Part shown: piece after piece, positions 1 to 64,000 of the stretch
Position numbering within the stretch: the stretch's first letter is position 1
How the letters are laid out: the number at the start of each line of letters is the position of its first letter
Sequence record: MZ501109
Length of the DNA stretch: 64,000 nucleotides
Origin: Escherichia phage TrudiRoth
Direction: 5' to 3' (one strand)
The notes under the pieces: model-generated
Databases searched by the model: none
What the model saw: only the letters and a program-made list of their open reading frames with translations
What the model was told of the DNA's origin: nothing
Position numbers and translations under genes: made by a program

Positions 1-84
1 ATAAGCATATCCAAACCAGCAATACAGGTAGCTACTCCAGCATTATACCCAGCATTCCACTGCTCCATGAGCATATTTTCTAAA

Positions 85-288
85 TTACTTTTTAGATTCT
101 GATTCAAGAAGTCCATAAAGTTTTTCCTCCAATTCCATAATACGATTTTCGTAAGAAGCACGCAGCTTCTCGATGGACAAAGCACGAACTGTAACTTCAT
201 CTGAATTGATCGCTAGCTGAGCTAGATCTTCTGTTTCCATACGTCCGTTGTAAATTAAGCGATATTTAAGATGTTTTACGTTTTTCAT
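85..288 (-). CDS. hypothetical protein
   Basis: 67-aa ORF downstream of nrdD on the same strand; no recognisable motif. Confidence 0.35.
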   Translation of the reverse strand: MKNVKHLKYRLIYNGRMETEDLAQLAINSDEVTVRALSIEKLRASYENRIMELEEKLYGLLESESKK

Positions 289-297
289 TCTTGTTCC

Positions 298-579
298 TTA
301 GTTCTGTACTGTAAATTCATTCTTATCACAGTGAGCATAATAATACCCATACATACGATAAATTTTCACAGCCTTAGTAGACCCCTTCGATTCTTCATAA
401 TCAATCCAGAGCCACTTGTCTTTACCTACATAATGTACCCGAAACTTCTTAACTTTCTTATCATTCCATGTTGCAACAACACGACGATAATCAAATCCGC
501 CCAACCAATCTAGAGCCTTACGTTCTTCACTAGGCTCTCCAAGATGGGAAACATCTACTTTTGGAAGCAATTCGCTCAT
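298..579 (-). CDS. hypothetical protein
   Basis: 93-aa ORF co-oriented with nrdD; no radical-SAM CxxxCxxC motif, so not an NrdG activase. Confidence 0.4.
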   Translation of the reverse strand: MSELLPKVDVSHLGEPSEERKALDWLGGFDYRRVVATWNDKKVKKFRVHYVGKDKWLWIDYEESKGSTKAVKIYRMYGYYYAHCDKNEFTVQN

Positions 580-677
580 AGCTTTCTCCTCTCAAATTTA
601 TAAATCAATTATACATAAGTTTTAGTTCGAAAGCAAATAAAATAAAAGCCAGGTCGACTAGCAACCTGGCTGATTCA

Positions 678-2552
678 TTATTTAGCGCGAATGTCTTGAT
701 GTTTCACTCGACCCATAACCTCATGTTGTTTACCTGGGTTAAACGGACGAGCACCTGGATTTCCAAGATATCCACAAACTCGACGAGTTACCTCAAGAGT
801 CTCAGGATCATGGTTGCCACAAATAGGGCATTTGAAACCATCCTCAGAAGCTATAGTTTCACCCAAGAACCCACATTCCCCACAAGAGTCTACTGGAGTA
901 TTAATACCGAAGTAATGAACTTTACTTGCAGCATAGTTAATAACCCATTCCAGTGCATCAGGGAATCGTTTCATATCCGGTAATTCCACATAGGAAATGC
1001 ACCCACCAGAAGCAATAGGAGTAAAGTTAGACTCATAATCAAACTTCACATTTGGAGCAACCTTACGTTCTACATCAAGGTGATGGGAATTAGTGTAATA
1101 TCCTTTAGCCAGAATATCTTCATGCTCTGGGAAATACTCACGGTCTAGGCGACAGAAGCGATCACATAGAGATTCAGATGGTGTAGCATACAGACTATAC
1201 CCTAATTGAGTCTCTTCCTTCTTCTGATCAGCACGATCACGCATGTATTGTAGCACACGTTGAACGAACTTGATACAAGACTCAGACATTGTATCTACAT
1301 CTTTACCAAACATGAGTTGCAACATTTCGTGGCAGCCAATATATCCTAGGGATACAGAAGCACGCTTGTAGAAATGATCAAACACATATTCATCTGGCCC
1401 CAGACGTAATCCAAAGGCTCCTGACGTATAGAGGATGGGCGCAGCTTTAGCTTGAATGTATTTTAAGCGATCAACCCTCCACTCCAATGCTTTTAACGCG
1501 GTATCCACACGCAGCTCAAGCAGATCGAAGAATAGATCAATATTTCCTTCCGCTTCGATAGCGATTCGAGGAAGGTTTACGGAAACAACGCCTAAGTTGT
1601 TACGACCAGAAGTTTCACCATCTTCCGCAGCAGCCAGGAATGAACGACAGCCCATAGAGACTTTGTAGTCCCCCGTAACTTCTACAACCTTATCATAACT
1701 GATGTAGTCAGGATACATACGTTCAGCAGTACATTTCATAGCTAACTTCTTGATATCATAGTTAACATCACCAGGTTTCATGTTTACGCCCTCACGCAAA
1801 ACAAATACCAGTTTAGGGAAGATAGCTGTACGTTTATTGATACCCAAACCATCCATACGTACTTCTAGTATTGCTTTCTGTACAAGACGTGCTTCCCAAG
1901 AAGTTCCTAGACCAAAACCAAAGGTAATAAACGGACTTTGACCATTAGAGTTGAACATCGTATTGATTTCATACTCCAGGCCCTGACAGGCATCGTAAAC
2001 TTCTTTCTCAGTCATTTCCGTAGCCATTACAGATGCTTTAGCTTCATCCTTAGTCCAACGCTTTGCAAACGCATGATTCTTATCATAAGACTTACGAACA
2101 TAAGGAGCCAATACTTCATCTAATCGGTCTACAGAAGTACCCCCATATTGATGTGAACTAACCTGAGTGATAATCTGAGCTGTGATAGCAGCCGCAGTAG
2201 TAATAGAGTTTGGTGTACTGATTTCAGCATTACCAACCTTCATACCATTCTTCAACATATCTTCCAAAGCAACCAGGCAACAGTTAGTCATACCTAACGC
2301 AGCGTAATCAGCATCATGGAAGTGAATATCACCAATCATGTGAGCATTTCGAATCTGGATTGGCATTTCTTCCAGAATCAGATATTTACTCAATTCCCCT
2401 GCAAGCATATCCCTTTGTGTAGGGAAACGTTCTGAGGGCTTATTGGCATTATTAAACAGCAGCTCTTCATCTGCTGAACCTTCGATAATTTCTTTGCAGT
2501 TTCGAATCAAGGACTGCATTCCTTTATACTTTAGTTCTTCATTGCGATTCAT
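678..2552 (-). CDS. nrdD: anaerobic ribonucleoside-triphosphate reductase (class III, glycyl-radical enzyme)
   Basis: 624 aa; C-terminal glycyl-radical motif RVCGYLG and Cys-rich zinc ribbon (CGECG...CPICG). Confidence 0.9.
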   Translation of the reverse strand: MNRNEELKYKGMQSLIRNCKEIIEGSADEELLFNNANKPSERFPTQRDMLAGELSKYLILEEMPIQIRNAHMIGDIHFHDADYAALGMTNCCLVALEDMLKNGMKVGNAEISTPNSITTAAAITAQIITQVSSHQYGGTSVDRLDEVLAPYVRKSYDKNHAFAKRWTKDEAKASVMATEMTEKEVYDACQGLEYEINTMFNSNGQSPFITFGFGLGTSWEARLVQKAILEVRMDGLGINKRTAIFPKLVFVLREGVNMKPGDVNYDIKKLAMKCTAERMYPDYISYDKVVEVTGDYKVSMGCRSFLAAAEDGETSGRNNLGVVSVNLPRIAIEAEGNIDLFFDLLELRVDTALKALEWRVDRLKYIQAKAAPILYTSGAFGLRLGPDEYVFDHFYKRASVSLGYIGCHEMLQLMFGKDVDTMSESCIKFVQRVLQYMRDRADQKKEETQLGYSLYATPSESLCDRFCRLDREYFPEHEDILAKGYYTNSHHLDVERKVAPNVKFDYESNFTPIASGGCISYVELPDMKRFPDALEWVINYAASKVHYFGINTPVDSCGECGFLGETIASEDGFKCPICGNHDPETLEVTRRVCGYLGNPGARPFNPGKQHEVMGRVKHQDIRAK

Positions 2553-2802
2553 TATACCCTCCTTCTCTAACTAAGACTACTATTATAACTCATTCGAAGG
2601 CGGATGTCAACAATATTTTACTATAAAGTTCTGTAACATGATCTGAGTCAAAAAATTTTATTTGCCAACCTCTACTAAAAATAGTATAATCACGCATCCG
2701 TGTACGCGATATAAAATGATTATCTAGTACCATACATCTCCCAATAAAAGCAAGCAAATTTTTTATTTAAATGCAATATCATAGGCTTATTTAAAATTGT
2801 AG

Positions 2803-2831
2803 TTGCTTTCTCCCGTATATATTGGTATAAT
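2803..2831 (+). promoter_or_regulatory. sigma70-type early promoter
   Basis: -35 TTGCTT, 17-bp spacer, -10 TATAAT upstream of phoH. Confidence 0.6.
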
Positions 2832-2904
2832 ATATTTGTAAGTTGATAAACAAGATCTTTTTGTTGATCCTCTGTTAGCGAAGTACACTATAGGAGTGTT
2901 ATTT

Positions 2905-3657
2905 ATGGGAAAAGCACGTCAAAAAAGAGAGAACCGCAATGGTTCAAGAAAGCGTGGCAACAAGTATGAGAGTAACGTAATTCAAGCAGATTTCTCTGGT
3001 GATTACGCCAATCCAGTTGCTAAATCCCTAGTTGGTAAAAACCGTGAGCAAAAATCATATATCAATATGATCAAGAACAACACAGTGACTGTGGGTATTG
3101 GTGAACCAGGTACTGGTAAAACCTTTATTCCGTCCGTTCTTGCAGCTCAGGAACTCGTAGACATTCACTCAGATATTGAGCAAGTGATCCTCGTGCGTCC
3201 GAACGAACCTCTAGGTAAATCTCTTGGTATGCTCCCAGGTGATCTGGCAGAAAAGCTAGAGCCTTGGTTGGAACCAATAACCGATGGTATGAAATGGGCA
3301 ATCGGTGATCACGCCTACAAAGGATATGTCGAACGTCAGAAAATTAAATTCCTGGCTATCGAACATGCCCGTGGCCGAACTTTCAACAACTCCTATGTAA
3401 TTGTCGATGAAGCTCAGAATATCTCCGTTGAAGCAATGATCTGTCTCCTGACTCGTGTAGGACAAGATTGTCGTTTAATTATCTGTGGGGATATAGCTCA
3501 GAAAGACATCAAGGGTGATTCAGGTCTAGCACTTCTTATGGAAGTCTATGAGAAGTACGAAAACTCTCCTTTCTCTATGATCGAACTGATCGACAACGTT
3601 CGCTCACCAGAGTCTAAAGCATTCTACGATATCTTTAAGGATATGGGGAAGGTGTAA
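2905..3657 (+). CDS. phoH: PhoH-like ATPase
   Basis: Walker A GEPGTGKTF and Walker B VIVDEAQN; ORF opens at GTG 2896, ATG 2905 follows RBS TAGGAG. Confidence 0.85.
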   Translation: MGKARQKRENRNGSRKRGNKYESNVIQADFSGDYANPVAKSLVGKNREQKSYINMIKNNTVTVGIGEPGTGKTFIPSVLAAQELVDIHSDIEQVILVRPNEPLGKSLGMLPGDLAEKLEPWLEPITDGMKWAIGDHAYKGYVERQKIKFLAIEHARGRTFNNSYVIVDEAQNISVEAMICLLTRVGQDCRLIICGDIAQKDIKGDSGLALLMEVYEKYENSPFSMIELIDNVRSPESKAFYDIFKDMGKV

Positions 3658-3658
3658 T

Positions 3659-3901
3659 ATGGGAAACGTCGTACATCTGCACCGCAAAACTAAGATCCAC
3701 CGTACTTCACTGAGCGCTGCTAATATGATTACACGTAAGGAAGGGGAAGAAAGTCCTAAGACTACCCTAGCGTGGAAAATTGTAGCCTCTAATCCAAATC
3801 GGCCTTTCAACTATAATGAACTGAGTACTTCTATAGACATTCTTATGGCTAAGGAAATACAACAGAAACTAACTGATATGACCGATAAACTTAAATGGTA
3901 A
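3659..3901 (+). CDS. hypothetical protein
   Basis: 80-aa ORF start-coupled to phoH stop, followed by terminator hairpin. Confidence 0.4.
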   Translation: MGNVVHLHRKTKIHRTSLSAANMITRKEGEESPKTTLAWKIVASNPNRPFNYNELSTSIDILMAKEIQQKLTDMTDKLKW

Positions 3902-3908
3902 GACAGAC

Positions 3909-3941
3909 GAGCCTGGGTATGAAAATATCCGGGCTCTTTTT
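3909..3941 (+). terminator. rho-independent terminator
   Basis: Stem GAGCCUGG/CCGGGCUC followed by UUUUU. Confidence 0.65.
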
Positions 3942-4024
3942 ATCTGTAAAATTGTACTTGCAAAATGACCCAAAACAAAGTAGAATATTTCCTAAATCCT
4001 GATAACTACAAAAAGGAAAGCCAA

Positions 4025-6358
4025 ATGAGCCATCGTATCGAAAAAGTAATTAAACGTGACGGTACTGTTCAGGACTTTGCTCCTGAAAAACTCAATGATT
4101 GGGCTGCATGGGCATGTAAAGATACTGACGTAAGTTGGTCTGCCGTAGTTATGGCTGCCCTGAAAAATCTACCCAAAGGTGTTGTAGACTCCGATACACT
4201 CCAAGATGTGTTAATTAAAGCCGCTGAAGGTCTTATCAAAGACAACCCAGCATATGATACTGTAGCAAAGGAATTACGTCTTGCGCAGATGCGTAAACGC
4301 CTATATGATTCTTTTGAACCTCCTTCTCTGCGTTTCTTCCACGATCATATGGTTCGTGTCGGCGCTTGGGAAGACATGAGTGCATGGATTAGCGATGATC
4401 AGTTTGAAGCTCTGAACCAAGTTATTGATCATGATCGTGATCGTTTATTCACCAGTGGTGGACTGAAACAGTTCTTCGACAAGTATTCCCGTCGTAATAT
4501 TGCAACTGGTGAAATTTATGAAACCCCGCAGTTTGCCTACATGGGTATGGCAATGGCGATGTTATCTCAACCTAACTGGACAATTCTCGATGCAATCGAC
4601 CTCTACAACGCAATGTCACTCCATAAAATCAACGTGCCGACTCCACCTCTCGTGGGTCTTAGGAGCAGCGACCGCGGTTTTGCTTCTTGTTGTCTTGTTG
4701 ATAGTACTGATACCCTCGATTCAATCGACACAGCCGAGCACATCGTCTTCAAAATGGTCGCAGCCAGAGCGGGAATCGGGTATCATCTTGAAAGCCGATC
4801 AATTGCTGATCCGGTGCGAAATGGGGCATTCCCGCATTCCGGAAAACTGCCATATTATCGACACATTGACCGATCAGTAAAAGCTAACACTCAGCAAACC
4901 CGTGGTGGTTCTGCTACTGTGTCTTACCCATACTTCGATCCTGAAATCATTCAGTTGATGCAGGTTAAGCAGCAACGTGCTACAGACGAGAATAAAATCG
5001 ATAAGATGGATTACTCTCTGAGCTTTAACAACCTTCTGTTAAAACGTTACCTGAAAAATGAAGATATTACGCTAATGTCCTACTTCTACGCACCAGAAGT
5101 TCATGAAGCGTTTTATGGCGAAGATGAGGCTAAGTTTGAAGAAATCTACGTGGCAGCGGAGAAACGTGTGGCATCTCTTACAAAGATCGACCACGAAGGA
5201 AAAACAATTCCAGCAGCTCCTAGAATCTCTGCAAAAGAAATCCTAGATACTTGGTTACGTATCCGTATGGAAACAGGGCGTATGTATGCTCATCACATTG
5301 GTGAATCTAACCGTCATGGTAACTTCCTTGACCCGATTCGTATGACCAACCTTTGTGTTGAAATTACTCAGCCAACCCGTCCATTCCATCACATTACGGA
5401 GCTGTATAAGACCCAAGATCAGTTAGACGATATGCGTCCAGAGGACATTGGTGAAGTATCTCTGTGTAACTTAGGTGGTGTTGTACTAGGTCGCATGGAA
5501 TCTCTGGCTGAATGGGAGAAAACTTGCTACATCCTTCTGAAATTCGTTGATACAATCATCGAGATTCAGGATTATCCATTCCCAACCATGGAATACACGG
5601 CTAAGAAACGTCGTAACGTTGGTATTGGTCTGATGAACGCAGCAGGTGCAATGGCAGCAGAAGGTTTGGCTTACGAAGGTGTTGAAGCACGTAACTGGAT
5701 TCACCGTGAAGCTGAAAAGCTGTCCTACTTCCTGCACAAAGCCTCTGTACGTCTGGCCAAAGAACAGGGTGCATGTGACTGGTTTAATCGTACTAAGCCT
5801 TCACAAGGAACTCTGGTAATCGACACGTATAAGAAAACTGTTGATGAACTGGTAACTGTAGGTCTAGAAATGGATTGGGAATCTCTACGTGCAGATATCC
5901 TGAAATATGGTATGCGTAACTCCGTTCTGACTGCTCAGATGCCGGGTGAAAGTTCCTCTGTACTGCTAGGTGTTACTAACTCTATTGAACCGCCTCGTAA
6001 GATTGTATCTATCAAGGGTAGTGCAGTGAATAAAGTAATTGCAATTGCTCCAGGTGCAACTGATTGGGATACATTAATGAGCTATAAACTGGCTTATGAT
6101 GTAGATCGTATCGAGTGGATCAAATGGGTAGCAACCATGCAGAAATTCTTCAGTCAGTCTATAAGTACGAATATGTACTATGACTACACCAAGTTTGAGA
6201 ATGAAATTATTCCTGGCCCAGTAGTAGTTCGTGACTTCATGACTGCTGTTAAGTACGGTTGGAAAACTTTCTACTATGCAAACTTTAACACCGAGAATGG
6301 TGGTGGTGCAGGGGAAGAAACTGCTGCTGGATGCGCATCAGGTGGTTGTAACCTGTAA
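4025..6358 (+). CDS. nrdA: ribonucleotide reductase class Ia large subunit
   Basis: ATP-cone-like N-terminus (KRDGTVQDF), NLCVEI active-site loop, C-terminal Cys pair; ORF opens at 3965 but ATG 4025 has RBS AAGGAAA and matches the NrdA N-terminus. Confidence 0.9.
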   Translation: MSHRIEKVIKRDGTVQDFAPEKLNDWAAWACKDTDVSWSAVVMAALKNLPKGVVDSDTLQDVLIKAAEGLIKDNPAYDTVAKELRLAQMRKRLYDSFEPPSLRFFHDHMVRVGAWEDMSAWISDDQFEALNQVIDHDRDRLFTSGGLKQFFDKYSRRNIATGEIYETPQFAYMGMAMAMLSQPNWTILDAIDLYNAMSLHKINVPTPPLVGLRSSDRGFASCCLVDSTDTLDSIDTAEHIVFKMVAARAGIGYHLESRSIADPVRNGAFPHSGKLPYYRHIDRSVKANTQQTRGGSATVSYPYFDPEIIQLMQVKQQRATDENKIDKMDYSLSFNNLLLKRYLKNEDITLMSYFYAPEVHEAFYGEDEAKFEEIYVAAEKRVASLTKIDHEGKTIPAAPRISAKEILDTWLRIRMETGRMYAHHIGESNRHGNFLDPIRMTNLCVEITQPTRPFHHITELYKTQDQLDDMRPEDIGEVSLCNLGGVVLGRMESLAEWEKTCYILLKFVDTIIEIQDYPFPTMEYTAKKRRNVGIGLMNAAGAMAAEGLAYEGVEARNWIHREAEKLSYFLHKASVRLAKEQGACDWFNRTKPSQGTLVIDTYKKTVDELVTVGLEMDWESLRADILKYGMRNSVLTAQMPGESSSVLLGVTNSIEPPRKIVSIKGSAVNKVIAIAPGATDWDTLMSYKLAYDVDRIEWIKWVATMQKFFSQSISTNMYYDYTKFENEIIPGPVVVRDFMTAVKYGWKTFYYANFNTENGGGAGEETAAGCASGGCNL

Positions 6359-6366
6359 TAAAAACA

Positions 6367-6392
6367 AGGAGATCTTCGGGTCTCCTTTTTCT
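6367..6392 (+). terminator. rho-independent terminator after nrdA
   Basis: Stem AGGAGAUC/GGUCUCCU, loop UUCG, U-run. Confidence 0.7.
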
Positions 6393-6404
6393 TTGAAATT
6401 TTAC

Positions 6405-6433
6405 TTGCTAATCGCTACCAGATTTGCTATAAT
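6405..6433 (+). promoter_or_regulatory. sigma70-type early promoter
   Basis: -35 TTGCTA, 17 bp, -10 TATAAT upstream of the HNH gene at 6460. Confidence 0.55.
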
Positions 6434-6459
6434 ATCTCCATTAGTTAAGGAGATTAGTT

Positions 6460-6975
6460 TTGATAACACAAGATGAATTAAAAAGGATTCTGGAGTATAA
6501 TCCAGATGAAGGAACATTTACTTGGTTAAATAACCAAGAAGTACACAATAAAGTAAGAGGACTACCTGCTGGTTGTTTAAAACCCCACTCAGTAGATCCT
6601 AACCGAAAAGACTTAGTAATACAAATCAATGGTAAGAAATATCCTGCACAAAATATTGCTTTCCTGTACATGACAGGAAACTTACCTAAAGTTATGGTTG
6701 ATCATATAGATGGAGATTCACTAAACTATAAGTGGACTAATCTAAGAGAAGCAGACTGGCAGTTAAATAGTCAAAATAGAAAAACCAGTAAAAACAATAT
6801 ATTGGGTACTAAGAATATTCGGAAGAAAGGGTCTGGATTTCAAGTTAGAAAATCCATTAACGGAAAAGAATACGTGAAAACTCTTCCAACTCTCGAAGAG
6901 GCGATAGAGTATCGAGATTCTTTAATCCTCTCTATAACCAAAGACCCAACACTACTTAGAAACACAGATAAATAG
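6460..6975 (+). CDS. HNH homing endonuclease with AP2-like DNA-binding domain
   Basis: TTG start after AAGGAG; motifs AFLYMTG, DHIDGD, NLREA and GSGFQVRKSINGKEY; free-standing between nrdA and nrdB; paralog of 28736, 39902 and 42058. Confidence 0.7.
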   Translation: MITQDELKRILEYNPDEGTFTWLNNQEVHNKVRGLPAGCLKPHSVDPNRKDLVIQINGKKYPAQNIAFLYMTGNLPKVMVDHIDGDSLNYKWTNLREADWQLNSQNRKTSKNNILGTKNIRKKGSGFQVRKSINGKEYVKTLPTLEEAIEYRDSLILSITKDPTLLRNTDK

Positions 6976-6983
6976 GAGAACTA

Positions 6984-8129
6984 ATGACAACTTTACTTAA
7001 CTTAAACTGGGATCATACCAATAAAGATCTATTTCTCGGTGATTCTCTTGGTATTGCAGATTATGTACGAGTAGCTCATCCAGAGCTAGAAAGGCTGGCG
7101 TTATTAGCTCGCTCTCAATTCTGGACTGAAACTGAAATCAGTCTGGAAGCTGATAAGAAACAATGGCCAAACCTTCCGCGTGATATTCAGGAAATTACTC
7201 TCCTGAACTTAGCATGGCAGACCCAAACAGATTCTTTCATTAGCCGTGCTCCTGAAGCAGCTATTATGCCGCTTGTAAGCCGTCCTGAATTGGAGGGTAT
7301 GCTCAAGCAGTGGAGCTACTTCGAAGATCTGCATAGCCGTGCATATAGTAACATTATTCGTAACGTTCTGACTGATCCAGCAGAATTTATTGATTCTGTA
7401 ACTAAAAACCAAGAAGCATTTGCACGTATCGCAGATTCTGTTGAACTGTTTGATGAATTGTATCTGTTAGGTCAGTATTTCCTTGCAGTACGTGATCATC
7501 GTGGTGATAATACTTATCCAGAAACTGAGTTCCCTGAAGTTAAACGTGAAACTCAGGCTAAGCTGTTAGATGCTTACTTTGCAATCTACGGTCTGGAAGC
7601 AATGCAGTTCTACGCATCCTTTGCATGTACCTTTGCTCTAGCAGAGAACGATATTCTGCAAGGTATTGCCAAGAACCTGCAACTAATCGCTAAAGATGAA
7701 GCTCTACATACTCAAATGTCTAAAGCTATCATCCAGATTATGTTCCAGCAGTTTGATAAAGATCTGGTAGACGAAGCATTAGCTAAAGCACCAGCACAAC
7801 TCCTAAAAACTCTGAAAACTGAGATTGAATGGGGCCACTTTATCTTTAAAGGCCGCAGTCTGATTGGTTTGAACGCAGAATTGCTTGAAGAATACCTTTA
7901 CTTTGTAGGACGTAACGCATTTATGCACATTGGTGTAGAATGGCCAAGCCACTTACCTGTAATTACTAAGAACCCTATTCCGTGGATTATGAACTGGCTG
8001 GATACTACTTCCTTACAGCCTGCCCCACAAGAAATCCAGATTGGTGCAGCATATCGTGTGGGTCAGGTAACTGAAACTTCTGCTGATACCCTGAAAGATC
8101 TGGGTAACGAATTTGAGGGCATGTTCTAA
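6984..8129 (+). CDS. nrdB: ribonucleotide reductase class Ia small subunit
   Basis: 381 aa, helical di-iron fold signature, adjacent to nrdA, RBS AGGAGA. Confidence 0.85.
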   Translation: MTTLLNLNWDHTNKDLFLGDSLGIADYVRVAHPELERLALLARSQFWTETEISLEADKKQWPNLPRDIQEITLLNLAWQTQTDSFISRAPEAAIMPLVSRPELEGMLKQWSYFEDLHSRAYSNIIRNVLTDPAEFIDSVTKNQEAFARIADSVELFDELYLLGQYFLAVRDHRGDNTYPETEFPEVKRETQAKLLDAYFAIYGLEAMQFYASFACTFALAENDILQGIAKNLQLIAKDEALHTQMSKAIIQIMFQQFDKDLVDEALAKAPAQLLKTLKTEIEWGHFIFKGRSLIGLNAELLEEYLYFVGRNAFMHIGVEWPSHLPVITKNPIPWIMNWLDTTSLQPAPQEIQIGAAYRVGQVTETSADTLKDLGNEFEGMF

Positions 8130-8659
8130 TGATAGCAGCAATCTATGCAACTGGGCCGAATGGGGAGTTCGGCCTCAATGGTAAGCTCCCCTGGGGTTCT
8201 TTCAAAGAAGAACTAGATATCTTCTATACTACTTTGGATTCTCTAGCACCTGATAATATTATTGTAGGTGCAGGAACTTGGTTAGCCTTCCCTGAGACTC
8301 TGCAAAAAAGAATACTAGGAGATTCTGACCTATTTATTTATGCAAATAGATCACTACCTAACTCTGTAGGATCAGCTACACGCATAAGCAACATTGGATA
8401 CCGTCTGCCTGATTTTCTCAAGGAAGAGGTAACTGTAGTATTAGGGGGAGCAACTCTGCTTCTTGAAATGTATGTCAAAAATCATCTAGATATGGCGTAT
8501 ATCTCTACTATTACTTCAGCCACACCATTATCTGCTGATGTACATCTGCATCATCATATTACTTTAACTAATTCAATGGCAACTAGAATGGACTATGTGG
8601 CAGGACAGAATGCAGATAAAACGCTTTCATTCTTACAAGAATTGGTGATATTTAAATGA
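8129..8659 (+). CDS. frd: dihydrofolate reductase
   Basis: N-terminal [22 protein letters not shown] motif; start-coupled to nrdB and thyA. Confidence 0.8.
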
Positions 8660-9510
8660 AGCAATATATTGAAACTGGAAAACGTATTCTTGAAGAGGGT
8701 GTATGGGTAACGAATCCTAGAACAGGGGTTCGTTGCCTAACCATTATTGATGCAGACTTTACCTTTAACGTAGGAGCAGGAGAACTGCCGCTAGTAACTA
8801 CTCGTAAAGCATTTGCTAAACAAGCAATAATGGAAATGATCGGATATCTCCGTGGGTACGACTCAGCAGCACAATTCCGCGCTATTGGTGTTAATACATG
8901 GAATGCTAATGCAAATGAAAATATTGCCTGGCTAGGTAATCCATTCCGTAAAGGCGAGGATGATATGGGACGAGTCTATGGTGTTCAAGGACGTCATTGG
9001 ACTAATTCTGATGGTATGGTATTTGATCAGTTAGCCAAAGTCTATCATAATTTGAAAAGAGGGATTGACGATCGTGGAGAAATTTTAACTTTTTGGAACC
9101 CTGGGGAATTTCGTAAAGGATGCCTACGTCCGTGTATGCATACCCATCAATTCTCTATTTTAGGTGATACACTATACCTAAACTCTTTCCAGAGGTCTAA
9201 TGATTTCTTGCTGGGCCAAGTATTTAATATGGTGCAATGCTATGCACTTCTAGCTATTATGGCACAGATTACAGGTCTTAAGCCAGGTATTGCTCGTCAA
9301 AAGATTATTAATCTTCATATCTATGAAGATCAGTATAATGTTCTGATGGAGCACAAGCAATTCGATCGTGAACCTTTTGCACCTCCTACTTTAGAAATCA
9401 ATCCAAATATTAGAACTTTGGATGATGTATTAACGTGGGTAAGTAAGGATGATTTTACTGTTCGTGGCTATGAACACCATCCTGCTATTGCATATCCATT
9501 TACGGTGTAA
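8656..9510 (+). CDS. thyA: thymidylate synthase
   Basis: 284 aa, catalytic [10 protein letters not shown] (PCH) motif, no intron interruption visible. Confidence 0.85.
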
Positions 9511-9558
9511 CATATATTAATTATACTATTATTTGTCATATTCTTTCTAAAACATTTT

Positions 9559-9867
9559 ATGGCCGATTATCCACTCCAAACACCATATATGCTAAAAAAG
9601 ACGCATAAAATAGGGTGGAAACTTCCATTATTAACCCATTCGCTAGTACATGCTGGATTAACATTTGCAATTCTAATCCTATTCACATCACCAGGAATGT
9701 CTATAGCTTTAGCTATTATGGAATTAATTCTACACTTTATTATAGATTATTGGAAAGCACAACGCTGTAAATACGCTATAAGCGATGCTAAGTTTTGGAT
9801 AGCTTTAGGATTTGATCAGTTACTGCATTATCTGACATACGCCCTAATAATCTTGATTATAATCTAA
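9559..9867 (+). CDS. small membrane protein
   Basis: 102 aa with three hydrophobic segments; terminator follows. Confidence 0.5.
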   Translation: MADYPLQTPYMLKKTHKIGWKLPLLTHSLVHAGLTFAILILFTSPGMSIALAIMELILHFIIDYWKAQRCKYAISDAKFWIALGFDQLLHYLTYALIILIII

Positions 9868-9872
9868 TTCAA

Positions 9873-9895
9873 ATAGCCCTTCGGGGCTATTATAT
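9873..9895 (+). terminator. terminator-like hairpin
   Basis: AUAGCCC-UUCG-GGGCUAU followed by AU-rich tract. Confidence 0.5.
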
Positions 9896-9965
9896 TTAAA
9901 TTTCATTTGCTTACTGAGTGAAATTCAAATATAATATACTTCTAATTTGACAGAAGGATTTAATA

Positions 9966-10544
9966 ATGACAGCCATAGTAGCATTTAAATATAAAGATAA
10001 AGTATACTTAGCCGGTGATCGTATGGGTTCTAATGGCTATACGAAACTGCTGGTTAAAAATCCGAAAGTATTCAAAATCTCTGATGATTTGTGCTTCGGA
10101 TACACTAGTTCCTTCTACATGGGACAATTACTAGAGCATAGCTTTACTGTACCACCACGTTTAGCAGATATTTCTGATGATAAATATTTATATACGGAAA
10201 TAGTACCTAAATTACGTGATATGTTTAACCAGAAAGATTTTGGCGAAAAGAAAAATGAAAAATATGCTGAACCTAATCTGGGACAATTTATTATGCTCTA
10301 CAAAGGAAGAATCTTTATTTTCCAATCTAATGCTTCTATTCTAGAAGTTGAATATGCCGGTGTAGGCTGTGGAGGAGAAGATGTACTTTCCAGTATTCGT
10401 ACAGGTTTAGCTATTGCGGATTGTCGAGCCACAGATTTAGATGTAGATGATATATTTGAAATCATTGATCTGGCTTTTACGCATTGTGCAGATTATATGT
10501 GTGGTGTATCTTCTCAACATGATATTTTAGTAATTGGAGAATAA
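9966..10544 (+). CDS. HslV/proteasome-like Ntn-hydrolase family protein (putative)
   Basis: N-terminus MTAIVAFKYKDKVYLAGDRMGSNG resembles HslV TTIV..AGD; AGVGCGG resembles the GSGG loop; RBS present. Confidence 0.5.
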   Translation: MTAIVAFKYKDKVYLAGDRMGSNGYTKLLVKNPKVFKISDDLCFGYTSSFYMGQLLEHSFTVPPRLADISDDKYLYTEIVPKLRDMFNQKDFGEKKNEKYAEPNLGQFIMLYKGRIFIFQSNASILEVEYAGVGCGGEDVLSSIRTGLAIADCRATDLDVDDIFEIIDLAFTHCADYMCGVSSQHDILVIGE

Positions 10545-10546
10545 AT

Positions 10547-10816
10547 ATGTCTATTCTTTTATCTGCTTTAGAAGCAAAACAAAATACTATTGCTAGCATT
10601 AAAAAGGAAGTAATTGACCTAGAATCACTTATTGCCGTAGAGATTGACAAAGCTATTAAAGATAAAGAATTTAATTGTCACATCCAGGGATTAACTGAAT
10701 ACTCAGAAAACGCTAGAAATAGCGTCATGCAAAAACTTAGCAAACTAGGTTATGTTGTAGAAGCTAAGTATGAACAGCGTGAAGGTTTTTGGCTTGAAAT
10801 TGATTGGAGCAAATAA
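10547..10816 (+). CDS. hypothetical protein
   Basis: 89-aa ORF start-coupled between neighbours. Confidence 0.45.
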   Translation: MSILLSALEAKQNTIASIKKEVIDLESLIAVEIDKAIKDKEFNCHIQGLTEYSENARNSVMQKLSKLGYVVEAKYEQREGFWLEIDWSK

Positions 10817-11292
10817 TGTCGGTTTTCCACATATATACAGATGGTGCATGTAAAGGCAATCCTGGTTTAGGTGCGTGGGGATTCGTTGTCTATAATGATA
10901 ATGATGATCGTATTGGCTCTAAATCTGGCTTCAGCCCTAAAACTACTAATAACGAAATGGAACTTACTGCAATTGTAGAAGTTCTTCGTTGGTCTACTAA
11001 GAAAGATAATCGTCCAGTAATTATCTACACTGATTCTGCTTACTGCAAAAATGGTATGGAAAGCTGGATGTGGTCTTGGCAGAAGAAAGGCTGGAAGAAG
11101 GGAGATGGTGAAACCCCTCTTAATCTAGAACTCTGGCAAGAAGCATTTAAACTAACCCAACAGTACATTAACTTCCATGATACCAATCCAACCTTTGTTA
11201 AGGTTAAAGGTCACTCAGGTATTCGTGGTAATGAAGAAGTTGATGCTCTATGCAATACTGTAATTACTGAGCAAGAACTTGCTGAGATGTAA
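10816..11292 (+). CDS. rnhA: ribonuclease H
   Basis: RNase HI motifs HIYTDGACKGNPG, ELTAIVE, IYTDSAY, HSGIRGNEEVDAL; ORF opens at TTG 10804, ATG 10816 follows GGAG. Confidence 0.85.
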   Translation: MSVFHIYTDGACKGNPGLGAWGFVVYNDNDDRIGSKSGFSPKTTNNEMELTAIVEVLRWSTKKDNRPVIIYTDSAYCKNGMESWMWSWQKKGWKKGDGETPLNLELWQEAFKLTQQYINFHDTNPTFVKVKGHSGIRGNEEVDALCNTVITEQELAEM

Positions 11293-11312
11293 TAAATAAA
11301 TTAAAAATTCAC

Positions 11313-11341
11313 TTGCTTAAAGCCCTCGAATTTAGTATAAT
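11313..11341 (+). promoter_or_regulatory. sigma70-type early promoter
   Basis: -35 TTGCTT, 17 bp, -10 TATAAT inside the conserved AAAAATTCA-TTGCT cassette. Confidence 0.65.
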
Positions 11342-11368
11342 ATTCGTATTGAAAGTGAGGAGGGCTTT

Positions 11369-11647
11369 ATGCGAATTTACAACTCAAATTCATTAGGATT
11401 TAAACCTTTGAGAAAACGCGCACAATCTCCGCGTCAGATCAGAAAGGCAAATATTGGTGAGCCAGAAACTAGGCTTCCACCACCTCCGGAGCAACGTCTA
11501 GTTTACCTAGATGAAGAGTTAGCCGAAAGGGAACGCAAAGCTCAAGAAGAAATTGAGCGTAAGAAACTGTGTACTGCTCCTGCGTATAACAAGGGTGGTT
11601 ATCAATACGTTTCCAGTGAGGAACAAGCTAAGATGATCGGCAGATAA
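11369..11647 (+). CDS. hypothetical protein
   Basis: 92-aa ORF behind promoter 11313-11341 and RBS GAGGAGGG. Confidence 0.45.
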   Translation: MRIYNSNSLGFKPLRKRAQSPRQIRKANIGEPETRLPPPPEQRLVYLDEELAERERKAQEEIERKKLCTAPAYNKGGYQYVSSEEQAKMIGR

Positions 11648-11663
11648 TTTTTAAAAAATTCAT

Positions 11664-11692
11664 TTGCTAAACGCTTCAAAATTTAGTATAAT
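11664..11692 (+). promoter_or_regulatory. sigma70-type early promoter
   Basis: -35 TTGCTA, 17 bp, -10 TATAAT. Confidence 0.65.
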
Positions 11693-11730
11693 ATATCTCA
11701 TAAATTGATCAACAAAAAGGAAAACAAATA

Positions 11731-12246
11731 ATGGCTAAGCAGAAAAACGCAAAAACTCAGGCAGCTCCGGCAGTTAAAACTTTCGCTCAGACCGAAGCCA
11801 ATCGTAAGGCTCGTCTGGAACGTCATCTGCGTAAGCATCCTAGCGATGCTCAGGCTCAGACTGCTCTGAAGTCTCCGGTTCCGATTCGTCAGAAGCCGAA
11901 GGCTAAGAACTCCACTCGCGCAACTGCTAAGCAGGTTGTGTTCATCAAGGGTGAAGGTCATAAGTCTGTACCGGTAACTCTGAGCTTTAACGGAGGTGCT
12001 GAGATGTTCGCCCGCAACGGTATGGCTCTGAAAGATTACGAAAAAGCAGTCAATCAGAAGCGTAAGCCAATGGCTGACGTAATGCGTGAATCCCGTGGAC
12101 AGTTTGGCTCCGTTAAACCGAATATCTTCGGGGTAGAGTATAGCCGTGACAACGTTCGCGCTCTGTGCTATGGTATCGGTATTAAGTTTACTGGTGCTTC
12201 TGATCGTAAATCCACTAAACCTGCTCGTAAGCGTAAAGCGAAGTAA
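11731..12246 (+). CDS. hypothetical basic protein
   Basis: 171 aa, Lys/Arg-rich, own promoter and RBS, terminator follows; the overlapping - strand ORF is treated as a shadow. Confidence 0.5.
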   Translation: MAKQKNAKTQAAPAVKTFAQTEANRKARLERHLRKHPSDAQAQTALKSPVPIRQKPKAKNSTRATAKQVVFIKGEGHKSVPVTLSFNGGAEMFARNGMALKDYEKAVNQKRKPMADVMRESRGQFGSVKPNIFGVEYSRDNVRALCYGIGIKFTGASDRKSTKPARKRKAK

Positions 12247-12252
12247 TGATTG

Positions 12253-12270
12253 ATGGGGCGAAAGCCCCAT
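12253..12270 (+). terminator. GAAA-tetraloop hairpin (weak terminator or RNA-end element)
   Basis: AUGGGGC-GAAA-GCCCCAU with no clear U-tract. Confidence 0.4.
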
Positions 12271-12307
12271 ATACTAACTCTTTCTCTGACTAATTAAGGA
12301 TATTTTT

Positions 12308-12523
12308 ATGTTCTCTAAGAAACCACGTTCCGTTACTGAAATCGTTGCTTCCTTTACCACTATTACTGATGAACTTCAAGCTCGTATTGAAGCTGACCAG
12401 AAAACTGCTGCTGATATTCAGAAACAGCAGGAAGAACTCGCTCTGAAACTGGCTGAAACCAATAAGAGTGAAAAATCTGCTCAAACTATTAAGGAAAATA
12501 TCCTTAAACTGCTGGGCAAGTAA
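12308..12523 (+). CDS. hypothetical protein
   Basis: 71 aa, coiled-coil-like, flanked by two GGGGCGAAAGCCCC hairpins. Confidence 0.45.
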   Translation: MFSKKPRSVTEIVASFTTITDELQARIEADQKTAADIQKQQEELALKLAETNKSEKSAQTIKENILKLLGK

Positions 12524-12532
12524 TTTAAATCA

Positions 12533-12556
12533 GGGGGCGAAAGCCCCTCTTATTTG
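12533..12556 (+). terminator. rho-independent terminator
   Basis: GGGGGC-GAAA-GCCCCU followed by CUUAUUU. Confidence 0.55.
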
Positions 12557-12564
12557 GAGAAACT

Positions 12565-12777
12565 ATGCGTAACTTCGTTGCAAAGAATGATTTTAACCGT
12601 GCTAGCACTCACAAGTCTGCTAGAGACTACACTCGTCTTTCTAAACATGAGCTTCTAGAAGAAATCATGGAAGAAAACTGGGATGTTAGTGAAAATGGAA
12701 CAGACCTGTTTGAAGAAGGGGAACTTCCTCTGAAAGACCCCAAACAGTGGGAGTCTATTAAAGAGACAGCTCTTTAA
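12565..12777 (+). CDS. hypothetical acidic protein
   Basis: 70-aa ORF. Confidence 0.45.
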   Translation: MRNFVAKNDFNRASTHKSARDYTRLSKHELLEEIMEENWDVSENGTDLFEEGELPLKDPKQWESIKETAL

Positions 12778-12807
12778 TAGTTTTCTACAACAATAAAGGA
12801 CATAATT

Positions 12808-13509
12808 ATGAAATTCAAGCCCTTTGGTATGCTGGACATTGAATCTCTAGGTACTCCAGGAAATTGCGGTACTACTCATATTGCAATGCCTTCTTTCGCT
12901 TTTGTAGCGATGCACGGAATTGATAAAGATCCTGATCTGGTATTCGTTACTCTAGACGTTCAAGATCAGCTTAATGCGGGTGCTAAGGTAACTGCCTCTA
13001 CTATTGCATTCTGGATGGATCAAGCTAAAAACAGTCCATCTGCGCTCCATATTATGGAGGCTCTAAATGGTCGTAATCCTAAACTGATTGCCTTCCGTGA
13101 TGGTAAGCATCACTGCACTAATGACGTAGGCTCTAATTATGCTGCCTTCTCTATGGCTCAGAACATTATGGAATTGTCTCTAGGAGATAATGCTCTGTAT
13201 TACGGCAATGGCCCAGAGTTTGATATGACTATCTACTCTGCAAATACGTTCCATGCCGGAACCCATGAAGAAGTAGTTCCGTGGAAATTCTGGAACTTAG
13301 GTAATGTTCGATCTTTCCGTAATCAATGGATGCAAGCTGGTTATAGTTATAAAGATCTAGAAGCCGAAGGTGCTAGCTGGGCAAAAGCTAAAATGGAAAA
13401 GATGGATACCATTCGTTATGGAATCTATCCAGTTAAACATGATCCAGCATTCGATGCTTTAGTTGAAAGTTATTGTGTAGCCATCATGATCGAAAAAATC
13501 AAAATTTGA
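12808..13509 (+). CDS. DEDDh-type 3'-5' exonuclease-like protein (putative)
   Basis: Exo I-like LDIESLG, Exo II-like GNGPEFD, Exo III-like KHDPAFDAL. Confidence 0.5.
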   Translation: MKFKPFGMLDIESLGTPGNCGTTHIAMPSFAFVAMHGIDKDPDLVFVTLDVQDQLNAGAKVTASTIAFWMDQAKNSPSALHIMEALNGRNPKLIAFRDGKHHCTNDVGSNYAAFSMAQNIMELSLGDNALYYGNGPEFDMTIYSANTFHAGTHEEVVPWKFWNLGNVRSFRNQWMQAGYSYKDLEAEGASWAKAKMEKMDTIRYGIYPVKHDPAFDALVESYCVAIMIEKIKI

Positions 13510-13510
13510 T

Positions 13511-13539
13511 TTGCTTTCAGCTCCAAAATTCTGTATAAT
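13511..13539 (+). promoter_or_regulatory. sigma70-type early promoter
   Basis: -35 TTGCTT, 17 bp, -10 TATAAT. Confidence 0.65.
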
Positions 13540-13579
13540 ATATTCATAAATTTGAGAGAACAACAAAAGGAAAATAATT

Positions 13580-13762
13580 ATGCCAGTATCTAAAAACGTC
13601 CGTAAAAATGGTAAAGTAGCAAAACGTAACCTGGGTCTGCGTCGTATGGCTGAGCGTCAGTCCGGCATCCAGAAAATCTTTAATGTACTGAATCGCACCA
13701 ACCCGAATATTGATAACAGTTCTGATACTGTTCTGCGCACTCTGCTCGCAATCGGTCTGTAA
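13580..13762 (+). CDS. hypothetical protein
   Basis: 60-aa basic ORF behind promoter 13511-13539. Confidence 0.4.
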   Translation: MPVSKNVRKNGKVAKRNLGLRRMAERQSGIQKIFNVLNRTNPNIDNSSDTVLRTLLAIGL

Positions 13763-13816
13763 TAGACCGTTTTTAAAACAAGTTCAAATCTCAAACTTCA
13801 TATAAGGAAGCAAATA

Positions 13817-14455
13817 ATGACTACTCGTATCTCTAAAACTCGTGCTCTGGCAACTATCAAGTCTCTGGAAGCTAAAATCCGTAAAGCTACTGAACAACAG
13901 CTTTTGATTGCTGTTGGTGAAGGTAAAGACAAGAATCAAGTTGTCGTTGGTGCTGCAATCGAAGTAGATGCTCTGTCTACTCGTATTAAAACTGATTTCC
14001 AGTCTCTGCTGGATATGATGACCCAGCGTGATCATCTGAAAGCAGCGCTGATCAAGAGCAATGCTGAAACTGTTGTAGAGATCGGTTCCCGCTCTATGAC
14101 TGTTGCGGAAGCAATCGAAGCTAAGCGTTCTATGGAACTCAAAGCTCAGTTGCTGGCTAACATGCGTAAGCAGTTCCATGCTGCTACTGTTAAGTTTAAC
14201 ACTCAAAAGGCTCAGTTTGATGCCAAGTATGAGCGTTTGCAGGATACCATGGCTACCCGTGACAAGAAGACTTCCGAGGATGAAGTTAAGATGCAGCTTA
14301 ACCTGCTGGAACTCAAGAACACTCCGTTCCTGATCGATCCGCTGGAGCTGGAAAAGCTGATCAAGCAACACGACGAAGAGTACCAGGACTTTGCAACCAA
14401 CGTTGACTTTGTTCTGTCTGAGTCCAACGCCTCTACTTTTATCGAAGTAGAGTAA
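13817..14455 (+). CDS. hypothetical coiled-coil protein
   Basis: 212 aa with RBS; the overlapping - strand ORF is treated as a shadow. Confidence 0.5.
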   Translation: MTTRISKTRALATIKSLEAKIRKATEQQLLIAVGEGKDKNQVVVGAAIEVDALSTRIKTDFQSLLDMMTQRDHLKAALIKSNAETVVEIGSRSMTVAEAIEAKRSMELKAQLLANMRKQFHAATVKFNTQKAQFDAKYERLQDTMATRDKKTSEDEVKMQLNLLELKNTPFLIDPLELEKLIKQHDEEYQDFATNVDFVLSESNASTFIEVE

Positions 14456-14838
14456 TAATTTAAAAGACTAGTAAATCGGTAGACGAAAGCCCAAGCATCT
14501 TACCTCGCAGCAGCGGTTGAAATACGAGGTTAAATAAGACCGCTGACCATACTATAAAGTATAATCTATTGGAGATTATGTTTATTACATCAGACATTTA
14601 ATCTGACACGTAAAAACAAAAGGTCGTTGGTAGTACCAACACAACTTCAAAGATCAACGCTCAAGTATGAAAGCTGAAAAGTTAAAAGCACTCAAACTTC
14701 TAACCTTCTAAAGCTAAAAGATGCAAAGTATTCGTTGATGATTCAAACCCTAGATCAAAGGTACATGGCTCATAAGATATGGCCTGTGGCGCCTCTAGGC
14801 TGTTTATCGGTTTACTAGTCTCTCAATTTAAAAATGTA

Positions 14839-14867
14839 TTTGCTAATTAGTTTAGTTTTCTATATAA
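14839..14867 (+). promoter_or_regulatory. sigma70-type early promoter
   Basis: -35 TTGCTA, 17 bp, -10 TATAAT. Confidence 0.6.
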
Positions 14868-14898
14868 TATATTTTTAAATTGATGAGACGAGGCTATT

Positions 14899-15216
14899 AT
14901 GATTTTTCATATTCTGATTGATGATGTGCGTAACCTTCATGGAATGGACATTATCATTCGAACCCCCGAAGCCGCTGTTGAGTTTCTGAATAAAACCGAT
15001 ACCACAGGTCATTTCGTTTATATGGATAACGATCTGGCTGTAGATGGTATGGAAGGTTATCAAATTCTTCGTTTACTCCTAGAATTTGGTCAGAGACCCA
15101 AGAAAGTGGTACTAGTAACCTCGAACCCAGTAGCTAAAGAGACCATGCGTAATGATCTCTTAGACGAAGGGTATCAAGAAAGCCCTAATCGTATTGAGTA
15201 CGATTGGCCGGAGTAA
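14899..15216 (+). CDS. hypothetical protein
   Basis: 105-aa ORF behind promoter 14839-14867. Confidence 0.45.
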   Translation: MIFHILIDDVRNLHGMDIIIRTPEAAVEFLNKTDTTGHFVYMDNDLAVDGMEGYQILRLLLEFGQRPKKVVLVTSNPVAKETMRNDLLDEGYQESPNRIEYDWPE

Positions 15217-15221
15217 ATAAA

Positions 15222-15671
15222 ATGAAGGCAGCTTTGCTTTTAATAGCTGCCCTAACCTATAGCTTCAATAGTCATGCGACCTACGACTCAAAGCAGATTG
15301 ATTGCATTGCAAAAAATATCTACTTCGAAGCACGAGGTGAGGGCACTAAAGGAATGATCGCAGTTGCACAGGTTACTAAAAACCGTGTTAACTCTGGTAC
15401 TTTTCCTAATTCTTACTGTAAAGTAGTATATCAGTCTAACCAGTTCTCTTGGGTGGCCAAGAGACCAAAAGTTGATAAAACCGATGAGGCTTGGCAAGTT
15501 GCTAAGAATTTAGCTAGAGTGATATACTACGTTGATTTACCACAAGATCCAACACATGGAGCGTTATACTTCCATAGTGGTAAAGATAAACCGTACTGGA
15601 CAAAGAAGTTTAAGAAAACAACGAAGATTCAAGGCCATACGTTCTACAAGCCTGTGGTTAAGAAAACTTAA
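15222..15671 (+). CDS. SleB-like cell wall hydrolase with signal peptide
   Basis: Signal peptide MKAALLLIAALTYSFNSHA and hydrolase motif NIYFEARGEG...VAQVTKNRV; ATG 15222 preferred over TTG 15204. Confidence 0.65.
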   Translation: MKAALLLIAALTYSFNSHATYDSKQIDCIAKNIYFEARGEGTKGMIAVAQVTKNRVNSGTFPNSYCKVVYQSNQFSWVAKRPKVDKTDEAWQVAKNLARVIYYVDLPQDPTHGALYFHSGKDKPYWTKKFKKTTKIQGHTFYKPVVKKT

Positions 15672-15680
15672 AAATTCGAT

Positions 15681-15709
15681 TGCTTAAAGCCTTAAATTTC
15701 TGTATAATA
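15681..15709 (+). promoter_or_regulatory. sigma70-type early promoter
   Basis: -35 TTGCTT, 17 bp, -10 TATAAT. Confidence 0.65.
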
Positions 15710-15739
15710 CTTTCATAAATTAATGAGAGGAAGCGAAAT

Positions 15740-15910
15740 ATGAAATCAGTTGTAATTATTGGTGTTAATACTCGTGGTATCCGTACTACGAAAACAGTTA
15801 AAACTACTAACGTTGCTGAAATTACTACAAACCCTAAGAAGTTTGATTTCGCTAAAGTCTCGGCAGTTATGACAGAACAATCTTTTAACCAAGCACTGGG
15901 AATTAAATAA
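15740..15910 (+). CDS. small hypothetical protein
   Basis: 56-aa ORF (below the track cutoff) behind promoter 15681-15709. Confidence 0.3.
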   Translation: MKSVVIIGVNTRGIRTTKTVKTTNVAEITTNPKKFDFAKVSAVMTEQSFNQALGIK

Positions 15911-16353
15911 TGGAAGAGAATATTCTAGATGTTTTGCGTAGGGCTTTGCAGGAATCTAAGGTTGATGGTTCTGATAAAGAAGTAGCTAAAAGCTACCAGA
16001 CCATAATCGGAGATCTTCAGCGTGTTGATAAAGACTTCATTACTTCTGAACAGTTTGTATCTTATATAAAAGCTCAACTGAAAAGCATTAATCAGACGAA
16101 AGCTAAACTTCACGGTCAAGACCTTGATAATTATAGCTTGCAGTCTGCTCAGTATGAGTATATACTGAACAAATGGCTACAACAGTATCTGCCGCCTCAG
16201 TTATCTGATTCTGAGATTCGCAAATACTTTGCAGAATTAGTTAAGTTGAACCCTGGGATTACAAAAGGTATGCTGATGAAAGCGATTAAGGAAGAGTTTC
16301 CTGGTCGTTACGACGGTGGCATTGCTGCTCAGGTTGCTGGCGAATTTAATTAA
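15910..16353 (+). CDS. GatB/YqeY-domain-like protein (putative)
   Basis: C-terminal SDSEIRKYFAELVKLNPGITKGMLMKAIKEEFPGRYDG resembles the YqeY domain. Confidence 0.45.
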   Translation: MEENILDVLRRALQESKVDGSDKEVAKSYQTIIGDLQRVDKDFITSEQFVSYIKAQLKSINQTKAKLHGQDLDNYSLQSAQYEYILNKWLQQYLPPQLSDSEIRKYFAELVKLNPGITKGMLMKAIKEEFPGRYDGGIAAQVAGEFN

Positions 16354-16361
16354 AAATTGAT

Positions 16362-16390
16362 TTGCTAAACGCCTCAAAATTCTGTATAAT
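16362..16390 (+). promoter_or_regulatory. sigma70-type early promoter driving an ORF-free region
   Basis: -35 TTGCTA, 17 bp, -10 TATAAT; no ORF of 60 aa or more for about 880 nt downstream. Confidence 0.65.
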
Positions 16391-17276
16391 AGATTCATAA
16401 ATTAGAGAACAGCGAGCCGATTACGCTGAGTGAGTTTAGTGATTCCTACTAGGATAGCTATTCCACTGAATAGAGTCGGTGAGTTTAGAATGATCACCTG
16501 TTAGAGTTCCGAGTCCAGTCCGGTATATCCGGCCAAGTGACTAGAGTAACGAATATAGGTTCGAGACTTCTTGTAAAACTCGGGAGCTGTCCCGAAATCT
16601 CGTAAACTCTTCTCTAGTTTATGTTAGTGGGGTGTCGAACTGACTTATGTGATAACACTGCCGTCCTAGTATAAACGGTAATATCAAACCGTAACTGGTG
16701 GAAGATGCAGGTTCGAATCCTGCGGTCGGAAAGAATCAGATAACTCGGGCTTATACCGGATAAGCATTCGCTGCTGGAGTACATACTATGACGGTTCAGG
16801 AGGTACGCCACCTGATCAGTATTAGGTTAGAATCGAAACAGCTAAACCACGAGGAAACCTGACGGCCTCAACCAAACTCGGAACTCGGGATCACTGCCTA
16901 GTGTGTGCCCCGTTTAACCTGAGACTAGGCATCCAGCTTCGCATCGAAAATCGGAGGTGCGATTCTAACAGACCGCGTGAATATGAGAGTGGGAAACGCT
17001 GACATGAGAGATGTCACTAATGGTGCCCAATAGTACAGGTAATTCGCGATAATTCCTGTTGAGCGGCAGCAGTAGGCTGGGAGTCATGACCTAAGCCTAA
17101 CCGAGTTCTTCACATACGGAGAACATAACCACAAAGTCACCCTGACTTAAACTGGAAGATATTGTCTGACGGAAGGGCTGCAGAGCTTAATCTGAGGGGG
17201 CTGACCCTACCTACCATCGGGTATCTTTAAGAGCTTTTTCGAGAGTTCTTAAAAATACCTAACAAAAGGAATCAAT

Positions 17277-17786
17277 ATGAATCTAGGAACAACTTGTATC
17301 TTTGATCATCAAGAAATGTGTTGCCCTCGTATTCTGCATATAGCACATTTCTCTGAACGATTGACACTTGATCAAGCTCGCGAGAAAATGAGTGAGATTA
17401 CAGGATATAATTTTCGAGAAGGTGAATACTTTAGCGTAGCTTTGGATTACATCGACAATACTCGTCTTTATCACCTAGTTCAGCTTGGTGAAGAAACTGA
17501 TGAAGTAAAAATGGCGAAAGATACATTACGTCGTTATCGCCCGCAGATTCTAGAGAGTACACTTCGCGGAGAGCCTAGTGATTACTTCTATATGCGCTGT
17601 TATGACGCAGATGCACAAGAATACATGGCACATCAACGTTTCTACCACGATATTAAAGAGTTCGTTAATATCAAGTATGACAAGCTATTGATTGACTCTA
17701 AAGCACAACGTGCAGCTAAAAATGCTGAGAAATCTGCTAAAGAAGCTGTTGAAAGTCAAACTAAATTGAATAAAGTCATTAAATGA
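17277..17786 (+). CDS. hypothetical protein
   Basis: 169-aa ORF with RBS AAGGAA after the ORF-free region. Confidence 0.5.
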   Translation: MNLGTTCIFDHQEMCCPRILHIAHFSERLTLDQAREKMSEITGYNFREGEYFSVALDYIDNTRLYHLVQLGEETDEVKMAKDTLRRYRPQILESTLRGEPSDYFYMRCYDADAQEYMAHQRFYHDIKEFVNIKYDKLLIDSKAQRAAKNAEKSAKEAVESQTKLNKVIK

Positions 17787-17794
17787 TTAACTTT

Positions 17795-17869
17795 CGGGGT
17801 GTAGTCTAAGGGATAGGCAGGAGTCTTCTAAATTCCTTTATGCAGGTTCGAATCCTGTCACCTCGGCCA
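17795..17869 (+). tRNA. tRNA-Arg (anticodon UCU)
   Basis: Hand-folded: acceptor CGGGGUG/CACCUCG, anticodon loop CUUCUAA, T-arm GCAGG-UUCGAAU-CCUGU, encoded CCA. Confidence 0.7.
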
Positions 17870-17895
17870 ATTTTATTAACTGCTAGGAAAATAAA

Positions 17896-18096
17896 GTGAA
17901 AACACGATATATAGTAAAAGTAGTAGGTGAACATTCACAAGTAAATACCACCGATGTTACAGCGCTAGCATTTGAAGTAGTCTCCGGTATAGTCATATTT
18001 CATAACGGAGATATCAAAGCTCCTGAATTTGCTGTGGATGCTAGCCTGTTTATTTCTGCAACTAAAGTAACTGTAGTAGCTAACTCTTCTAAATAA
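17896..18096 (+). CDS. hypothetical protein
   Basis: 66-aa ORF with GTG start after tRNA-Arg. Confidence 0.3.
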   Translation: MKTRYIVKVVGEHSQVNTTDVTALAFEVVSGIVIFHNGDIKAPEFAVDASLFISATKVTVVANSSK

Positions 18097-18107
18097 TAAG
18101 GAAATAT

Positions 18108-19052
18108 ATGTTTACTAAAAACACTAAAGAACTGACTTCCGATCAAAAAGTAATTCGTACTATTAAACGTTGGGGCGTTGGTGCTGTAGTTGGTCTTGGC
18201 GCTCTTATTCTGGCTCTCAATTCCTATACAGTTGTTCAGGACGGTACGGTTAAAACTCAGACTTTCCTGGGTAAAGTTAGTCCTAATCCTGTATTGCCGG
18301 GGTTCCATATTGTCAACCCATTCGCCTCTTTTGATACTTTTAGTACGAAAGATATTTCTATGAAACTGGATAAACTTCAGGTTCCTAGCCAGGATAAGTT
18401 TAAGTCCACTGTTGACATTACCGTTATGTTGCAGTTTGATGGTGCTAAAGCTCCTATGAACCGTGTTAACGCAGGTACTCAGGATCAAGCTCTGAACAAG
18501 TACGTTGAAGAGAAGATGCTATCTACGATTCGTGAGTTTGGTAAGTCTGTACCAAAAGCACAAGATCTGTTCGACGCTAAGATTCAGGCTCAACTGCAAA
18601 CTGCTATTCAGCAAGAAGTAGAAGAGTACGCGCGTCCTTATGGTTACACGGTTAAGCAAGTATTCCTTCAGGATATTACTCTGCCACCTGTAATCATGGA
18701 ACAGGTACAAAACACAAAAGTTCGTGAAGAACAAGTTAACGCCGCTAAAGCTGAATTGGCTCGTGTTGAACAAGAAGCACAGCAGAAAGTTAAGCAAGCT
18801 GAAGCTGATCGTTCTGCTCGTGAAAACATGGCAGTAGCTAACGAACGTGACGCAGATGCTAAACTGTACGCAGCTAAGAAAGAAGCTGAAGCTAACGCCG
18901 CGCTGCAACGTACCATTACTCCTGAAATGATTCGTTGGAAGCAGCTGGAAGTTGAAATGCTTCGTGCTGAAAAATACCAAGGTGGTGTACCGCAGACTGT
19001 TGTTGGTACTGGCTACGATGGTCAAATGATCATGGATATGCGTAACAAGTAA
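18108..19052 (+). CDS. SPFH/band-7 (prohibitin/HflK-like) membrane protein
   Basis: N-terminal TM segment, SPFH core and long Ala/Glu/Gln-rich coiled coil; strong terminator follows. Confidence 0.75.
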   Translation: MFTKNTKELTSDQKVIRTIKRWGVGAVVGLGALILALNSYTVVQDGTVKTQTFLGKVSPNPVLPGFHIVNPFASFDTFSTKDISMKLDKLQVPSQDKFKSTVDITVMLQFDGAKAPMNRVNAGTQDQALNKYVEEKMLSTIREFGKSVPKAQDLFDAKIQAQLQTAIQQEVEEYARPYGYTVKQVFLQDITLPPVIMEQVQNTKVREEQVNAAKAELARVEQEAQQKVKQAEADRSARENMAVANERDADAKLYAAKKEAEANAALQRTITPEMIRWKQLEVEMLRAEKYQGGVPQTVVGTGYDGQMIMDMRNK

Positions 19053-19075
19053 TAGTTACACGTAATCTTCGAACC

Positions 19076-19110
19076 AAGCCCGCGTTTCCTCTGAGAGCGC
19101 GGGCTTTTCT
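19076..19110 (+). terminator. rho-independent terminator after the SPFH gene
   Basis: 9-bp stem AAGCCCGCG/CGCGGGCUU then UUUU. Confidence 0.75.
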
Positions 19111-19255
19111 GTATTTAAGGCAAAAGAAAAGCCCATAAGTTATTCAACTAAGGTCTTTAGTATTTAATTCTTTAGAATCATATACTATTATTTCAGCAAC
19201 AACGTGCTGCCCTTAAGTGCCCTGCGATTTTCCTCTAAAAAGTTAAAAAATTCGA

Positions 19256-19284
19256 TTGCTTGAATGCTAAATTCTCTGTATAAT
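19256..19284 (+). promoter_or_regulatory. sigma70-type early promoter
   Basis: -35 TTGCTT, 17 bp, -10 TATAAT upstream of nadR. Confidence 0.65.
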
Positions 19285-19314
19285 ATATTTATAAATTTGA
19301 GAGAGGAATCAAAT

Positions 19315-20370
19315 ATGATTAAGACTGGTCTAGTAATTGGTAAGTTCGCACCATTAACACGTGGTCATATTAACCTAATAAACACAGCAGCAACTATGTG
19401 TGAACGAGTTATAGTTGTAGTTAGTCATGATAATCGCTGGCTGGATAAACAAAACACACGTGATCAGGAAGTCTTACAGTTAAAGAACCGACTTCGTTGG
19501 TTAGAACAAACTTACGCGGATATTGAGCACATTTCGGTAGAGTACATTATTGAAGATGATATTCCTGAATATCCGAATGGTTGGCCGGAATATGCTAGAA
19601 TACTTAATGAAAATTATGGACATTTGCCTGAGATCACCATTTTCTCTAGCGAACTAGACTATGATGCAGAATATAAGAAATATCTGCCGAAGTTTGGTCA
19701 TTATATTGTAGATTCTGATCGGACTCGTGTTCCAATCTCAGCTACAATGATTCGTAATGATCTTATGAAGTATTGGGAGTTTCTTCCTAGCGTAGTTCGT
19801 AAAGATTACGTGCGTAAGGTTGTAATCATTGGGACTGAAAGCTCGGGAAAGACTACTTTAACAAAATACCTTGCGAAGCTATACAACACTTCGTGGGTAG
19901 AAGAATATGGTCGAACGTATTGTGAAGTTGATCTAGTTGGTAACGAAAATCTGCTTACCAGCGAAGATTATAGTAAAATTGCGTTCAGACACAAAGAGCT
20001 AGAGTTTGAAGCAGAACGTACTGCAAATAAGATCATGTTTGTGGATACAAATGCTTTTATTACTGAGTTCTACCACAGACTTTATGAACATAGTAAGAAT
20101 CCTGTGGTTACAGCAATTGCAAAAGAAGAACATTATGATTTAGTAATTGTTCTAGCGCCTACTGTCAAGTGGGTAGATGATGGTTTACGTATTAACTCCG
20201 ATCGTTCAATTACTTCTGAACTGTTCGAGCAGATGAAGAAAGAATTTCCAAATCAGTTCCCTGAAGGGCGTACTGTTTACATCGACTCTCCGGACTACAA
20301 AGTTCGTATGGACGAAGCAGTAAACGCAGTAGACTGGCTGATTCATCACTTTAACGTTGGAGAGTTTTAA
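19315..20370 (+). CDS. nadR: NadR-like bifunctional NMN adenylyltransferase / ribosylnicotinamide kinase
   Basis: Nucleotidyltransferase motif GKFAPLTRGHINLI and P-loop kinase domain GTESSGKTTL; ATG 19315 after promoter 19256-19284. Confidence 0.75.
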   Translation: MIKTGLVIGKFAPLTRGHINLINTAATMCERVIVVVSHDNRWLDKQNTRDQEVLQLKNRLRWLEQTYADIEHISVEYIIEDDIPEYPNGWPEYARILNENYGHLPEITIFSSELDYDAEYKKYLPKFGHYIVDSDRTRVPISATMIRNDLMKYWEFLPSVVRKDYVRKVVIIGTESSGKTTLTKYLAKLYNTSWVEEYGRTYCEVDLVGNENLLTSEDYSKIAFRHKELEFEAERTANKIMFVDTNAFITEFYHRLYEHSKNPVVTAIAKEEHYDLVIVLAPTVKWVDDGLRINSDRSITSELFEQMKKEFPNQFPEGRTVYIDSPDYKVRMDEAVNAVDWLIHHFNVGEF

Positions 20371-20371
20371 T

Positions 20372-21049
20372 ATGACTAACTATCTCGTAAATGACTTTAA
20401 AAACTGGAAACCTCTGGAATATCTGTGGCTGTTCATAGCGGTTGTCTTCATTAGTTTAGCAAACTATAATGGTACAGCTCTAGATTGGGCTACTGCAATA
20501 ACCAATGTGGTTTGTGTTATTCTGGTTGCAAAAGGACGTGTTTCCAACTATATTTGGGGCTTAGTGGGTGTTCTTACATATGGTATTACAGCTTTAAACG
20601 CAGATCTTTATGGTAACGCTGCACTAAACCTGCTATACTACGTTCCTATGCAGTTTTATGGAATGTACTTATGGCATAAAAATAAGCCAAGTAATCTGCC
20701 GGATGTTCCAACTAAGGTTCTGACTAAAGCCCAAGCTCTGCTGACTCTAGGGATTCTAGCAGTAGCCACGTTAGGGTATGGTAGTTTCTTAGCTACTACG
20801 GCTGATCCATTTCCAATGTTGGATGCATTTACTGCGGTAGGTAGTGTGATCGCTATGTGGCTTATGGTTAAGCAGTATGCCGAGCAGTGGCTGATCTGGA
20901 TTGCTATTAACATTGGTACTGTGTACATTTGGCTTGTAACTGCTCAATCTACAGGTGCATCTTATGCAATCCTAGCAATGTGGCTAGTATTCTTAGGTAA
21001 CTCTATTATGGGAGCCTATAAAGGATACTTTGTACGCGTTAACAAATAA
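20372..21049 (+). CDS. pnuC: nicotinamide riboside transporter PnuC
   Basis: About 7 TM segments, PnuC-like WxxxY-rich profile; overlaps nadR stop; ORF opens at TTG 20357. Confidence 0.75.
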   Translation: MTNYLVNDFKNWKPLEYLWLFIAVVFISLANYNGTALDWATAITNVVCVILVAKGRVSNYIWGLVGVLTYGITALNADLYGNAALNLLYYVPMQFYGMYLWHKNKPSNLPDVPTKVLTKAQALLTLGILAVATLGYGSFLATTADPFPMLDAFTAVGSVIAMWLMVKQYAEQWLIWIAINIGTVYIWLVTAQSTGASYAILAMWLVFLGNSIMGAYKGYFVRVNK

Positions 21050-21058
21050 AGTAGTTAT

Positions 21059-21082
21059 AGCCCTCGCTTAGAGGGCTATTAT
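21059..21082 (+). terminator. terminator-like hairpin after pnuC
   Basis: AGCCCUC-GCUUA-GAGGGCU followed by AUUAUA. Confidence 0.5.
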
Positions 21083-21096
21083 ACAGAAATTTTCAC

Positions 21097-21125
21097 TTGC
21101 TTAATATAGAAAATTTCTGTATAAT
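21097..21125 (+). promoter_or_regulatory. sigma70-type early promoter
   Basis: -35 TTGCTT, 17 bp, -10 TATAAT. Confidence 0.65.
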
Positions 21126-21155
21126 ATATTTATAAATTTGAGAGAGGAATCAAAT

Positions 21156-21452
21156 ATGAAACGCATTGTACTTGCATTGACTCTAGTATCTACTTCTGTA
21201 TTTGCTGCTCCACAACAGGAACTTTGTCAAGTTCAAGTTTGTAATAAGCTAGAACGATTTACTCTAGACATTTGGTCACATATTAAAGATAATATGGGTG
21301 AACAGTGTTTTGATATTGTTCTGCCAAAAGAACAAGCTGTTCCTGGTGCTGTTCTCAGTTCAGAATCACGTTGGTGGCAGGGTTCTTCTATCAATCCAAC
21401 TAAGAAGTCAGTGACACGTATCAAACAAGTATATCAGTGCAATGTTCAGTAA
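21156..21452 (+). CDS. secreted small protein
   Basis: Signal peptide MKRIVLALTLVSTSVFAAP and six Cys. Confidence 0.5.
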   Translation: MKRIVLALTLVSTSVFAAPQQELCQVQVCNKLERFTLDIWSHIKDNMGEQCFDIVLPKEQAVPGAVLSSESRWWQGSSINPTKKSVTRIKQVYQCNVQ

Positions 21453-21460
21453 AATTTCAC

Positions 21461-21489
21461 TTGCTTAATGCCGAAATTTTCTGTATAAT
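21461..21489 (+). promoter_or_regulatory. sigma70-type early promoter (tRNA-Ser/tRNA-Met unit)
   Basis: -35 TTGCTT, 17 bp, -10 TATAAT directly upstream of the tRNA at 21504. Confidence 0.65.
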
Positions 21490-21503
21490 ATATTCATAAT
21501 TTC

Positions 21504-21597
21504 GGAAGATTAACCCTAAAGGTAAGGGAGCTGTTTGCTAAACAGCTAGTAGCTGTGGAAACACGGTGTGCCAGTTCGAGTCTGGCATCTTCCTCCA
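21504..21597 (+). tRNA. tRNA-Ser (anticodon GCU)
   Basis: Acceptor GGAAGAU/AUCUUCC, anticodon stem GCUGU/ACAGC with loop UUGCUAA, long variable arm, T-arm GCCAG-UUCGAGU-CUGGC, CCA. Confidence 0.75.
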
Positions 21598-21602
21598 AAT
21601 TT

Positions 21603-21680
21603 GGTTCTCAAGCTCATTTGGTATGAGCCGTCGCCTCATAAGCGAAAGGTAGGTAGGTTCGAATCCTCCGGGAGCCACCA
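21603..21680 (+). tRNA. tRNA-Met/Ile2 (anticodon CAU)
   Basis: D-stem GCUC/GAGC, anticodon loop CUCAUAA, T-loop UUCGAAU, CCA. Confidence 0.65.
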
Positions 21681-21697
21681 ATTAACTAGGAGACGAT

Positions 21698-21883
21698 ATG
21701 TCTAAGTTTCAGGAATTGAAGCAGGAACTAGAAGAGTGTGCCTGCCCAAAATGCTTCGGAGCAGGTGAATGGAACGATGCTGAACCTGGTGATACATGGT
21801 ATAATACATACGTTTGTACACATTGTAATGGTTCTGGTATTAATCCTGAATGCGGTATTTCTCTAGGTATTGAGCGAGGCTAA
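21698..21883 (+). CDS. zinc-ribbon protein
   Basis: 61 aa with CACPKC...CTHCNGSG. Confidence 0.45.
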   Translation: MSKFQELKQELEECACPKCFGAGEWNDAEPGDTWYNTYVCTHCNGSGINPECGISLGIERG

Positions 21884-22217
21884 GATGGATATTTACACTA
21901 CACCAGCAGTAAACCTGATTGGCTCTTGCCTTGTGCATTTCCGCTTCTTCCAAACGGATGATAGCAAAGAGGAGTATACCTATCCTCTGATGGATTTTCA
22001 GATTGAGGACTTCTTCCGTGAAGTGCGTAATATCTCTGAGAACTTCTATTATGGCATGGATAAGGAAGACTTTGACATTGAGTTCCCTATAATCTCTCGT
22101 TATTTCCTAGAGCAGTCCGACGCTCGGTTTGAGAAGATTGAACACATGGAAGTAGCCTGGGCTATCCAGTTCGAAATTACTGGCTTTGCTCGATACATTC
22201 AAGGTTACGAACTATGA
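21870..22217 (+). CDS. hypothetical protein
   Basis: 115-aa ORF overlapping the previous stop. Confidence 0.45.
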   Translation: MSEAKMDIYTTPAVNLIGSCLVHFRFFQTDDSKEEYTYPLMDFQIEDFFREVRNISENFYYGMDKEDFDIEFPIISRYFLEQSDARFEKIEHMEVAWAIQFEITGFARYIQGYEL

Positions 22218-22309
22218 AATTAAAAGATTATTATATTGGTTGGTTTGTAGGACTAATAGTAGGATTTTCACTGGGCTACAACTTGTATCAACTGATAAAC
22301 TGATTACAT

Positions 22310-22386
22310 GGGGGTGTAATCGAATTGGCATAGGTACTGGACTTAAAATTCAGGTTTTGTGGGTTCGAATCCCACCACCCCTACCA
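22310..22386 (+). tRNA. tRNA with anticodon UAA (Leu?), class I geometry
   Basis: Acceptor GGGGGUG/CACCCCU, anticodon stem CUGGA/UUCAG with loop CUUAAAA, T-arm GUGGG-UUCGAAU-CCCAC, A73, CCA; D-arm poorly paired. Confidence 0.45.
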
Positions 22387-22537
22387 AATTAAGGAAATAA
22401 AATGAAAGCTATTAAGAAAGCACTGCGTAAATTTATGTATTGTCGTTTTCATAGCATCAAGGCTTCAACTAATGGTACTACTTACGATCGCTATGATCCT
22501 AAGTTTGGCTTACATTCTAAATAACTGGAGAAAACAA

Positions 22538-22744
22538 ATGGCTAATCCTGAAATTACGGCACAACGCTTTATGCTGAAAGGAATTATTGCTGAAGCAGGC
22601 ATGACAGAAGAAGTTGCAGATTTTCAAAAGCAATTCCTCAATATTCTCACTCAAGCCAAAGAGCTAGGAGAGAAAGAACATGGCGCGGCTATTATGGCAA
22701 TCACATTGGTTGGGCTTGATCTGGCTGAAGAATCAGGAGTTTAA
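22538..22744 (+). CDS. hypothetical protein
   Basis: ORF opens at 22472; ATG 22538 has RBS GGAG. Confidence 0.4.
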   Translation: MANPEITAQRFMLKGIIAEAGMTEEVADFQKQFLNILTQAKELGEKEHGAAIMAITLVGLDLAEESGV

Positions 22745-22774
22745 CTCCTCCAAGCAGAAATTTTAAAAATGTAC

Positions 22775-22804
22775 TTGCTTTTTACTTAAGATTTCTGCTA
22801 TAAT
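22775..22804 (+). promoter_or_regulatory. sigma70-type early promoter
   Basis: -35 TTGCTT, 18 bp, -10 TATAAT. Confidence 0.6.
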
Positions 22805-22833
22805 AGTTATATAAGTTGATGAGAGGAATCAGA

Positions 22834-23100
22834 ATGTTAAAACGTTTTGCAGCAACTGGTATTGAAAGCTCAGTATGTAAATCCTGGGGTGGTTGGGAAG
22901 GTGAGATCGAGTGGCTTTATTTCTACAATGTAGAACTTCTTCCAGAGATCAAAGCTCAATGTATTGAGGCTGGTATGGCTCCTGATGCTACGGCTGATGT
23001 TGAAATCAGCATGAATAAGCTAGAGGGTCGAGTAGTCACTGTTACTGATGAAGGTGAAGAGGTATTCGAACTTCCATTCACTTTGAAAGTCACTCCTTAA
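22834..23100 (+). CDS. hypothetical protein
   Basis: 88 aa behind promoter 22775-22804 and the conserved leader GATGAGAGGAATCA. Confidence 0.5.
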   Translation: MLKRFAATGIESSVCKSWGGWEGEIEWLYFYNVELLPEIKAQCIEAGMAPDATADVEISMNKLEGRVVTVTDEGEEVFELPFTLKVTP

Positions 23101-23145
23101 TTTGATTAACTGATACAGCACTGAGCAAGTTCTTTAAAATTTGAC

Positions 23146-23174
23146 TTGCTCAGTCCTTCAAAACTTGATATAAT
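23146..23174 (+). promoter_or_regulatory. sigma70-type early promoter (tRNA cluster)
   Basis: -35 TTGCTC, 17 bp, -10 TATAAT; -35 lies inside a 10-bp inverted repeat. Confidence 0.55.
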
Positions 23175-23238
23175 AGTTATCTAATTTGGAAAACATATTT
23201 AAAAGTGTTTAAACTAGTATTTGAATATTTCTAAATAT

Positions 23239-23329
23239 GTTGGATTAGTATCGTAGAGGTAGCGAAGCAGACTGTAAATCTGCCGACTCGGAAGGGTCTC
23301 GGGTGGTTCGACTCCATCATCCAACACCA
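23239..23329 (+). tRNA. tRNA-Tyr (anticodon GUA)
   Basis: Acceptor GUUGGAU/AUCCAAC, anticodon stem GCAGA/UCUGC with loop CUGUAAA, long variable arm, CCA. Confidence 0.75.
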
Positions 23330-23336
23330 AATTTAA

Positions 23337-23413
23337 GTCCTGTTAGACAAACTGGTAAAGTCACTACCCTTTCAAGGTAGGATTTGCGGGTTCGATCCCC
23401 GCACAGGACGCCA
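23337..23413 (+). tRNA. tRNA-Glu (anticodon UUC)
   Basis: Acceptor GUCCUGU/ACAGGAC, anticodon stem CUACC/GGUAG with loop CUUUCAA, T-arm GCGGG-UUCGAUC-CCCGC, CCA. Confidence 0.75.
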
Positions 23414-23421
23414 ATTTCTGC

Positions 23422-23498
23422 ATTCCTAGAGTGTTACTGGACAGCATGTCGGTCTCCAAAACCGTACGGTCTAGGTTCGAGTCCTAGTAGGTTTGCCA
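23422..23498 (+). tRNA. tRNA-like, anticodon CCA (Trp?), poorly paired
   Basis: T-arm CUAGG-UUCGAGU-CCUAG and CCA end are good; anticodon loop CUCCAAA; acceptor and D stems have mismatches. Confidence 0.3.
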
Positions 23499-23504
23499 AT
23501 ATTT

Positions 23505-23579
23505 GCACCTTTAGCTGAGATGGATTAGCGCTTGCCTGAAGAGCTTGAGAGGTTCGTTCGATACGAACAGGGTGCACCA
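23505..23579 (+). tRNA. tRNA-like, anticodon GAA (Phe?)
   Basis: Acceptor GCACCUU/AGGGUGC, T-arm GUUCG-UUCGAUA-CGAAC, CCA; anticodon loop CUGAAGA with two U-U mismatches in the stem. Confidence 0.4.
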
Positions 23580-23596
23580 ATTTGAAGGAGATGCTG

Positions 23597-23869
23597 ATGC
23601 ATCCTGAAAACTTCTTTATTTACTGTGCGGATAAGTCACTGAAACGCAGAATTAACAAAGTCTATCATTATCGTGCTAGTCAACAGCCTTATGTTTATGC
23701 TTTTGATGGAGATTACATCCCACTAGAACAGTTGGCCTGTGATTACATGGTTTTGAAGAACTTTGACGAGACAAAGATCTCAAGCGTTCATAATCGACAG
23801 AACCCGTTAACGTGGAAATATAAGAAGAAAAAGAAAGGCATCAAATTCTTAAAAAATGTAGTTGCTTAA
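23597..23869 (+). CDS. hypothetical protein
   Basis: RBS GAAGGAG then ATG 23597; ORF opens at 23582. Confidence 0.45.
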   Translation: MHPENFFIYCADKSLKRRINKVYHYRASQQPYVYAFDGDYIPLEQLACDYMVLKNFDETKISSVHNRQNPLTWKYKKKKKGIKFLKNVVA

Positions 23870-23890
23870 CCGCTTAAAGTTCTGTATAAT
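23862..23890 (+). promoter_or_regulatory. sigma70-type early promoter
   Basis: -35 TTGCTT, 17 bp, -10 TATAAT. Confidence 0.65.
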
Positions 23891-23919
23891 TATTACATAA
23901 ATTGAACTGGAGAAGCAAC

Positions 23920-24144
23920 ATGACAGAACAAGAATTGAAAGAACGTAAGCTGGTAATGCTTCGCTTACTAAACATTTTCTCTGGTATGGATGGTGGTATT
24001 GACTTCATTCAACTACGCACTTTTGTAGAAGAAGCAGAAGGCGAGGCTATCACTAGGATTCTTAAACATATGGGTTTGTTACTAGATGCTGCTAATGTGG
24101 CTACTCAATATAAACTCGAAGATTTACCGGAGCGTGTTAAATGA
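23920..24144 (+). CDS. hypothetical protein
   Basis: ATG 23920 behind promoter 23862-23890. Confidence 0.45.
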   Translation: MTEQELKERKLVMLRLLNIFSGMDGGIDFIQLRTFVEEAEGEAITRILKHMGLLLDAANVATQYKLEDLPERVK

Positions 24145-24332
24145 AAATGTTAGTTAAATTTAAGTGTTGTGGTTCTGAACATATTTTCACTCGTTATAGA
24201 GAGTTTAAGATGTGTGAGTGCGGTAAATCAGGCTACGATGCTGGAGATGGCTATTATGCTAGATCTATAGGACATTCTAAAGATCTAGAGTTTACTAATC
24301 TCGAAAAGCAAGATAAATCGACCGTTGGCTGA
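24141..24332 (+). CDS. zinc-ribbon protein
   Basis: 63 aa with CCGSEH...CECG; its stop overlaps the 5' end of a tRNA. Confidence 0.4.
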   Translation: MKMLVKFKCCGSEHIFTRYREFKMCECGKSGYDAGDGYYARSIGHSKDLEFTNLEKQDKSTVG

Positions 24333-24394
24333 ATGGCTTAGGCGGAGGCCTGCAAAACCTCCTTATGTGAGTTCGAATCTCATGCGGTCGTCCA
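24319..24394 (+). tRNA. tRNA-Cys (anticodon GCA)
   Basis: Acceptor CGACCGU/GCGGUCG, anticodon loop CUGCAAA, T-arm GUGAG-UUCGAAU-CUCAU, CCA; 5' end overlaps the stop of ORF 24141..24332. Confidence 0.5.
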
Positions 24395-24401
24395 AATTTT
24401 A

Positions 24402-24484
24402 GGGTCGTTAGCCAAGCGGTTTGGCGGTGGACTGTTAATCCATGTCGAAAGACAACGTAGGTTCGAATCCTACACGGCCCGCCA
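24402..24484 (+). tRNA. tRNA-Asn (anticodon GUU) with 13-nt variable region
   Basis: Acceptor GGGUCGU/ACGGCCC, D-stem GCCA/UGGC, anticodon loop CUGUUAA, variable GUCGAAAGACAAC, T-arm GUAGG-UUCGAAU-CCUAC, CCA. Confidence 0.5.
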
Positions 24485-24587
24485 TATTCTGTGTAGAGTT
24501 AAGTAAACCGGTAGCCAACCAGCTATCATTGCTGATATCGAATTCAGTCACAGATACCATTTTTCATTAACAACTGAGGAAATAGAT

Positions 24588-24773
24588 ATGACAACTCGTG
24601 CAATTGCTCGACTAGAAGCTGATCGTGATAATCTGATTAATAATATTAAGGTTCGTGGTAATATTATTAAGGCTCTGAAAGCTGAACTTCTTGAAGAACT
24701 TCAAGGTCAAGTAGAGCGTCGTGAAGCTCTAAAAGAGGTTGAGGAAGCTATCGAAAAACTCAAAACTGAGTAA
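24588..24773 (+). CDS. hypothetical coiled-coil protein
   Basis: 61-aa ORF. Confidence 0.4.
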   Translation: MTTRAIARLEADRDNLINNIKVRGNIIKALKAELLEELQGQVERREALKEVEEAIEKLKTE

Positions 24774-24776
24774 ATT

Positions 24777-25358
24777 ATGCACGGAATATCCTTACCCATT
24801 CCAGGGTTTGAGGAGTACTTAGTAAGTTTGGATGGGTTAGTATTTAGTATCAAATCAAACAAAATACTAACCCAAATAACCAGTAATTACGGATACTTAT
24901 CTATACGTCTCCATAAAAATGGTCAACAGAGAAATACCGGTGTACATAGGATTTTAGCATGTGCATTTAAGAAATTACCAAGTCTAGACTCTGAACTAGA
25001 AGTTGACCATATTAACACAGACATTACTTATTGGGGTCTTAATAACTTACAAGTGCTCACAAAAGAGCAGCATCTAGAAAAGACTTTAAAAGATAAAGGA
25101 TTTAGTAAACTAAACCATGATAATTGTTGTAAGGATTGTGGTAAAGCTATTTCTTTAAAAGCTGAAAAATGTCAGGAGTGCTCTTCACATAAACCAAAAG
25201 ATATCTCTATAACTAAAGAAATAATCGAGGTTACAGTAAGAGAGCTAGGCTGGTCAGGTGCAGGGAGAAAGTTAAGTTATTCAGATAATGGGTTGCGTAA
25301 AAGATACACTTCTTTAGGAGGCAATCCTAAAGAACTTAAAAAGTTAAAGGTACTATAG
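24777..25358 (+). CDS. HNH homing endonuclease (second family)
   Basis: N-terminal GFEEYLVSLDGLVFS, HNH core HRILACAF...VDHINTD...NL and C-terminal Cys cluster; sits inside the tRNA array. Confidence 0.65.
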   Translation: MHGISLPIPGFEEYLVSLDGLVFSIKSNKILTQITSNYGYLSIRLHKNGQQRNTGVHRILACAFKKLPSLDSELEVDHINTDITYWGLNNLQVLTKEQHLEKTLKDKGFSKLNHDNCCKDCGKAISLKAEKCQECSSHKPKDISITKEIIEVTVRELGWSGAGRKLSYSDNGLRKRYTSLGGNPKELKKLKVL

Positions 25359-25423
25359 TCTAACGGTTAGGATACTCCCCTGTCACGGGAGAGGTAGGGT
25401 TTCGATTACCCTTAGTACCGCCA
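25349..25423 (+). tRNA. tRNA-Asp (anticodon GUC)
   Basis: Acceptor GGUACUA/UAGUACC, anticodon stem CUCCC/GGGAG with loop CUGUCAC, T-arm AGGGU-UUCGAUU-ACCCU, CCA; 5' end overlaps the HNH gene stop. Confidence 0.75.
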
Positions 25424-25429
25424 AATTAT

Positions 25430-25506
25430 ACATCCATAGCTCAATTGGTTAGAGCTACCGCCTCTTAAGCGGTAGGTTCTAGGTTCAAGTCCTAGTGGGT
25501 GTACCA
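25430..25506 (+). tRNA. tRNA-Lys (anticodon CUU)
   Basis: Acceptor ACAUCCA/UGGGUGU, D-stem GCUC/GAGC, anticodon stem ACCGC/GCGGU with loop CUCUUAA, T-arm CUAGG-UUCAAGU-CCUAG, CCA. Confidence 0.75.
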
Positions 25507-25719
25507 AACATCAGAGCAGCGTGATGTACTGCAAAGACCCAAAGTCCGGGGTGGACTTCTTGATTCAAAGGAGCAGGCACTAATTATCATTCTAGCGTGG
25601 TGGAGAGGGGACACCAGCTTGCCGAGGGTAGAAGCTCGTTCGATTCGAGTGAAAGAATGGTTCTCGTAAATCCGCACAAGTGATAGCAGGTTCAAGTCCT
25701 GCCTAGATTGACTTATTAT

Positions 25720-25793
25720 GCGTTCGTAGTTAAAAGGTATAATTTTTGGTTGCCAACCAGAAGTTGAGGGTTCGATTCCCTCCGACCGCACCA
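25720..25793 (+). tRNA. tRNA-Gly (anticodon GCC)
   Basis: Acceptor GCGUUCG/CGACCGC (one mismatch), D-stem GUUA/UAAU, anticodon loop UUGCCAA, T-arm GAGGG-UUCGAUU-CCCUC, CCA. Confidence 0.7.
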
Positions 25794-26102
25794 AATCTAT
25801 CAAACCAAGCCTGCGCATTCGTGTAACAACTTGTGCGTCTGTAAGGTGATAGTAAACAAGCCACGGAGTTCCGGCCGTTCAACGTGGTAAAATCTTCTGA
25901 ATAACAGGTCGTGGATACCTCTTTGGAGGCTCAACGGAAACGCAGGAGTGTAAGTAAACGAAAGTTTACTTATTATGTAGGTTCCGATAGATCGGCGGGT
26001 CTATTCTGGCATTTAAGAGAAGTCTCGCAAACTTCTTTGTCAGCCGTGGGGTTGGTAGCCTCCAGGTGGCCTACACAATAAGTAAATTTATTAAAAATTA
26101 AT

Positions 26103-26131
26103 TTGCTATTCTGCTTAATTATCTGTATAAT
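26103..26131 (+). promoter_or_regulatory. sigma70-type early promoter
   Basis: -35 TTGCTA, 17 bp, -10 TATAAT. Confidence 0.6.
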
Positions 26132-26165
26132 ATATTTTATAAAGTGAATAGAAGGAAGTTAACAA

Positions 26166-26405
26166 ATGAAAAAATATTCAGAAGAATTTCTAGAAGATAT
26201 GGATTTACATTACCTGTTAACTTTGGTTTTAGAAGAAAAAATCTATGACCAATTTGATCTAGAAGGTCTTACAAAAGTAGATTGTATTCGTGCCCTTCTC
26301 ACTGTTGAAACTCGCTATTTCGAATGTCAACAGTGTGGTGAAGTTAATGAGTGCTCTTGGGAATGTCCAGAGTGTGGATATGACGATCTGCTTGAAACAG
26401 AATAA
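26166..26405 (+). CDS. zinc-ribbon protein
   Basis: 79 aa with CQQCG...CPECG; flanked by two near-identical tRNA-Lys(CUU) cores. Confidence 0.5.
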   Translation: MKKYSEEFLEDMDLHYLLTLVLEEKIYDQFDLEGLTKVDCIRALLTVETRYFECQQCGEVNECSWECPECGYDDLLETE

Positions 26406-26408
26406 TAT

Positions 26409-26485
26409 CTCCGATTAGCTCAATTGGTTAGAGCTACCGCCTCTTAAGCGGTAGGTTCTAGGTTCAAGTCCTTCATTGGAGACCA
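26409..26485 (+). tRNA. tRNA-Lys (anticodon CUU)-like second copy with degenerate T-stem
   Basis: 58-nt core identical to the tRNA at 25430-25506, but T-stem 3' strand is CCUUC (3 bp only) and the acceptor differs; CCA present. Confidence 0.45.
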
Positions 26486-26491
26486 AACAAT

Positions 26492-26569
26492 TGCGGGTTA
26501 GATCTTTGGTAGAGATCGCTAGTCTCATAAGCTAGAAAGAGGTAGGTTCGATTCCTGCACCCGCTTCCA
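26492..26569 (+). tRNA. tRNA-Met/Ile2 (anticodon CAU), unpaired 1-72
   Basis: D-stem GAUC/GAUC, anticodon stem CUAGU/GCUAG with loop CUCAUAA, T-arm GUAGG-UUCGAUU-CCUGC, U1-U72 mismatch, CCA. Confidence 0.65.
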
Positions 26570-26590
26570 ATTTAATAGAAGGATTTCGAA

Positions 26591-26755
26591 ATGAAATTAT
26601 TTCGTTTAAAAGTAAGTGATTTACGTTCTAGCAAAGATCGTAAGAAGTATCCACTAGCCCATTACGGTAAAGATGAAAACGAAGTGATGGCGGAATTTGG
26701 TATTAATCACCCTTACTTAAAAGTTTATTCTATTAAGGAAGTCTATGCTAATTAA
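26591..26755 (+). CDS. small hypothetical protein
   Basis: 54-aa ORF (below the track cutoff) translated by hand; RBS AAGGA. Confidence 0.3.
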   Translation: MKLFRLKVSDLRSSKDRKKYPLAHYGKDENEVMAEFGINHPYLKVYSIKEVYAN

Positions 26756-27218
26756 TAAAGTTTTAGCTGCCTTAAACCTTCCTGATAACTTCATTATAGA
26801 TGATAAGCTCATAAGAGCTTATATGAGCAAATATAACGAAATTTCAGGTAAAGAAGGTAAGTTAAAAACTTCAGAGTTTAGATTCTGTTATCGAATGGCA
26901 GCCTTAAATCTCTTAAAATATAAAAGGGAGCATAAAATACCTATAACGGAAGGTTTTGTATATGTAATTGGTAATCCAGCATGGCCAGGCATGTATAAAA
27001 TAGGTATGACTATAGATGTGAATGAGAGGTTAACAAGTTATCAAACTTATTCACCTAATAGAGACTACAAGCTATACCATTTCAGATTTTCGTCGGATAA
27101 AAGACGTACAGAGAAAGAATTACATAATCTTCTTAAAGATTATAGAGTATCTGGAGAATGGTTTGAAGTACCTGTACTAGATGCTTTTAAATTATTAGTA
27201 GAAAAATTGGATTGCTAG
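26745..27218 (+). CDS. T5orf172-domain (GIY-YIG superfamily) protein
   Basis: GFVYVIGNPAWPGMYKIGMTIDVNERL matches the GIY..YIG..R pattern. Confidence 0.65.
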   Translation: MLINKVLAALNLPDNFIIDDKLIRAYMSKYNEISGKEGKLKTSEFRFCYRMAALNLLKYKREHKIPITEGFVYVIGNPAWPGMYKIGMTIDVNERLTSYQTYSPNRDYKLYHFRFSSDKRRTEKELHNLLKDYRVSGEWFEVPVLDAFKLLVEKLDC

Positions 27219-27286
27219 CTCAACTGGATAAGAGTAGCGGACCTTTAATCCGTCAGTTCTGGGTTCGAATCCCAGGCAATCCACCA
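27209..27286 (+). tRNA. tRNA-Lys (anticodon UUU) with C at position 33
   Basis: Acceptor GGAUUGC/GCAAUCC, anticodon stem GCGGA/UCCGU with loop CCUUUAA, T-arm CUGGG-UUCGAAU-CCCAG, CCA; 5' end overlaps the T5orf172 gene stop. Confidence 0.7.
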
Positions 27287-27290
27287 AATT

Positions 27291-27364
27291 GCTCGGTTAG
27301 TTTAATGGGAGAACCCCGTCTTTACACGGCGGTTGCGATAGTTCGATTCTATCACCGAGTACCA
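27291..27364 (+). tRNA. tRNA-Val (anticodon UAC)
   Basis: Acceptor GCUCGGU/ACCGAGU, D-stem GUUU/GAAC, anticodon stem CCGUC/GGCGG with loop UUUACAC, T-arm GAUAG-UUCGAUU-CUAUC, CCA. Confidence 0.75.
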
Positions 27365-27382
27365 CTCAACTAAAATAAGGAA

Positions 27383-27625
27383 TTGCAAATGCAATTATCA
27401 TCTAAAGTTCAAGGTTTCTTCGCACATGCAACAGCAGAATTTGCTATTAGCAAGGGTTGGGATTTTGAGCAAGAACTTTCTGAGTTCTATAAAGATATAG
27501 ATATGAATACGCCATACATGGGACTCTCCACTGGTCAAGAGATCACAGAAGGCGATGTGTTCAAGGCAAGTCAAGGTGAGGTAACACCTAGTTTTGCCGC
27601 TTTTTTGGAGTGGCTTCACAATTAA
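27383..27625 (+). CDS. hypothetical protein
   Basis: 80-aa ORF with RBS AAGGAA. Confidence 0.45.
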   Translation: MQMQLSSKVQGFFAHATAEFAISKGWDFEQELSEFYKDIDMNTPYMGLSTGQEITEGDVFKASQGEVTPSFAAFLEWLHN

Positions 27626-27734
27626 AGAAGAAGCTCCAGATGATGATGTATTTATGCAAAGCATGCACTCTGGGAGTTCTGATATGTTATTTGTTAAAGA
27701 TGTACGACATATCCAAGAAGTGGTAAAAACGCAG

Positions 27735-27763
27735 TTGCTTAATGCTTAATTTCTTGTTATAAT
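27735..27763 (+). promoter_or_regulatory. sigma70-type early promoter driving an ORF-free leader
   Basis: -35 TTGCTT, 17 bp, -10 TATAAT; about 320 nt without an ORF before the next tRNA. Confidence 0.6.
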
Positions 27764-28097
27764 ATTTATATAAATTGATGCGAAAATAGCTGCCTAGATA
27801 CCAGGTGTATGACGTCTACACTAGCAGAGCTACCGAAAAAGAGATCCTCAGGATAAACGTCGTAGCAAAATTAGTCTGGTATCCATTAATTTAGTTCACT
27901 AAGGTATTAGCTCGACCTAGGACTGGCTGCCAAAAAGCACGATCCCTACGATTTGGGAGAAGTTCTAGATTAGTCCACTAGATTCAGCGGCAACTGAATA
28001 GTGTATCGGGTTTGTGAAGAGCAGCTATTCTCTACTGGCTAATGTCTGAGGTTAGTACGCACACCGAGCTAATAGCCTTAGTAAACTTAAAGAATTT

Positions 28098-28173
28098 GGG
28101 CGAATAGTGTCAGCGGGAGCACACCAGACTTGCAAGTCTGGTAGGGAGGGTTCGAGTCTCTCTTTGTCCACCA
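28098..28173 (+). tRNA. tRNA, isotype unresolved (Ala-UGC or Cys-GCA)
   Basis: Acceptor GGGCGAA/UUUGUCC, D-stem GUGU/ACAC, T-arm GAGGG-UUCGAGU-CUCUC, CCA; perfect anticodon stem CAGAC/GUCUG encloses only 6 nt (UUGCAA). Confidence 0.45.
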
Positions 28174-28188
28174 AATTAAAAAGAATGC

Positions 28189-28265
28189 GCGCGATTGACG
28201 GAATAGGTATACGTGTCAGCCTTAGAAGTTGAATTTTGAGGGTTCGAATCCCTTGTCGCGCACCA
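28189..28265 (+). tRNA. tRNA with anticodon UAG (Leu?), class I geometry
   Basis: Acceptor GCGCGAU/GUCGCGC, anticodon stem UCAGC/GUUGA with loop CUUAGAA, 5-nt variable loop, T-arm GAGGG-UUCGAAU-CCCUU, A73, CCA. Confidence 0.5.
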
Positions 28266-28390
28266 AATTTGATGGTCAGAGTAAATTAAACCTACTATCT
28301 CGGTTGAGCTGTTTTAATGGATTCGAATCCCAGCGAGGCGTAACTGCCTGGCGTGATAGAGGCATCATTCCACTAACATTGGAAAAACTA

Positions 28391-28621
28391 ATGAAACGAA
28401 AATTAAAAAAGTCTTATATAATTAAGATAAATAAGCTACGAAGTAGGGCAAAAGGATGGCCACTTCGAATATTAATTGCGGATAACCATATTAGATACCA
28501 TGCGGAACAACATCATTACAAACAGTGGGAGTCATACTGTCGCTCAAAAGCAGGTCGTTTAGATGGATCTTATGAGCTTCTATTTGGTAAGAAGCCTACT
28601 AGATTAGCTTTAGGTAAGTAA
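28391..28621 (+). CDS. small basic protein
   Basis: First in-frame ATG of track ORF 28229..28621; the upstream part overlaps a tRNA. Confidence 0.35.
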   Translation: MKRKLKKSYIIKINKLRSRAKGWPLRILIADNHIRYHAEQHHYKQWESYCRSKAGRLDGSYELLFGKKPTRLALGK

Positions 28622-28626
28622 TACTT

Positions 28627-28720
28627 GGAAAAGCAAATAGACTGGCGACTAAACCCGATTGGAAATCGGTTGAGTAATAGCAATATTGCCTTATGGGTTC
28701 AACTCCCATCTTTTCCGCCA
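28627..28720 (+). tRNA. tRNA-Ser (anticodon GGA)
   Basis: Acceptor GGAAAAG/CUUUUCC, anticodon loop UUGGAAA, long variable arm with GCAAUAUUGC hairpin, T-arm AUGGG-UUCAACU-CCCAU, G73, CCA. Confidence 0.7.
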
Positions 28721-28735
28721 AATATTGGAGTATAG

Positions 28736-29251
28736 ATGCTAACACAACAAGAATTAAAATCCGTGTTGTTATATAAACCAGATACTGGAGAGTTTTTCTG
28801 GAAATATAGATCTGATTTAGATAGTCAATGGAATAGTAAATATGCTGGAACTAGGGCAGGATTTATTAATGAACTAGGCTATTGGAAGATAACTCTAGGA
28901 AATACTAGCTGGTTAGCACATCGTCTAGCATTCTTATACATGACTGGGGAAATACCAGATCTAATTGACCACAAGGATCAAGATAAGTCCAATACTAAAT
29001 GGGATAACTTACGAATAGCCACTGTATCACAGAATCAGGCTAATGCTAAATTAAGGGTAGATAATACCTCTGGGTACAAAAATGTAACTTGGCATAAGCA
29101 AAGAAATAAGTGGAAAGTAGAAGTACGTAAAGATGGCAAACTCCATTATGGTGGACTTTTTACAGAACTAGATAAAGCTGTAAATAAAGCTAATAATCTT
29201 AGACGTGAGTTATTCGGGGAATTTGCAGTATATGAAGAGTTTATGGGGTAG
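28736..29251 (+). CDS. HNH homing endonuclease with AP2-like domain
   Basis: Shares AHRLAFLYMTGE, DHKDQDK, NLR and GYKNV motifs with 6460, 39902 and 42058. Confidence 0.7.
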   Translation: MLTQQELKSVLLYKPDTGEFFWKYRSDLDSQWNSKYAGTRAGFINELGYWKITLGNTSWLAHRLAFLYMTGEIPDLIDHKDQDKSNTKWDNLRIATVSQNQANAKLRVDNTSGYKNVTWHKQRNKWKVEVRKDGKLHYGGLFTELDKAVNKANNLRRELFGEFAVYEEFMG

Positions 29252-29341
29252 GTCAATCCAACGGCTGGCGCTGGACTCCGACTTGAAATCGGTTGATCGT
29301 AGTGATACGGTGTAAGGGTTCGATCCCCTTACCTACCTCCA
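29247..29341 (+). tRNA. tRNA-Ser (anticodon UGA)
   Basis: Acceptor GGUAGGU/ACCUACC, anticodon loop CUUGAAA, long variable arm, T-arm AAGGG-UUCGAUC-CCCUU, CCA; 5' end overlaps the HNH gene stop. Confidence 0.7.
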
Positions 29342-29361
29342 ATTAACTATAAGGAATCCTT

Positions 29362-29535
29362 ATGAGCAAAACAGCTACTGTAACAATGAAGGATGGTACA
29401 AAATTTAAAGCATGTCTTCATGAAACAGATAATGGATGGAAGGCTTATTTGCCACACCTAGATTCCACTGGGTATGGAATGACCCAACGTGAAGCTATTG
29501 TTGATGCTTTAAATGAGGCTTCCGCTGGTTTATAA
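29362..29535 (+). CDS. small hypothetical protein
   Basis: 57-aa ORF translated by hand; RBS AAGGAA. Confidence 0.35.
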   Translation: MSKTATVTMKDGTKFKACLHETDNGWKAYLPHLDSTGYGMTQREAIVDALNEASAGL

Positions 29536-29794
29536 AAATTCTTGGAATATGCCGGAATTGGTAGACGGGACTGCCGAATAGGTTTACTAGGAACATCCAC
29601 TCCTAGAAATATACCTTAAAAGCGGTTGAGTTAAATGGTATAACTCATGAAGGTTCAAGTCCTTCTATTCCTTGATACATCAATGGCTCAAAGTGTAACG
29701 GTGCTATTTGATGCTCTTGGCAAGACTTCCCCGACATGCGTTCGGGAGTAAGCTGCTAAGACTAGAGTAGAAGAGTTTCAACAAGACAACGATA

Positions 29795-29869
29795 GCTCTT
29801 AAAGCATTGCTGGCGATGCAGTTGCCTTGTAAGCATCTGAACCGGGTTCGATTCCTAGTGGGAGCACCA
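29795..29869 (+). tRNA. tRNA-Thr (anticodon UGU)
   Basis: Acceptor GCUCUUA/UGGGAGC (two G-U pairs), D-stem GCAU/AUGC, anticodon loop CUUGUAA, T-loop UUCGAUU, CCA. Confidence 0.65.
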
Positions 29870-29885
29870 AAATTAAAAAATTCAT

Positions 29886-29914
29886 TTGCCTTCTCTCTTA
29901 TTTCTTGTTATTAT
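29886..29914 (+). promoter_or_regulatory. sigma70-type early promoter
   Basis: -35 TTGCCT, 17 bp, -10 TATTAT. Confidence 0.5.
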
Positions 29915-29944
29915 ATTTATATAAATTAATGAGAGGGAAACCAA

Positions 29945-30238
29945 ATGAAACGTTATCTTTCTGTTATGTTCCAAACTGGTGGTCAACGCTATACTTATGA
30001 ATTTCCATCTTCTTGGAAGATCAAAGAAGGTGATCAAGTAGTAGTGTTAACACCGCGTGATGGTTTCAAGGTAGTAACGGTTAAGCAAGTATTTCCAAAA
30101 GATCACGAACCATCTAAGGCTATTCAGTACAAGATGATTCATGGTCTGGTACGAAAAGTACCTAGAACAGAAGTCGAAGTAGATAAAACTGGGGAAGCTA
30201 AATACCAGTATACCTCTTACTTAGACGAGTTGTTATAA
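29945..30238 (+). CDS. hypothetical protein
   Basis: 97 aa behind promoter 29886-29914. Confidence 0.5.
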   Translation: MKRYLSVMFQTGGQRYTYEFPSSWKIKEGDQVVVLTPRDGFKVVTVKQVFPKDHEPSKAIQYKMIHGLVRKVPRTEVEVDKTGEAKYQYTSYLDELL

Positions 30239-30444
30239 TGGGAATTACTTTCACAGAAAAGATTATGGGCAATGGTGTTATGATCATTACCGCATGGGAT
30301 GGTAATCAGTGGTGTAGTGTTTCAGGTATTAAGCCTGAAGAACAAACACTAGAAAATATCTCAAAGATTAAGCGAAGAATGGCAGAACGTGCACGACTTC
30401 CAGGTGCGCCTAGAAATGGTAAACGTTCTGCAATTAAATGTTAA
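30238..30444 (+). CDS. hypothetical protein
   Basis: 68 aa, start-coupled. Confidence 0.45.
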   Translation: MGITFTEKIMGNGVMIITAWDGNQWCSVSGIKPEEQTLENISKIKRRMAERARLPGAPRNGKRSAIKC

Positions 30445-30445
30445 T

Positions 30446-30522
30446 GCTTCGGTAGCTTAGCGATCTAAAGCACTCGGCTGATAACCGAGAGATCGGGGGT
30501 TTAAATCCCTCCCGGAGTACCA
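30446..30522 (+). tRNA. tRNA-Ile (anticodon GAU) with UUUAAAU T-loop
   Basis: Acceptor GCUUCGG/CCGGAGU, D-stem GCUU/AAGC, anticodon stem CUCGG/CCGAG with loop CUGAUAA, T-arm GGGGG-UUUAAAU-CCCUC, CCA. Confidence 0.7.
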
Positions 30523-30558
30523 AATTTAGGAAGTAAGACTATGCGTCCAGGAAAGTTT

Positions 30559-30572
30559 AAAAAAAAAAAAAA
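30559..30572 (+). repeat. A14 homopolymer tract
   Basis: 14 consecutive A between tRNA-Ile and the third CAU tRNA, inside a 15-codon ORF (MRPGKFKKKKKLIGL). Confidence 0.9.
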
Positions 30573-30626
30573 GCTAATTGGTCTAAAGAGTATAAAGAAT
30601 ATTTACTTAGTCTAGTAAAACATAAT

Positions 30627-30702
30627 AGTTAGTTGGCAGAGTGGTTATGCACCTCCTTCATACGGAGCGACTACAGTGGTTCAAATCCACTACTAACTAC
30701 CA
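30627..30702 (+). tRNA. tRNA-Met/Ile2 (anticodon CAU)
   Basis: Acceptor AGUUAGU/ACUAACU, anticodon loop UUCAUAC, T-arm AGUGG-UUCAAAU-CCACU, CCA. Confidence 0.7.
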
Positions 30703-30740
30703 TAAAAAAGAGCTAGAGATAGCTAAATATAGGAGCAAGT

Positions 30741-30935
30741 GTGTTAACTGTTAAAATAATGTCTGCAAATGGTGGTGAAGAAATTCATGATGGTAATAGC
30801 GTAGGATTTAATCCTAAAAATAAGAGTATTCATGTCTCGGGATTAGATCAAGCCATATTCCTAAAAGAGGATGAAGTCGCCTACGTTATGAATCAGAACG
30901 GTAAAACAGTTTCTGTTTACTACGGTAAGCTGTAA
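30741..30935 (+). CDS. hypothetical protein
   Basis: 64 aa, GTG start after AGGAG. Confidence 0.4.
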   Translation: MLTVKIMSANGGEEIHDGNSVGFNPKNKSIHVSGLDQAIFLKEDEVAYVMNQNGKTVSVYYGKL

Positions 30936-31302
30936 AGAACAGAGGATCAGGTCATTGTACCAGATCCTGCTGAGAAGAGAGTCCACATTCTATAAATGGC
31001 CGGGCGTGACAGCAGGAAGTAGACTGCAACTCCATGCTATCCAGGAGTATAAATGTAGAAGCTAAGACTTTAGATAGCCATTGTCTTAGCGTGAGCAATC
31101 ACGTAGTTGCAACAGACCTGGAAGATCGCAACGTTAAAATCAAAGCTCCTGTGCTTATTAAACTGAATGGGACTATCAATCCACAAGCCGGACTACGAGC
31201 GATTATCGGGTATTCACTTAATAAGCAAGCCTGCCTTCCAGTTTTTATCTTGCTTCTGGGTTAACAAAAAGCTGAGCCAAATTCTAACATCAGGGAGATC
31301 TA

Positions 31303-31671
31303 ATGAAAGCATATCAAAGTCTTAAGTCTGGCGTAATTAACATTGTTCATAACAATCAGATCATTCAACTATATTCTAAAGATGGTGAACTTAAACAGAA
31401 AGTTCTAGTCGAAGATCTAGAAGGTATCACACCTCACTTTGACCCTGAGGCCTTTCGCATTGTAGATGTGGAAGTGGTTCCTCAAGTCGAGGGTGGTCAG
31501 CACCTAAATGTCAATGTGTTAAGCCGTGATCAGCTTTTGGATGCACAGAAACATCCTGAAAAATATCCTCAGTTGACCATCCGTGTCTCTGGCTATGCTG
31601 TTCGATTTAACGCATTGACGCGTGAACAACAGAACGACGTTATTAGTCGTACATTTACTCAGGCGATATAA
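31303..31671 (+). CDS. grcA: autonomous glycyl-radical cofactor GrcA/YfiD-like
   Basis: [12 protein letters not shown]...[37 protein letters not shown] closely matches the C-terminal glycyl-radical domain of GrcA/PFL; RVSGY radical site. Confidence 0.8.
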
Positions 31672-31752
31672 TGGGGTTTGGATACGATTTCTCCCAGCTA
31701 CGCAAGGTAGTCGAGCAAACTCCATTTATCTCCCAAGTTTTAGGAGAAATGT

Positions 31753-32052
31753 GTGGATCGAGCATTAAGACGCCATCACCGGCAACGTGTGAAAAACAAT
31801 CGCAAAAAGTATTGGACAGTCTTCCCACATGAAGAAAGTCCTAAGCGGTTAGGCATTATCACTACCACTCCTTGCATCTGTTCTTGTTGGATGTGTGGGA
31901 ATCCTCGCAAATACTATAAGAATAGTAAAGCAGGCATGAAAATCTCGGAGATTAAAAAGATGGATGCAATGATTATGGGCATCACCTTTACAGGTGGTAT
32001 CTCTGATGAATTCGACGGTTTTGTAACTCAGGATATTGTCGAAATTATCTAA
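31753..32052 (+). CDS. hypothetical protein
   Basis: 99 aa, GTG start; terminator follows. Confidence 0.35.
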   Translation: MDRALRRHHRQRVKNNRKKYWTVFPHEESPKRLGIITTTPCICSCWMCGNPRKYYKNSKAGMKISEIKKMDAMIMGITFTGGISDEFDGFVTQDIVEII

Positions 32053-32062
32053 TTAATAATAA

Positions 32063-32098
32063 ACCCCAGCTATTGAATAGGTAGTCTGGGGTTTTCTT
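32063..32098 (+). terminator. rho-independent terminator
   Basis: Stem ACCCCAG/CUGGGGU followed by UUUUCUU. Confidence 0.65.
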
Positions 32099-32116
32099 GT
32101 ATGTAGGATTTTCGAA

Positions 32117-32302
32117 ATGAAAATTTTTAAAGTGAACTATAGCGGCCTGTGGTTAGGTGGTACAGCTATTGTCGTTGCAGAAACTGCAGAAGAAGCAATC
32201 GAACTGACTAGAAACCATAGAAGTTCTATAGAATTCGAGGATGTGACAGTAGAAGAACTCCCGAGCAGTGGGGTAGTATACAACAACAACGGAGATTACT
32301 GA
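32117..32302 (+). CDS. hypothetical protein
   Basis: 61-aa ORF. Confidence 0.4.
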   Translation: MKIFKVNYSGLWLGGTAIVVAETAEEAIELTRNHRSSIEFEDVTVEELPSSGVVYNNNGDY

Positions 32303-32360
32303 TGTTATATTTTGAAGTTCGCCCACATTAAGTTAATTTAAAAGACTTAATGGAGGTAAT

Positions 32361-32756
32361 ATGAGCCGTACATATCGTAAACAATCTGGTGATCGTCACT
32401 GGCGTGATGCACATCGTTCTACTTATAATTTTCATAGCACTAATATCCGTATTCCGTATACCTACACGGATAGGGATGGTAAGCAGTGGAAGTATTATCA
32501 AGTTCGATCCAATGAAGCATGGGCTAAAACTTGGGATGAAATTGAGAAGGAGATTCAGGAAAATATCATCCGTAACGAGAAGAAAGATGGGCACTGGTGG
32601 GATTCTGTTAGTAGGAATGTTAAGTGGCATTCTAACAAAATGGTTCGTCAGGGAAACCGTCGCGAACTTCATCGTGTGATGAAAGATCCAGAAAATTACG
32701 ACTATAATCGCGATCATGATCTGCGTAAGCGTGGGTTATGGTGGTGCTACGACTAA
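32361..32756 (+). CDS. hypothetical protein
   Basis: 131 aa, Trp/His/Arg-rich, RBS GGAGG. Confidence 0.5.
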   Translation: MSRTYRKQSGDRHWRDAHRSTYNFHSTNIRIPYTYTDRDGKQWKYYQVRSNEAWAKTWDEIEKEIQENIIRNEKKDGHWWDSVSRNVKWHSNKMVRQGNRRELHRVMKDPENYDYNRDHDLRKRGLWWCYD

Positions 32757-32773
32757 TTTCGTAAATAATTCAT

Positions 32774-32802
32774 TTGCTAAAACCCTCTCCTTTTGATATA
32801 AT
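32774..32802 (+). promoter_or_regulatory. sigma70-type early promoter
   Basis: -35 TTGCTA, 17 bp, -10 TATAAT. Confidence 0.65.
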
Positions 32803-32832
32803 ATTTATATAAATTGATGAGAGGGCTTTGAA

Positions 32833-33105
32833 ATGAAAGAAGCAGAAATTAATGAAATGGCTAGAATATTCATCGTTTCCTATATGCAAGGCAGTTGCAA
32901 TAGTTTATTCGAGTCTGCTATAGTATTTCAGGAAATGTTAGCCGAGAAAGGCGTACATATGGAAGATACTGAAATTGAAGATCTTCTAATGGAAACTTGT
33001 AGTAGTGCTGAAGTCTTCCAGTGTGGTAACTGTAATTGGTGGTGTCCAGAGCATGATCGTTCTGAAGAAGGTTCCTACTGTTCCGATTGTGAAGGAGAAG
33101 AATAA
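32833..33105 (+). CDS. Cys-rich small protein
   Basis: 90 aa with CGNCNWWC...CSDC behind promoter 32774-32802. Confidence 0.5.
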   Translation: MKEAEINEMARIFIVSYMQGSCNSLFESAIVFQEMLAEKGVHMEDTEIEDLLMETCSSAEVFQCGNCNWWCPEHDRSEEGSYCSDCEGEE

Positions 33106-33404
33106 TGAATAAGTTTATTATTGCTCTAGTAATTTCAGCAGTTAGTTTCGGTTCTCTGGCATCTACCAAAGTTTCTATGAAAAATGGTAATGTTAAAGTT
33201 CAGCAGAATGGCATTACCACCGAATATGGTAAAGTACGTGATGTAAAAGAACGTAATGGCAAAGTAGAAATATATACTAATAAAAACTTCTCTACTCCGG
33301 CTGTTACTGTTAGTAAACGTGGTGAAATCACTACTCAACGTACTAATAGTTCTGATTCTTTTACTTGCCGTTATGACTGCGGCTTTGAAGGTGAAGATGA
33401 GTAA
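33105..33404 (+). CDS. secreted protein
   Basis: 99 aa with signal peptide MNKFIIALVISAVSFGSLAS. Confidence 0.5.
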   Translation: MNKFIIALVISAVSFGSLASTKVSMKNGNVKVQQNGITTEYGKVRDVKERNGKVEIYTNKNFSTPAVTVSKRGEITTQRTNSSDSFTCRYDCGFEGEDE

Positions 33405-33816
33405 TTTAGACCCTAGAATTAAACATGCAGTCGAAGAAATCCAAGATCAGATAGATGAGGACTTCACTGTTTGGTCAAGATTTGGCAATGGTGAAGGCTG
33501 TCAGCTTTATAGCATGAAAATGGGCATCTCGATTGAACTTAGTATCAATCCAGAGGGCAACGTAGAAGCCCAACCCATGTTCAGTGTTCCAGGCTTCTCT
33601 GGATTTGTTATGGGCATGAAACTATGTCTACCAAATAAACATCTTTACCGTGTTATCTGTCAGCTAGAAACAATTAAACATTTCTTGCCAGAAGATAACA
33701 TTAATGACTACTATCATGAAGTTGTAGCAGCTTACATGATGAAAGAACGCAAACGTCGGAGAGAAGAACGTGAAAGAGCTAAATCTCAACAGTCTAGTAC
33801 AGATTCCAGCAACTGA
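33397..33816 (+). CDS. hypothetical protein
   Basis: ATG 33397 overlaps the previous stop; track ORF opens at 33319. Confidence 0.45.
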   Translation: MSNLDPRIKHAVEEIQDQIDEDFTVWSRFGNGEGCQLYSMKMGISIELSINPEGNVEAQPMFSVPGFSGFVMGMKLCLPNKHLYRVICQLETIKHFLPEDNINDYYHEVVAAYMMKERKRRREERERAKSQQSSTDSSN

Positions 33817-34063
33817 TGCTGTACTAGAATATCTTAGAAAGGATCATGTTAAATTCTGGACTGATTATAGCTACGAGCATAACTCAGATTTAGCTACTGA
33901 TTTTGCAAATAAACGAATAGCTGAGTATACAGATCCTAGAGTTAAGAATGGTGTGATTACTTTACCACTTTGGGATGTGATGGAAAAGTTTGGTAAAGAT
34001 TTGTGCCCAGGTTGTGTACCATTGTTTGTTACTATTCTAATTGATGAAAAGGATCTTAAATGA
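33770..34063 (+). CDS. hypothetical protein
   Basis: 97 aa, GTG start overlapping the upstream ORF. Confidence 0.35.
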   Translation: MKELNLNSLVQIPATDAVLEYLRKDHVKFWTDYSYEHNSDLATDFANKRIAEYTDPRVKNGVITLPLWDVMEKFGKDLCPGCVPLFVTILIDEKDLK

Positions 34064-34344
34064 TTATCTCTCCATTTGCTTTGTGGTTTGTTATTGGTGC
34101 AGTTGTCGCGATTTACAGCCTGATTGATGATCTGTATATCTCTAAAAATAAAGATGTTATTCTTTATGTTATAAACAAATATCGTCCACCAGAATTAGCA
34201 GAATTTGACAATGAAAAGATGTTCAAATTCATTATGTCAGGTATGCTTATCATGGACACCTTGTTCGGGCCAGTAGCTACTTACTTCTTCTTCCGTAAAA
34301 CTCGTAAGATGAAAAAGTTTCGCGCTGAAATGCAGAGCAAGTAA
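34060..34344 (+). CDS. membrane protein
   Basis: 94 aa with two hydrophobic segments. Confidence 0.45.
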   Translation: MIISPFALWFVIGAVVAIYSLIDDLYISKNKDVILYVINKYRPPELAEFDNEKMFKFIMSGMLIMDTLFGPVATYFFFRKTRKMKKFRAEMQSK

Positions 34345-34461
34345 AGAACTCGCGTAGGACCGAGTTGCGTCACCTGCAACTGTTACGGATAAGGGAGTCG
34401 TGCCCCTTTAGTGCGGTAAGTGGTGAGTTGGTCGCTGACCTCAACTTTAACTGGAGATATC

Positions 34462-34809
34462 ATGAGCTTTATTTTATTCAGTGTAGCAGCATGGTTTATT
34501 ATTGGTTTAGGCTATGCTATTGCAGTTATTCGTCATCTGGATGAATATTCTGCTGAATGGTTTATTAAGTACCTACGTTTAGACGATCGAGAACACGAGT
34601 TCGACAGTGCTGAGGAAAGACAGGCTGTCCAGTCAATGACTCCCAAAGAATGCTTGCTTTACATGCGTGTAATTGGTTTCTTTGGACTGTTGGTAGTGGG
34701 GCCGCTAGGTCTTACTATTGCTCCCTACAAAGAAGTTGTTGACGACATTAAACTATGGAGAACCGCTGGATCGCTACGTCGTGCTAGAGAATTAAGTAAA
34801 CAAGAGTGA
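34462..34809 (+). CDS. membrane protein
   Basis: ATG 34462 after GGAGAT; track ORF opens at 34420. Confidence 0.45.
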   Translation: MSFILFSVAAWFIIGLGYAIAVIRHLDEYSAEWFIKYLRLDDREHEFDSAEERQAVQSMTPKECLLYMRVIGFFGLLVVGPLGLTIAPYKEVVDDIKLWRTAGSLRRARELSKQE

Positions 34810-34844
34810 TGATAATCACCTCCTAGCAAGAATAATAATGACAA

Positions 34845-34880
34845 AGCCCAGCCTGCAATTTTGCGACTGGGCTATTTTTG
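34845..34880 (+). terminator. rho-independent terminator
   Basis: Stem AGCCCAG/CUGGGCU followed by AUUUUUG. Confidence 0.6.
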
Positions 34881-34894
34881 TAATAAAATTTCAG

Positions 34895-34923
34895 TTGCTC
34901 AGATGCCACAAGTATTGTATAAT
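34895..34923 (+). promoter_or_regulatory. sigma70-type early promoter
   Basis: -35 TTGCTC, 17 bp, -10 TATAAT. Confidence 0.6.
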
Positions 34924-34954
34924 ATGTTTATAGATTGAGGCAAAAGGATAATTT

Positions 34955-35653
34955 ATGAGAATCATTTCAAAGTTCAATGATGTATACGATTTGCAGAATA
35001 GTTTATTTGATCCAGATCGTGTCTGGGAGCGTAAAACTGAAGAGCTGCGAGTAAAAGTAACTGACGATGTAGAAAAGAATATCGTTCATAATCGTCAGGT
35101 GTTTCGTGAGGGTTCCTTATCCTTCCGTGGTGACTTCGAATACTCAGTAAATCCACTGTTTATTGCAGGCGAAGTTTACTGGTTACATGAACTGTCCTGC
35201 TGGCATCCAGCATTCAGTTTCAAAACGTTCAACATCGATGCTGTGTTCGATAAAATGGAAGAAATGGGATTACATGCCCGTTCTTACTTACTAGATAAGA
35301 ATCGTGGTGATGTTCGTGAAACCATGCGAGATATGTTGGTTGAAGCAAAACCTAAAGCAGAACGTATCTTATCTGAACTGCGCGTACCAATTGCATATGT
35401 GAAAGGTATTAAGAAGAACGATAACGATGATGTTCGTAACTTCGTAATTCAGACAAACATTCGTTTCCATCAGTCAGGTATTCCGTGGCAGGAAATTGAA
35501 AGTAACTTATACCGTTTACACCAAGTTCTCGAACAGTATATCTTCGGTGTACTAGGAACTGGTGAGCCTGATATGATTACCGTATCAGATAAAGACAGGT
35601 TAGCAGCACATGGATTTGATACAAAAACTTCTTTCAGGAATATGGCAAGGTAA
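34955..35653 (+). CDS. hypothetical protein
   Basis: 232 aa behind promoter 34895-34923. Confidence 0.5.
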   Translation: MRIISKFNDVYDLQNSLFDPDRVWERKTEELRVKVTDDVEKNIVHNRQVFREGSLSFRGDFEYSVNPLFIAGEVYWLHELSCWHPAFSFKTFNIDAVFDKMEEMGLHARSYLLDKNRGDVRETMRDMLVEAKPKAERILSELRVPIAYVKGIKKNDNDDVRNFVIQTNIRFHQSGIPWQEIESNLYRLHQVLEQYIFGVLGTGEPDMITVSDKDRLAAHGFDTKTSFRNMAR

Positions 35654-36059
35654 GTGGTATATCCTGGGAGCTGGTCTTGCGATAGGTATCGGATTCGGTG
35701 CTTATCACTTAGTTAATAAGGTTGAGACTCTAGCAGGTGATCTTGCAGTTGCGACTAAAAAGATCTCCACTCTAGAGACTTCTCTTAATAAAGTGAAAAC
35801 TGAGAGTGAACTTCGTGAGACTCGAATGAACCAGTATTTCACAATGAATAATATTTCGCAAGCAGATCTAGACAAAAAGATTAAGCAGTTAGATAAAGCT
35901 CTTAGTCGTCAAGATGTTATCGCTGCAAAGCCTGGATTGGTAACATTAATTGCTAAAAAGCAGAATAAAGAGTTCGAGGAAAGATTAGCGTGTTTAACTG
36001 GAAACTTGGAGTACTGCTCGCAGCCGCAATCACAATCACAGGCTGTGCAGAAGAAATAA
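35610..36059 (+). CDS. i-spanin-like protein (putative)
   Basis: N-terminal TM segment (WYILGAGLAIGIGFGAY) followed by coiled coil. Confidence 0.45.
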   Translation: MDLIQKLLSGIWQGKWYILGAGLAIGIGFGAYHLVNKVETLAGDLAVATKKISTLETSLNKVKTESELRETRMNQYFTMNNISQADLDKKIKQLDKALSRQDVIAAKPGLVTLIAKKQNKEFEERLACLTGNLEYCSQPQSQSQAVQKK

Positions 36060-36343
36060 AACCGGAGCCATCCCATGAGTTAAAGCAAGCTCATATAGAT
36101 TGGCCTAAAGGACTTCAGCCGTGTAGCTTTGATTTCAAATTCGAAAAGAAATTAGCTACAAATGGTGAAGATGGCGTAGTAGTTGTTGTACCTTACAAAG
36201 ATTGGAATGCAAAAGCAAAATGCGAGGAAGCAGTTTACTCTTACATTTCACGACTGACCGGTATGGTTTGCTTCTATCGTCAAGATTTACAAGAAAAACG
36301 TTGCTTAGTTTATTATCCACCCATTACAAATAGGAAAGATTAA
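35990..36343 (+). CDS. o-spanin-like lipoprotein (putative)
   Basis: Signal peptide with lipobox ITGC; start lies in the +1 frame inside the end of the i-spanin-like ORF. Confidence 0.5.
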   Translation: MFNWKLGVLLAAAITITGCAEEIKPEPSHELKQAHIDWPKGLQPCSFDFKFEKKLATNGEDGVVVVVPYKDWNAKAKCEEAVYSYISRLTGMVCFYRQDLQEKRCLVYYPPITNRKD

Positions 36344-37095
36344 TGTCAGTATTAGTCGGTTTACACGGTGAGGCTGGTGCGGGAAAAGATACCGTTGCAG
36401 AATTAATGATTGACTGGTGTAATGACACGTTCCCAACGTGTTTATCCCGTCGTTACAGTTTTGCTAAACCCGTTTACGAACTTGCATCCGTAATCCTCGG
36501 GGTAACTCCAGAGTTTCTGGGAGAGCGCAGGGGGAAAGAGATTGACCAATGGTTTACAGTCACACAATCTCAATTGGAGCGAGCTAGAGACATATGGTTT
36601 AAGTATGGTATCGATAAGTTTGAGGACTTCTCGTACGTTTGGCCTATTTTTGAAGGAAAATACCTTGATCCTCAGCAGTTAATTGGGCAAGCTGATGATG
36701 CGCTGTATAGCGTGTTTATCTCCCCAAGAAAAATGCTACAGCTTGTAGGTACTGAGTTAGGAAGGCAGCTGGTGCATGAACGCATTTGGCTCATAATTCT
36801 GGAGCAATCCATCGATAAAGACGACCCAGACGTCGCAATCGTTACCGATGTGCGTTTTCCCAATGAGGGAGAGCTAATCATGGAAACCAATACTCTAGAT
36901 ATGGATTCCATACTTATTAAGGTTGAATCTGGTATTACTAATAAGTATCGCATCGAGACAGATCATCCGTCTGAAAGCGGTATTCCTGAAAAATACATTT
37001 CTCATAAATTTGAGAATACCTTCAACGGACTTGATGCACTTCGTACCGATGTGTACCACTTCTGTGACTTAGAGCTAGAACCACTAGTTGGATAA
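36343..37095 (+). CDS. dnk: deoxynucleoside monophosphate kinase
   Basis: P-loop GLHGEAGAGKDT; 250 aa as for T5 Dnk. Confidence 0.7.
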   Translation: MSVLVGLHGEAGAGKDTVAELMIDWCNDTFPTCLSRRYSFAKPVYELASVILGVTPEFLGERRGKEIDQWFTVTQSQLERARDIWFKYGIDKFEDFSYVWPIFEGKYLDPQQLIGQADDALYSVFISPRKMLQLVGTELGRQLVHERIWLIILEQSIDKDDPDVAIVTDVRFPNEGELIMETNTLDMDSILIKVESGITNKYRIETDHPSESGIPEKYISHKFENTFNGLDALRTDVYHFCDLELEPLVG

Positions 37096-37107
37096 TTAAG
37101 GATCACT

Positions 37108-37707
37108 ATGACTAACAAGAAAGAAGAAAAGACTAACCTGTTTCACACTGTTCGCCAATCTAATGAGTATACCTTTTTCTTTGACGAAGAGTTAGGCTCA
37201 CCGGATGAGTATCGTGATCTATCAATGATACTGATGCAGGCTGGTGAAGATGATGAAATTAATCTGATGATTAATGGGCCTGGTGGTTACGTTGATACTG
37301 CTGCACAGCTATCTAACCTAATAGCTAACTGTCGTGGAACGGTTATTGGGCACCTGCTCGGTCCTAGTGCTTCTGCTTACTGCACAATCTTCCTATCTTG
37401 CCACGGTTGGGTTGTACATCCACATGCTACGCTTATGGGACATACGTTCTCTGGCGGATTCTGCGAGAAAGGTCAAGAAATCAAGAAAGCCTATGAATCC
37501 TACAACCAGTTTGTAGAAGATATGATGCTAGATATTTACTTTCCGTTCTTCTCTGTCGACGAAATCGAGGACATGGTAAAAGAGAATAAGAATATCTATC
37601 TCAACAGCAAAGAAATCAATAAGCGTATTGAAATTTTGGCGAATTATCGTAAAGAGCAGTGTAGTAAAGCTCAAGCCCCACATCCAGAAGAACATGGAGA
37701 AGTGTAA
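37108..37707 (+). CDS. ClpP-family serine peptidase-like protein
   Basis: INLMINGPGGYVDTAAQL resembles ClpP IYLYINSPGG; candidate catalytic Ser in GPSASAY and His in HPHATLMGH. Confidence 0.6.
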   Translation: MTNKKEEKTNLFHTVRQSNEYTFFFDEELGSPDEYRDLSMILMQAGEDDEINLMINGPGGYVDTAAQLSNLIANCRGTVIGHLLGPSASAYCTIFLSCHGWVVHPHATLMGHTFSGGFCEKGQEIKKAYESYNQFVEDMMLDIYFPFFSVDEIEDMVKENKNIYLNSKEINKRIEILANYRKEQCSKAQAPHPEEHGEV

Positions 37708-37715
37708 GTAGTTTT

Positions 37716-37750
37716 AAGCCAGAGTTTAACGACTCTGGCTTTTCTTTTGC
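37716..37750 (+). terminator. rho-independent terminator after the ClpP-like gene
   Basis: 10-bp stem AAGCCAGAGU/ACUCUGGCUU followed by UUUCUUUUG. Confidence 0.75.
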
Positions 37751-37863
37751 CTAAAATTCTTCTTGACAACGACAAAAAATTGTGCTCCAGAAGTGATCTT
37801 AAAAAACACATTGTAATTTTACTCTAGAATTAGTATAATGGTAGTGGTTAGAGGAGGTTACAA

Positions 37864-38520
37864 GTGGAAAAGTTTATACAACTATTAACGATACTGCTAC
37901 AAGAAGCGAAAGATCCAGCTTCACTACTAAAACGTCTGCTAACTATCTTAGTTGCTGTCATTATTTTCTTGTTTGTAAGTAACACTAGCGAGGTGATGTC
38001 ATTTTTAAAGACTTTCTCCACGTCTTCGGTTTTACAGGATGTTCAAACCCAAAGGATAGATAACTTTCCTAATGTAGCACGAGAAAAGAGTATGGTTCTT
38101 TTCTCCCAGACTGGTGCGGATGCCGTTTTTGTAGTAAAGTATAAACCAGATGCTATAAATGATTATTCAAACATTATTGCATGGGAAAGCAATGCGCAAT
38201 TGGATAGGGCTGACTTGGCCGATAAAGCAGTAAATAAGACGTCTGAACTTTATAGACGTCACCTGGAAGGCTTTAACTACGCTGCGGATTTAAGTGTAAA
38301 AGTAAATAAATATACGGGGTCAAATATACCAGCGTTTAAGAACATTACTTTTAATTACGTCTACACTTGTCCATATTTCAACCTAAATAATATCTATGCT
38401 GGATACATAGGTATTGCATGGAAGGATAAACCCGTAGATACAGCTGATTCGGAACAATTTAATGAGTACTTAGCAAAGCTCTGTTCCCCACAACGGAGAT
38501 CATTAGGTAGATCTATATGA
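37864..38520 (+). CDS. holin-like membrane protein (putative)
   Basis: 218 aa with one strong TM segment, immediately upstream of and overlapping the endolysin gene; GTG start after GGAGG. Confidence 0.5.
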   Translation: MEKFIQLLTILLQEAKDPASLLKRLLTILVAVIIFLFVSNTSEVMSFLKTFSTSSVLQDVQTQRIDNFPNVAREKSMVLFSQTGADAVFVVKYKPDAINDYSNIIAWESNAQLDRADLADKAVNKTSELYRRHLEGFNYAADLSVKVNKYTGSNIPAFKNITFNYVYTCPYFNLNNIYAGYIGIAWKDKPVDTADSEQFNEYLAKLCSPQRRSLGRSI

Positions 38521-38930
38521 GTTTTAAATTTGGTAAAAATAGCGAAAAACAATTAGCAACTGTTAAGCCCGAGCTACAGAAGGTAGCTCGTAGGGCTTTA
38601 GAATTATCTCCATATGATTTCATAATCGTACAGGGTATTCGTACAGTAGCACAAAGTGCCCAAAACATTGCTAATGGTACTTCATTTTTGAAAGACCCTA
38701 GCAAGAGTAAGCATGTAACTGGAGACGCTATCGATTTTGCACCATATATTAATGGAAAGATTGATTGGAAAGATCTGGAAGCATTTTGGGCTGTTAAGAA
38801 GGCTTTTGAACAAGCCGGTAAGGAACTTGGTGTCAAACTTCGTTTTGGTGCCGACTGGAATAGTTCTGGTGATTATCATGATGAGATCGATCGTGGTACT
38901 TACGACGGTGGTCACGTAGAATTAGTCTGA
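38517..38930 (+). CDS. lys: endolysin, L-alanyl-D-glutamate peptidase (T5-type)
   Basis: 137 aa with zinc-site motifs HVTGDAIDF and DGGHVEL; matches the T5 endolysin as I recall it. Confidence 0.85.
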   Translation: MSFKFGKNSEKQLATVKPELQKVARRALELSPYDFIIVQGIRTVAQSAQNIANGTSFLKDPSKSKHVTGDAIDFAPYINGKIDWKDLEAFWAVKKAFEQAGKELGVKLRFGADWNSSGDYHDEIDRGTYDGGHVELV

Positions 38931-38940
38931 TAATAAATCA

Positions 38941-38964
38941 AGGCGGGGTAATTCCCGCCTTTTA
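38941..38964 (+). terminator. rho-independent terminator after the endolysin gene
   Basis: AGGCGGG-GUAAUU-CCCGCCU then UUU. Confidence 0.7.
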
Positions 38965-39005
38965 AAGCAAAGGGGGCTTTAAAAACTTAATGATAGGAGA
39001 AAGCC

Positions 39006-39422
39006 ATGTTTGCAGAACTATTCACCATGATATTACTAGGAATATGGAAAATAAGCCTAGTAATTTTCATCTTAATGATAATTCTCACTGTTGTCGCACT
39101 AGTTACCCAAAATGATACATTAAAGAAAGTCGTTCATGGGCTAGAGTATATAATTATGGGCACATTCGGCGTTTGCAAATGCAACTGTCAGAGGAATACG
39201 AAATATTGTTGGCTTTGGATGGAGTTAGAGAACTGCATCACAGTAGCCCTGGCTGTCTCATTCGGTATGATTCTTATGGCCCTAACTCTAGCATTGATAC
39301 CACTAATGTTAGCTGGGGGAGTCACGGCTTATTTCACCCTTTTCTCCCCTATACTTATGTATTCAATATATCCAATAACTATGTACTTAGTTAGGAAGAG
39401 ATTCCCACATCAAGCACACTAA
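39006..39422 (+). CDS. polytopic membrane protein
   Basis: 138 aa with about four hydrophobic segments. Confidence 0.5.
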   Translation: MFAELFTMILLGIWKISLVIFILMIILTVVALVTQNDTLKKVVHGLEYIIMGTFGVCKCNCQRNTKYCWLWMELENCITVALAVSFGMILMALTLALIPLMLAGGVTAYFTLFSPILMYSIYPITMYLVRKRFPHQAH

Positions 39423-39435
39423 TATAAAAAAGTAG

Positions 39436-39464
39436 TTGACTTTCCGCTGAAATTTTTATATAAT
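39436..39464 (+). promoter_or_regulatory. sigma70-type early promoter
   Basis: -35 TTGACT, 17 bp, -10 TATAAT. Confidence 0.65.
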
Positions 39465-39497
39465 ATTTGTATAAATTGAATCAGAGGAGTTTCACAA

Positions 39498-39905
39498 ATG
39501 TCAGATCGTTACTATACTCAGATGGCTAACCATTACAATATGGCTCCGTATGAATTGAACATCGCATTACGTGACCTCGATTCACCAGAGCGTGCAAAAC
39601 TTGAGAAAAAGGCGGGAATTCGTATGTCTAGCAAGGGCAAGAAACTTACTCGTATTGACTTAAATACCATGTTAATGGAAGAGCTTGGCGTGAATATTGA
39701 AGGTCAGAAGTTGCCTCTCAATGTTCTTGAAACGATGCTGGATAAAGTCAAAAAGAAAACCTATAAGAAAGTACAAGTACCGGAAGGCAGGCTAAAAGCC
39801 CCTTATCAGGCTGCTGTATCTGAGTGCTTAGGTGCTACCTTAGATCTTAGCACTGCAACTGTTAAAGTGATGCGTGCGTTTTTAGAGGCAGTTAATAAAT
39901 TGTGA
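39498..39905 (+). CDS. hypothetical protein
   Basis: 135 aa behind promoter 39436-39464. Confidence 0.5.
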   Translation: MSDRYYTQMANHYNMAPYELNIALRDLDSPERAKLEKKAGIRMSSKGKKLTRIDLNTMLMEELGVNIEGQKLPLNVLETMLDKVKKKTYKKVQVPEGRLKAPYQAAVSECLGATLDLSTATVKVMRAFLEAVNKL

Positions 39906-40429
39906 TTACCCAAGAAAGATTGAAGGAGCTTCTAGAGTACAATCCAGATACAGGGATATTTATATGGAAGAGCCGAAAGATAGATAGAAGTGGTTTTAAC
40001 AAGCAATTCGCAGGAAAAGTTGCTGGCAATCCTCAAAATAACGGTTATATCAATATTACTGTTGATTCCGAAGTTCATGGGGCACATAGATTAGCTTTTC
40101 TTTACATGGAAGGCTATATGCCTGCAAGGGTAGACCACGAAAACATGGTTAGGTCTGATAACAAATGGCTTAACCTACGAGAAGCTACAGTCTCTCAAAA
40201 TGGTGCTAATGCGTTAAAGTATTCTAACAATAGTTCTGGATATAAGAACGTATACTGGACAAAGAAAACGTGTAAATGGCAAGTACAGGTTATGAAAGAT
40301 GGTAAATCCTACTCGGGAGGATACTTCACAAACCTCAAAGATGCTGTAGAAACTGCCAATGAGTTAAGATTTGAATTATTTGGGGAATTTGCCCTATATG
40401 AACCATTTAAAGGAGATAAACATGAGTAA
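39902..40429 (+). CDS. HNH homing endonuclease with AP2-like domain
   Basis: AHRLAFLYMEGYMP, DHENMVRSDNKWLNLREAT and GYKNVYW; paralog of 6460, 28736 and 42058. Confidence 0.7.
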   Translation: MITQERLKELLEYNPDTGIFIWKSRKIDRSGFNKQFAGKVAGNPQNNGYINITVDSEVHGAHRLAFLYMEGYMPARVDHENMVRSDNKWLNLREATVSQNGANALKYSNNSSGYKNVYWTKKTCKWQVQVMKDGKSYSGGYFTNLKDAVETANELRFELFGEFALYEPFKGDKHE

Positions 40430-40712
40430 ATTAGTATATCTATTAAAGGGATCTACCTGCAATCCGTGCAAAATGTTCGAGCCTGTATTCGATAAAGTAG
40501 TACAGGACTACAGTCTAGAAGTTCATAAAGAGACTGATAACACAGAACTTATGCAGAAATTTGGCGTTCGTCAGGTTCCTGTAGTAGTTCTAGCAGATCG
40601 TCTCCCTAATGGTCGTGTGGAAGCCAACCACATTCTGATTGGTCGTCAGCTTCGTAAAGAAACTATGCACGATGCAATCAAAAACTTCCTGGAAGATAAT
40701 CCAGAAGATTAA
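40422..40712 (+). CDS. thioredoxin-like protein
   Basis: CNPCKMFEPV redox motif; ATG 40422 after AGGAG; track ORF opens at 40371. Confidence 0.6.
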   Translation: MSKLVYLLKGSTCNPCKMFEPVFDKVVQDYSLEVHKETDNTELMQKFGVRQVPVVVLADRLPNGRVEANHILIGRQLRKETMHDAIKNFLEDNPED

Positions 40713-40720
40713 TAAATCCA

Positions 40721-40750
40721 ACCCAGATCTTAGCTGATCTGGGTTTTTTA
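40721..40750 (+). terminator. rho-independent terminator
   Basis: 9-bp stem ACCCAGAUC/GAUCUGGGU then UUUUUUAUU. Confidence 0.75.
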
Positions 40751-40754
40751 TTAC

Positions 40755-40783
40755 TTGCTTTCTGCTAAAAATTTTGATATAAT
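40755..40783 (+). promoter_or_regulatory. sigma70-type early promoter
   Basis: -35 TTGCTT, 17 bp, -10 TATAAT. Confidence 0.65.
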
Positions 40784-40814
40784 ATATTTATAAATTGATG
40801 AGAGGAGTATCACA

Positions 40815-41195
40815 TTGAATTACGCATATCTTATAATACATAACAACGTGGTCTGTGGTACTCGTGCTGTAGAAATGGGAATCACAGAAGAAAAATATAA
40901 GTCACTACCTGAAAAAGAGCAAGAATATTACGTTGAGCAAGCTGCTTGGGAATATGCTGAAGTTTATCCCGAAGAACGTGAAGGTCGTGTTACTATTGTT
41001 GTTGCTCTGGGGCTGGTGGGCTGTGATACCGAAGTTGATACAGATCTAGAAACACTTGAAGAATGGGAAGAGCTGGATATTGCAGAGCAAAATGCTATTA
41101 TCCGTGAATCTTTCTGGGAAGCAGTAGACTGTCACGTTGTCTTTGAGCCAAACGATACAGAAGCTGAAAAACATACTAATTGGATGACTCGATAA
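40815..41195 (+). CDS. hypothetical acidic protein
   Basis: 126 aa, TTG start behind promoter 40755-40783. Confidence 0.4.
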   Translation: MNYAYLIIHNNVVCGTRAVEMGITEEKYKSLPEKEQEYYVEQAAWEYAEVYPEEREGRVTIVVALGLVGCDTEVDTDLETLEEWEELDIAEQNAIIRESFWEAVDCHVVFEPNDTEAEKHTNWMTR

Positions 41196-42058
41196 TGAAA
41201 AAAGAATTTAACCTGCATGAAATGTTAGTAGTACCAGACGATGTTAACCTGTTCTTCGTAGGAGATATTCACGGCTGTAATGATATGCTGGAAGATGCTC
41301 TTAAACTAGCAGGATATAAAGAAAAGCGTGACTATGTTGTCTGTGTTGGCGACTTAATTGACCGTGGCCCGCAGAACTTACAGGTTCTAGCCAAATTCTT
41401 ATATAACCCACGTTTCCGTAGCGTTCGTGGCAACCATGATCAGTTTATGATTGCCGGGGATTATGCCAACTGGATGTATAATGGTGGAATGTGGGCAATG
41501 AATGATCTGGATACCGATACAATTAAAGGTATCGCAGAAGATATGGCAGTTAAAATGCCAGTATTCATGACTGTACTCCATCGTGGCAAGAAATACGGTA
41601 TTGTTCATGGTGGAATACCATTCCAGTATAAAGATGCGGGATTCGATGTACATACACCTAATTGGGACGATATTATTGATCATATCGCTGCAAGTGAAAA
41701 TGATCCTAATGATCATCCTAGTTATTACATTGAGCCATATCTATGGGATCGTGATGTAATTCAGGAAATTGGGTTCATCCTAGCACGTGGAGGAGCTACT
41801 CATGAGTACTTCAATCGTTATGCTAGCTTTAAGAATCAGTTAGTAGTTGAAGTACCTCCAGTTAAAGGTGTGGACTATGTATTCCATGGGCACACAGGTG
41901 TACCATACCCAATCCTGTACCAGAACCGCGTATACCTAGATACTGGCGGTGTGTTCAACGGGAAGTTGACGGTTGCGCAAGTTAATGATGAAGCCGGTAA
42001 GATTATGACATTTACCACAGATAAAAATGATAGCTGTGGTGTACAGAGGATTCTGTAA
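41195..42058 (+). CDS. Ser/Thr protein phosphatase (PPP family)
   Basis: Motifs GDIHG, GDLIDRG and RGNHD; ATG 41195 overlaps the previous stop. Confidence 0.75.
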   Translation: MKKEFNLHEMLVVPDDVNLFFVGDIHGCNDMLEDALKLAGYKEKRDYVVCVGDLIDRGPQNLQVLAKFLYNPRFRSVRGNHDQFMIAGDYANWMYNGGMWAMNDLDTDTIKGIAEDMAVKMPVFMTVLHRGKKYGIVHGGIPFQYKDAGFDVHTPNWDDIIDHIAASENDPNDHPSYYIEPYLWDRDVIQEIGFILARGGATHEYFNRYASFKNQLVVEVPPVKGVDYVFHGHTGVPYPILYQNRVYLDTGGVFNGKLTVAQVNDEAGKIMTFTTDKNDSCGVQRIL

Positions 42059-42570
42059 TGGCCGGTATTTCTCAGGAATACCTGAAGAGTAGACTAACCT
42101 ATAATCCTGAAACATGGGAGTTTCGGTGGAAGCCTAACCCAAATGCTAGTAAAACATGGAATACTAGGTTTGCTGGTAAAGAAGCAGGTACTCTAAATAA
42201 AACTACCGGATATATCAATTTAACAATTGATGGGGTTAAGCATGGTGCACATAGAATGGCTTTCTTATACATGGAGGGCTATTTACCTACTAAAGTGGAT
42301 CACAAAGATACAATAAGAACAAATAATGCTTGGAGTAACCTTAGGGCTGCTGATAATGCTCAGAATACTTGGAATGCTGGTATGAAAAGCTCCAATACTT
42401 CAGGATTTAAAGGTGTTTACTTAGATAAGCGTATAAATAAATATGTAGGTAGAGTTCGCTTTAGAGACAAAAGGTTCTCTACTAAATATTATGAAAATGC
42501 TGAGGATGCAGCTAAAGAGTTGGAAATCCTTAGAGAACAGTTACATAAAGAATTTGCGAGGAATGAATAA
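42058..42570 (+). CDS. HNH homing endonuclease with AP2-like domain
   Basis: AHRMAFLYMEGYLP, DHKDTIRTNNAWSNLR and GFKGVY. Confidence 0.7.
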   Translation: MAGISQEYLKSRLTYNPETWEFRWKPNPNASKTWNTRFAGKEAGTLNKTTGYINLTIDGVKHGAHRMAFLYMEGYLPTKVDHKDTIRTNNAWSNLRAADNAQNTWNAGMKSSNTSGFKGVYLDKRINKYVGRVRFRDKRFSTKYYENAEDAAKELEILREQLHKEFARNE

Positions 42571-43168
42571 TGCGTGTTAAATTCTGGTCGGATTTGCACT
42601 TAGACCACCCTGGAACTCTTCGCTTCCGTCCGTGGTTTAAGAATATGAAAGAACATGATGAATATATCCTAGATACTTTGTCCAAGCACATTGGCAAGCG
42701 TACTAAGCTCGTCTTGCTAGGGGATATTGCCGTGGGGCGTGAAGGGTTGGCTAAATTAAAGTCGGTTATCCACAATGTGCCTAACCAGTTAATCATGGGC
42801 AACCACGATGCTGAACGTCAGGGTCTGCATATTAAAGATCTTGTAGACGTTTATGATGATATTCAGGCTCTAGGTAAGCAAACAGGTGGTGGCAAGAAGT
42901 TTTGGCTGTCACACTGTCACACTGTCCATTGCACGAAGCAGAACTTCGTGGTAAGCTAAACATTCACGGACATGTGCACACCAATTCTGTGCGCGACCCA
43001 CGTTATATCAACATCTCTTTTGAGATGAGTAAGACTCCTATTCCTCTAGAAGATATTGTATCTGGCAAGTTCACAAGCTATGATAGAGTAGTTAACTGCA
43101 CTACTGGTGAAGTACTCCAAATCGATGAAGATGTGGCAGCAGTATTGAGGGGAGATATCAATGTTTGA
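42570..43168 (+). pseudogene. calcineurin-like metallophosphoesterase interrupted by an 8-bp tandem duplication
   Basis: Frame 1 (42570..42959) carries DLHLD, GDIAVG and GNHD; frame 2 (42902..43168) carries HGHVH; removing one GTCACACT copy at 42908-42923 fuses them into ...FWLSHCPLHEAELRGKLNIHGHVHT... Confidence 0.6.
42908..42923 (+). repeat. 8-bp tandem duplication GTCACACT x2 inside the metallophosphoesterase reading frame
   Basis: GTCACACTGTCACACTGTCC read directly; accounts for the +2 frame change. Confidence 0.85.
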
Positions 43169-43270
43169 TTTTGATGGTATGGCTCGTGAGATATTTATAG
43201 CAATAGGGGTAGTAGTTCTTATCTCTTTCTTTACGGGCCTAGGCTTAGGCCTTTTATTTTAAAACTTCAT

Positions 43271-43299
43271 TTGCTAAAATGCTTAGTTTTCTGTATAAT
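43271..43299 (+). promoter_or_regulatory. sigma70-type early promoter
   Basis: -35 TTGCTA, 17 bp, -10 TATAAT. Confidence 0.65.
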
Positions 43300-43329
43300 T
43301 ACTTTATAAATTGATGAGAAGGAATCAAA

Positions 43330-43761
43330 ATGCAAAAGATTGATAAAGCACTTTTAATCGCAACAGCAGATAAGTTTGAGCAAGTTAAAGCTACTTTTAA
43401 GGCAGTCTTTCAGTCCTATGTTCAAGACAAATCGAACCCGATTTCTGAGCGTTTGATGATGTGGGAATGTTTTGCTTGCAATGCTCTGCTAATTTCCGAT
43501 TATAAGGGAGAAGTATCTGAGGAATTGCATGAGATCTTTATTAATGAGGATACTCCACGCTATCAGTTAGTGAACTTCCAAGATCTAGCTGAGCAAGTTA
43601 TTCCTGATGATCTTTGGGACAAGTATTACGGTGATCCTGAAGAAGATGGTATGGAACCTGAGAAGTGCATTGAACTGATCTGTAAAGATCATCCTGAAAT
43701 TGCTGAGAAATTTGAGTTGGTATTTGCTTCGGAGTTCTCAGGTTTCGTTAACGATTGGTAA
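43330..43761 (+). CDS. hypothetical acidic protein
   Basis: 143 aa behind promoter 43271-43299. Confidence 0.5.
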   Translation: MQKIDKALLIATADKFEQVKATFKAVFQSYVQDKSNPISERLMMWECFACNALLISDYKGEVSEELHEIFINEDTPRYQLVNFQDLAEQVIPDDLWDKYYGDPEEDGMEPEKCIELICKDHPEIAEKFELVFASEFSGFVNDW

Positions 43762-43774
43762 ATAAATAATTTAC

Positions 43775-43803
43775 TTGCTAAATGTCCAGAAATCTTATAT
43801 AAT
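43775..43803 (+). promoter_or_regulatory. sigma70-type early promoter
   Basis: -35 TTGCTA, 17 bp, -10 TATAAT. Confidence 0.65.
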
Positions 43804-43835
43804 ATATTTATAAATTAATGAGAGAGGAAGTTCAA

Positions 43836-44087
43836 ATGGAAAACATGACTAAAACTGAAATGGCAAACGTATTGGCTATCCTGCTGGACATGCAAGGGTT
43901 TGAAGGTCAGCTCATGAAGATGTCTATTCCGGCAATGAAAAAGATGTACGATTCTCTGAACAAGAATGCTATGGCATTCAACCTCGCAAAACAGGAAGCA
44001 CGTTTTGCGAAAGAGCATCAAGCAACTGCCGAACGTCGTGCAGCATCTTTTGAGCGTGAAGTTAAGCAACTAAAAGGTAAGAAATAA
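43836..44087 (+). CDS. hypothetical protein
   Basis: ATG 43836 behind promoter 43775-43803. Confidence 0.45.
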   Translation: MENMTKTEMANVLAILLDMQGFEGQLMKMSIPAMKKMYDSLNKNAMAFNLAKQEARFAKEHQATAERRAASFEREVKQLKGKK

Positions 44088-44461
44088 TGACTAACGGAAA
44101 ATTCTTACTTGTACTAGGGCTGAATGCCCTAGTTTCCCTGGCTATCACGCTTGGTGTTACCGATTTCACGCTCAACCAGCGTGAGAAGATGGAGGACTTA
44201 CCTTTATCCTTCTCAGCGGTTGAATATACTAACCAAGAAGCAGATGTTATACGTTACCAAGCTAACCTAGACGAGGGTCTTTCGAAGTATTCTGGTGTGG
44301 AAGTTTTTGATGCGTATAAACTGAATGATATCGCTGAAGCTAAGCTTCAGATTGAAGAAGGTAAACTCTTCTGTAAAGCAAGTAACTCATCCCTAGTAAA
44401 AATTAAGTTTTATGAAACTATAAGCCCCTACATTAAATGTAGTAATGGAGTAACGGATTAA
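44087..44461 (+). CDS. hypothetical protein with N-terminal TM segment
   Basis: 124-aa ORF. Confidence 0.45.
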   Translation: MTNGKFLLVLGLNALVSLAITLGVTDFTLNQREKMEDLPLSFSAVEYTNQEADVIRYQANLDEGLSKYSGVEVFDAYKLNDIAEAKLQIEEGKLFCKASNSSLVKIKFYETISPYIKCSNGVTD

Positions 44462-44742
44462 TGATTACAGAAATTTTAATTGGATTGCTGGTTCTCACGA
44501 CTTTAGCAGCAATTGGCGGAATCATTGGCATTATTAATGCTAATAAAAATATGGATAGGATGCGCCTCACTAATGATGGGCTAGTTAAACGTCTCGTTGA
44601 ACAGGAAGAAGATATCGAATTAGCACAAAGACGCTCAGATCTTCTTAAAGAAAAGCTAACGAATATTGAAACTCTTGTTGGTAACACTAAACTTCCTATT
44701 AAAGTCCTGCGCGCTCAGGTAATCACGGAGATTAAGAAATGA
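44461..44742 (+). CDS. membrane-anchored coiled-coil protein
   Basis: 93-aa ORF. Confidence 0.45.
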   Translation: MITEILIGLLVLTTLAAIGGIIGIINANKNMDRMRLTNDGLVKRLVEQEEDIELAQRRSDLLKEKLTNIETLVGNTKLPIKVLRAQVITEIKK

Positions 44743-44984
44743 TGTTAATTATCTTAGCTTTTTATCTGGTTATTGTTGGTGTTCTGGTTACTAAGTATCA
44801 TACCTGGATCCCGAAGAACGTTGCTAAAGTAGCACTGTTTGTTCTGCCAGTTCCTATCATCATCGTTGCAATGCTGTTCACGATGTTGGCTGGTAAAGTG
44901 ACAAAAACCGACGTTAAACGCATTGTAGATGAACTACAGCAATCTTCTGACCTGATCGAGGATATTCTGAAAGATGAAGCTTAA
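44739..44984 (+). CDS. membrane protein
   Basis: 81 aa with two TM segments. Confidence 0.45.
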   Translation: MMLIILAFYLVIVGVLVTKYHTWIPKNVAKVALFVLPVPIIIVAMLFTMLAGKVTKTDVKRIVDELQQSSDLIEDILKDEA

Positions 44985-45306
44985 TTTTAGTGAATTAACC
45001 CTGCTGGACGAGTTTCTAGGTTTTGTTACTGAACGTGGGTTTATTAATGTAGATCCTCAGACACTAGAAGTTCTGCAATCTATCCAGAATAAAACTAGAA
45101 CAGATCTAGAAGACTTATGGCGACCGCTTTCTGAGCTAACTCCTCTTAACATGAAAGTGATTGTTAAAAATATTGAAACTGGTGAAGAACGCGAAATGGT
45201 TCGTAAAGAACTGGCTAATAGTTATTCTCCAGAGTCCTTAGTAATGCATCATGACGATGAACCAGAAACACTTTGGACAGCCCATTACGTTTGGCGTCTG
45301 CCTTGA
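44974..45306 (+). CDS. hypothetical protein
   Basis: 110-aa ORF. Confidence 0.45.
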   Translation: MKLNFSELTLLDEFLGFVTERGFINVDPQTLEVLQSIQNKTRTDLEDLWRPLSELTPLNMKVIVKNIETGEEREMVRKELANSYSPESLVMHHDDEPETLWTAHYVWRLP

Positions 45307-45406
45307 TTGATTTAACAACTGTTACGGCAATCCTAGTCTTCGGTTTAGTGGTTGCCGTTTTCATAATAGTTGAGCAGGCCAAAGTAATACGGAGACTTAA
45401 AAATAG

Positions 45407-45607
45407 ATGATTAATTTTTATAACCCTAAATTGCAGAAAGCAACGTGGGATTACTTTATAATTCTACCAGCTTTTATGTTAAGTTGTGCAATCATTAACA
45501 TTATGTATCAAGAAGCTGGTTGGACAGTCCAAGATTTCCACATTTCACAAGTTCTTCCTTTCATGTATGAAGGCGTTATCGCAGCAATAAATGGAGTTTG
45601 TAAATGA
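45407..45607 (+). CDS. small membrane protein
   Basis: 66-aa ORF. Confidence 0.35.
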   Translation: MINFYNPKLQKATWDYFIILPAFMLSCAIINIMYQEAGWTVQDFHISQVLPFMYEGVIAAINGVCK

Positions 45608-46071
45608 CAGCACTGCAAAGATTACAGAATTACTGGTTTGATGGCCAATTTAATGATTTATTCATCCAGTTGTTTGTCGAAACGAACGGACGTTTTAATT
45701 ACCGCTTCTTTAATACTTTCCATGAAACGAAGTTCTCGCATACAGAGATTAACGCAGCGATTCAAGATCTCACTGGTTCTAAGGTAATTCCTTATCGTGA
45801 TGTAGATTTTGCACCTGACTGTTTTGGTTTTGAACTGTTTAAGAAAGCATATAAGTTCGGTAAGTTCGAAGATGCACGACATTGGGTTCATGACTTCTGG
45901 TATAATACCGATATCGTCCCTAGCCGTGTACTGATCCTCAACTGGATTGCTAAACAACATCCGCCGAAGGCACAATCGGCATTCCTTCCAACTGATACAG
46001 GAAATCTTTACCATGACACAAAAGAAAAATCCAGTGCTAGAGCAGATGAAGCAGTTGGAGAAGCAGATTGA
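45604..46071 (+). CDS. hypothetical protein
   Basis: 155-aa ORF. Confidence 0.45.
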   Translation: MTALQRLQNYWFDGQFNDLFIQLFVETNGRFNYRFFNTFHETKFSHTEINAAIQDLTGSKVIPYRDVDFAPDCFGFELFKKAYKFGKFEDARHWVHDFWYNTDIVPSRVLILNWIAKQHPPKAQSAFLPTDTGNLYHDTKEKSSARADEAVGEAD

Positions 46072-46396
46072 GGAAGGAAGCGTTGATGGACAGTCAATTG
46101 TCAATCATGCTTTTGATCTTACAGTAGGATGTGCTAATCCGCTGGTGGCAGGTGAAACAGCAGATATTCTTGGGCTTTTAATGGCAGTTGGCCAGTTAAT
46201 CGAGATTACCCAAGAAGAGCTAGACAATGATGAAGAAGTAATTGTTCATGATGTTCTTGGTGCTCTAGATCTGATTGTTAATGCTTATGCCTATAAACGC
46301 CGCCACTCAATTGATGAATATCGAGTTTCTCGTGAGATTACCGAATCTATTCTGGAAACTGCTGATATGGCCTTAAACGGCAAGCAACTTCACTAA
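46013..46396 (+). CDS. hypothetical protein
   Basis: First ATG of track ORF 45947..46396; terminator follows. Confidence 0.4.
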   Translation: MTQKKNPVLEQMKQLEKQIEEGSVDGQSIVNHAFDLTVGCANPLVAGETADILGLLMAVGQLIEITQEELDNDEEVIVHDVLGALDLIVNAYAYKRRHSIDEYRVSREITESILETADMALNGKQLH

Positions 46397-46402
46397 TCCT
46401 AG

Positions 46403-46431
46403 AGGCCAGGACTTAATTGTTCTGGCCTTTC
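46403..46431 (+). terminator. terminator-like hairpin
   Basis: AGGCCAG/CUGGCCU stem followed by UUUCG. Confidence 0.55.
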
Positions 46432-46450
46432 GTGTATCAAGGAATATAAT

Positions 46451-46648
46451 ATGAAATCACTAGATAATTACTTAAAAGCTAAATACAGTCCTATAGAAGA
46501 TCAATCCGCTGTAACTTGTGAAATAAGTCAAAATAATACATTACGATTAGCTCAAAAAGGTGGAGGAGCATCCGCCAGCATTATTTGGCTATCCGAAGAA
46601 CAAGCAAAAGACTTGTACCATAAGCTAGACAAGTTATTTAATAAGTAA
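46451..46648 (+). CDS. hypothetical protein
   Basis: 65-aa ORF. Confidence 0.4.
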   Translation: MKSLDNYLKAKYSPIEDQSAVTCEISQNNTLRLAQKGGGASASIIWLSEEQAKDLYHKLDKLFNK

Positions 46649-46649
46649 T

Positions 46650-47168
46650 ATGAGAGATAAAATAAACGAATTACTTTATGAGGAAGCATTACAATTCCCC
46701 ATAAATAGATTCACTAAATCAGATGGATCTATTAATAGAACTAAGCTCAAACAACTTCATCCAGATTTCCAGCAAGATGCACTTAATCTAATCTTTATTA
46801 GAAGAGCTGTAGAAGCACATGGTAAGTTCTTTGGGTATGAAAGAGTTAAGTATAGAACTATGCAACAGCAAGTTGAGATCTATTGTCCAGATCATGATGG
46901 TTACTTCTTGCAAACTGCACGGTCTCACTTAGAAGGACATGGTTGCCGATTATGTGCACATAAAGTTGTGACACGCTTAACAGAATATGGAGTGTACACC
47001 GTACCAGCACCTTTCCACAAATTTATAGTTGACGGTGAGCACATAATTTGGTATAATAAAGATCAAAAGTTAAAACAGGAGTTAAAGAAAGATGGAGTAC
47101 GTAGTCTGGTCAAACCCCTTAGCTCTACTCTCCCACAAACTGTTCAAGACGACGTGGGGAAAGAATGA
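46650..47168 (+). CDS. zinc-finger protein, paralog of 49190 (possibly truncated)
   Basis: Shares LHPDFQQ.ALNLIFI, YGYERV and ARSHLEGHGC..CA with ORF 49190. Confidence 0.45.
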   Translation: MRDKINELLYEEALQFPINRFTKSDGSINRTKLKQLHPDFQQDALNLIFIRRAVEAHGKFFGYERVKYRTMQQQVEIYCPDHDGYFLQTARSHLEGHGCRLCAHKVVTRLTEYGVYTVPAPFHKFIVDGEHIIWYNKDQKLKQELKKDGVRSLVKPLSSTLPQTVQDDVGKE

Positions 47169-47376
47169 GATAATTGTTAACGAGAGTCCTCTTAATCATC
47201 AACATCCTTTAGTCCCAGCTCTCTACAAGATTATTATAAATGGTACAGAATACCTAGTAGATGATTTCGGTAAAGAGTTTGTACAAGAAGCCATAGACAA
47301 CAATAACATTTCTATGGGCGAATTAATTAATAGAGCATCTAATTTTGATAAGAGTTGGATGCTAATCTGGGGTTGA
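47092..47376 (+). CDS. hypothetical protein
   Basis: Overlaps the 3' end of 46650 in another frame; may be the frameshifted remainder of a 49190-like gene. Confidence 0.3.
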   Translation: MEYVVWSNPLALLSHKLFKTTWGKNEIIVNESPLNHQHPLVPALYKIIINGTEYLVDDFGKEFVQEAIDNNNISMGELINRASNFDKSWMLIWG

Positions 47377-47561
47377 TATGGAAACATTACTTCTTGTACT
47401 ACTAGGCGGTTCACTCTTAACCATTCTAGGCTTGATAATTATATGTAGTCGCCTCAATGTTAAGAATCTAGAATTAGATAGTGAGAATCAGATTCTTAAC
47501 CGAGAAATTAAACAACATAATACACAGCTCGTAAGCTGTTAGATAAACTGGAGAATAGATA

Positions 47562-48167
47562 ATGTTTACACAACAAACCATTAAAGTAGTTGCAGATCAT
47601 GAACTCGACACATGGGATTACAGCTTTAAAGATCTGACTGCTACAGTACAGTTTAAATCTATGCAACTGTCGTTTTTGCACATTGATCTTCAGGCTTGCA
47701 AAGAGTTTCAGGCTAAGCTCATGAATGCTCGTAAGATCTTTGGCACAGCTCGCATCCCGGCTGATAATCTGATTAATGCACTGATCGATGCAGGATACAA
47801 ACTCGTGAAGACTGAAGTGAACCGCCCGAGTACTACAACTATTCCTCGTAATGACCCTTGGCATATTACTGCACTAACTAATTCTGATAAAAGATTAATG
47901 TCGGATATGCACAATGTTCCGTGTGGTGGCGTGGTAAGCAATACGCAATCATATAAATTTGGGGAAACATCTAGCGTAGACGAGTGGAATAAAGCTGGCG
48001 TTGCAATGATGGGCTTTGCAAAAGATCGCGGAGCACAAGAAGACTCCGGAGTTTCTAGGAACTCATATACTATCCGTTTGAGCAATCCTAGAAAAGAGGG
48101 AGAGCTTGAAGAAATGTTAACGAAAGTATTCGAAGCTATTGATGCAGATAAAGCTAGAGGTCGTTAA
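47562..48167 (+). CDS. hypothetical protein
   Basis: 201 aa with RBS. Confidence 0.5.
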   Translation: MFTQQTIKVVADHELDTWDYSFKDLTATVQFKSMQLSFLHIDLQACKEFQAKLMNARKIFGTARIPADNLINALIDAGYKLVKTEVNRPSTTTIPRNDPWHITALTNSDKRLMSDMHNVPCGGVVSNTQSYKFGETSSVDEWNKAGVAMMGFAKDRGAQEDSGVSRNSYTIRLSNPRKEGELEEMLTKVFEAIDADKARGR

Positions 48168-48475
48168 TGGATATAATTACTCAGTTTACTGTAGGCCGCT
48201 GTAAGGTGGCCACACTCAATAAACATACAGTCGGAGTTAGTACATTATCTGAAAACGAATATGAACAAAAAGAAGATATGCAGTATATTCTCTTCATTGG
48301 TTCAGATGATATGAAGTTACTTAAAGACCTAGTATTTAAGTTACCTCCAAATATAAAAATAACACCTAGAAATATATCTCACTTATCTAAGCAGCTAGGG
48401 TTTACGTGGATTAAGTTAGATCCTTCAGTGAAATCAGTAACAAAAACTAAACCAAAACCGGATGATTATATATGA
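48167..48475 (+). CDS. hypothetical protein
   Basis: 102-aa ORF. Confidence 0.45.
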   Translation: MDIITQFTVGRCKVATLNKHTVGVSTLSENEYEQKEDMQYILFIGSDDMKLLKDLVFKLPPNIKITPRNISHLSKQLGFTWIKLDPSVKSVTKTKPKPDDYI

Positions 48476-49197
48476 GTATAAAAAAGAATTTAGCAGAGAT
48501 TATTAAGTTAGCTAGAGCTTGTAATGGAAAGAATGTTTCCGAACTTAATGAGTTAGAAGCTCATGCAGTAGCATTTTGTGCAGAGTTTTATCCAGCATAT
48601 ATTAATGCTAGTGGGCAACCTAAATATAATAAAGATGCAGAAGAAGTCACATTAGCCCCTTCATACATTAGCTTACGTCGTCTAATTCAAACTATTGATC
48701 CGACTATTAAAGGATTCTCAGCGGATTCATTCCATGTGTTTGCAGATGTAGAACTTCCACATTTTAAGGAAGCAAATGCAAAGTCAGCATTAGAATGTTA
48801 TCCAAATATTTTAATGGTTCCACAAAAGCAATGTAAATACGATCATCTTCCTAGACTTATTAAAAAGGTAGAACCTCCTTATTCTTCCTTATCTGAATTA
48901 AAGCTAGGGATTGTATCTACTCTTACGCAAGTTCATCTAAGTTTAGTTGATGACAATGTTACTTCTAATCCTATTCTAGATGCCGCACATTATGAAATTC
49001 TACGTGACCCTGAGCAAGCTAGAAAAGTTGCAAAGTCAGTTAAGTTTGATATCTCAACAATTCTTGACATTGAACAAGAAACGAGACCTAGAGGAAGTGT
49101 GGATTATTCTGCGCTTAATTCTGAAGCATCTTATTTAGCGACATTCCTTTTTATGGCATCGAAAGGAGTTATTCTAAAGGTTAACAAAGATGGATGA
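48472..49197 (+). CDS. hypothetical protein
   Basis: 241-aa ORF. Confidence 0.5.
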   Translation: MSIKKNLAEIIKLARACNGKNVSELNELEAHAVAFCAEFYPAYINASGQPKYNKDAEEVTLAPSYISLRRLIQTIDPTIKGFSADSFHVFADVELPHFKEANAKSALECYPNILMVPQKQCKYDHLPRLIKKVEPPYSSLSELKLGIVSTLTQVHLSLVDDNVTSNPILDAAHYEILRDPEQARKVAKSVKFDISTILDIEQETRPRGSVDYSALNSEASYLATFLFMASKGVILKVNKDG

Positions 49198-49918
49198 TTT
49201 ACGTAGTGAAATTAATAAAAACCTAAGAGAGGAAGCCAGGAGGTTTCCTCTCAAAAACTTTTTAAAGTCAAACGGTTCTACTAATATTACAAAGATTAGG
49301 CAGCTTCATCCAGACTTCCAACAAGAGGCATTAAATCTTATCTTTATTAAGAAAGCATTGAAAGTCCAAAAGGAAGAGTATGGGTATGAAAGAGTTAACT
49401 ATAAAACAGCTACTCAATTAGTAGAGATTTGGTGTTACAAACATCAAGGCTATTTTATGCAAACAGCTAGATCCCATCTAGAAGGGCACGGTTGTTTACA
49501 ATGTGCTAGAGAAAGCAATCTCAATACACCTATCGAGAAACCGGAAATAGATGAGGATGTTCAGTTTCCCACCTATCTCTATATCTTCTCTAATAAGGAT
49601 CAGTCTAGGAAGAAATTAAAGACGAAGATTGGAGTTTCTAGAGAGCCACATCAAAGGTTTAAGAATCTAGAATATGATAAACTGCGTGTGCCGGGTTTCG
49701 AAGATATGGAAGTATTTGGTATATATCAGTATAAGAAAGGATCTAAAGAACTTGCTTATAAAATGGAACATCAAGCACATAAATTTTTCGAGAGCAGATT
49801 TGCTAATCATTATAAATTCGATGGAGCAAAAGAGATATTCAACGTTAAGGCTGTGGAGGCAGAAGAATATTTATTAAGTCAAGGATGCATAAAAATTTAC
49901 CCAACTCCAAACTCATGA
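49190..49918 (+). CDS. zinc-finger plus GIY-YIG/T5orf172-like protein
   Basis: N-terminal Cys/His cluster (HQGYF...HLEGHGCLQCA) and C-terminal TYLYIFSN...KIGVSREPHQR. Confidence 0.5.
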   Translation: MDDLRSEINKNLREEARRFPLKNFLKSNGSTNITKIRQLHPDFQQEALNLIFIKKALKVQKEEYGYERVNYKTATQLVEIWCYKHQGYFMQTARSHLEGHGCLQCARESNLNTPIEKPEIDEDVQFPTYLYIFSNKDQSRKKLKTKIGVSREPHQRFKNLEYDKLRVPGFEDMEVFGIYQYKKGSKELAYKMEHQAHKFFESRFANHYKFDGAKEIFNVKAVEAEEYLLSQGCIKIYPTPNS

Positions 49919-49945
49919 TAAAAATTTAAAAGTAACGAAATCTGC

Positions 49946-49975
49946 TTGACATTCGTGAGAATAATGTGTTATAAT
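49946..49975 (+). promoter_or_regulatory. near-consensus sigma70 promoter with no downstream ORF
   Basis: -35 TTGACA, 18-bp spacer, -10 TATAAT; opens into the repeat region. Confidence 0.55.
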
Positions 49976-50378
49976 AATCTCATAGATTAAAAACATCAAC
50001 TTGTTTTTACCTCTAGGCCGTAGATTTACATCATTCCTCGTAGGAAAACACTTGATGACGGTTCTGCTTGCAGGTTCTCGTCAATTGTTCTTCCTCCCCG
50101 AGACTCAGGAGGATGTATCAAATCGCGCGCGCCTAGAGGGGCTAACTCTCATGAAATGGGGGTATATTAACTTTTAAATAACTAAAAATATTTAAAGGCA
50201 ATATTTATGTTCAAGATGATACACCTGTTGCCGCTCATCTGCTAGGATGGCACAACACTTTCTTCTAGGCTCCTAAGTTTCTAGGAATAGTTAAGCACTA
50301 ACTCTAGAGTTTACACTAAACTTTAAATCTGTTTCTCACACATTCTAGGGCAGTTTCTCTCCAACGTTACATATCCTA

Positions 50379-50418
50379 GGGCGGTTTCCTATACAGGGCG
50401 GTTATAGGGAGGGCGGTT
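50379..50418. repeat. three close copies of GGGCGGTT
   Basis: Copies at 50379, 50396 and 50411, each preceded by TAGG/CAGG. Confidence 0.7.
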
Positions 50419-50462
50419 ATTTCTAGGAGACATTTTTTGAAAACACATTTCTGGAAATTACT

Positions 50463-51062
50463 GTCGGATTTGCACATTACATTTCTAGAAATTTATGGTC
50501 GGATTTGCACATTGATAGGAGTCTCCAAAGTTTTTAGGAACACTGAAAATAGCAGCATTATTTCGGGCCGAAGGCCCATATTTGCCTGAGTTTTTAGAGC
50601 CACAGGAATTTTCACTTGTCAAGCGATTTTGCCCCATTTTGCTAATAAAATTTCGCTTTATCTCCCCTAATCTCAATTCTAGCCAAAACATCCCGCATTA
50701 TCCTCAAAAATGCAGCAAACCGGTGCTAAAGCACCATCACCGCTGCTCCTTCCGTAGTTCCTCCCAAAATCTCATCGGATTCGCACTTCTCCCCAAACTC
50801 ACACAATCACACACCCTCTCATCGAAGTCACAAAAATCTTGTCGGATTTGCACACCTTAACACTTGTCGGATTTGCACATACTCTAGTAAACCCAGCTGG
50901 ATTGCATCGCAGTTGCGGATTGCTGGAGTTTTTAGGAAAATTCATTGTCGGATTTGCACACTATAAAAATTTTTCGGGTAGGATTTGCACATTACCAAAA
51001 ATTGTCGGATTCGCACATACACGCCAGCACGTAACCCATGGAGCAAATGTCGGATTTGCACA
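50463..51062. repeat. about nine dispersed direct copies of a GTCGGATTTGCACA-like 14-mer
   Basis: Exact copies at 50463, 50498, 50841, 50866, 50947 and 51049; variants at 50774 (ATCGGATTCGCAC), 50978 (GTAGGATTTGCACA) and 51004 (GTCGGATTCGCACA). Confidence 0.85.
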
Positions 51063-51090
51063 AAAGCGCAGGGCAATTTGCCCTGCCTGC

Positions 51091-51250
51091 CGAAATGCGA
51101 ATGATAATGAGAATGATTCGCATTTGAGAAGTTGAATGCGAATGAGAACAGTTATCATTTGACTACCGGAATACGAATGAGAATGATTTGCATTTAGGAA
51201 GGGAAACGCTAATAATAATGAGAATGACTCGCATTTACAAAGCGAAGTGA
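51091..51250. repeat. four degenerate tandem units of about 36-42 bp
   Basis: AATGAGAATGA cores at 51106, about 51141 (variant), 51175 and 51217, each followed by (T)CGCATTT. Confidence 0.75.
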
Positions 51251-51268
51251 GAAACACTGTTATTTAAG

Positions 51269-51351
51269 TTATCCACAGGTTTATTAACAGCACGATCTGA
51301 CTTGACAAAATCCTAGTGATTTTGAGGCGTTATCCACAGACTTATCAACAG
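51269..51351 (+). promoter_or_regulatory. two iteron-like 22-bp repeats each containing a consensus DnaA box
   Basis: TTATCCACAGGTTTATTAACAG at 51269 and TTATCCACAGACTTATCAACAG at 51330. Confidence 0.6.
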
Positions 51352-51360
51352 GTTATTCTA

Positions 51361-51378
51361 CTGTATATTTATACAGTA
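51361..51378. repeat. 18-bp near-palindrome CTGTATATTTATACAGTA, copy 1
   Basis: Identical 18-mer recurs at 55075-55092 on the other side of the - strand block. Confidence 0.8.
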
Positions 51379-51494
51379 TTCCTGCGTAGTGAATAACTCT
51401 AATATAGCTCTAAAACGCTCTCAAACGCGTTCTAACGCGTTTATTTTTGGGGGAGGTATTTTAATAAGGGGAAATTTGAGGAAGGCCAGAAAAG

Positions 51495-51518
51495 ACGGGG
51501 CCGATAGTTGCGCCCCGT
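51495..51518 (-). terminator. terminator closing the - strand block
   Basis: Stem ACGGGGC/GCCCCGU; on the - strand it is followed by CUUUUCU, directly downstream of ORF 51524..51718. Confidence 0.6.
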
Positions 51519-51523
51519 TATTA

Positions 51524-51718
51524 TTAGTCTGGTAGTCGATGTGTGATCTTTTCGCTTTCGCCGTAGGAGTCTACCAAATGTTGATAGTAACCATCGTTAT
51601 CATAAATCACTTTATCATAATCGCCACGCTCCACCGCTTGCCGATTTTCCAGCGTATCAGGCACAAAGAAAGTATCAACGGTAACAGTAGTTTTAGTTAC
51701 AACAATTTTATCACTCAT
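51524..51718 (-). CDS. hypothetical protein
   Basis: 64-aa ORF, last gene of the - strand block; terminator hairpin 51495-51518 follows. Confidence 0.4.
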   Translation of the reverse strand: MSDKIVVTKTTVTVDTFFVPDTLENRQAVERGDYDKVIYDNDGYYQHLVDSYGESEKITHRLPD

Positions 51719-51848
51719 AACGCCATTGCTCCTAGAATGAGAATGATTATCAATATCATTGTGAAGCCATTACCAAATCGTAAACGCTGGGAATGTTTCC
51801 CAGCGGTATTATTAGATTTATGGCTTTGTGTTTTTCGCCACCAGCTAT

Positions 51849-52061
51849 TCACGGTTTTAAATTCTCTATAGTTAATTTTGCGCGAATAGTGATTCCATAT
51901 AATTCGCCTCCCTTGTTTCTTACATCAGGTAGCCAGTCCCACAATTCATGGTATCCGCTTAAAATTCCTAGCGATGCAAGATTAGCAATAAAACCGGCTA
52001 TAGTAACCGCTTCCAGTGAAATAGTTACACGATTATTAATAACTAAAGTAAACTTTTTCAT
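51849..52061 (-). CDS. hypothetical protein
   Basis: 70-aa ORF. Confidence 0.4.
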   Translation of the reverse strand: MKKFTLVINNRVTISLEAVTIAGFIANLASLGILSGYHELWDWLPDVRNKGGELYGITIRAKLTIENLKP

Positions 52062-52402
52062 TGCGCCACCTTTCGAAACGCTGTTTCGATACTTTCAGCG
52101 GTTGATTGAATATACGCGCCTTTCATAATTAGACGCTCCGTACATACTTTGCGGAAAATGAAAATGAATTCATTTTCATTTTCCGCTATTAACGCTTCCC
52201 CCATAACCTGAACGTCACAAGACCCAAAAGTTAAAAATTGAAACGCTAGTTCACGGGCGACAACGGCAGAAATTTTATAATGTGCTTTGCCCTCATAGAT
52301 ATTAACCACGCCTTTATAAACAGGGGAAAGCTGATTTAAATAGTTTGCTAATAATGCCGGACGGCAATTAGTTACAAAGCGATTGCCCTCATAAATAACC
52401 AT
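52058..52402 (-). CDS. hypothetical protein
   Basis: 114-aa ORF. Confidence 0.45.
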   Translation of the reverse strand: MVIYEGNRFVTNCRPALLANYLNQLSPVYKGVVNIYEGKAHYKISAVVARELAFQFLTFGSCDVQVMGEALIAENENEFIFIFRKVCTERLIMKGAYIQSTAESIETAFRKVAQ

Positions 52403-52508
52403 TAAATGATCCTCGCATCACGGATAACCATAATCACTAGCGTGATCAACATTGCAGCACTAGACACGCCACAAACAAAAGTTAGCATTTTAACAATTGC
52501 CCCTTCCA

Positions 52509-52721
52509 TTATAACACCCCACGAAAAGCAGCGTAAAAAGTAGCAAAGTGTTTAACCGTTTCGGCTATCAAATTGCCGCGCTTGTCAAATTTCTTTTCTG
52601 TAACACGGAAAGCGTTTTTGTTGCGTGCTACATATTCTATTTTACAATCTGGACGCTCGAAGGTGTTAACATCCACCAGCTTAAAACCTTTAGAACGGGC
52701 AAGGGAAACATTTTTTAACAT
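52509..52721 (-). CDS. hypothetical protein
   Basis: 70-aa ORF. Confidence 0.4.
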   Translation of the reverse strand: MLKNVSLARSKGFKLVDVNTFERPDCKIEYVARNKNAFRVTEKKFDKRGNLIAETVKHFATFYAAFRGVL

Positions 52722-52919
52722 TTTTATTCCCCTTTACCAGTCATACAGCCCAACAAGTAAGAAAACCCCGCGATACCTGCTCCAATAATAACCACGTGAA
52801 CGCCGAAAGCTATTACAAACAGCGATAAAATAGCGCCCAAGATACTAGCCAGAATAGATCGAAAAATAACCATTTTATTAGCTCCTAGAAATTAGGGGAT
52901 AATATATCCCCTTTAATAA

Positions 52920-53147
52920 TTACATTAAAACAATTTTTACCGCTTGCTTTTTGGTGCAGTGGTTAGTTTTCAATTCATCCAACAAAAAGCCCGCCGTTTG
53001 CTGGTCAATCTTGTCATTGTCATAAAGTTCCTGAATGGTAACATAAGTTTTACCTATGCCGAACTCAGAAACCATAACGCTGACAATAGCGGGAACGGAT
53101 ACCCATTCCATACCGTTAAAAATTGCAGAAGATGATGAATGTACCAT
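52920..53147 (-). CDS. hypothetical protein
   Basis: 75-aa ORF. Confidence 0.4.
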   Translation of the reverse strand: MVHSSSSAIFNGMEWVSVPAIVSVMVSEFGIGKTYVTIQELYDNDKIDQQTAGFLLDELKTNHCTKKQAVKIVLM

Positions 53148-53254
53148 TTTAACGCCTCCTAGAAATCAGGGAAAATTTTCAATCCACCGTTTCGGTGTAA
53201 AGGCATTATAACAAAAAAGGCCACCATAATAGGCGACCTTTACAAAACTTTACA

Positions 53255-53776
53255 TTAGACTATTTCTAATGCTTCCACACCGAAACAGCGTTTTAGTTCT
53301 TTCTGTAAAACTGCATATTCATCCCAACGGGAATTATCAGGAATATAAACAAGCTGTTTTAATCGATTTGCATATAATAACGCCTTGTTACCAATTATTT
53401 CCGCGCCACCGTGTTTAATAATTAGTTTCATAACGGTATTAATAGGATCGCCGCCATTTACATAAGTACCGGACTTACTCAATTGATAATGATAAATACT
53501 CGCATATACATTATCATTTTCAATCCATTCCCCTGTTTCTTCATCTTCTTCCCCATCGCTACCGAAACGAGAAGCATTATCATATGCGTGTTCGTTTGCG
53601 AAAGCGTCCAGATCACAGCCAGCGGGAACAAAATGTTCCTCCGTCCAGCCCTCCCCGCAATAGCCAGTATGACAATCAACTAAAACGATCATATCGTGCT
53701 TAGCTTCATTCACACTTTCTAGTGAAAATCCATACTTGCAAACACTATCACGCTCAATAATTAATTTACTAAACAT
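53255..53776 (-). CDS. hypothetical protein
   Basis: 173 aa with central acidic stretch GSDGEEDEETGEW. Confidence 0.5.
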   Translation of the reverse strand: MFSKLIIERDSVCKYGFSLESVNEAKHDMIVLVDCHTGYCGEGWTEEHFVPAGCDLDAFANEHAYDNASRFGSDGEEDEETGEWIENDNVYASIYHYQLSKSGTYVNGGDPINTVMKLIIKHGGAEIIGNKALLYANRLKQLVYIPDNSRWDEYAVLQKELKRCFGVEALEIV

Positions 53777-53804
53777 AATTAGTCTCCTAACTAAAAGGGA
53801 AAGC

Positions 53805-53818
53805 GGGGATTATTCCCC
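53805..53818 (-). terminator. GGGGA-UUAU-UCCCC hairpin, member of a recurring motif
   Basis: Same motif as 57277-57294, in the sense orientation of the local genes, between - strand ORFs. Confidence 0.4.
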
Positions 53819-53829
53819 ACTAGTAATTA

Positions 53830-54825
53830 TTATTCACTTTCGGTGTTAGTGGTAAAGGTAGAAATGTCAATACCTTTTACCATTTCGTCGATCATTTCAG
53901 CAATATTGAAACTCTGTACCATTTCCAACATTGCCGCTTCCATTGCCGCGCCTGCTACCGCTTTCGCTTTCTGATTAGTCGGGGCGTACTGGTCAACTGC
54001 TACGCTTAACAGGTTAGCGATCACTATACGACCAATCGGCGTATCGATATAACCTTTAATCATAAACGGCGCTTTTTTCGCCGCTACTTTCGTGATTTGA
54101 GTTAATGCAATTTTACCCGCTTCCAGTTTTGCAGCATTTACAACAGCGGATTTATTAGCAGCAACGATAGAAGATACTTTAGTCATGATATTTCCTTTAT
54201 TTTCAGTAGTTTGCGCATTTGCGCTTGAAGTTTGAGAGTTTACAGCCTGTTTTGCTACGTTGTCAACTGGTTTTAGTGTAAATCCAGCGTTTGCAACGTT
54301 TGATTCATTCCCATACTCTAAATAATCGTTAGGGATCAACATGTTACCGCTAGCGCGTTCAAAACACAATACGCCAGTTGTTTCGATTGCGTCACTATCC
54401 GCACGTTTAATGGCGCTTGTCAATTCGCCCCAAATGCTAGACAGTAAATCTTCTACATCTCTGGAATTAATACCATTTACGCGAGTAGCGAAAACCATTT
54501 CTTTTTCTTGTACATTGTAACCACGGGCAATATAGCTTTTTTCGTCGTGACCTACAATGATAAAATCAATATCGCTTCCCCGCTGATTTCGTATGATGTG
54601 ATAGTCACGGTTGTAAAGCACTAGAACGCGGCTAGGGTCTAGTAATAGCGTGAAATCATCGACTGAATAATGAGTATCATTATTATCTAAAATATCATCG
54701 TGAATCTTTTCAACCATTGCCACCGTATGTTGTAGGCTTGCTGGACTTGATCCGTCTAGCAGGTTGCGCAAAATACCCTTAATAATAGTGGCGTTTGCTG
54801 GTACTGCAATTCTTACAGTAGACAT
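53830..54825 (-). CDS. hypothetical protein
   Basis: 331 aa, first and largest gene of the - strand block; Ala/Val/Asn-rich central region. Confidence 0.55.
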   Translation of the reverse strand: MSTVRIAVPANATIIKGILRNLLDGSSPASLQHTVAMVEKIHDDILDNNDTHYSVDDFTLLLDPSRVLVLYNRDYHIIRNQRGSDIDFIIVGHDEKSYIARGYNVQEKEMVFATRVNGINSRDVEDLLSSIWGELTSAIKRADSDAIETTGVLCFERASGNMLIPNDYLEYGNESNVANAGFTLKPVDNVAKQAVNSQTSSANAQTTENKGNIMTKVSSIVAANKSAVVNAAKLEAGKIALTQITKVAAKKAPFMIKGYIDTPIGRIVIANLLSVAVDQYAPTNQKAKAVAGAAMEAAMLEMVQSFNIAEMIDEMVKGIDISTFTTNTESE

Positions 54826-55074
54826 TTCTTTGTCTCCCTCGTTAATCGGTGAGTGAATGATATAGATAATTGTTCGCTATGGGCAAGAAAAAAGAAAAGG
54901 TTTTTTATTCCTTGCCTAACGCTTGTTTTTATGATACCCGCGTGTTTTCTATTTCTAGCTCTCTGTAAGCGTACACAAGGCTTTATTATAATAAGGGTAG
55001 CAGTGAGAAAACGCCGTGTAGCGTGTTCTAGACCTCTTAAATTTGATTGCGGTTGTTACTGCTACCATTCTACC

Positions 55075-55092
55075 CTGTATATTTATACAGTA
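55075..55092. repeat. 18-bp near-palindrome CTGTATATTTATACAGTA, copy 2
   Basis: Identical to 51361-51378. Confidence 0.8.
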
Positions 55093-55112
55093 GGATAACC
55101 TGTATATAAGTC

Positions 55113-55170
55113 TGTGGATAAGTCGCCAAATCGTCGCCTATTACGTCAAGTTATTTTGTGCTGTGGATAA
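55113..55170 (-). promoter_or_regulatory. two consensus DnaA boxes in inverted orientation
   Basis: TGTGGATAA at 55113-55121 and 55162-55170; an 8/9 box AGTGGATAA at 55447-55455. Confidence 0.6.
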
Positions 55171-55831
55171 CTTTGGGGATAAGTTAAATGATAGTGGTTC
55201 TCACTTAGCCCGATAGTTTCTCATAGTTATTATTTCTCTTTAATTTATAAGTATATTATATAATATGAAATAGTTAGTTGGCTAATAGGTTTTTAGAGTA
55301 TTAATAGTCTGCTAATAATAACGCATGTTACAATCCACCAGCGTGATTATCATCCTAGCGACTATTAGCGTGCTAATGACCTGATACACGTCCAGACTTA
55401 TTTGTCAATGAAAAATAATAGCAGAAAATACTTTTTTGAAAAATCAAGTGGATAACTCATTAAATTTCATTTTTGCTTTTTGTATAAGTTATTAACAGGG
55501 TCTAAAACGCTCTGTAACGCATTCTAAGCGCCTCAAAGGAAAAGATAGGCAATCATAAGGAGTACACCGAGAAAACCTCACCACTAGCGAAATAAGTTTT
55601 GTCAAGTACCCCAAAGCAGATATAAATGAAAAAATTACTTGCTAAAATGGTTGTTTTGATGTTATTCGCGCGCCCGTTTCATTTAATTTTAGGCAGTCGC
55701 TGGACGTGGTGCGGTGGCGTTTGTCCTTACGTTTCTTTACAAAAATAAGGTTGCGCCCTTCTCGGTATTCTCCTATTATTTATCACGTAGGGCGGCAATG
55801 ACGAACTACACGGCGGAGAAGTTTACCACCG

Positions 55832-55870
55832 CGCTCTTTAAAAACTAGGGAACATCTTAAAGCCTATCGG
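55832..55870. repeat. left arm of a ~40-bp inverted repeat
   Basis: CGCTCTTTAAAAACTAGGGAACATCTTAAAGCCTATCGG; its reverse complement occurs at 56277-56315 with one mismatch. Confidence 0.85.
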
Positions 55871-55903
55871 CGGTAAACTTATATAATATAAGGAATCGAC
55901 GAT

Positions 55904-56062
55904 ATGACAACAATATTTAACGATCATCCAGCTACCCACGACACGATCGAAAAAATCGAACAATGGGTAAAGACTGCAAATGAATACTATGCTAATCATT
56001 CGGAAGCGGTAATAATCTGCAATGATGGGAATGGTTTATATGCTTTGGAGGATCTCAAATGA
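55904..56062 (+). CDS. small hypothetical protein
   Basis: 52-aa ORF translated by hand; RBS AAGGAA; stop overlaps the next start (ATGA). Confidence 0.35.
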   Translation: MTTIFNDHPATHDTIEKIEQWVKTANEYYANHSEAVIICNDGNGLYALEDLK

Positions 56063-56268
56063 AACAAACGCTTTTGATCACTGGCAAGCCTATCAAGTCA
56101 CTTGATAGCAGAACAAAAAATTTGTTGATAGTAGCGCAAAAATCGGTAAAATACCGATTCAAGCAGTACAAGAAAGGAAGGCAGCAAGGTCTGGAAATGG
56201 TGTGGCGTAATATAATGATTGATTTATATAACTCCCATCAAATCGAAAAAAGTTTAAAAAACGCTTGA
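56059..56268 (+). CDS. small basic protein
   Basis: 69-aa ORF coupled to the previous one; the pair is flanked by a ~40-bp inverted repeat. Confidence 0.4.
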   Translation: MKQTLLITGKPIKSLDSRTKNLLIVAQKSVKYRFKQYKKGRQQGLEMVWRNIMIDLYNSHQIEKSLKNA

Positions 56269-56276
56269 TACGCTAG

Positions 56277-56315
56277 CCGATAGGTTTTAAGATGTTCCCT
56301 AGTTTTTAAAGAGCG
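56277..56315. repeat. right arm of a ~40-bp inverted repeat
   Basis: CCGATAGGTTTTAAGATGTTCCCTAGTTTTTAAAGAGCG. Confidence 0.85.
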
Positions 56316-56499
56316 ATAACTTGATAAAATTTGACGGTCGGCACTTACCATAATGTGCCCCGCCCCCTAACTGGGATATAGCGGCCCGCGTGGAGTTCTT
56401 TAAATTTATTATACTGGCGAGCGGATTATAATCTAATAGCGTTTCAACGTATCGAGGCGCTATTGTGGAATAATCCCCCAATAAACCGGAGTATTAAAA

Positions 56500-56751
56500 A
56501 TGCAAAACGTTATTACCGCGCCGAAAGTAGGTCAATCTGTTTTCATTCCTTTTGTAACTAAAACGGATGAATTAACCGGAAAAGCCGAACGTATTAAAGG
56601 TGTGGCGCTTGATCCTTTCGATAAAATCGAAGCGGTATACGCGGAAACGGAACGGAGTAACAACGGCAAGCCAATTTATAACGTTCGCGTTAAATCCGGC
56701 GACGTTGTAAAGATCATTCAGAAAGATGATAAATGGCAAGCTATTAGCTAA
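56500..56751 (+). CDS. hypothetical protein
   Basis: 83-aa ORF with RBS; hairpin follows. Confidence 0.45.
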   Translation: MQNVITAPKVGQSVFIPFVTKTDELTGKAERIKGVALDPFDKIEAVYAETERSNNGKPIYNVRVKSGDVVKIIQKDDKWQAIS

Positions 56752-56850
56752 TTAGTGCTAACTTTATATTCCCCTGAAATATGGGGAATATATGGATTAA
56801 CATTAGTTAATCATAATCCCTTAATTAATAATTGAATGGAGTATTAAATT

Positions 56851-57267
56851 ATGTCTAACGTTAAAACCGAAAAAGCCGCAAAATTCGCATGGAATGAAGA
56901 AAACACTGAAAAAGCCGTTTCTATGTATTCTGAAATGGTCGCTAAAAGCGGAATTGAATTTGCTAACACTGACGGCTTAAAAGAAATCGCCGCCGCCGTT
57001 GGCGCGGCTTCTCCCGTGTCTGTTCGCTCAAAATTGACCAGCGCAAAAGCCTACCAGAAAAGCGATAAACCTCGCAAAGTTGGCGGTGGTAGCTCAATCC
57101 GTAAAGCTCACTATGTGCGCGTCATTGCTAAACATGCCATTGATAGCGGCATTGTAAAAGACGCCGACGATCTGGCAAGTCTGGAAAGCGCAAAATTGGA
57201 AACGCTGGACGCCGTAGCGCAATTGTTAGGCGTAGCGGAGGAAGTAAAACAGGCCGCAGGCGAATAA
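56851..57267 (+). CDS. pre-early protein, possible A2-like
   Basis: 138 aa immediately upstream of the A1-like gene; assignment is positional only. Confidence 0.4.
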   Translation: MSNVKTEKAAKFAWNEENTEKAVSMYSEMVAKSGIEFANTDGLKEIAAAVGAASPVSVRSKLTSAKAYQKSDKPRKVGGGSSIRKAHYVRVIAKHAIDSGIVKDADDLASLESAKLETLDAVAQLLGVAEEVKQAAGE

Positions 57268-57276
57268 ATTTAATCA

Positions 57277-57294
57277 GTGGGGAATAATCCCCAC
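57277..57294 (+). terminator. GUGGGGA-AUAA-UCCCCAC hairpin, member of a recurring motif
   Basis: 7-bp perfect stem 10 nt after the stop of ORF 56851..57267; related hairpin at 56768-56786. Confidence 0.45.
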
Positions 57295-57316
57295 TATCCC
57301 TTAAAGGAGAATAATT

Positions 57317-57541
57317 TTGATCTTTTATCCTAGCGAAGCGTTTATTTTGGGCTTATTTATAGTTGCCGCCGCTTTTATTCTGAATTATACGCGGTCAATT
57401 CTGGCAATAATCGGAATTAATAACGTTTACGCCGCAAATAATTTCCGCAAAAACGCGAATATTCAAAAATATATGTCAATCATCTTTCTTACAATTGGCA
57501 TTGTATTTGGCTTTTGTTCTAGTTTAACGCCGATTAATTAA
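57317..57541 (+). CDS. small membrane protein
   Basis: 74 aa with two hydrophobic segments. Confidence 0.35.
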   Translation: MIFYPSEAFILGLFIVAAAFILNYTRSILAIIGINNVYAANNFRKNANIQKYMSIIFLTIGIVFGFCSSLTPIN

Positions 57542-57653
57542 ATGTTGCAAATTATAACGCCTTTAAAAGTCCTCACTTCAGGCAAGGCGTTATATTTGGC
57601 AATATTGCCAGCTTTAAAATGTTTTAAATCCCTTTAATGGAGTTACTTAACTT

Positions 57654-59318
57654 ATGAATATTTCCGCAGAAAAACAGTCTCAGATCAATAAACTTGCCGC
57701 CGACTTTAATTTCTACGGTAAGCGTTTACGCGCTACCAAACTTGAAGTTTGCGACGATATTTCAAAAGCTGTATATGATACGCCGAAACATTCAACGGCA
57801 ATTTGTGACTGGTTGGAAGCAAATAAGCCAGCGAAACCGAAGGCAGCGAAAGCTGTAAAAGCCATTAAAAACGATGATCGCCCCGAAGCGGCGGGGATCG
57901 TTTCTAGCACGGTTGAGCAATGGGAAGTTAAATCCGGTCGCCGTTTTATTCTAACGTCGATTCAAAATAATACTTTCCCGCACAAAAACTTTTTGAAAGC
58001 GCTTGAGCAATACGCTAGTTATTATGGCGCTGAATTGCTTGTTAGCAAATTCATTTACAACAAAAACGGATTTCAGAATGGGGAAGGCGGCGAAAAAATC
58101 AAATATGATCCCGCATTTGATAAATATATTTGTGAGAAAAACGTATTTTTAAATAATCGCCGCTTTGCTTTCATGGCTGAAATTAACGTATTACCAACGG
58201 CAGATTATCCGCTTTCAGGATTCGCAGAAACTGCCACCGCTTTAAATATTGAAGGTCTGGCAATTGGTCACGCAAAAATTACCGCTGAAAGTGTGCCAGC
58301 GTTAAAAGGTGAAGTAGTGCGCCGTATGTACTCCACCGGAACGGCTACGCTTAAAAACTACATTCAGCAGAAAGCAGGTCAAAAAGCTGAGGCGCTGCAT
58401 AATTACGGCGCTTTGCTGGTAGAATTTGACGACGACGGCGAATTTTTTGTTCGCCAGCTTGAGACAATGGATGAAAGCGGGATGTTTTATGATTTGAATA
58501 TTTGCGCTATACCAACCGGATGTTTCAAAACATCTGATCATGTTTTAGGTTTGCAATATGGCGATATTCACGCCGAAAAATTAGATGATGATTGCGCTGT
58601 TGCATCATGGGTGGGCGAAAATAGCTTGCTTGATATTCTTAAACCAAAATATCAGTTTATCCATGATGTGCATGATTTTACATCGCGTAACCATCATAAT
58701 CGCGCCTCTGGTGTATTCCTAGCTAAACAGTACGCCGCCGGACGTGATAAAGTTATTGATGATCTTATCGATACTGGACGTGTATTAGAATCAATGGAGC
58801 GCGATTTTTCTCAAACAATCATCGTGGAATCCAATCATGATTTGGCGTTATCCCGTTGGCTTGACGATCGCAACGCTAATATTAAAGACGATCCCGCAAA
58901 CGCCGAACTGTATCACAGCCTAAACGCCGCTATTTATGCAGCTATTGCAAAACAAGATGATACCTTTAACGTATTGGATTACGCGCTTAGAAACGTTGCA
59001 GGTTGCGAATTTAACGCTATTTTTCTGACTACTGACCAATCTTTCAAGATTGCAGGAATTGAATGCGGCGTACACGGTCACAATGGCATTAACGGCAGTC
59101 GGGGCAATCCTAAGCAGTTTAAGAAACTTGGACGCCTCAACACTGGCCATACTCACACGGCGAGCATTTACGGTGGCGTGTATACCGCTGGCGTTGCTGG
59201 TAGTCTCGATATGGGTTACAACGTGGGCGCGTCAAGCTGGACGCAAACGCATTTAATTACCTATGCAAACGGGCAACGTACTTTGATTGATTTCAAAAAC
59301 GGTAAATTCTTTGCATAG
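57654..59318 (+). CDS. A1: A1-like pre-early protein (metallophosphoesterase fold)
   Basis: 554 aa with GDIH, SNHD and GHTH phosphoesterase motifs; size and position next to dmp match T5 A1 as I recall it. Confidence 0.7.
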   Translation: MNISAEKQSQINKLAADFNFYGKRLRATKLEVCDDISKAVYDTPKHSTAICDWLEANKPAKPKAAKAVKAIKNDDRPEAAGIVSSTVEQWEVKSGRRFILTSIQNNTFPHKNFLKALEQYASYYGAELLVSKFIYNKNGFQNGEGGEKIKYDPAFDKYICEKNVFLNNRRFAFMAEINVLPTADYPLSGFAETATALNIEGLAIGHAKITAESVPALKGEVVRRMYSTGTATLKNYIQQKAGQKAEALHNYGALLVEFDDDGEFFVRQLETMDESGMFYDLNICAIPTGCFKTSDHVLGLQYGDIHAEKLDDDCAVASWVGENSLLDILKPKYQFIHDVHDFTSRNHHNRASGVFLAKQYAAGRDKVIDDLIDTGRVLESMERDFSQTIIVESNHDLALSRWLDDRNANIKDDPANAELYHSLNAAIYAAIAKQDDTFNVLDYALRNVAGCEFNAIFLTTDQSFKIAGIECGVHGHNGINGSRGNPKQFKKLGRLNTGHTHTASIYGGVYTAGVAGSLDMGYNVGASSWTQTHLITYANGQRTLIDFKNGKFFA

Positions 59319-59370
59319 TTAAATTTAATCGGCGGTTGAAATATACCGCCATTAATAAAAGGTTTATTAA

Positions 59371-59628
59371 ATGAATATTGTATTACCTAAAACGCTGGAT
59401 AAAAAGCAGTATATAACGCCGGATGATATGGAGTGCGGCAAGGTATACCAATTCGATTATATGTTGGCTAGTCCGACAAATACAGGTTGTATTATTGCAG
59501 TTGATACCCGCGATAATGACGTATTAACGTTTAATGATTATTCTGACTTTATGGAATGGTTAGATGATCAAAGTATCACTAATAATGGCGAATTAACGCC
59601 CTATCAATTAACGCTCACAATTAAATAG
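59371..59628 (+). CDS. hypothetical protein
   Basis: 85-aa ORF. Confidence 0.4.
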   Translation: MNIVLPKTLDKKQYITPDDMECGKVYQFDYMLASPTNTGCIIAVDTRDNDVLTFNDYSDFMEWLDDQSITNNGELTPYQLTLTIK

Positions 59629-59666
59629 TTTAATCCCGTAAATATAAATAATCAGGAGTTATAAAC

Positions 59667-60059
59667 ATGAAACAACAAAATATTCCTTTTGACGCTGCAA
59701 AATCTTCCATCGTTCTAGTTTATTCTAATGGTGAACGTTATCACGTCGAGGCGGGGCAAGTTAATTTTGATTTGCTGAATTATAACGACGCTTTGCAGGT
59801 TACTACCTTTGCTTATGATACCGGCAAAGTGGCAAGCCATACGAAAGCAAAAGGCGTTTACGCTGATACTTTGACAGTGCAAACAATTATTATTGATGCG
59901 CTTAAATCCGGTCTAGCGTTTGCAGTTGTTAAGCCGTGTCCGGTCTGCAATCCAGAAGCTAGCGCGATGGTTTACATTTGCGCGGGAATCCGTTCTAGTG
60001 TATCCGGTGAAGATCTTAGCTTTATTGGTGACGCGCTAGCGTACGGCCTCACTAATTAA
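59667..60059 (+). CDS. hypothetical protein
   Basis: 130-aa ORF. Confidence 0.45.
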   Translation: MKQQNIPFDAAKSSIVLVYSNGERYHVEAGQVNFDLLNYNDALQVTTFAYDTGKVASHTKAKGVYADTLTVQTIIIDALKSGLAFAVVKPCPVCNPEASAMVYICAGIRSSVSGEDLSFIGDALAYGLTN

Positions 60060-60147
60060 TAGTTAATTGAACATTGCCAGCTAATCTAATATAATTAGCT
60101 GGCAAGATTGAATTAACCCTAAACCCCTTAAATGGAGAATGTAGCAA

Positions 60148-60882
60148 ATGAATCAAGTTAATATGAATATTACCCGCGCTTTCCCGCATATTTCCCGCGT
60201 TATGATTTGGGATTTAGACGGGACAATCATTAATTCAATGCACCGTGTAGCGCCTTGTTTTGATGATAACGGAAATTTAAATTTAAATAAGTATTCCCGC
60301 GAAGCCTGCAAACATGATTTAATTATGCAGGATTCTTTATTGCCGTTGGTTGAATATATGCGCCAATGTATGAATGATGCAAATACTTTAAATATTATTT
60401 GTACCGCGCGCCTTATGTCTAAAAGCGATTACTTTTATTTGCGTAAACAAGGCTTGCGAGGGCGCGGAAATAGCAATATCCGCGTATTCTCCCGCGATAC
60501 ATTACACAAATACTTTGAAGCGGATAAGGTTAGCGAAATATACCACAGCAAAGACGCTGTATACAAAAGCTATTACTTTGAACTATTTAAACAGCTATAT
60601 CCGAACGCTGATTTTACGATGATTGATGATCATAAAGGCGTATTATCGGCGGCGGCAAGTGCTGGATTTAAAACGTTGGATGCTCAAGCCGTTAACGATA
60701 TCCTATCAATCGGCGTAACATTGATCGGTGAAACCTTTATTGATGAATCGCTTGATGATGATAACGATTATCAATTCCTAGCCGAACGTTTAAAAATGTG
60801 TTGGGAAGGTATGACCGAGGAAGAACGCGCGGAATATAGTACCACTCCGCAACAATTCATTGATAAATTAAAAGTTGCCTAA
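60148..60882 (+). CDS. dmp: 5'-deoxynucleotidase (HAD family)
   Basis: HAD motif I WDLDGTI; 244 aa; terminator follows. Confidence 0.7.
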   Translation: MNQVNMNITRAFPHISRVMIWDLDGTIINSMHRVAPCFDDNGNLNLNKYSREACKHDLIMQDSLLPLVEYMRQCMNDANTLNIICTARLMSKSDYFYLRKQGLRGRGNSNIRVFSRDTLHKYFEADKVSEIYHSKDAVYKSYYFELFKQLYPNADFTMIDDHKGVLSAAASAGFKTLDAQAVNDILSIGVTLIGETFIDESLDDDNDYQFLAERLKMCWEGMTEEERAEYSTTPQQFIDKLKVA

Positions 60883-60897
60883 CAATTAAAAATAAAA

Positions 60898-60935
60898 TAG
60901 TCACACTGTGTAATGATAACATGGTGTGACTATTA
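60898..60935 (+). terminator. terminator-like hairpin after dmp
   Basis: 9-bp stem UAGUCACAC/GUGUGACUA followed by UUAGCUU. Confidence 0.55.
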
Positions 60936-61045
60936 GCTTGCTAAGTACCGGGGCGGTAATGAGACTCATTCTCATCTAGGGAACCTCTGGGCACACCTTC
61001 ATGTGTAATCTTATGAGATTTCGAGAATTGGTAATTAGCGCTAAC

Positions 61046-61291
61046 TTAGGAGGAACACCGGTCTACCGGCTTGTATCCTGATTCTGACATACGAAATCTC
61101 CTCCGCGATGCCCGAGATCCATCCGACCACTCTCGCTCAAACTCCTCCCGTTTCTCCGCAAACTTCCGCTCCCTTTCCGAAAGCTCCCGCGATACTCCCG
61201 CAATATATTCACGATGCTTATTAATCGCCCCGAGTGTTCCGAAGATTCCCGCAAGCACCCCGATAATGAAGATAGCCACAAAACTAAACAT
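61046..61291 (-). CDS. small membrane protein
   Basis: 81 aa with N-terminal TM segment then Arg/Glu-rich tail. Confidence 0.3.
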   Translation of the reverse strand: MFSFVAIFIIGVLAGIFGTLGAINKHREYIAGVSRELSERERKFAEKREEFEREWSDGSRASRRRFRMSESGYKPVDRCSS

Positions 61292-61394
61292 TACTTGTCT
61301 CCCCGCAGCTTACGTTCGATACGAGCTAAGTGGTTATCTAAGATGCACTGTCCGATAATTACCACAACTAGTAAAGCAATAATTACTACTTCCA

Positions 61395-61580
61395 TTATAA
61401 CCACCCCGCCATAGCTGCTAACCAAAAGAGTACAAAGATAAAGAATAACACAGTCCCGAATCCGAAACTATTTATCCAACTTTCGTACACTTCCCCGCGT
61501 CTGTTCTTTCTTCTGTTGTCGTCTGACATCTCTTTGCTTCTCCTGTAGTCTTGGTATTTGGAATACCCTAGCAATTGCAC
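61395..61580 (-). CDS. small membrane protein
   Basis: 61 aa with C-terminal TM segment. Confidence 0.3.
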   Translation of the reverse strand: MQLLGYSKYQDYRRSKEMSDDNRRKNRRGEVYESWINSFGFGTVLFFIFVLFWLAAMAGWL

Positions 61581-61858
61581 GAACCATTATGACTGTCCCG
61601 ATAAGATCCATTACTTCATCAAAGCCGGATTCTTCTAGTAAGAAGGATGTTCCCATCACGTCTTCTATTGTATCTTCTATGACGTCTTGAATGATTTCAT
61701 CAATTGCATCATGTATTGCTTTTTATTCCTGGGATTTATTTCAAAGTTAACAGGTTCCTGAAAGGACTTTTCTTCATCTTGCATTGTGTTTGCTACCTGT
61801 ACCTCATCCCAGAAATAAAAATTTTTGTTTACTTCGAGATCTTTTTACTTTATACTAA

Positions 61859-62125
61859 TTACAAGTGACCAGATTGTTCTAGTTTAAATTTGCAATCACC
61901 ATATTTGAGATCAAACTGTGACAAATCCCACCACCCAAACTTAGTGCGTAACTGAGTTTTAGGGAATCGGTAGCCCACAGTACGTGCTTCTCGAATATCT
62001 AAAGCGTAGTGTTCTTCACCAACATGACCATAAGACTTCACATATGCCTTACAAAATGGCTCGGGAGCTGGCACACAACCCGTCAACACTACTGCTGCAA
62101 CTACGATGGCTAGTAACTTTTTCAT
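61859..62125 (-). CDS. llp: Llp-like lipoprotein (receptor-blocking, superinfection exclusion)
   Basis: Signal peptide with lipobox LTGC; divergent from and adjacent to the receptor-binding-protein gene. Confidence 0.6.
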   Translation of the reverse strand: MKKLLAIVVAAVVLTGCVPAPEPFCKAYVKSYGHVGEEHYALDIREARTVGYRFPKTQLRTKFGWWDLSQFDLKYGDCKFKLEQSGHL

Positions 62126-62208
62126 AATCGTTCCTCTGTTTAATTTATAAATATATTATAGCAAAATAGAGGGATCTAAGCAAATACATTTTTAAAGAAG
62201 GAGATTGT

Positions 62209-63990
62209 ATGAGTTTTTTCGCAGGAAAATTTAGTGATGGTAAAACTGTATTATCTCTAAACGCTGCTAATGGTGGTGATATAAATCAGCACTACTCTCC
62301 AAATACTAATAGTATCTTCCACTCAGATATGCCATTTGTCCTAGTTGATGGGACTTATGAAGCAGCCCTAGGTAACGCAGGTAATGGATACTTTGTTACT
62401 CAGATGCCTTGGGATATTATAAATATTAAATCCAATGATCCGGGTAGAGTTATATTAACTGCTATTGAGATAAACGGTACTCATCGTGGATTTCTGAATG
62501 GTACTCAATCTCAGGTTGGCCAGTTCTTATCATTCTTTGAAGACCCACCACGTGCTGGTGCTGAATTATCTGTAACATCTGCTTTTGCGATCGGTGATAG
62601 TTTAGCTCATGGTACTTATATCTATAATGGTGGTCTTGGTCATGAGGAATCTATTGCTAGGCAAGGTTCTGGAGGCAGTTTACTACAGTCCTCTGGTTTC
62701 CAGATCTTTAGACCTGGTGGTGTTTCTGCTGGTGAAGCCATTGCCAGAGCCTGGAGTCTTATGGGTTTTCCAACTGGTGTCTCTACTGTTCCTTTAGATG
62801 GTGGTAACGCAGATTATTGGGAACCTAACTGGCAGGCGCCTATTGGTTCTGCTGGTAGAGGCCATGATTGGTTTTATGTTTGTAGTTCTAATATTCGTGG
62901 CTTCGCAGGTAAAAAAGGCGTACTACCAGATAACGTAAACGTTCTTTACCAATCTCCTGCATACCCAGAAAAAATATATGTTTGTAGAGGTTCTACTTCT
63001 AATATGGCTGCTCAGTCTGCTAGAAAGGTATATGTACAGGACTGGTATAACGTTACGCCAACTAAGGTTATTTGGTATGTGCTAAATCTGCGCTATTCTA
63101 ATGGTAGTATGGGAGTTTCTGGTAATCCATTTACCGGTTCAGATATCCTAATATCTCCGTCTAATTTTACTATTAAAGGTGTTAGCCTACCAAATACAGG
63201 CTATAAATTTATTAACCAGAATGCTTTCGGAAACTTAGGCTATCGCCCTGATATGGAGTATGTTGGTAATAACGCTGCGTATACCGGAGTTTTTGGTGAT
63301 AATACTGCACGATGTGAATTTATCGGCTCTAGTAATGGCGGGTTGTGGTCTCCTGTTAACTATGGGGGTGCAGCTTCTCAAATTAGCTTATATAAATTTG
63401 GTATAGGTAAACAATGGTATGTAGATACTAATACCAACTCCATTGGTAATGAACATGGACCTGTGTGGAGTCCTAGTACTGTACCCCTCAGGTTATTCCC
63501 AGGCAACGTTGCAAGTACTTATGTAGGGGACGATATAACTCCATCCTACCCTGGTGCTGGTGACTTCTACACACCTTTGGCCACAGTTTGGTTGGGATTA
63601 CCAAATGCTCACTCTACTGTTATATTAACTACTGAAGTTATTATGGGTAATCTTAATACTGCTGGAATGCCTGTGCGTACTTACGGCGGTAGCGCTTGGC
63701 AGGTACAAGGTAGACGTCAACAAAGTTATACAGCTGGTGATGGTGTATTCCACCAGATTCTTACTCTGCCACCTGGATATCTAGTACCTTATCACAGTAC
63801 AACTTCCTATAGTTATATACAGACTTGGGCTAGTAGGCCTGATGAGTTTGCTTTCCGTAGGAACGGATATATTTATACTATTAAAAACCTTGGTAATGGC
63901 AACGTTGAGTTGGGTGTTATCATTCACGCTGCAGAAGCGGCAGCTGTTTTCTTGCCAAGACTACGTGTAACAGTTCAACGCCTAACCTAA
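62209..63990 (+). CDS. oad: receptor-binding tail protein (pb5-like)
   Basis: 593 aa, Gly/Asn/Ser/Thr-rich, paired with the llp-like lipoprotein as in T5 oad-llp. Confidence 0.6.
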   Translation: MSFFAGKFSDGKTVLSLNAANGGDINQHYSPNTNSIFHSDMPFVLVDGTYEAALGNAGNGYFVTQMPWDIINIKSNDPGRVILTAIEINGTHRGFLNGTQSQVGQFLSFFEDPPRAGAELSVTSAFAIGDSLAHGTYIYNGGLGHEESIARQGSGGSLLQSSGFQIFRPGGVSAGEAIARAWSLMGFPTGVSTVPLDGGNADYWEPNWQAPIGSAGRGHDWFYVCSSNIRGFAGKKGVLPDNVNVLYQSPAYPEKIYVCRGSTSNMAAQSARKVYVQDWYNVTPTKVIWYVLNLRYSNGSMGVSGNPFTGSDILISPSNFTIKGVSLPNTGYKFINQNAFGNLGYRPDMEYVGNNAAYTGVFGDNTARCEFIGSSNGGLWSPVNYGGAASQISLYKFGIGKQWYVDTNTNSIGNEHGPVWSPSTVPLRLFPGNVASTYVGDDITPSYPGAGDFYTPLATVWLGLPNAHSTVILTTEVIMGNLNTAGMPVRTYGGSAWQVQGRRQQSYTAGDGVFHQILTLPPGYLVPYHSTTSYSYIQTWASRPDEFAFRRNGYIYTIKNLGNGNVELGVIIHAAEAAAVFLPRLRVTVQRLT

Positions 63991-64000
63991 AGGAGGATAT

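What the first reader, a model, noticed from the sequence alone, without database searches (positions are those of the whole stretch)
37108..37707. ClpP-family peptidase-like gene between dnk and the lysis cassette
The protein carries a ClpP-like Gly-rich motif (INGPGGYV) and candidate Ser/His residues but is not in a capsid-gene context, so it is unlikely to be the prohead protease. Together with the HslV-like protein the phage may encode two protease-related proteins in its early region.
Basis: inference. Interest (0 to 1): 0.4.

Follow-up and report, generated by a model that had tools for sequence, protein, structure and literature searches.

The report
T5-type phage ClpP-like early peptidase
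This is a real, strongly conserved gene for a ClpP-fold serine peptidase that T5-like phages carry in their early region, separate from their capsid-maturation protease; it is already annotated in hundreds of phage genomes, but nobody knows what it does.

The parts
37108..37707 (+). CDS for a 199-aa ClpP-fold (S14-family) peptidase-like protein, ortholog of T5 gene T5.042 and member of PHROG 1827
37098..37102 (+). Shine-Dalgarno-like AAGGA, 5 nt before the ATG and 2 nt after the dnk stop codon (37093..37095)
   Evidence: Read directly from the sequence.
37270..37293 (+). INGPGGYV (residues 55-62), equivalent to the ClpP 'INSPGG' oxyanion-hole loop; G59 and G60 are 100% conserved
   Evidence: Alignments to ClpP chains and column statistics on 168 relatives.
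37372..37374 (+). Ser89 codon (tct), aligned with the ClpP catalytic Ser (E. coli precursor S111)
   Evidence: Conserved in 100% of relatives.
37441..37443 (+). His112 codon (cat), aligned with the ClpP catalytic His (E. coli precursor H136)
   Evidence: Conserved in 99% of relatives.
37591..37593 (+). Asn162 codon (aat) at the position of the ClpP catalytic Asp (E. coli precursor D185). It is Asn only in the T5-like clade; the wider family has Asp in 81% and Glu in 10%
   Evidence: HMMER alignments to 3q7h, MAFFT alignment with E. coli ClpP and the cross-tabulation. T5.042 also has Asn here.
37465..37467 (+). Glu120 codon (gag) in the Gly-rich handle strand (GGFCEKG). The family consensus is Gly (91%). 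Among full-length sequences Glu occurs only together with Asn162; the truncated P0010 also has it
37716..37751 (+). Intrinsic-terminator-like hairpin (11-bp stem) plus T-run, 9 nt after the stop codon; it ends the dnk-clp transcription unit
   Evidence: Scan. The T5 record annotates a terminator at the same position after T5.042.
37811..37839 (+). Sigma-70-like promoter (TTGTAA-17-TATAAT) for the downstream holin/endolysin operon. It is not part of the clp unit but marks its boundary
   Evidence: Scan. The T5 record annotates a promoter between T5.042 and the holin.
36343..37095 (+). dnk (dNMP kinase), the upstream gene, separated from clp by 12 nt and co-oriented with it
   Evidence: Pfam DNMK and annotations of beppo and T5.

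Best explanation
The gene encodes a phage-lineage ClpP-fold serine peptidase (MEROPS S14 / Pfam PF00574; PHROG 1827). It is the last gene of an early transcription unit that also holds the spanin genes and dnk, and it is separated by a terminator and a promoter from the holin/endolysin operon.

Shown:
- The fold is ClpP, with the head domain and the long handle helix.
- Ser89 and His112 occupy the nucleophile and base positions.
- The oxyanion loop is intact.
- The gene is under strong purifying selection.
- It is distinct from the S78 prohead protease.

Inferred:
- It assembles into ClpP-like rings.
- It acts as a self-compartmentalised peptidase without a host AAA+ unfoldase. It lacks the N-terminal axial gate and helix A, and most of the hydrophobic pocket that binds the IGF/LGF loops of ClpX/ClpA.
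- An ungated pore would admit peptides or unfolded chains directly.
- In the T5 clade the triad is Ser-His-Asn, with a clade-specific Glu120 in the handle strand. By analogy with Listeria ClpP1 this suggests low intrinsic activity that depends on the assembly state.

Its substrate and its role in infection remain unknown. Possibilities include turnover of host or early phage proteins, or peptide recycling.
For: - Family and fold.
- Catalytic Ser/His alignment and conservation.
- Asn at the Asp position, always together with Glu120.
- Missing N-terminal region: only 19 low-confidence, poorly conserved residues precede strand 1. In the alignment E. coli residues 1-29 have no counterpart and 30-43 are only sparsely matched.
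- Docking-pocket positions (E. coli precursor numbering): Y74, F96, I104, L128 and A66 align with N52, N74, H82, H104 and Q44, and the family consensus at these and other pocket positions is mostly polar.
- ClpP equivalog HMMs fail: 15-21 bits against cutoffs of 228-347.
- No AAA+ unfoldase among the neighbours or the larger ORFs of the window.
- Operon structure.
- Purifying selection.
- Non-structural, early or nucleotide-metabolism context in six other phage lineages.
- Separate S78 prohead protease.
- Listeria ClpP1 as a Ser-His-Asn precedent, and N-terminally truncated PpClpP1 with a wide pore: PMC9765437 and PMC12900304.
Against: - No biochemical or genetic data exist for any member. The BF23 paper states that the function is unknown (PMC10644984).
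- Oligomeric state was not predicted.
- The pocket and gate arguments rest on sequence alignment at about 18% identity, and the model coordinates could not be inspected.
- The handle strand has low model confidence (pLDDT 57-59).
- Asn in place of Asp might mean weak or no activity.
- Detection of the BF23 ortholog in a virion preparation hints at a different, particle-associated role.
Confidence: 0.55

Rival explanations
1. It is what the database label says: a proteolytic subunit that docks to host ClpX or ClpA and forms an ATP-dependent protease with altered specificity.
For: - ClpP fold, with Ser and His conserved.
- Size similar to ClpP.
- Many GenBank records name it this way.
Against: - NCBIfam ClpP equivalogs score 15-21 bits against cutoffs of 228-347.
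- The N-terminal axial loop and helix A, which contact the unfoldase, are absent.
- Most positions of the IGF-loop pocket are polar.
- The protein is closer to phage-type ClpP-like proteases (PHROG 1684, 75 bits) than to cellular ClpP (31 bits).
Confidence: 0.1
2. It forms a heptameric ring that stacks on a host ClpP ring, as Listeria ClpP1 does with ClpP2. This would retune or poison host ClpXP/ClpAP during early infection.
For: - The Ser-His-Asn triad is the hallmark of Listeria ClpP1, which is active only in the ClpP1/2 heterocomplex (PMC9765437).
- The handle helix and the Gly-rich strand are retained.
Against: - Most of the wider family keeps Asp, so the Asn is a clade-specific change and not a family trait.
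- Handle sequence identity to E. coli ClpP is low.
Confidence: 0.1
3. It is a catalytically inactive ClpP-fold protein (a pseudo-protease) that serves as a scaffold, chaperone or binding protein.
For: - Asp is replaced by Asn in the T5 clade.
- The invariant features E152, R173, F147 and K121 are not ClpP catalytic residues.
Against: - Ser and His remain 100% and 99% conserved and the oxyanion loop is intact, also within the Asn clade. A dead enzyme would not be expected to keep them.
- Ser-His-Asn ClpPs can be active (PMC9765437, PMC12900304).
Confidence: 0.1
4. It is a particle-associated auxiliary protease: packaged into or bound to proheads or virions, perhaps injected or acting on internal proteins.
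For: - The BF23 ortholog (ORF45) was detected by MS/MS in a virion preparation with 3 peptides, at an intensity similar to the tail terminator and tail completion proteins (PMC10644984).
- The closest HMM relatives outside the family are ClpP-type head maturation proteases.
- Some orthologs carry long acidic C-terminal tails reminiscent of scaffolding segments.
Against: - The virions were only PEG-precipitated, and DHFR was co-detected, so a large soluble oligomer could have co-precipitated.
- The gene is in the early region under an early-type promoter arrangement.
- T5-like phages have a dedicated S78 prohead protease.
Confidence: 0.1
5. It is an NfeD-like protease that processes the phage-encoded SPFH/stomatin-like protein (18108..19052).
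For: - Weak NfeD1b_N matches (E 0.0035 here, down to 1e-5 in relatives).
- The phage encodes an SPFH protein.
Against: - The NfeD score is far below its cutoff (17 against 40 bits), and the structural match is weaker than to ClpP.
- The genes are 18 kb apart.
- The SPFH gene occurs in RB43-like and Aeromonas phages, and the ClpP-like gene occurs in Pakpunavirus, Barbavirus and Vibrio phages. The organism tallies overlap mainly in T5-likes.
- His, not Lys, is the conserved base.
Confidence: 0.04

Closest known systems
T5 gene T5.042 product ('ATP-dependent protease') and its orthologs in Demerecviridae; PHROG 1827
   Same: - 88% identical over 199 aa to T5.042, and 100% identical to proteins of several deposited Salmonella and Escherichia phages.
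- Same synteny: spanins, dnk, clp, terminator, promoter, holin, endolysin.
- Same Ser-His-Asn and Glu120.
   Different: Nothing of substance; this is the same gene. Its function has never been determined (PMC10644984).
Bacterial ClpP (E. coli ClpP, PDB 1tyf/1yg6; S14.001)
   Same: - Ser and His at the same positions.
- The N-x-P-G-G oxyanion loop and the GG..G handle strand.
   Different: - About 15-21% identity.
- No N-terminal axial loop or helix A.
- Docking-pocket residues mostly polar.
- Asn instead of Asp.
- Fails the ClpP equivalog HMM cutoffs.
Listeria monocytogenes ClpP1 (PDB 4jcq, 4ryf)
   Different: LmClpP1 is a cellular paralog that pairs with ClpP2 in one cell. The phage protein has no known partner, and its wider family keeps Asp.
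Pseudomonas plecoglossicida ClpP1 (PDB 9uxt)
   Different: It has Pro rather than Asn as the third residue, is a cellular protein, and shares 15% identity.
ClpP-related phage head maturation proteases (NF045542; PHROG 1684, 94)
   Same: They are the closest HMM relatives outside its own family (PHROG 1684 at 1.2e-20; NF045542 at 41 bits).
   Different: - The score is below the family cutoff (41 against 120 bits).
- The gene is not next to the portal, scaffold or capsid genes.
- The phage lineage uses an S78 prohead protease instead.

Membership tests
Peptidase S14 / Pfam PF00574 CLP_protease (broad ClpP family) | HMM score above the curated gathering threshold | tested here: met
   31.1 bits against a cutoff of 20.2, E 2.6e-7. 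Relatives score 25-50 bits.
Peptidase S14 / Pfam PF00574 CLP_protease (broad ClpP family) | ClpP alpha/beta fold with handle helix, closer to ClpP than to S49 or crotonases | tested here: met
   [not shown]
Peptidase S14 / Pfam PF00574 CLP_protease (broad ClpP family) | Catalytic Ser and His at the homologous positions | tested here: met
   S89 and H112 align with E. coli S111 and H136 (precursor numbering). They are conserved in 100% and 99% of 168 relatives.
Peptidase S14 / Pfam PF00574 CLP_protease (broad ClpP family) | Asp as the third triad residue | tested here: not met
   N162 is at the position of E. coli D185. The wider family has Asp in 81% and Glu in 10%; Asn occurs only in the T5-like clade. 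A Ser-His-Asn precedent exists in LmClpP1.
Canonical ATP-dependent Clp protease proteolytic subunit (NCBIfam TIGR00493, PRK00277 and related) | Equivalog or subfamily HMM cutoff | tested here: not met
   15.2-20.6 bits against cutoffs of 228-347.
Canonical ATP-dependent Clp protease proteolytic subunit (NCBIfam TIGR00493, PRK00277 and related) | N-terminal axial loop and helix A that gate the pore and contact the unfoldase | tested here: not met
   Only 19 residues precede strand 1. They have pLDDT 42-60 and are not conserved in length or sequence. In the alignment, E. coli residues 1-29 have no counterpart and 30-43 are only sparsely matched.
Canonical ATP-dependent Clp protease proteolytic subunit (NCBIfam TIGR00493, PRK00277 and related) | Hydrophobic pocket for the IGF/LGF loops of ClpX/ClpA. 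The residue list is from my own knowledge of E. coli ClpP: mature L48, F49, A52, Y60, Y62, F82, I90, M92, F112, L114, L189 | tested here: not met
   By alignment these positions are M40, I41, Q44, N52, M54, N74, H82, L84, V102, H104 and A178. The commonest residue in the family is polar or charged at 8 of the 11 positions.
Canonical ATP-dependent Clp protease proteolytic subunit (NCBIfam TIGR00493, PRK00277 and related) | Double-heptamer (tetradecamer) assembly | not testable with these tools
   No multimer prediction or experiment was available.
Canonical ATP-dependent Clp protease proteolytic subunit (NCBIfam TIGR00493, PRK00277 and related) | Partner AAA+ unfoldase encoded with it | tested here: not met
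   None appears in the annotated neighbourhoods of beppo, T5 or seven other phages. None was found among the larger ORFs of the window that were scanned. A host unfoldase cannot be excluded this way.
ClpP-related phage head maturation protease (NF045542; PHROG 1684/94) | HMM cutoff | tested here: not met
   41.2 bits against a cutoff of 120. The PHROG 1684 match (1.2e-20) is far weaker than the match to its own family PHROG 1827 (2.1e-88).
ClpP-related phage head maturation protease (NF045542; PHROG 1684/94) | Location in the portal-protease-scaffold-capsid module, as the only prohead protease | tested here: not met
   The gene lies between dnk and the holin in the early region. In the 99%-identical beppo, an S78 protease lies between the portal and capsid genes.
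S49 (SppA) and NfeD/STOPP proteases | HMM match above cutoff; Ser-Lys dyad | tested here: not met
   [not shown]
PHROG 1827 (phage 'ATP-dependent protease' family) | Full-length profile match | tested here: met
   E 2.1e-88, 296 bits, residues 1-198 on profile positions 5-201 of 202.

The most novel reading that the evidence does not exclude
In T5-like phages the ClpP-like protein has a rewired active site: Ser89-His112-Asn162 with a clade-specific Glu120 in the ring-ring handle strand. It also lacks an unfoldase-docking surface. One reading is that it becomes active only on stacking against another ring, possibly a host ClpP heptamer. In that case the phage would cap or reprogram the host Clp machinery early in infection, a viral counterpart of the Listeria ClpP1/ClpP2 heterocomplex.
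Probability: 0.07. Interest if true: 0.65.

Novelty: already known. Interest (0 to 1): 0.25.

Why it matters
The gene is conserved across hundreds of T5-like phages. Related genes sit in the early or nucleotide-metabolism regions of Pakpunavirus, Vequintavirinae, Barbavirus, KVP40-like and N4-like phages. The family has 532 clusters at 50% identity with E below 1e-30. No function has been assigned. The practical value of this analysis is a corrected annotation: it is a stand-alone ClpP-fold peptidase, and neither an "ATP-dependent Clp protease proteolytic subunit" nor a head maturation protease. The analysis also gives concrete mutagenesis targets (S89, H112, N162, E120). If the protein acts on host proteins or on host ClpP, it would be a new type of phage takeover factor. 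As it stands, this is an ordinary, already catalogued gene of unknown role.

Tried and rejected
- NfeD/stomatin pairing with the phage SPFH gene. Rejected because the NfeD score is below threshold, the genes are 18 kb apart, and the phage distributions appear to overlap mainly in T5-likes.\n- Functional linkage with the HslV-like gene at 9966..10544. Rejected because it is 27 kb away and found in only 195 phage records against 1303 for the ClpP-like gene.\n- Fusion of the ClpP-like protein with a holin in Vibrio T5-like phage D13, whose ortholog is 320 aa and abuts the endolysin. These found no functional or essentiality data for this gene. The only experimental mention is its detection in PEG-precipitated BF23 virions.\n- I could not measure distances in the AF2 model because coordinates are not exposed. 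The proximity of Glu120 or Asn162 to His112 is therefore untested.

Full report
**What is there.** The window comes from a T5-like phage. A 2.7-kb stretch around the finding is 99.0% identical to Salmonella phage beppo (Demerecviridae, Epseptimavirus). It matches 452 phage records, and 434 of them cover at least 80% of the stretch. The ORF at 37108..37707 (+) encodes 199 aa. Its ATG is preceded by AAGGA at 37098..37102 and lies 12 nt after the stop codon of dnk. The motif INGPGGYV is at residues 55-62. Pfam confirms the flanks: dnk (DNMK) at 36343..37095, a T-type holin (PF11031, E 8e-111) at 37864..38520, and an M15 endolysin at 38517..38930.

**It is a real gene.** It matches PHROG 1827 over its full length at E 2.1e-88. 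It is 100% identical to proteins of several deposited phages and 88% identical to T5 gene T5.042. dN/dS is 0.076 against T5 (dS 0.94) and 0.017 against beppo.

**Transcription context.**
- A terminator-like hairpin with a T-run lies at 37716..37751, directly after the stop codon.
- A TTGTAA-17-TATAAT promoter-like site lies at 37811..37839, before the holin.
- The curated T5 record annotates a terminator and a promoter at the equivalent places.
- In T5 the next annotated promoter upstream lies before T5.047. The unit would then be T5.047, hegF, the two spanin genes, dnk and T5.042.
- The ClpP-like gene is therefore the last gene of the dnk unit and is not part of the holin/endolysin operon.

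**Family and fold.**
- Pfam: CLP_protease scores 31.1 bits (cutoff 20.2). NfeD1b_N is below threshold (17.4 against 40). There is no S49 hit.
- Sequence search of PDB chains returns only ClpP, apart from one chance-level hit (enkurin, E 1.1). The best hit is Coxiella ClpP 3q7h at E 2.3e-5, or 6.9e-14 with a 16-sequence profile.
- An AlphaFold2 model has mean pLDDT 81.4 and pTM 0.75. It is weak at residues 1-15, 117-121 and 194-199.
- The top 50 Foldseek PDB hits to the model are all ClpP, with TM about 0.61-0.67.

The assignment is S14/ClpP.

**Catalytic residues.** HMMER alignments to ClpP chains and a MAFFT alignment with E. coli ClpP agree.
- Ser89 aligns with the nucleophile (E. coli precursor S111).
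- His112 aligns with the base (H136).
- Asn162 aligns with the triad Asp (D185).

I aligned the query with 167 relatives. Of these, 20 came from the word-indexed search and the rest from an exhaustive profile search. That search found 13,324 cluster representatives at E below 0.001 and 532 at E below 1e-30. In this set Ser is 100% conserved and His 99%. The third position is Asp in 81%, Glu in 10% and Asn in 5%.

The Asn variants are exactly the enterobacterial T5-like clade, which includes T5 itself. Every one of them also has Glu120 in the Gly-rich handle strand (GGFCEKG), where the family otherwise has Gly. The only other sequence with Glu120 is P0010, which is truncated before the triad position. 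This pairing occurs in one clade and so may reflect a single evolutionary event. It is suggestive, not statistical, evidence that the acidic group has been relocated.

A Ser-His-Asn triad is known from Listeria ClpP1. There it aligns into an active triad only when the ClpP1 ring pairs with ClpP2 (PMC9765437; also PMC12900304). LmClpP1 (4jcq) is one of the best structural matches and has the highest identity, at 22%.

**Why "ATP-dependent Clp protease proteolytic subunit" is an over-annotation.**
1. NCBIfam ClpP equivalog and subfamily models score 15-21 bits against cutoffs of 228-347.
2. Only 19 residues precede the first strand. They have low confidence and vary in length and sequence. The ClpP axial loop and helix A, which gate the pore and contact the unfoldase, have no counterpart.
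3. Eleven positions form the hydrophobic pocket for the IGF/LGF loops of ClpX/ClpA in E. coli ClpP (list from my own knowledge). Here they align with M40, I41, Q44, N52, M54, N74, H82, L84, V102, H104 and A178. The commonest residue in the family is polar or charged at 8 of the 11 positions.
4. No AAA+ unfoldase is encoded nearby, or among the larger ORFs I scanned.

These arguments rest on alignments at about 18% identity. The model coordinates could not be inspected.

**Not the prohead protease.**
- In beppo, a 210-aa Peptidase_S78 protein (E 9.6e-19) lies between the portal and capsid genes, about 80 kb away in the record.
- BF23 and T5 use this S78 maturase (PMC10644984).
- The ClpP-related head-maturation model NF045542 scores 41 bits against a cutoff of 120.
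- Even so, phage ClpP-type head proteases (PHROG 1684, 75 bits) are nearer relatives than cellular ClpP (31 bits).

**Context in other phages.** Relatives at 25-42% identity sit among early or nucleotide-metabolism genes in the lineages below. None sits beside portal or capsid genes, although the Nahantvirus copy lies near the large terminase gene.

| Phage lineage | Neighbouring genes |
|---|---|
| Pakpunavirus K8 | tRNAs, dCMP deaminase, ligase |
| Barbavirus | PhoH, Dam |
| Vequintavirinae W70 | NrdD/G, Dam |
| KVP40-like Straboviridae | between frd and uvsX |
| Schitoviridae (Nahantvirus) | small hypothetical genes; large terminase nearby on the opposite strand |
| Acinetobacter phage phiAB441 | near PhoH |
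| Vibrio T5-like phages | dnk, then the clp gene, then endolysin |

**What is known.** The only experimental mention I found is from BF23. Its ortholog (ORF45) was detected with 3 peptides in PEG-precipitated virions, and the authors state that its function is unknown (PMC10644984). DHFR was co-detected and no gradient purification was done. Co-precipitation of a large oligomer is therefore a plausible explanation. No essentiality or functional data were found.

**Mechanism.** The best-supported reading (confidence about 0.55) is an early-expressed, ring-forming ClpP-fold serine peptidase. It would work without an unfoldase and have an ungated pore. In the T5 clade its Ser-His-Asn(+Glu120) site is probably weak or dependent on assembly. 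Fold, catalytic Ser/His, selection, operon position and non-capsid context are shown. Ring assembly, unfoldase independence and activity are inferred. The substrate is unknown. The rivals, each at 0.1 or below, are:
- true ClpX/ClpA partner;
- hetero-ring with host ClpP;
- pseudo-protease;
- particle-associated protease;
- NfeD-like protease of the phage SPFH protein.

**The "two proteases" remark.** The HslV-like gene exists at 9966..10544 (Pfam Proteasome, E 1.8e-9). It is 27 kb away and occurs in only 195 phage records, about 124 of them close relatives. The ClpP-like gene occurs in 1303 records. The two genes are independent accessory and core genes, not a system.

**Verdict.** The gene is already known and widely, if loosely, annotated. 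The new details are the Asn/Glu120 signature, the missing gate and the missing docking pocket. Interest is modest (0.25).

Noticed in passing
window 9966..10544 (+): A 192-aa proteasome/HslV-like protein (Pfam PF00227, E 1.8e-9). tblastn finds it in only 195 phage records, about 124 of them close T5-like relatives, plus Aeromonas, Vibrio and jumbo coliphages. In the beppo annotation the region between thymidylate synthase and RNase H holds only small hypothetical ORFs and no HslV-like gene is named.
   Followed up: partly
window 18108..19052 (+): A 314-aa SPFH/band-7 (stomatin-like) protein (PF01145, E 2.9e-19). It is shared by T5-like phages and by RB43-like, Klebsiella and Aeromonas T4-like phages at up to 83% identity, which suggests exchange between unrelated virulent phage lineages. 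Some records annotate it as a lipoprotein.
   Followed up: partly
L010:2899-3861 (Vibrio phage D13, OZ196536.1): The Vibrio T5-like ortholog is 320 aa. It has a ClpP-like domain with Asp at the triad position, followed by a very acidic, low-complexity C-terminal tail of about 120 aa. Its gene overlaps the start of the endolysin gene, with no T-type holin in between.
   Followed up: partly
window 35610..36059 and 35990..36343 (+): The i-spanin and o-spanin genes lie upstream of dnk. The o-spanin has a lipobox-like ...ITITGC. By the T5 annotation they are in the same transcription unit as the ClpP-like gene, while the holin and endolysin are in the next unit. The lysis genes are therefore split by dnk and clp.
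   Followed up: no
L004 (Barba8A), L009 (phiAB441) and Alteromonas phage V22 (PMC7289586): A PhoH-like ATPase gene lies directly upstream of, or within 500 bp of, the ClpP-like gene in three unrelated phages. In the window, PhoH is 34 kb away (2896..3657). A possible recurrent PhoH-ClpP-like association was not tested statistically.
   Followed up: no
window 24777..25358, 28736..29251, 26745..27218, 39902..40429, 49190..49918: Several homing-endonuclease-like ORFs (HNH_3/NUMOD4, T5orf172/MUG113) are scattered through the tRNA and early regions, as is typical of T5-like genomes.
   Followed up: no
P0001: A 92%-identical copy is labelled 'Brucella melitensis' in NCBI and sits on a 115-kb contig. 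This is probably a T5-like phage contig mislabelled as bacterial.
   Followed up: no

What the first reader, a model, noticed from the sequence alone, without database searches (positions are those of the whole stretch)
42570..43168. Metallophosphoesterase gene split by an 8-bp tandem duplication
Phosphoesterase motifs are divided between two frames, and GTCACACT occurs twice in tandem at 42908-42923 exactly at the switch point. Deleting one copy restores a single frame reading ...KKFWLSHCPLHEAELRGKLNIHGHVHT.... This is either recent pseudogenisation, a slippage-prone contingency site, or an assembly error. The gene sits next to an HNH homing endonuclease and a PPP phosphatase.
Basis: seen in the sequence. 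Interest (0 to 1): 0.5.

Follow-up and report, generated by a model that had tools for sequence, protein, structure and literature searches.

The report
Phage phosphoesterase gene broken by duplication
A small accessory enzyme gene of a T5-like phage has been knocked out of frame by an extra copy of eight bases, an ordinary and probably recent copying slip in a gene that almost all related phages keep intact.

Summary
CTGTCACA occurs 2.6 times in tandem at 42906-42926. This splits a 196-codon metallophosphoesterase gene into a 129-codon ORF (42570-42959) and a C-terminal remainder in another frame (42914-43168). The window comes from an Epseptimavirus, a T5-like phage. Every relative examined has one copy of the 8-bp unit. 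The duplication junction is absent from 50,697 phage records and from three other public collections. In a 60-record sample of 270 orthologue-bearing records, 59 have the gene in one piece, and it evolves under purifying selection. The single-copy sequence in the closest alleles already holds CTGTC twice, 8 bp apart, which is the microhomology that replication slippage needs. The break separates the metal-binding motifs DxH, GD, GNH and His115 from GHxH, so the product should be inactive. The repeat is not conserved at synonymous sites, its copy number does not vary among relatives, and there is no slippery heptamer. That argues against a contingency locus or programmed frameshifting. The assembly has almost no other indels, so an artefact is unlikely, but it cannot be excluded without reads. 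The best reading is an ordinary, recent, precisely revertible loss-of-function allele. Interest is low.

The parts
42570..42959 (+). Truncated 5' ORF of the phosphoesterase gene. It has 116 native codons carrying motifs DxH (D8, H10), GD (D52), GNH (N78, H79) and His115, then 13 out-of-frame codons (HTVHCTKQNFVVS) and a TAA stop.
   Evidence: ORF list. tblastn of the phage 9-29 orthologue places residues 1-116 at 42570-42917 in frame 3. Invariant residues come from the 51-sequence alignment.
42906..42926 (+). Perfect tandem repeat CTGTCACA x 2.6. One 8-bp unit is extra compared with all relatives. In the closest alleles (S126, YZU-L1) the single-copy form is CTGTCACACTGTC, that is CTGTC twice, 8 bp apart.
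   Evidence: TRF; alignments; chance expectation 0.06 per window; state of the site in 22 related loci.
42914..43168 (+). 3' remainder of the phosphoesterase gene in the shifted frame. It encodes LSHCPLH...GHVH (motif V: H130, H132, H134) and the C-terminal domain. The mechanical ORF starts at a TTG at 42902. There is no ATG and only a weak GGTGG about 9 nt upstream.
   Evidence: tblastn places residues 113-196 at 42914-43165 in frame 2. ORF list. Sequence read directly.
42058..42570 (+). Free-standing HNH homing-endonuclease gene (HNH_3, plus an AP2-like match below Pfam's cutoff). Its stop overlaps the phosphoesterase start by 1 nt. Most relatives lack it, and two small ORFs occupy the position instead.
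   Evidence: Pfam and PHROG hits. It is present in EH1, RN29 and AKM_ECS and absent from S126, YZU-L1, 9-29 and Shin27. It is 99.4% identical in protein to the EH1 copy.
41195..42058 (+). PPP-type (lambda NinI-like) Ser/Thr phosphatase gene, intact, upstream on the same strand with no intervening terminator-like site.
   Evidence: Pfam Metallophos 65 bits. The 287-aa 9-29 orthologue aligns end to end at 92%.
43161..43262 (+). 33-codon hydrophobic ORF (phrog_18933; RefSeq annotates it as 'Rz-like spanin' in several relatives). Its ATG overlaps the end of the phosphoesterase frame, and it has its own GAGGGGAG Shine-Dalgarno sequence. A terminator-like hairpin follows at 43235-43252.
   Evidence: PHROG hit, E 6.7e-24; annotations of relatives; terminator scan.

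Best explanation
The window comes from an Epseptimavirus (T5-like, Demerecviridae) phage. In its early region it carries the widespread small phage metallophosphoesterase of family phrog_547. In this genome the gene is a recent loss-of-function allele. During DNA replication the nascent strand slipped between two CTGTC pentamers lying 8 bp apart (codons Leu-Ser and Cys-Pro of the conserved LSHCP motif) and copied ACACTGTC twice. The resulting +8 frameshift ends translation 13 codons later. It separates the N-terminal metal ligands (DxH, GD, GNH, His115) from the GHxH motif, so no active enzyme is made. The gene is an accessory gene. It is conserved and under purifying selection across the family but dispensable for propagation, so the mutation could be fixed, most simply by a single-plaque bottleneck. 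Because the lesion is a perfect tandem duplication, it can revert precisely by the same slippage. Shown here: the insertion, its uniqueness, the microhomology, the motif split, the conservation of the family, and the near absence of other indels in the assembly. Inferred: slippage as the mechanism, loss of activity, dispensability, and recency.
For: The 8-bp insertion is seen against S126, YZU-L1, EH1 and Shin27. No record holds the junction sequence in 50,697 phage genomes, IMG/VR, GTDB genomes or JGI metagenomes. 270 phage records carry the orthologue, and 269 of them cover >=80% of the protein. In an evenly spaced sample of 60, 59 are in a single piece. Of the 17 T5-like loci examined directly (L001-L017), 15 have an intact 194-207 aa ORF. 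Purifying selection is clear: 37 synonymous against 7 non-synonymous codon differences with 9-29, and 80 against 13 with L007. The window allele carries one substitution (V146I) seen in none of the six compared relatives and no second lesion. The invariant residues D8, H10, D52, N78, H79, H115, H130, H132 and H134 fall on both sides of the break. The fold is confidently a metallophosphoesterase: pLDDT 94, with PDB 1XM7 as top Foldseek match at E 5.5e-11. The CTGTC...CTGTC microhomology is present in the nearest alleles. The assembly is almost free of indels. 25.8 kb at 99.88% identity to phage Shin27 has a single indel, itself a 9-bp tandem-repeat copy difference, and a further 9 kb has no gaps. 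Of the 9-29 genes that hit the window, only this one and one small gene are split between frames. A published precedent shows that single substitutions in conserved motifs abolish a phage metallophosphoesterase, and that such a gene can be dispensable in one host (PMC12287305).
Against: There are no reads and only one genome, so an assembly or consensus artefact cannot be excluded. The window also has a +1 T homopolymer frameshift in another small gene (27601-27606), which could indicate some indel noise. Loss of activity and non-essentiality are inferred, not measured. Weak initiation at the TTG at 42902 cannot be ruled out. The substrate and role of the enzyme are unknown.
Confidence: 0.78

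Rival explanations
1. Assembly, polishing or consensus artefact. The phage really has one copy and an intact gene.
For: The allele is unique to this sequence. Its exact protein product is not on record in the collection of called genes. One homopolymer (T6 against T5) frameshift lies elsewhere in the window. Other deposited genomes show homopolymer frameshifts in this same gene that may be errors.
Against: A perfect 8-bp tandem duplication is not a typical error of short-read or long-read platforms, which mostly miscount homopolymers (general knowledge). Against a 99.88%-identical relative, 25.8 kb holds no 1-bp indels at all, and another 9 kb has no gaps. The site lies mid-genome, not at a contig or terminal-repeat junction.
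Confidence: 0.13
2. A selected, reversible off-switch. Loss of the phosphoesterase is adaptive in some hosts, for example by escaping a defence system that senses its activity. The tandem duplication then gives a high-frequency, precisely revertible toggle, as in a contingency locus.
For: Tandem duplications revert precisely (established genetics). The same gene is independently frameshifted in EH1/EH7/IMG-VR L017 (+G), rokbiter (-C) and MET_P1_137_112 (+T). Phage Bas1 escapes the DRT7 defence through frameshifts in a putative phosphoesterase gene (bioRxiv 10.64898/2026.02.16.706125). A mycobacteriophage metallophosphoesterase is needed only in some hosts (PMC12287305).
Against: There are only 2.6 copies. 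No relative has any copy number other than one. In most lineages synonymous changes (CAT, or other codons) abolish the microhomology, so the repeat is not maintained by selection. The reciprocal 8-bp deletion allele was not found in IMG/VR, but that scan is uninformative because the single-copy control pattern also found nothing there. Bas1 bas01_0050 is not detectably related to this family. The other frameshifts are at different sites and sit in homopolymers.
Confidence: 0.06
3. The gene is still functional, either through programmed -1 ribosomal frameshifting in the overlap (42878-42957) or through two fragments that reassemble.
For: The shifted frame is open from 42878, so a -1 slip anywhere before 42957 would give a near-full-length protein. 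A GGTGG lies about 9 nt upstream of the TTG at 42902.
Against: There is no XXXYYYZ heptamer in any frame between 42870 and 42957. Relatives encode one continuous ORF, so no frameshift signal has been conserved. The second fragment has no ATG. The split falls inside the beta-sandwich core, right after strand 109-113. Pfam does not recognise the 88-aa fragment.
Confidence: 0.03

Closest known systems
Intact orthologues in Epseptimavirus phages, e.g. Salmonella phage S126 orf125 'phosphoesterase' (AXC41443.1) and Salmonella phage rutana; PHROG family phrog_547
   Same: They have the same locus and the same neighbours on both sides apart from the HNH insertion. Protein identity after removing one repeat copy is 96-98%, and all five metallophosphoesterase motifs are present.
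   Different: They have one copy of CTGTCACA and a single 196-codon ORF. The window has two full copies and a premature stop.
Aquifex aeolicus aq_1665 (PDB 1XM7), a small metallophosphoesterase of unknown function; more distantly YfcE, MJ0936, Mre11, LpxH and P. putida MPE
   Same: aq_1665 is the best structural and sequence match to the repaired protein or its orthologue: Foldseek E 5.5e-11, TM 0.67-0.70, 26% identity, and phmmer E 0.002. It has the same di-metal motif set.
   Different: aq_1665 has no assigned substrate either, so the match gives the fold but not the function. The match to the NCBIfam PdeM model (24 bits against a cutoff of 150) fails membership.
Mycobacteriophage A10ZJ24 Gp48 metallophosphoesterase (PMC12287305)
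   Same: It is a phage-encoded five-motif metallophosphoesterase expressed early. Single substitutions in conserved motifs abolish its function. It is dispensable in one host and required in another. This serves as a model for why such a gene is conserved yet can be lost.
   Different: Homology to the window protein was not tested here because the sequence was not held. The DNA-damaging and counter-defence activities were shown only for Gp48. The host and phage family differ.
Frameshift mutations by slipped-strand mispairing at short direct repeats (Streisinger model, classical phage T4 genetics; established knowledge)
   Same: A short tandem duplication is flanked by pre-existing microhomology, shifts the frame and can revert precisely. 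The only indel against the 99.9%-identical phage Shin27 is likewise a tandem-repeat copy change of 9 bp.
   Different: Nothing differs. This is a textbook instance.
Simple-sequence contingency loci (phase-variable genes of Haemophilus, Neisseria and some phages)
   Same: A tandem repeat inside a coding region has a copy number that sets the reading frame.
   Different: Here there are only 2.6 units. Copy number does not vary among about 270 relatives, and the repeat is not conserved at synonymous sites.

Membership tests
Calcineurin-like metallophosphoesterase superfamily (Pfam Metallophos, Metallophos_2) | Five motifs in order: DxH, GD, GNH(D/E), H, GHxH | tested here: met
   D8, H10, G51, D52, G77, N78, H79, H115, H130, G131, H132 and H134 are invariant in 51 homologues and present in the repaired window sequence. 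In the window as it stands they are divided between two frames.
Calcineurin-like metallophosphoesterase superfamily (Pfam Metallophos, Metallophos_2) | Score above Pfam's gathering threshold | tested here: inconclusive
   The repaired protein scores 22.0 bits on PF00149 (cutoff 21.5) and 24.3 bits on PF12850 (cutoff 27). The 129-aa fragment is below both cutoffs, and the 88-aa fragment has no hit.
Calcineurin-like metallophosphoesterase superfamily (Pfam Metallophos, Metallophos_2) | Metallophosphoesterase fold | tested here: met
   The AlphaFold2 model of orthologue P0001 (97% identical) has pLDDT 94.1. All top Foldseek PDB matches are metallophosphoesterases: 1XM7, YfcE, Mre11, LpxH and MJ0936.
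Calcineurin-like metallophosphoesterase superfamily (Pfam Metallophos, Metallophos_2) | Metal-dependent phosphoester hydrolysis | not testable with these tools
   This needs enzyme assays of the repaired and duplicated alleles.
PHROG phrog_547 'phosphoesterase' | Significant full-length profile match | tested here: met
   E 5.1e-55, residues 1-189 against profile positions 29-227 of 245.
PdeM, ligase-associated DNA-damage-response endonuclease (TIGR04123) | Score above the curated cutoff | tested here: not met
   24.1 bits against a cutoff of 150.
Contingency (phase-variable) simple-sequence locus | Copy number varies among related genomes | tested here: not met
   Every relative aligned at this site has one copy. 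59 of 60 sampled orthologues are in a single piece. The junction is absent from four collections.
Contingency (phase-variable) simple-sequence locus | Repeat tract maintained by selection despite synonymous freedom | tested here: not met
   Most lineages encode LSHCP or LSHAP with codons that remove the CTGTC...CTGTC repeat.
Contingency (phase-variable) simple-sequence locus | Length heterogeneity within a population | not testable with these tools
   This needs reads or amplicon deep sequencing.
Programmed -1 ribosomal frameshift site | Slippery heptamer X XXY YYZ in the overlap | tested here: not met
   None in any frame between 42870 and 42957.
Programmed -1 ribosomal frameshift site | Two-frame arrangement conserved in relatives | tested here: not met
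   Relatives have a single ORF. The few split ones are broken at other sites.
Free-standing HNH homing endonuclease (the neighbouring gene at 42058-42570) | HNH catalytic domain and sporadic presence or absence at a fixed locus among close relatives | tested here: met
   HNH_3 at 41.7 bits (cutoff 24.8) and phrog_99 at E 5.8e-57. It is present in EH1, RN29 and AKM_ECS and absent from S126, YZU-L1, 9-29 and Shin27. Cleavage activity and target were not testable.

The most novel reading that the evidence does not exclude
The duplication is not a neutral accident but a selected, precisely revertible off-state of an early-expressed phage metallophosphoesterase. On this reading, loss of the enzyme lets the phage escape a host defence or toxicity that depends on its activity. 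The recurrent independent frameshifts of this gene in other T5-like phages would reflect the same pressure.
Probability: 0.06. Interest if true: 0.45.

Novelty: new member of a known kind. Interest (0 to 1): 0.12.

Why it matters
It matters little beyond annotation. The two ORFs should be annotated as one disrupted phosphoesterase gene, not as two hypothetical proteins. The allele is natural evidence that this conserved early gene, whose substrate is unknown, is dispensable for propagation of a T5-like phage. It also provides a ready-made knockout and revertant pair for anyone who wants to find the enzyme's role, for example by plating on panels of wild hosts or strains carrying defence systems.

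Tried and rejected
1. HNH link. I considered whether the neighbouring HNH homing endonuclease caused or selects for the disruption, because the window and EH1 share a 99.4%-identical HNH protein and both have a broken phosphoesterase gene. I rejected this. IMG/VR locus L017 has the EH1-type +G frameshift without the HNH at this site. RN29 and AKM_ECS have the HNH with an intact gene.

2. Programmed frameshifting. There is no slippery heptamer.

3. Source of the sequence. I looked up the exact 129-aa product and the exact HNH protein among called genes to find independent assemblies. Neither is on record.

4. Junction pattern scans. The junction scans of IMG/VR, GTDB genomes and JGI metagenomes all found nothing. 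The single-copy and 8-bp-deletion patterns also found nothing in IMG/VR. That result is uninformative, because the IMG/VR relatives carry CAT or other codons at the site.

5. Bas1 precedent. I tested whether bas01_0050, the putative phosphoesterase hit by DRT7 escape mutations, belongs to this family. hhalign matches only the GNHD motif (probability 3%), and there is no Pfam hit.

6. Gene-essentiality literature. A search for T5-like phage essentiality data found nothing on this gene.

7. Apparent frame breaks at 50.0-51.1 kb against phage 9-29. These lie in the non-coding repeat region of the terminal repeat, and the 9-29 CDS annotations there are probably spurious.

Full report
**What is in the sequence**

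Positions 42906-42926 read CTGTCACACTGTCACACTGTC, a perfect period-8 repeat of 2.6 copies. One ORF runs from the ATG at 42570 to a TAA at 42957-42959 (129 aa). A second frame is open from 42878 and runs to the TGA at 43166-43168. The mechanical ORF in it starts at a TTG at 42902 (88 aa). Deleting one unit gives a single 196-codon ORF.

This is the longest perfect short-period tandem repeat in the window. First-order Markov simulations of the window expect 0.06 repeats of period 7-12 and length >=21.

**Whose genome this is**

The window is from a T5-like phage of the genus Epseptimavirus (Demerecviridae). It is not itself in the phage collection searched.

- Window 1-25799 is 99.88% identical to Escherichia coli phage Shin27 (LC788709.1).
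- Window 30938-39899 is 98.8% identical to Shin27.
- The rest is a mosaic, 90-97% identical to Shin27, 9-29, S126 and others.

**The repeat is an insertion unique to this genome**

In alignments with S126, YZU-L1, EH1 and Shin27, the only length difference at this site is 8 bp extra in the window. A 38-nt query was designed so that only a duplication-bearing sequence could seed a match. It found nothing in 50,697 phage records. The 24-nt junction pattern is absent from IMG/VR, from one genome per GTDB species and from JGI metagenomes.

**The gene is normally intact and constrained**

- tblastn with the repaired protein finds the family in 1118 phage records, from T5-like, jumbo, Vi01-like, N4-like, Acinetobacter and Arthrobacter phages.
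- 270 records hold the close orthologue, and 269 of them cover >=80% of the protein. In an evenly spaced sample of 60, 59 are in a single piece.
- Of the 17 T5-like loci examined directly (L001-L017), 15 have one ORF of 194-207 codons.
- Codon differences are mostly synonymous: 37 against 7 with 9-29, and 80 against 13 with L007. Apart from the duplication, the window allele has one substitution (V146I) seen in none of the six compared relatives and no second lesion.

The event is therefore recent on the scale of sequence divergence.

**What the gene encodes**

- The repaired protein matches phrog_547 'phosphoesterase' (E 5e-55).
- It matches Pfam Metallophos marginally (22.0 bits against a cutoff of 21.5).
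- It fails the curated PdeM model (24 against 150 bits).
- In a 51-sequence alignment the invariant residues are D8, H10, G51, D52, G77, N78, H79, H115, H130, G131, H132 and H134. This is the classical five-motif di-metal site.
- An AlphaFold2 model of the 97%-identical orthologue is confident (pLDDT 94.1).
- Its best PDB match is Aquifex aq_1665 (1XM7; E 5.5e-11, TM 0.67-0.70), followed by YfcE, Mre11, LpxH, MJ0936 and P. putida MPE.

The fold and catalytic type are clear. The substrate is unknown, as it is for aq_1665.

**Consequence of the duplication**

The frame shifts after Cys116. The 5' ORF keeps motifs I-IV and adds 13 foreign residues. Motif V (GHVH) and the C-terminal part are left in the other frame, with no ATG and only a weak GGTGG about 9 nt before a TTG. 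Pfam does not recognise the 88-aa fragment. There is no XXXYYYZ heptamer between 42870 and 42957. In a mycobacteriophage metallophosphoesterase, single substitutions in conserved motifs abolish function (PMC12287305). I therefore infer that the allele is null. This was not measured.

**How it arose**

In the nearest alleles (S126, YZU-L1) the single-copy sequence is CTGTCACACTGTCC. The pentamer CTGTC is already present twice, 8 bp apart, from the codons CTG-TCA and (C)TG-TCC. Slipped-strand mispairing between such microhomologies gives exactly this duplication. That is established mutational genetics, applied here by inference.

An independent result supports it. The only indel in 25.8 kb between the window and its 99.88% relative Shin27 is also a tandem-repeat copy change: TCCACTAAA once in the window near 12210 and twice in Shin27.

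**Not a contingency locus**

- No relative has a copy number other than one.
- Most lineages write the same amino acids with codons that destroy the repeat: CAT for His, or CTA-TCT...TGC-CC, or LSHAP. Selection is not maintaining a slippery tract.
- The same gene is independently frameshifted in a few other deposited genomes, but at other positions and in homopolymer runs. EH1, EH7 and IMG/VR L017 have +G in a G4 run. rokbiter has -C in a C5 run. MET_P1_137_112 has +T in a T run.
- These may be real or may be sequencing errors. At most they say the gene is expendable.

**Artefact or real**

I cannot see reads. Three points argue against an artefact:

- 25.8 kb at 99.88% identity to Shin27 has no 1-bp indels, and 9 kb at 98.8% has no gaps.
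- Of the 77 annotated genes of phage 9-29 tested against the window (about 60 gave a hit), only the phosphoesterase shows a clean high-identity two-frame split.
- An exact 8-bp duplication is not a characteristic platform error.

One point argues the other way. The window has one more frameshift, a T6 run (about 27601-27606) where S132 has T5 and an intact 119-codon gene. I put the artefact at about 13%.

**The HNH neighbour**

ORF 42058-42570 is an HNH_3 endonuclease (with an AP2-like match below Pfam's cutoff) that most relatives lack. It is 99.4% identical in protein to the EH1 copy. Similarity to EH1 ends about 28 nt into the phosphoesterase gene, where the window switches to an S126-like allele. 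This is a recombination junction of the kind seen beside homing endonuclease genes.

I tested whether the HNH is linked to the disruption, and it is not. L017 has the EH1-type frameshift without the HNH at this site. RN29 and AKM_ECS have the HNH with an intact gene.

**Verdict**

This is an ordinary, unique and probably very recent loss-of-function allele of a known, widely conserved phage accessory gene, made by a textbook mechanism. The most novel reading left open is a selected, revertible off-state linked to host defence. It rests only on analogies, and one of them failed a homology test. I give it about 6%.

Noticed in passing
window 27383-27749 (T run at about 27601-27606): There is a second frameshifted gene in the window. 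A T6 run, where Salmonella phage S132 has T5, splits a small hypothetical gene (intact 119 codons in S132, 117 in 9-29) into ORFs 27383-27625 and 27594-27749. It is a homopolymer change, so it could be a real mutation or a sequencing error.
   Followed up: partly
window 12186-12235 (inside ORF 11731-12246, + strand): The only indel in 25.8 kb between the window and the 99.88%-identical phage Shin27 is an in-frame 9-bp tandem-repeat copy difference. TCCACTAAA occurs once here and twice in Shin27. Short tandem slippage therefore looks like the usual way indels arise in these genomes.
   Followed up: partly
window 1-25799 and 30938-39899 compared with the rest: The genome is a sharp mosaic. It is 99.88% and 98.8% identical to E. 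coli phage Shin27 (LC788709.1) over these blocks, but only 80-97% identical, with insertions and replacements, elsewhere, including the tRNA region and the phosphatase-HNH-phosphoesterase block.
   Followed up: partly
window 42058-42600: The HNH cassette is 99.4% identical in protein to that of Salmonella phage EH1. It replaces two small ORFs found in S126, YZU-L1, 9-29 and Shin27. The first codons of the phosphoesterase are MRV in HNH-bearing genomes and MKV in the others. Similarity to EH1 ends about 28 nt into the phosphoesterase gene, which marks a recombination junction.
   Followed up: yes
window 6463-6819, 28739-29236, 39905-40402, 42058-42567: Four paralogous HNH_3-type endonuclease genes, 35-46% identical to one another, are scattered through the early region.
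   Followed up: no
window 50462-51062; also 42586-42600: Eight copies of TGTCGGATTTGCACA (0-2 mismatches) lie in the non-coding repeat region of the terminal repeat. This corresponds to the T5 injection-stop (iss) Repeat Region 3 described in bioRxiv 10.1101/866236. The motif ends in a DnaA-box-like TTTGCACA. A 13/15 match (14 consecutive bases identical to the copy at 50497) lies inside the phosphoesterase 5' end, encoding W-S-D-L-H. It is probably a coincidence of codon choice and was not examined further.
   Followed up: partly
L019 (phage 9-29, MN218190.1) 25894-26952: Two 'hypothetical protein' CDS annotated in phage 9-29 lie within the non-coding iss repeat region. They are broken by stops in the window, so they are probably spurious annotations rather than genes lost here.
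   Followed up: partly
L002 (EH1) 3172; L017 3160; L020 (rokbiter) about 1836; L021 (MET_P1_137_112) about 1640: Other deposited T5-like genomes carry independent 1-bp homopolymer frameshifts in the orthologous or homologous phosphoesterase gene. EH1, EH7 and L017 have G4 to G5. rokbiter has C5 to C4. MET_P1_137_112 has an extra T. In each case the gene is annotated as two ORFs or as a truncated one.
   Followed up: partly
window 43161-43262: A conserved 33-codon hydrophobic ORF (phrog_18933) overlaps the phosphoesterase stop. RefSeq calls it an 'Rz-like spanin' in several relatives, although it lies about 4 kb from the holin-endolysin genes. A terminator-like hairpin at 43235-43252 sits inside its 3' end.
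   Followed up: no

Follow-up and report, generated by a model that had tools for sequence, protein, structure and literature searches.

By its sequence, the source of the DNA analysed here (a stretch of 64,000 nt, referred to as the window) is a T5-like phage of the Demerecviridae. More than 500 phage records matched the 3 kb around the promoter that is the subject of this report, the best being Salmonella phage KKP 3953 (92%) and Escherichia phage EscoHU1, both members of the Demerecviridae. Twenty-three tRNA genes were found at 16.6-30.7 kb, a gene set that is usual for T5-like phages. At 28098-28173 (+), ARAGORN called a tRNA of undetermined identity with a four-base anticodon (tgca), which scored 40.2 bits as an Rfam tRNA.

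Comparison with annotated T5 (NC_005859) and with EscoHU1 showed that the window is oriented in reverse relative to T5. The + strand ORFs up to position 49918 are the leftmost early genes, and the inner boundary of the terminal repeat falls near window position 50596, equivalent to T5 10219. The promoter is located 3' of the last early-region ORF, in the unique early region approximately 620-650 bp outside the terminal repeat, and is aimed toward that repeat. Repeats at approximately 50.4-51.4 kb of the window correspond to the injection-stop region of T5 (iss 9140-10149), with its TGTCGGATTTGCACA repeats and DnaA boxes; the first member of a repeat family occurs near 50276 (D5) and the bulk lies at 50395-51363. 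Within this region, 50455-51065 and 51268-51363 hold 8 or 9 copies of (T)GTCGGATTTGCACA together with paired DnaA-box-like sites (GTTATCCACAG, twice, and TTATCAACA), and the inferred terminal-repeat boundary leaves two of the TGTCGGATTTGCACA copies (50455-50514) outside. A homologue of dmp, the leftmost gene of the T5 terminal repeat, is present at 60148-60882 and is followed about 1.3 kb further on by a 593-aa + strand ORF (62209-63990). The terminal repeat appears to be present once in a circularly permuted assembly, so that the genome ends are not readable from the window.

The promoter occupies positions 49946-49975 of the + strand. A -35 hexamer, TTGACA (49946-49951), is separated from a -10 hexamer, TATAAT (49970-49975), by an 18-nt spacer (TTCGTGAGAATAATGTGT, 49952-49969) that ends in TGt and thereby supplies an extended -10 TG at 49967-49968. 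The site, TTGACA-18-TGtTATAAT, agrees with the sigma70 consensus at 12 of 12 positions and has the TG besides, when 0.14 perfect TTGACA-N16-18-TATAAT sites are expected per window from dinucleotide-preserving shuffles. Judged by sequence, it is a real sigma70 promoter motif and more than a product of chance, which its conservation confirms. Hexamers and spacer are exactly as given in the preliminary description, with the extended -10 TG in addition. The same description had called the site the best promoter match in the window, a rank it shares with a second 12/12 site at 2582-2610 (-). This second site (TTGACA-17-TATAAT, with the optimal 17-nt spacer) precedes a 624-aa ORF (678-2552, -) at a distance of 30 nt from its ATG. 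The ORF has a GGAGG ribosome-binding site (GAAGGAGGG), and the site resembles a strong early-gene promoter of the ordinary kind. A further promoter-like site, 11/12 with TG (TTGACG-17-TATAAT), was seen in the early gene block at 47029-47057 (+), where it overlaps the 3' part of ORF 46650-47168.

Conservation of the promoter was assessed in loci gathered from IMG/VR, metagenomes and GenBank, which yielded 21 distinct promoter sequences from T5-like loci. We scored 23 versions, consisting of 19 of these 21 and one from each of four distant genera (Klebsiella, Serratia, Proteus and Vibrio). Pairwise identity was 92% at the -35, TGn and -10 positions and 34% in the rest of the spacer, which was 17 or 18 nt long. 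The TG was present in all 23 versions. The -35 element read TTGACA in 16, TTGACG in 4, and TTGCAT, TTGACT and TTTACA in 1 each, and the -10 element read TATAAT in 18, TATCAT in 4 and TACAAT in 1. Exact retention of -35, TGn and -10 amid drifting spacers is a pattern typical of a working promoter. In T5 itself the homologous site is TTGACA-17-TGtTATCAT on the minus strand at 10878-10850, where the RefSeq record (NC_005859) has no annotated feature; nearly all relatives have either no annotation or a hypothetical protein at the locus.

The distant Demerecviridae share this arrangement, with the last early gene followed by an extended -10 promoter directed toward the non-coding region and terminal repeat. 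Syntenic promoters of this type were found in Klebsiella phage Roth50 and Proteus phage 1 (12/12 each), Vibrio phage D308 (11/12) and Serratia phage Slocum (10/12 with TG), phages whose A1 or T5.015 homologues are 34-74% identical to those of the window. Aeromonas phage AhSzw-1 had no convincing promoter at the syntenic place, and pattern scans of metagenomes and IMG/VR returned more promoter-spacer variants and no new classes of the downstream sequence described below. The gene that precedes the promoter is variable. In the window it is an ORF directly upstream (49190-49918, +) encoding a putative homing endonuclease with a T5orf172 domain (GIY-YIG-like), and in T5 it is an unrelated, T5.018-like gene, an arrangement that suggests insertion of an endonuclease next to the putative RNA gene in this phage. 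As the upstream genes differ, the promoter is not a by-product of its neighbour.

A49982 is the putative start site, placed by its 7-nt spacing after the -10 element alone. A palindrome, AATCT-CAT-AGATT (49976-49988, +), spans this position. Its T5-class counterpart is AACTC-TAT-GAGTT, in which the symmetry has been kept after changes in both arms, and the palindrome may be an operator; it begins upstream of the predicted +1 and so fits a DNA operator better than an RNA element. Six matches with at most two mismatches were found in the window (4.1 expected) and the copy at 49976-49988 was the sole exact one, so that a repeated operator was rejected. All identified T5 early promoters carry an ATATT discriminator consensus between -10 and +1 (Klimuk et al. 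2020, PMC7472727). The corresponding sequence is AATCTC in the window and AACTCT in T5; both differ from ATATT, so that the promoter lacks the mark of that class.

The sequence downstream of the promoter is unique for approximately 195 nt from the predicted start (49982 to about 50176) and belongs to no repeat family. A predicted 204-nt transcript (49982-50185) folds at -66.8 kcal/mol, with a z score of -5.5 relative to shuffled controls. In this predicted fold, an 8-bp hairpin with a 6-nt loop (P1, UAAAAACA/UGUUUUUA, 49988-50009) is followed by a 130-nt irregular long hairpin (P2, 50010-50139) closed at its base by CCUCUAGGC/GCCUAGAGG, and then by a terminator-like hairpin (P3, ACUCUCAU-GAA-AUGGGGGU, 50145-50163). 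A U-rich tail, AUAUUAACUUUUAAAU (50164-50179), is the probable 3' end region. The preliminary description had the promoter pointing into the repeat region. The orientation toward the repeats stands, but the promoter does not lead directly into them, as 49976-50209 is unique and structured.

The equivalent T5 sequence has the same predicted fold plan (z -6.1). Approximately nine sequence classes were distinguished among the relatives, and every class has P1, a long P2 and a 3' hairpin in its predicted fold, with z scores of -2.8 to -6.9 for 11 class representatives. In the distant phages, too, a long hairpin comes right after the promoter (z -5.3 in Slocum, -5.9 in Proteus phage 1, -3.3 in Vibrio D308 and -2.9 in Roth50). 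P2 interiors of different classes cannot be aligned with one another, and the P1 position is occupied by at least seven different hairpin sequences. Short motifs recur nonetheless: the base of P2 carries CUCUAG/CUAGAG in the window classes and Vibrio D308, CUAGAG in Slocum and UAGAG/CUCUA in T5, and a UCACGCG-like motif recurs on the 3' strand of P2, where the window has AAUCGCGCG and most other classes UCACGCG.

In all 11 representatives, the promoter strand was predicted to fold more stably than its reverse complement, by 2.5-17.6 kcal/mol. This asymmetry is expected of selection at the RNA level, which tolerates G-U pairs, and not of a DNA cruciform. Covariation was analysed in two alignments. 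Alignment A1 comprised 10 distinct sequences of the T5 class, which align unambiguously, with 71 predicted pairs. Pairing was retained in 99.9% of its cells, with 3 compensatory pairs, 4 switches among GC, GU and AU and a single broken cell, compared to 36-44% pairing and 0-1 compensatory pairs when partners were slid. G-U pairs at columns 29-167, 48-141, 71-113 and 176-194 of alignment A1 support the strand specificity. Alignment A2 comprised 17 sequences of other classes, aligned with MAFFT on sequence alone and thus not fitted to structure. Single-sequence folds were projected onto its columns, and the scaffold consisted of P1, the P2 base and P3. Here 84% of cells were paired, versus 40-51% with slid partners, and 7 pairs were changed on both sides, versus 1-3 in the slid controls; 3 of the 7 P1 pairs were changed in this way. 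None of 500 shuffles reached the A2 covariation score, a significance that is overstated given related sequences and few independent events. The compensatory changes are, for the same reasons, supportive of P1 and P2 rather than conclusive. P3 showed no covariation in A2, where U-to-A changes break pairs in some classes. As it varies by pair-breaking changes only, P3 was not counted among the conserved helices but classed as a terminator-like hairpin.

As the interiors of the hairpins are not alignable, no more than 11 pairs were left in a cross-class RNAalifold consensus computed on a plain MAFFT alignment. A covariance model built from the window-related classes recovered its own classes at E values of 1e-24 to 1e-37 and, even with filters off, missed the versions of T5, S132, Roth50, Slocum, Proteus and Vibrio. 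Homology across classes therefore rests on synteny, architecture and short motifs (CUCUAG, UCACGCG), and it is on these, with sequence similarity between the distant classes below significance, that we infer one homologous RNA family for all Demerecviridae versions. Rfam 15 had no match to the locus in the window at its gathering threshold and none in six relatives, and a search of 49900-50700 at E values up to 10 gave chance snoRNA matches only. No tRNA or tmRNA was called at the locus, and both identities were rejected.

The 3' end differs in strength among the versions. In the window, P3 has an 8-bp stem containing G-U pairs, the U tract is interrupted, and a terminator scan of the window did not flag it; the 3' hairpin and U tract are likewise weaker in T5 and Roth50. 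In one relative (locus L007), the scan identified a canonical terminator on the promoter strand approximately 170 nt after the start, with a 14-bp stem plus a T-run. After the Slocum hairpin come GGGCTATAT...ATAGCCC and the T-rich tail TTATTTTTT, in that order. With a terminator as weak as that of the window, read-through into the repeats may still occur. A non-coding transcript across the repeat region had been proposed; a non-coding product is likely, but its extent would be that of a structured unit of about 170-205 nt that precedes the repeats.

Just 3' of this unit lies a 57-bp element (TTCAAGATGATACACCTGTTGCCGCTCATCTGCTAGGATGGCACAACACTTTCTTCT, 50210-50266, +) that is nearly invariant between T5 and this phage, whereas the RNA interior and the flanks diverge. 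An ATGATAA-AACCTG core related to it is present 3' of the Slocum terminator, and the element could be a candidate protein-binding site. The stretch between the RNA unit and the terminal-repeat boundary includes a CTAG-rich segment (50260-50430, +) with repeated TCTAGG and GGGCGGTT(A/T) motifs, which the CUCUAG/CUAGAG at the base of the long RNA hairpin echoes.

Several alternatives to a discrete RNA gene were considered, beginning with a small protein. Two reading frames follow the promoter, a 58-aa ORF with a TTG start (50001-50177, +) and within it the mini-ORF MKWGYINF (50151-50177). A hypothetical protein is annotated at the locus in some GenBank records, GAGGGG is found 9 nt upstream of the ATG at 50151, and MKWG-type peptides occur in four classes. 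Set against this, the 58-aa ORF has no match in Pfam or PHROG, no ORF, frame or peptide is common to the sequence classes, the indels between classes are not multiples of three, and the mini-ORF is lost in three classes, being reduced to ATG-TAA in Kenya-K42 and lacking an ATG in L013 and S132. A protein-coding locus was rejected on these grounds, and we regard a small protein as the product of this promoter as extremely improbable. The earlier view that no real + strand protein gene lies downstream is thus upheld. In Slocum, a 45-aa 'hypothetical novel protein' (CPT_Slocum_029; L069 4514-4651) is annotated over the predicted RNA hairpin and is probably a spurious CDS; several Salmonella phage records have similar hypothetical proteins annotated over the locus.

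According to another explanation, the promoter drives a long non-coding transcript that acts in cis. In that case only some of the polymerase would terminate at P3, and the rest would read on through the repeat region into the terminal repeat, converging with the rightward pre-early operon (homologues of T5.011-T5.017, - strand in the window) and producing RNA antisense to it. Such transcription could shut off the pre-early genes by interference or antisense pairing after second-step entry, or could melt the DNA beside the repeat boundary and so assist end processing or packaging; the folded 5' segment would then serve as a leader, perhaps of the antitermination type. Packaging in T3 and T7 depends on transcription through the pac region and provides a precedent. 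The explanation also agrees with a promoter position and orientation toward the repeat boundary kept in every relative examined, with the weak or atypical terminators of the window, T5 and Roth50, and with a 57-bp element more conserved than the RNA itself. We consider it unlikely, however, as the strong canonical terminators directly 3' of the hairpin in L007 and Slocum argue that the short RNA is the selected product, and simple read-through has no need of a fold conserved with compensatory changes. Outside the locus itself, the 64-kb window, which covers about 60% of the genome, holds no match or complement to the RNA longer than 11 nt, which is the chance level; this speaks against antisense action, and a pairing partner in trans within the window was rejected as well. 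A role at the level of DNA is less probable still. The locus would then be a high-affinity RNA-polymerase site, or a hairpin or cruciform used in injection, replication or packaging, and its transcript would be incidental. It does lie at the edge of a 1662-bp non-coding region with an injection stop signal, DnaA boxes and palindromes (bioRxiv 10.1101/866236), the start-site palindrome resembles a protein-binding site, and an inverted repeat pairs as DNA too. Yet the fold is stabler on the promoter strand throughout the representatives, the G-U pairs, whether invariant or switching, would become A-C mismatches in the opposite strand, the promoter elements are kept by selection while spacers drift, the terminators of L007 and Slocum are on the same strand, and the site is outside both the first-step DNA and Davison's repeat region 3 (T5 9194-10409). 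A bare RNA-polymerase binding site, which the preliminary description had offered as an option, leaves unexplained the conserved folding in approximately nine classes and four distant genera, the strand bias and the compensatory changes.

We therefore favour, and hold to be likely, the reading that the promoter drives a discrete, conserved and structured non-coding RNA gene of T5-like phages, which we describe as putative. It draws together a selectively conserved promoter motif, a fold kept among the relatives and biased toward one strand, compensatory base changes and the lack of coding potential; from these we infer transcription, the 5' and 3' ends, the timing and any function of the putative RNA. 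As predicted from sequence, it is best read as an unannotated RNA that forms a new family of a known general kind. Neither the promoter nor an RNA at the T5 position was mentioned in the full-text literature searched, which included bioRxiv 10.1101/866236 and PMC7472727, and the searches of papers brought up no RNA-seq or Northern record of such a transcript.

Under the RNA-gene reading, the consensus -35 and extended -10 elements would recruit the sigma70 RNA polymerase of the host, which would start near A49982 and produce an RNA of approximately 165-205 nt (190-195 nt in this phage). At its 5' end this RNA would form a short hairpin, followed by a long imperfect one, and it would end at a hairpin plus U-rich tract. 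The gene lies between the last early gene and the terminal repeat, beyond the injection stop point by over 1 kb when placed on the T5 coordinates, and so could be transcribed only once second-step DNA transfer begins. It would be among the first sequences to enter in that step and would then be transcribed by the host polymerase. Its product would presumably act as an RNA in trans. Protein binding or decoy activity, through the shape of the long duplex and the basal motifs CUCUAG/CUAGAG and UCACGCG, appears to be the likeliest mode, since the hairpin interior changes freely while the shape is kept. A stronger version, to which we assign a rather low probability, is that the RNA is family-wide and essential or nearly so, with a role in a T5-specific process that would explain its fixed position outside the terminal repeat. 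Candidate roles in that case may include the pre-early-to-early switch that follows second-step transfer, processing or duplication of the terminal repeat in packaging, or service as an RNA decoy against a host defence or nuclease.

Mechanistic accounts of two-step injection, pre-early shut-off and restriction resistance are still incomplete for T5, a classical model phage. So far, the 1.6-kb 'non-coding' block at the inner edge of its left terminal repeat has been treated purely as a DNA signal. Should the right-hand 250 bp of this block be a promoter and a conserved small RNA gene, T5-like phages would have an unrecognised RNA component at an early second-step locus, and hypothetical CDSs annotated here, such as Slocum_029, would probably be spurious. 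The promoter also illustrates how strictly selection can hold an extended -10 promoter to the consensus across genera.

The known system nearest in position is the T5 injection stop signal, reportedly treated by Heusterspreute in 1987. The T5 non-coding region extends over 1662 bp (9194-10856) and contains repeat region 3 (9194-10409), the injection stop signal, DnaA boxes and many palindromes (Davison, bioRxiv 10.1101/866236), in an account from which the word 'promoter' is absent. The promoter and putative RNA belong to the same block, the order of which is conserved among T5-like phages, and the right edge of the T5 region (10856) coincides with the -10 element of the promoter. At T5 positions of approximately 10,640-10,880, however, they are not within repeat region 3, iss (9140-10149) or the terminal repeat (end at 10219). 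The approximately 195 nt that would be transcribed are, moreover, unique and not repeated, which sets them apart from iss.

T7 and T3 have promoters, phiOL and phiOR, that flank the terminal repeat, and their packaging is transcription-dependent. The locus described here resembles theirs in having a conserved promoter that adjoins a direct terminal repeat and is aimed at it, but differs in its use of the host sigma70 polymerase and in the conserved predicted RNA fold and terminator-like hairpin placed between promoter and repeat boundary. Among small RNAs of classical coliphages, the T4 species 1 and 2 RNAs and the T5 low-molecular-weight RNAs are small and stable, are encoded in tRNA clusters and are processed from tRNA precursors. 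The candidate is comparable to them as a phage-encoded small RNA of unassigned function, but it is not tRNA-like, has a promoter and a terminator-like end of its own, and is approximately 19 kb away from the tRNA cluster.

The pRNA of Bacillus phage phi29 is a structured packaging RNA of approximately 170 nt, transcribed from a strong early promoter of the host-sigma type, with its gene near the genome end; it acts as an RNA and not by base-pairing with mRNA, and is built on a three-way junction with interlocking loops. The predicted RNA would likewise be a phage-encoded structured non-coding RNA of similar size, made from a strong host-sigma promoter near a genome end. It differs in consisting of a single long hairpin in place of the three-way junction and interlocking loops, and it has no Rfam match. 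T5 packages its DNA with a terminase, and we know of no RNA requirement for T5 packaging. In 6S RNA, the 5' and 3' ends are paired and there is a large central bubble; the predicted fold has no such bubble and leaves the ends unpaired, and no Rfam match links the two. What the candidate has in common with 6S RNA and with adenovirus VA RNA is a length of approximately 160-200 nt and a long imperfect hairpin whose shape is kept while its sequence drifts, and by this analogy the retention of shape suggests recognition of that shape by a protein.
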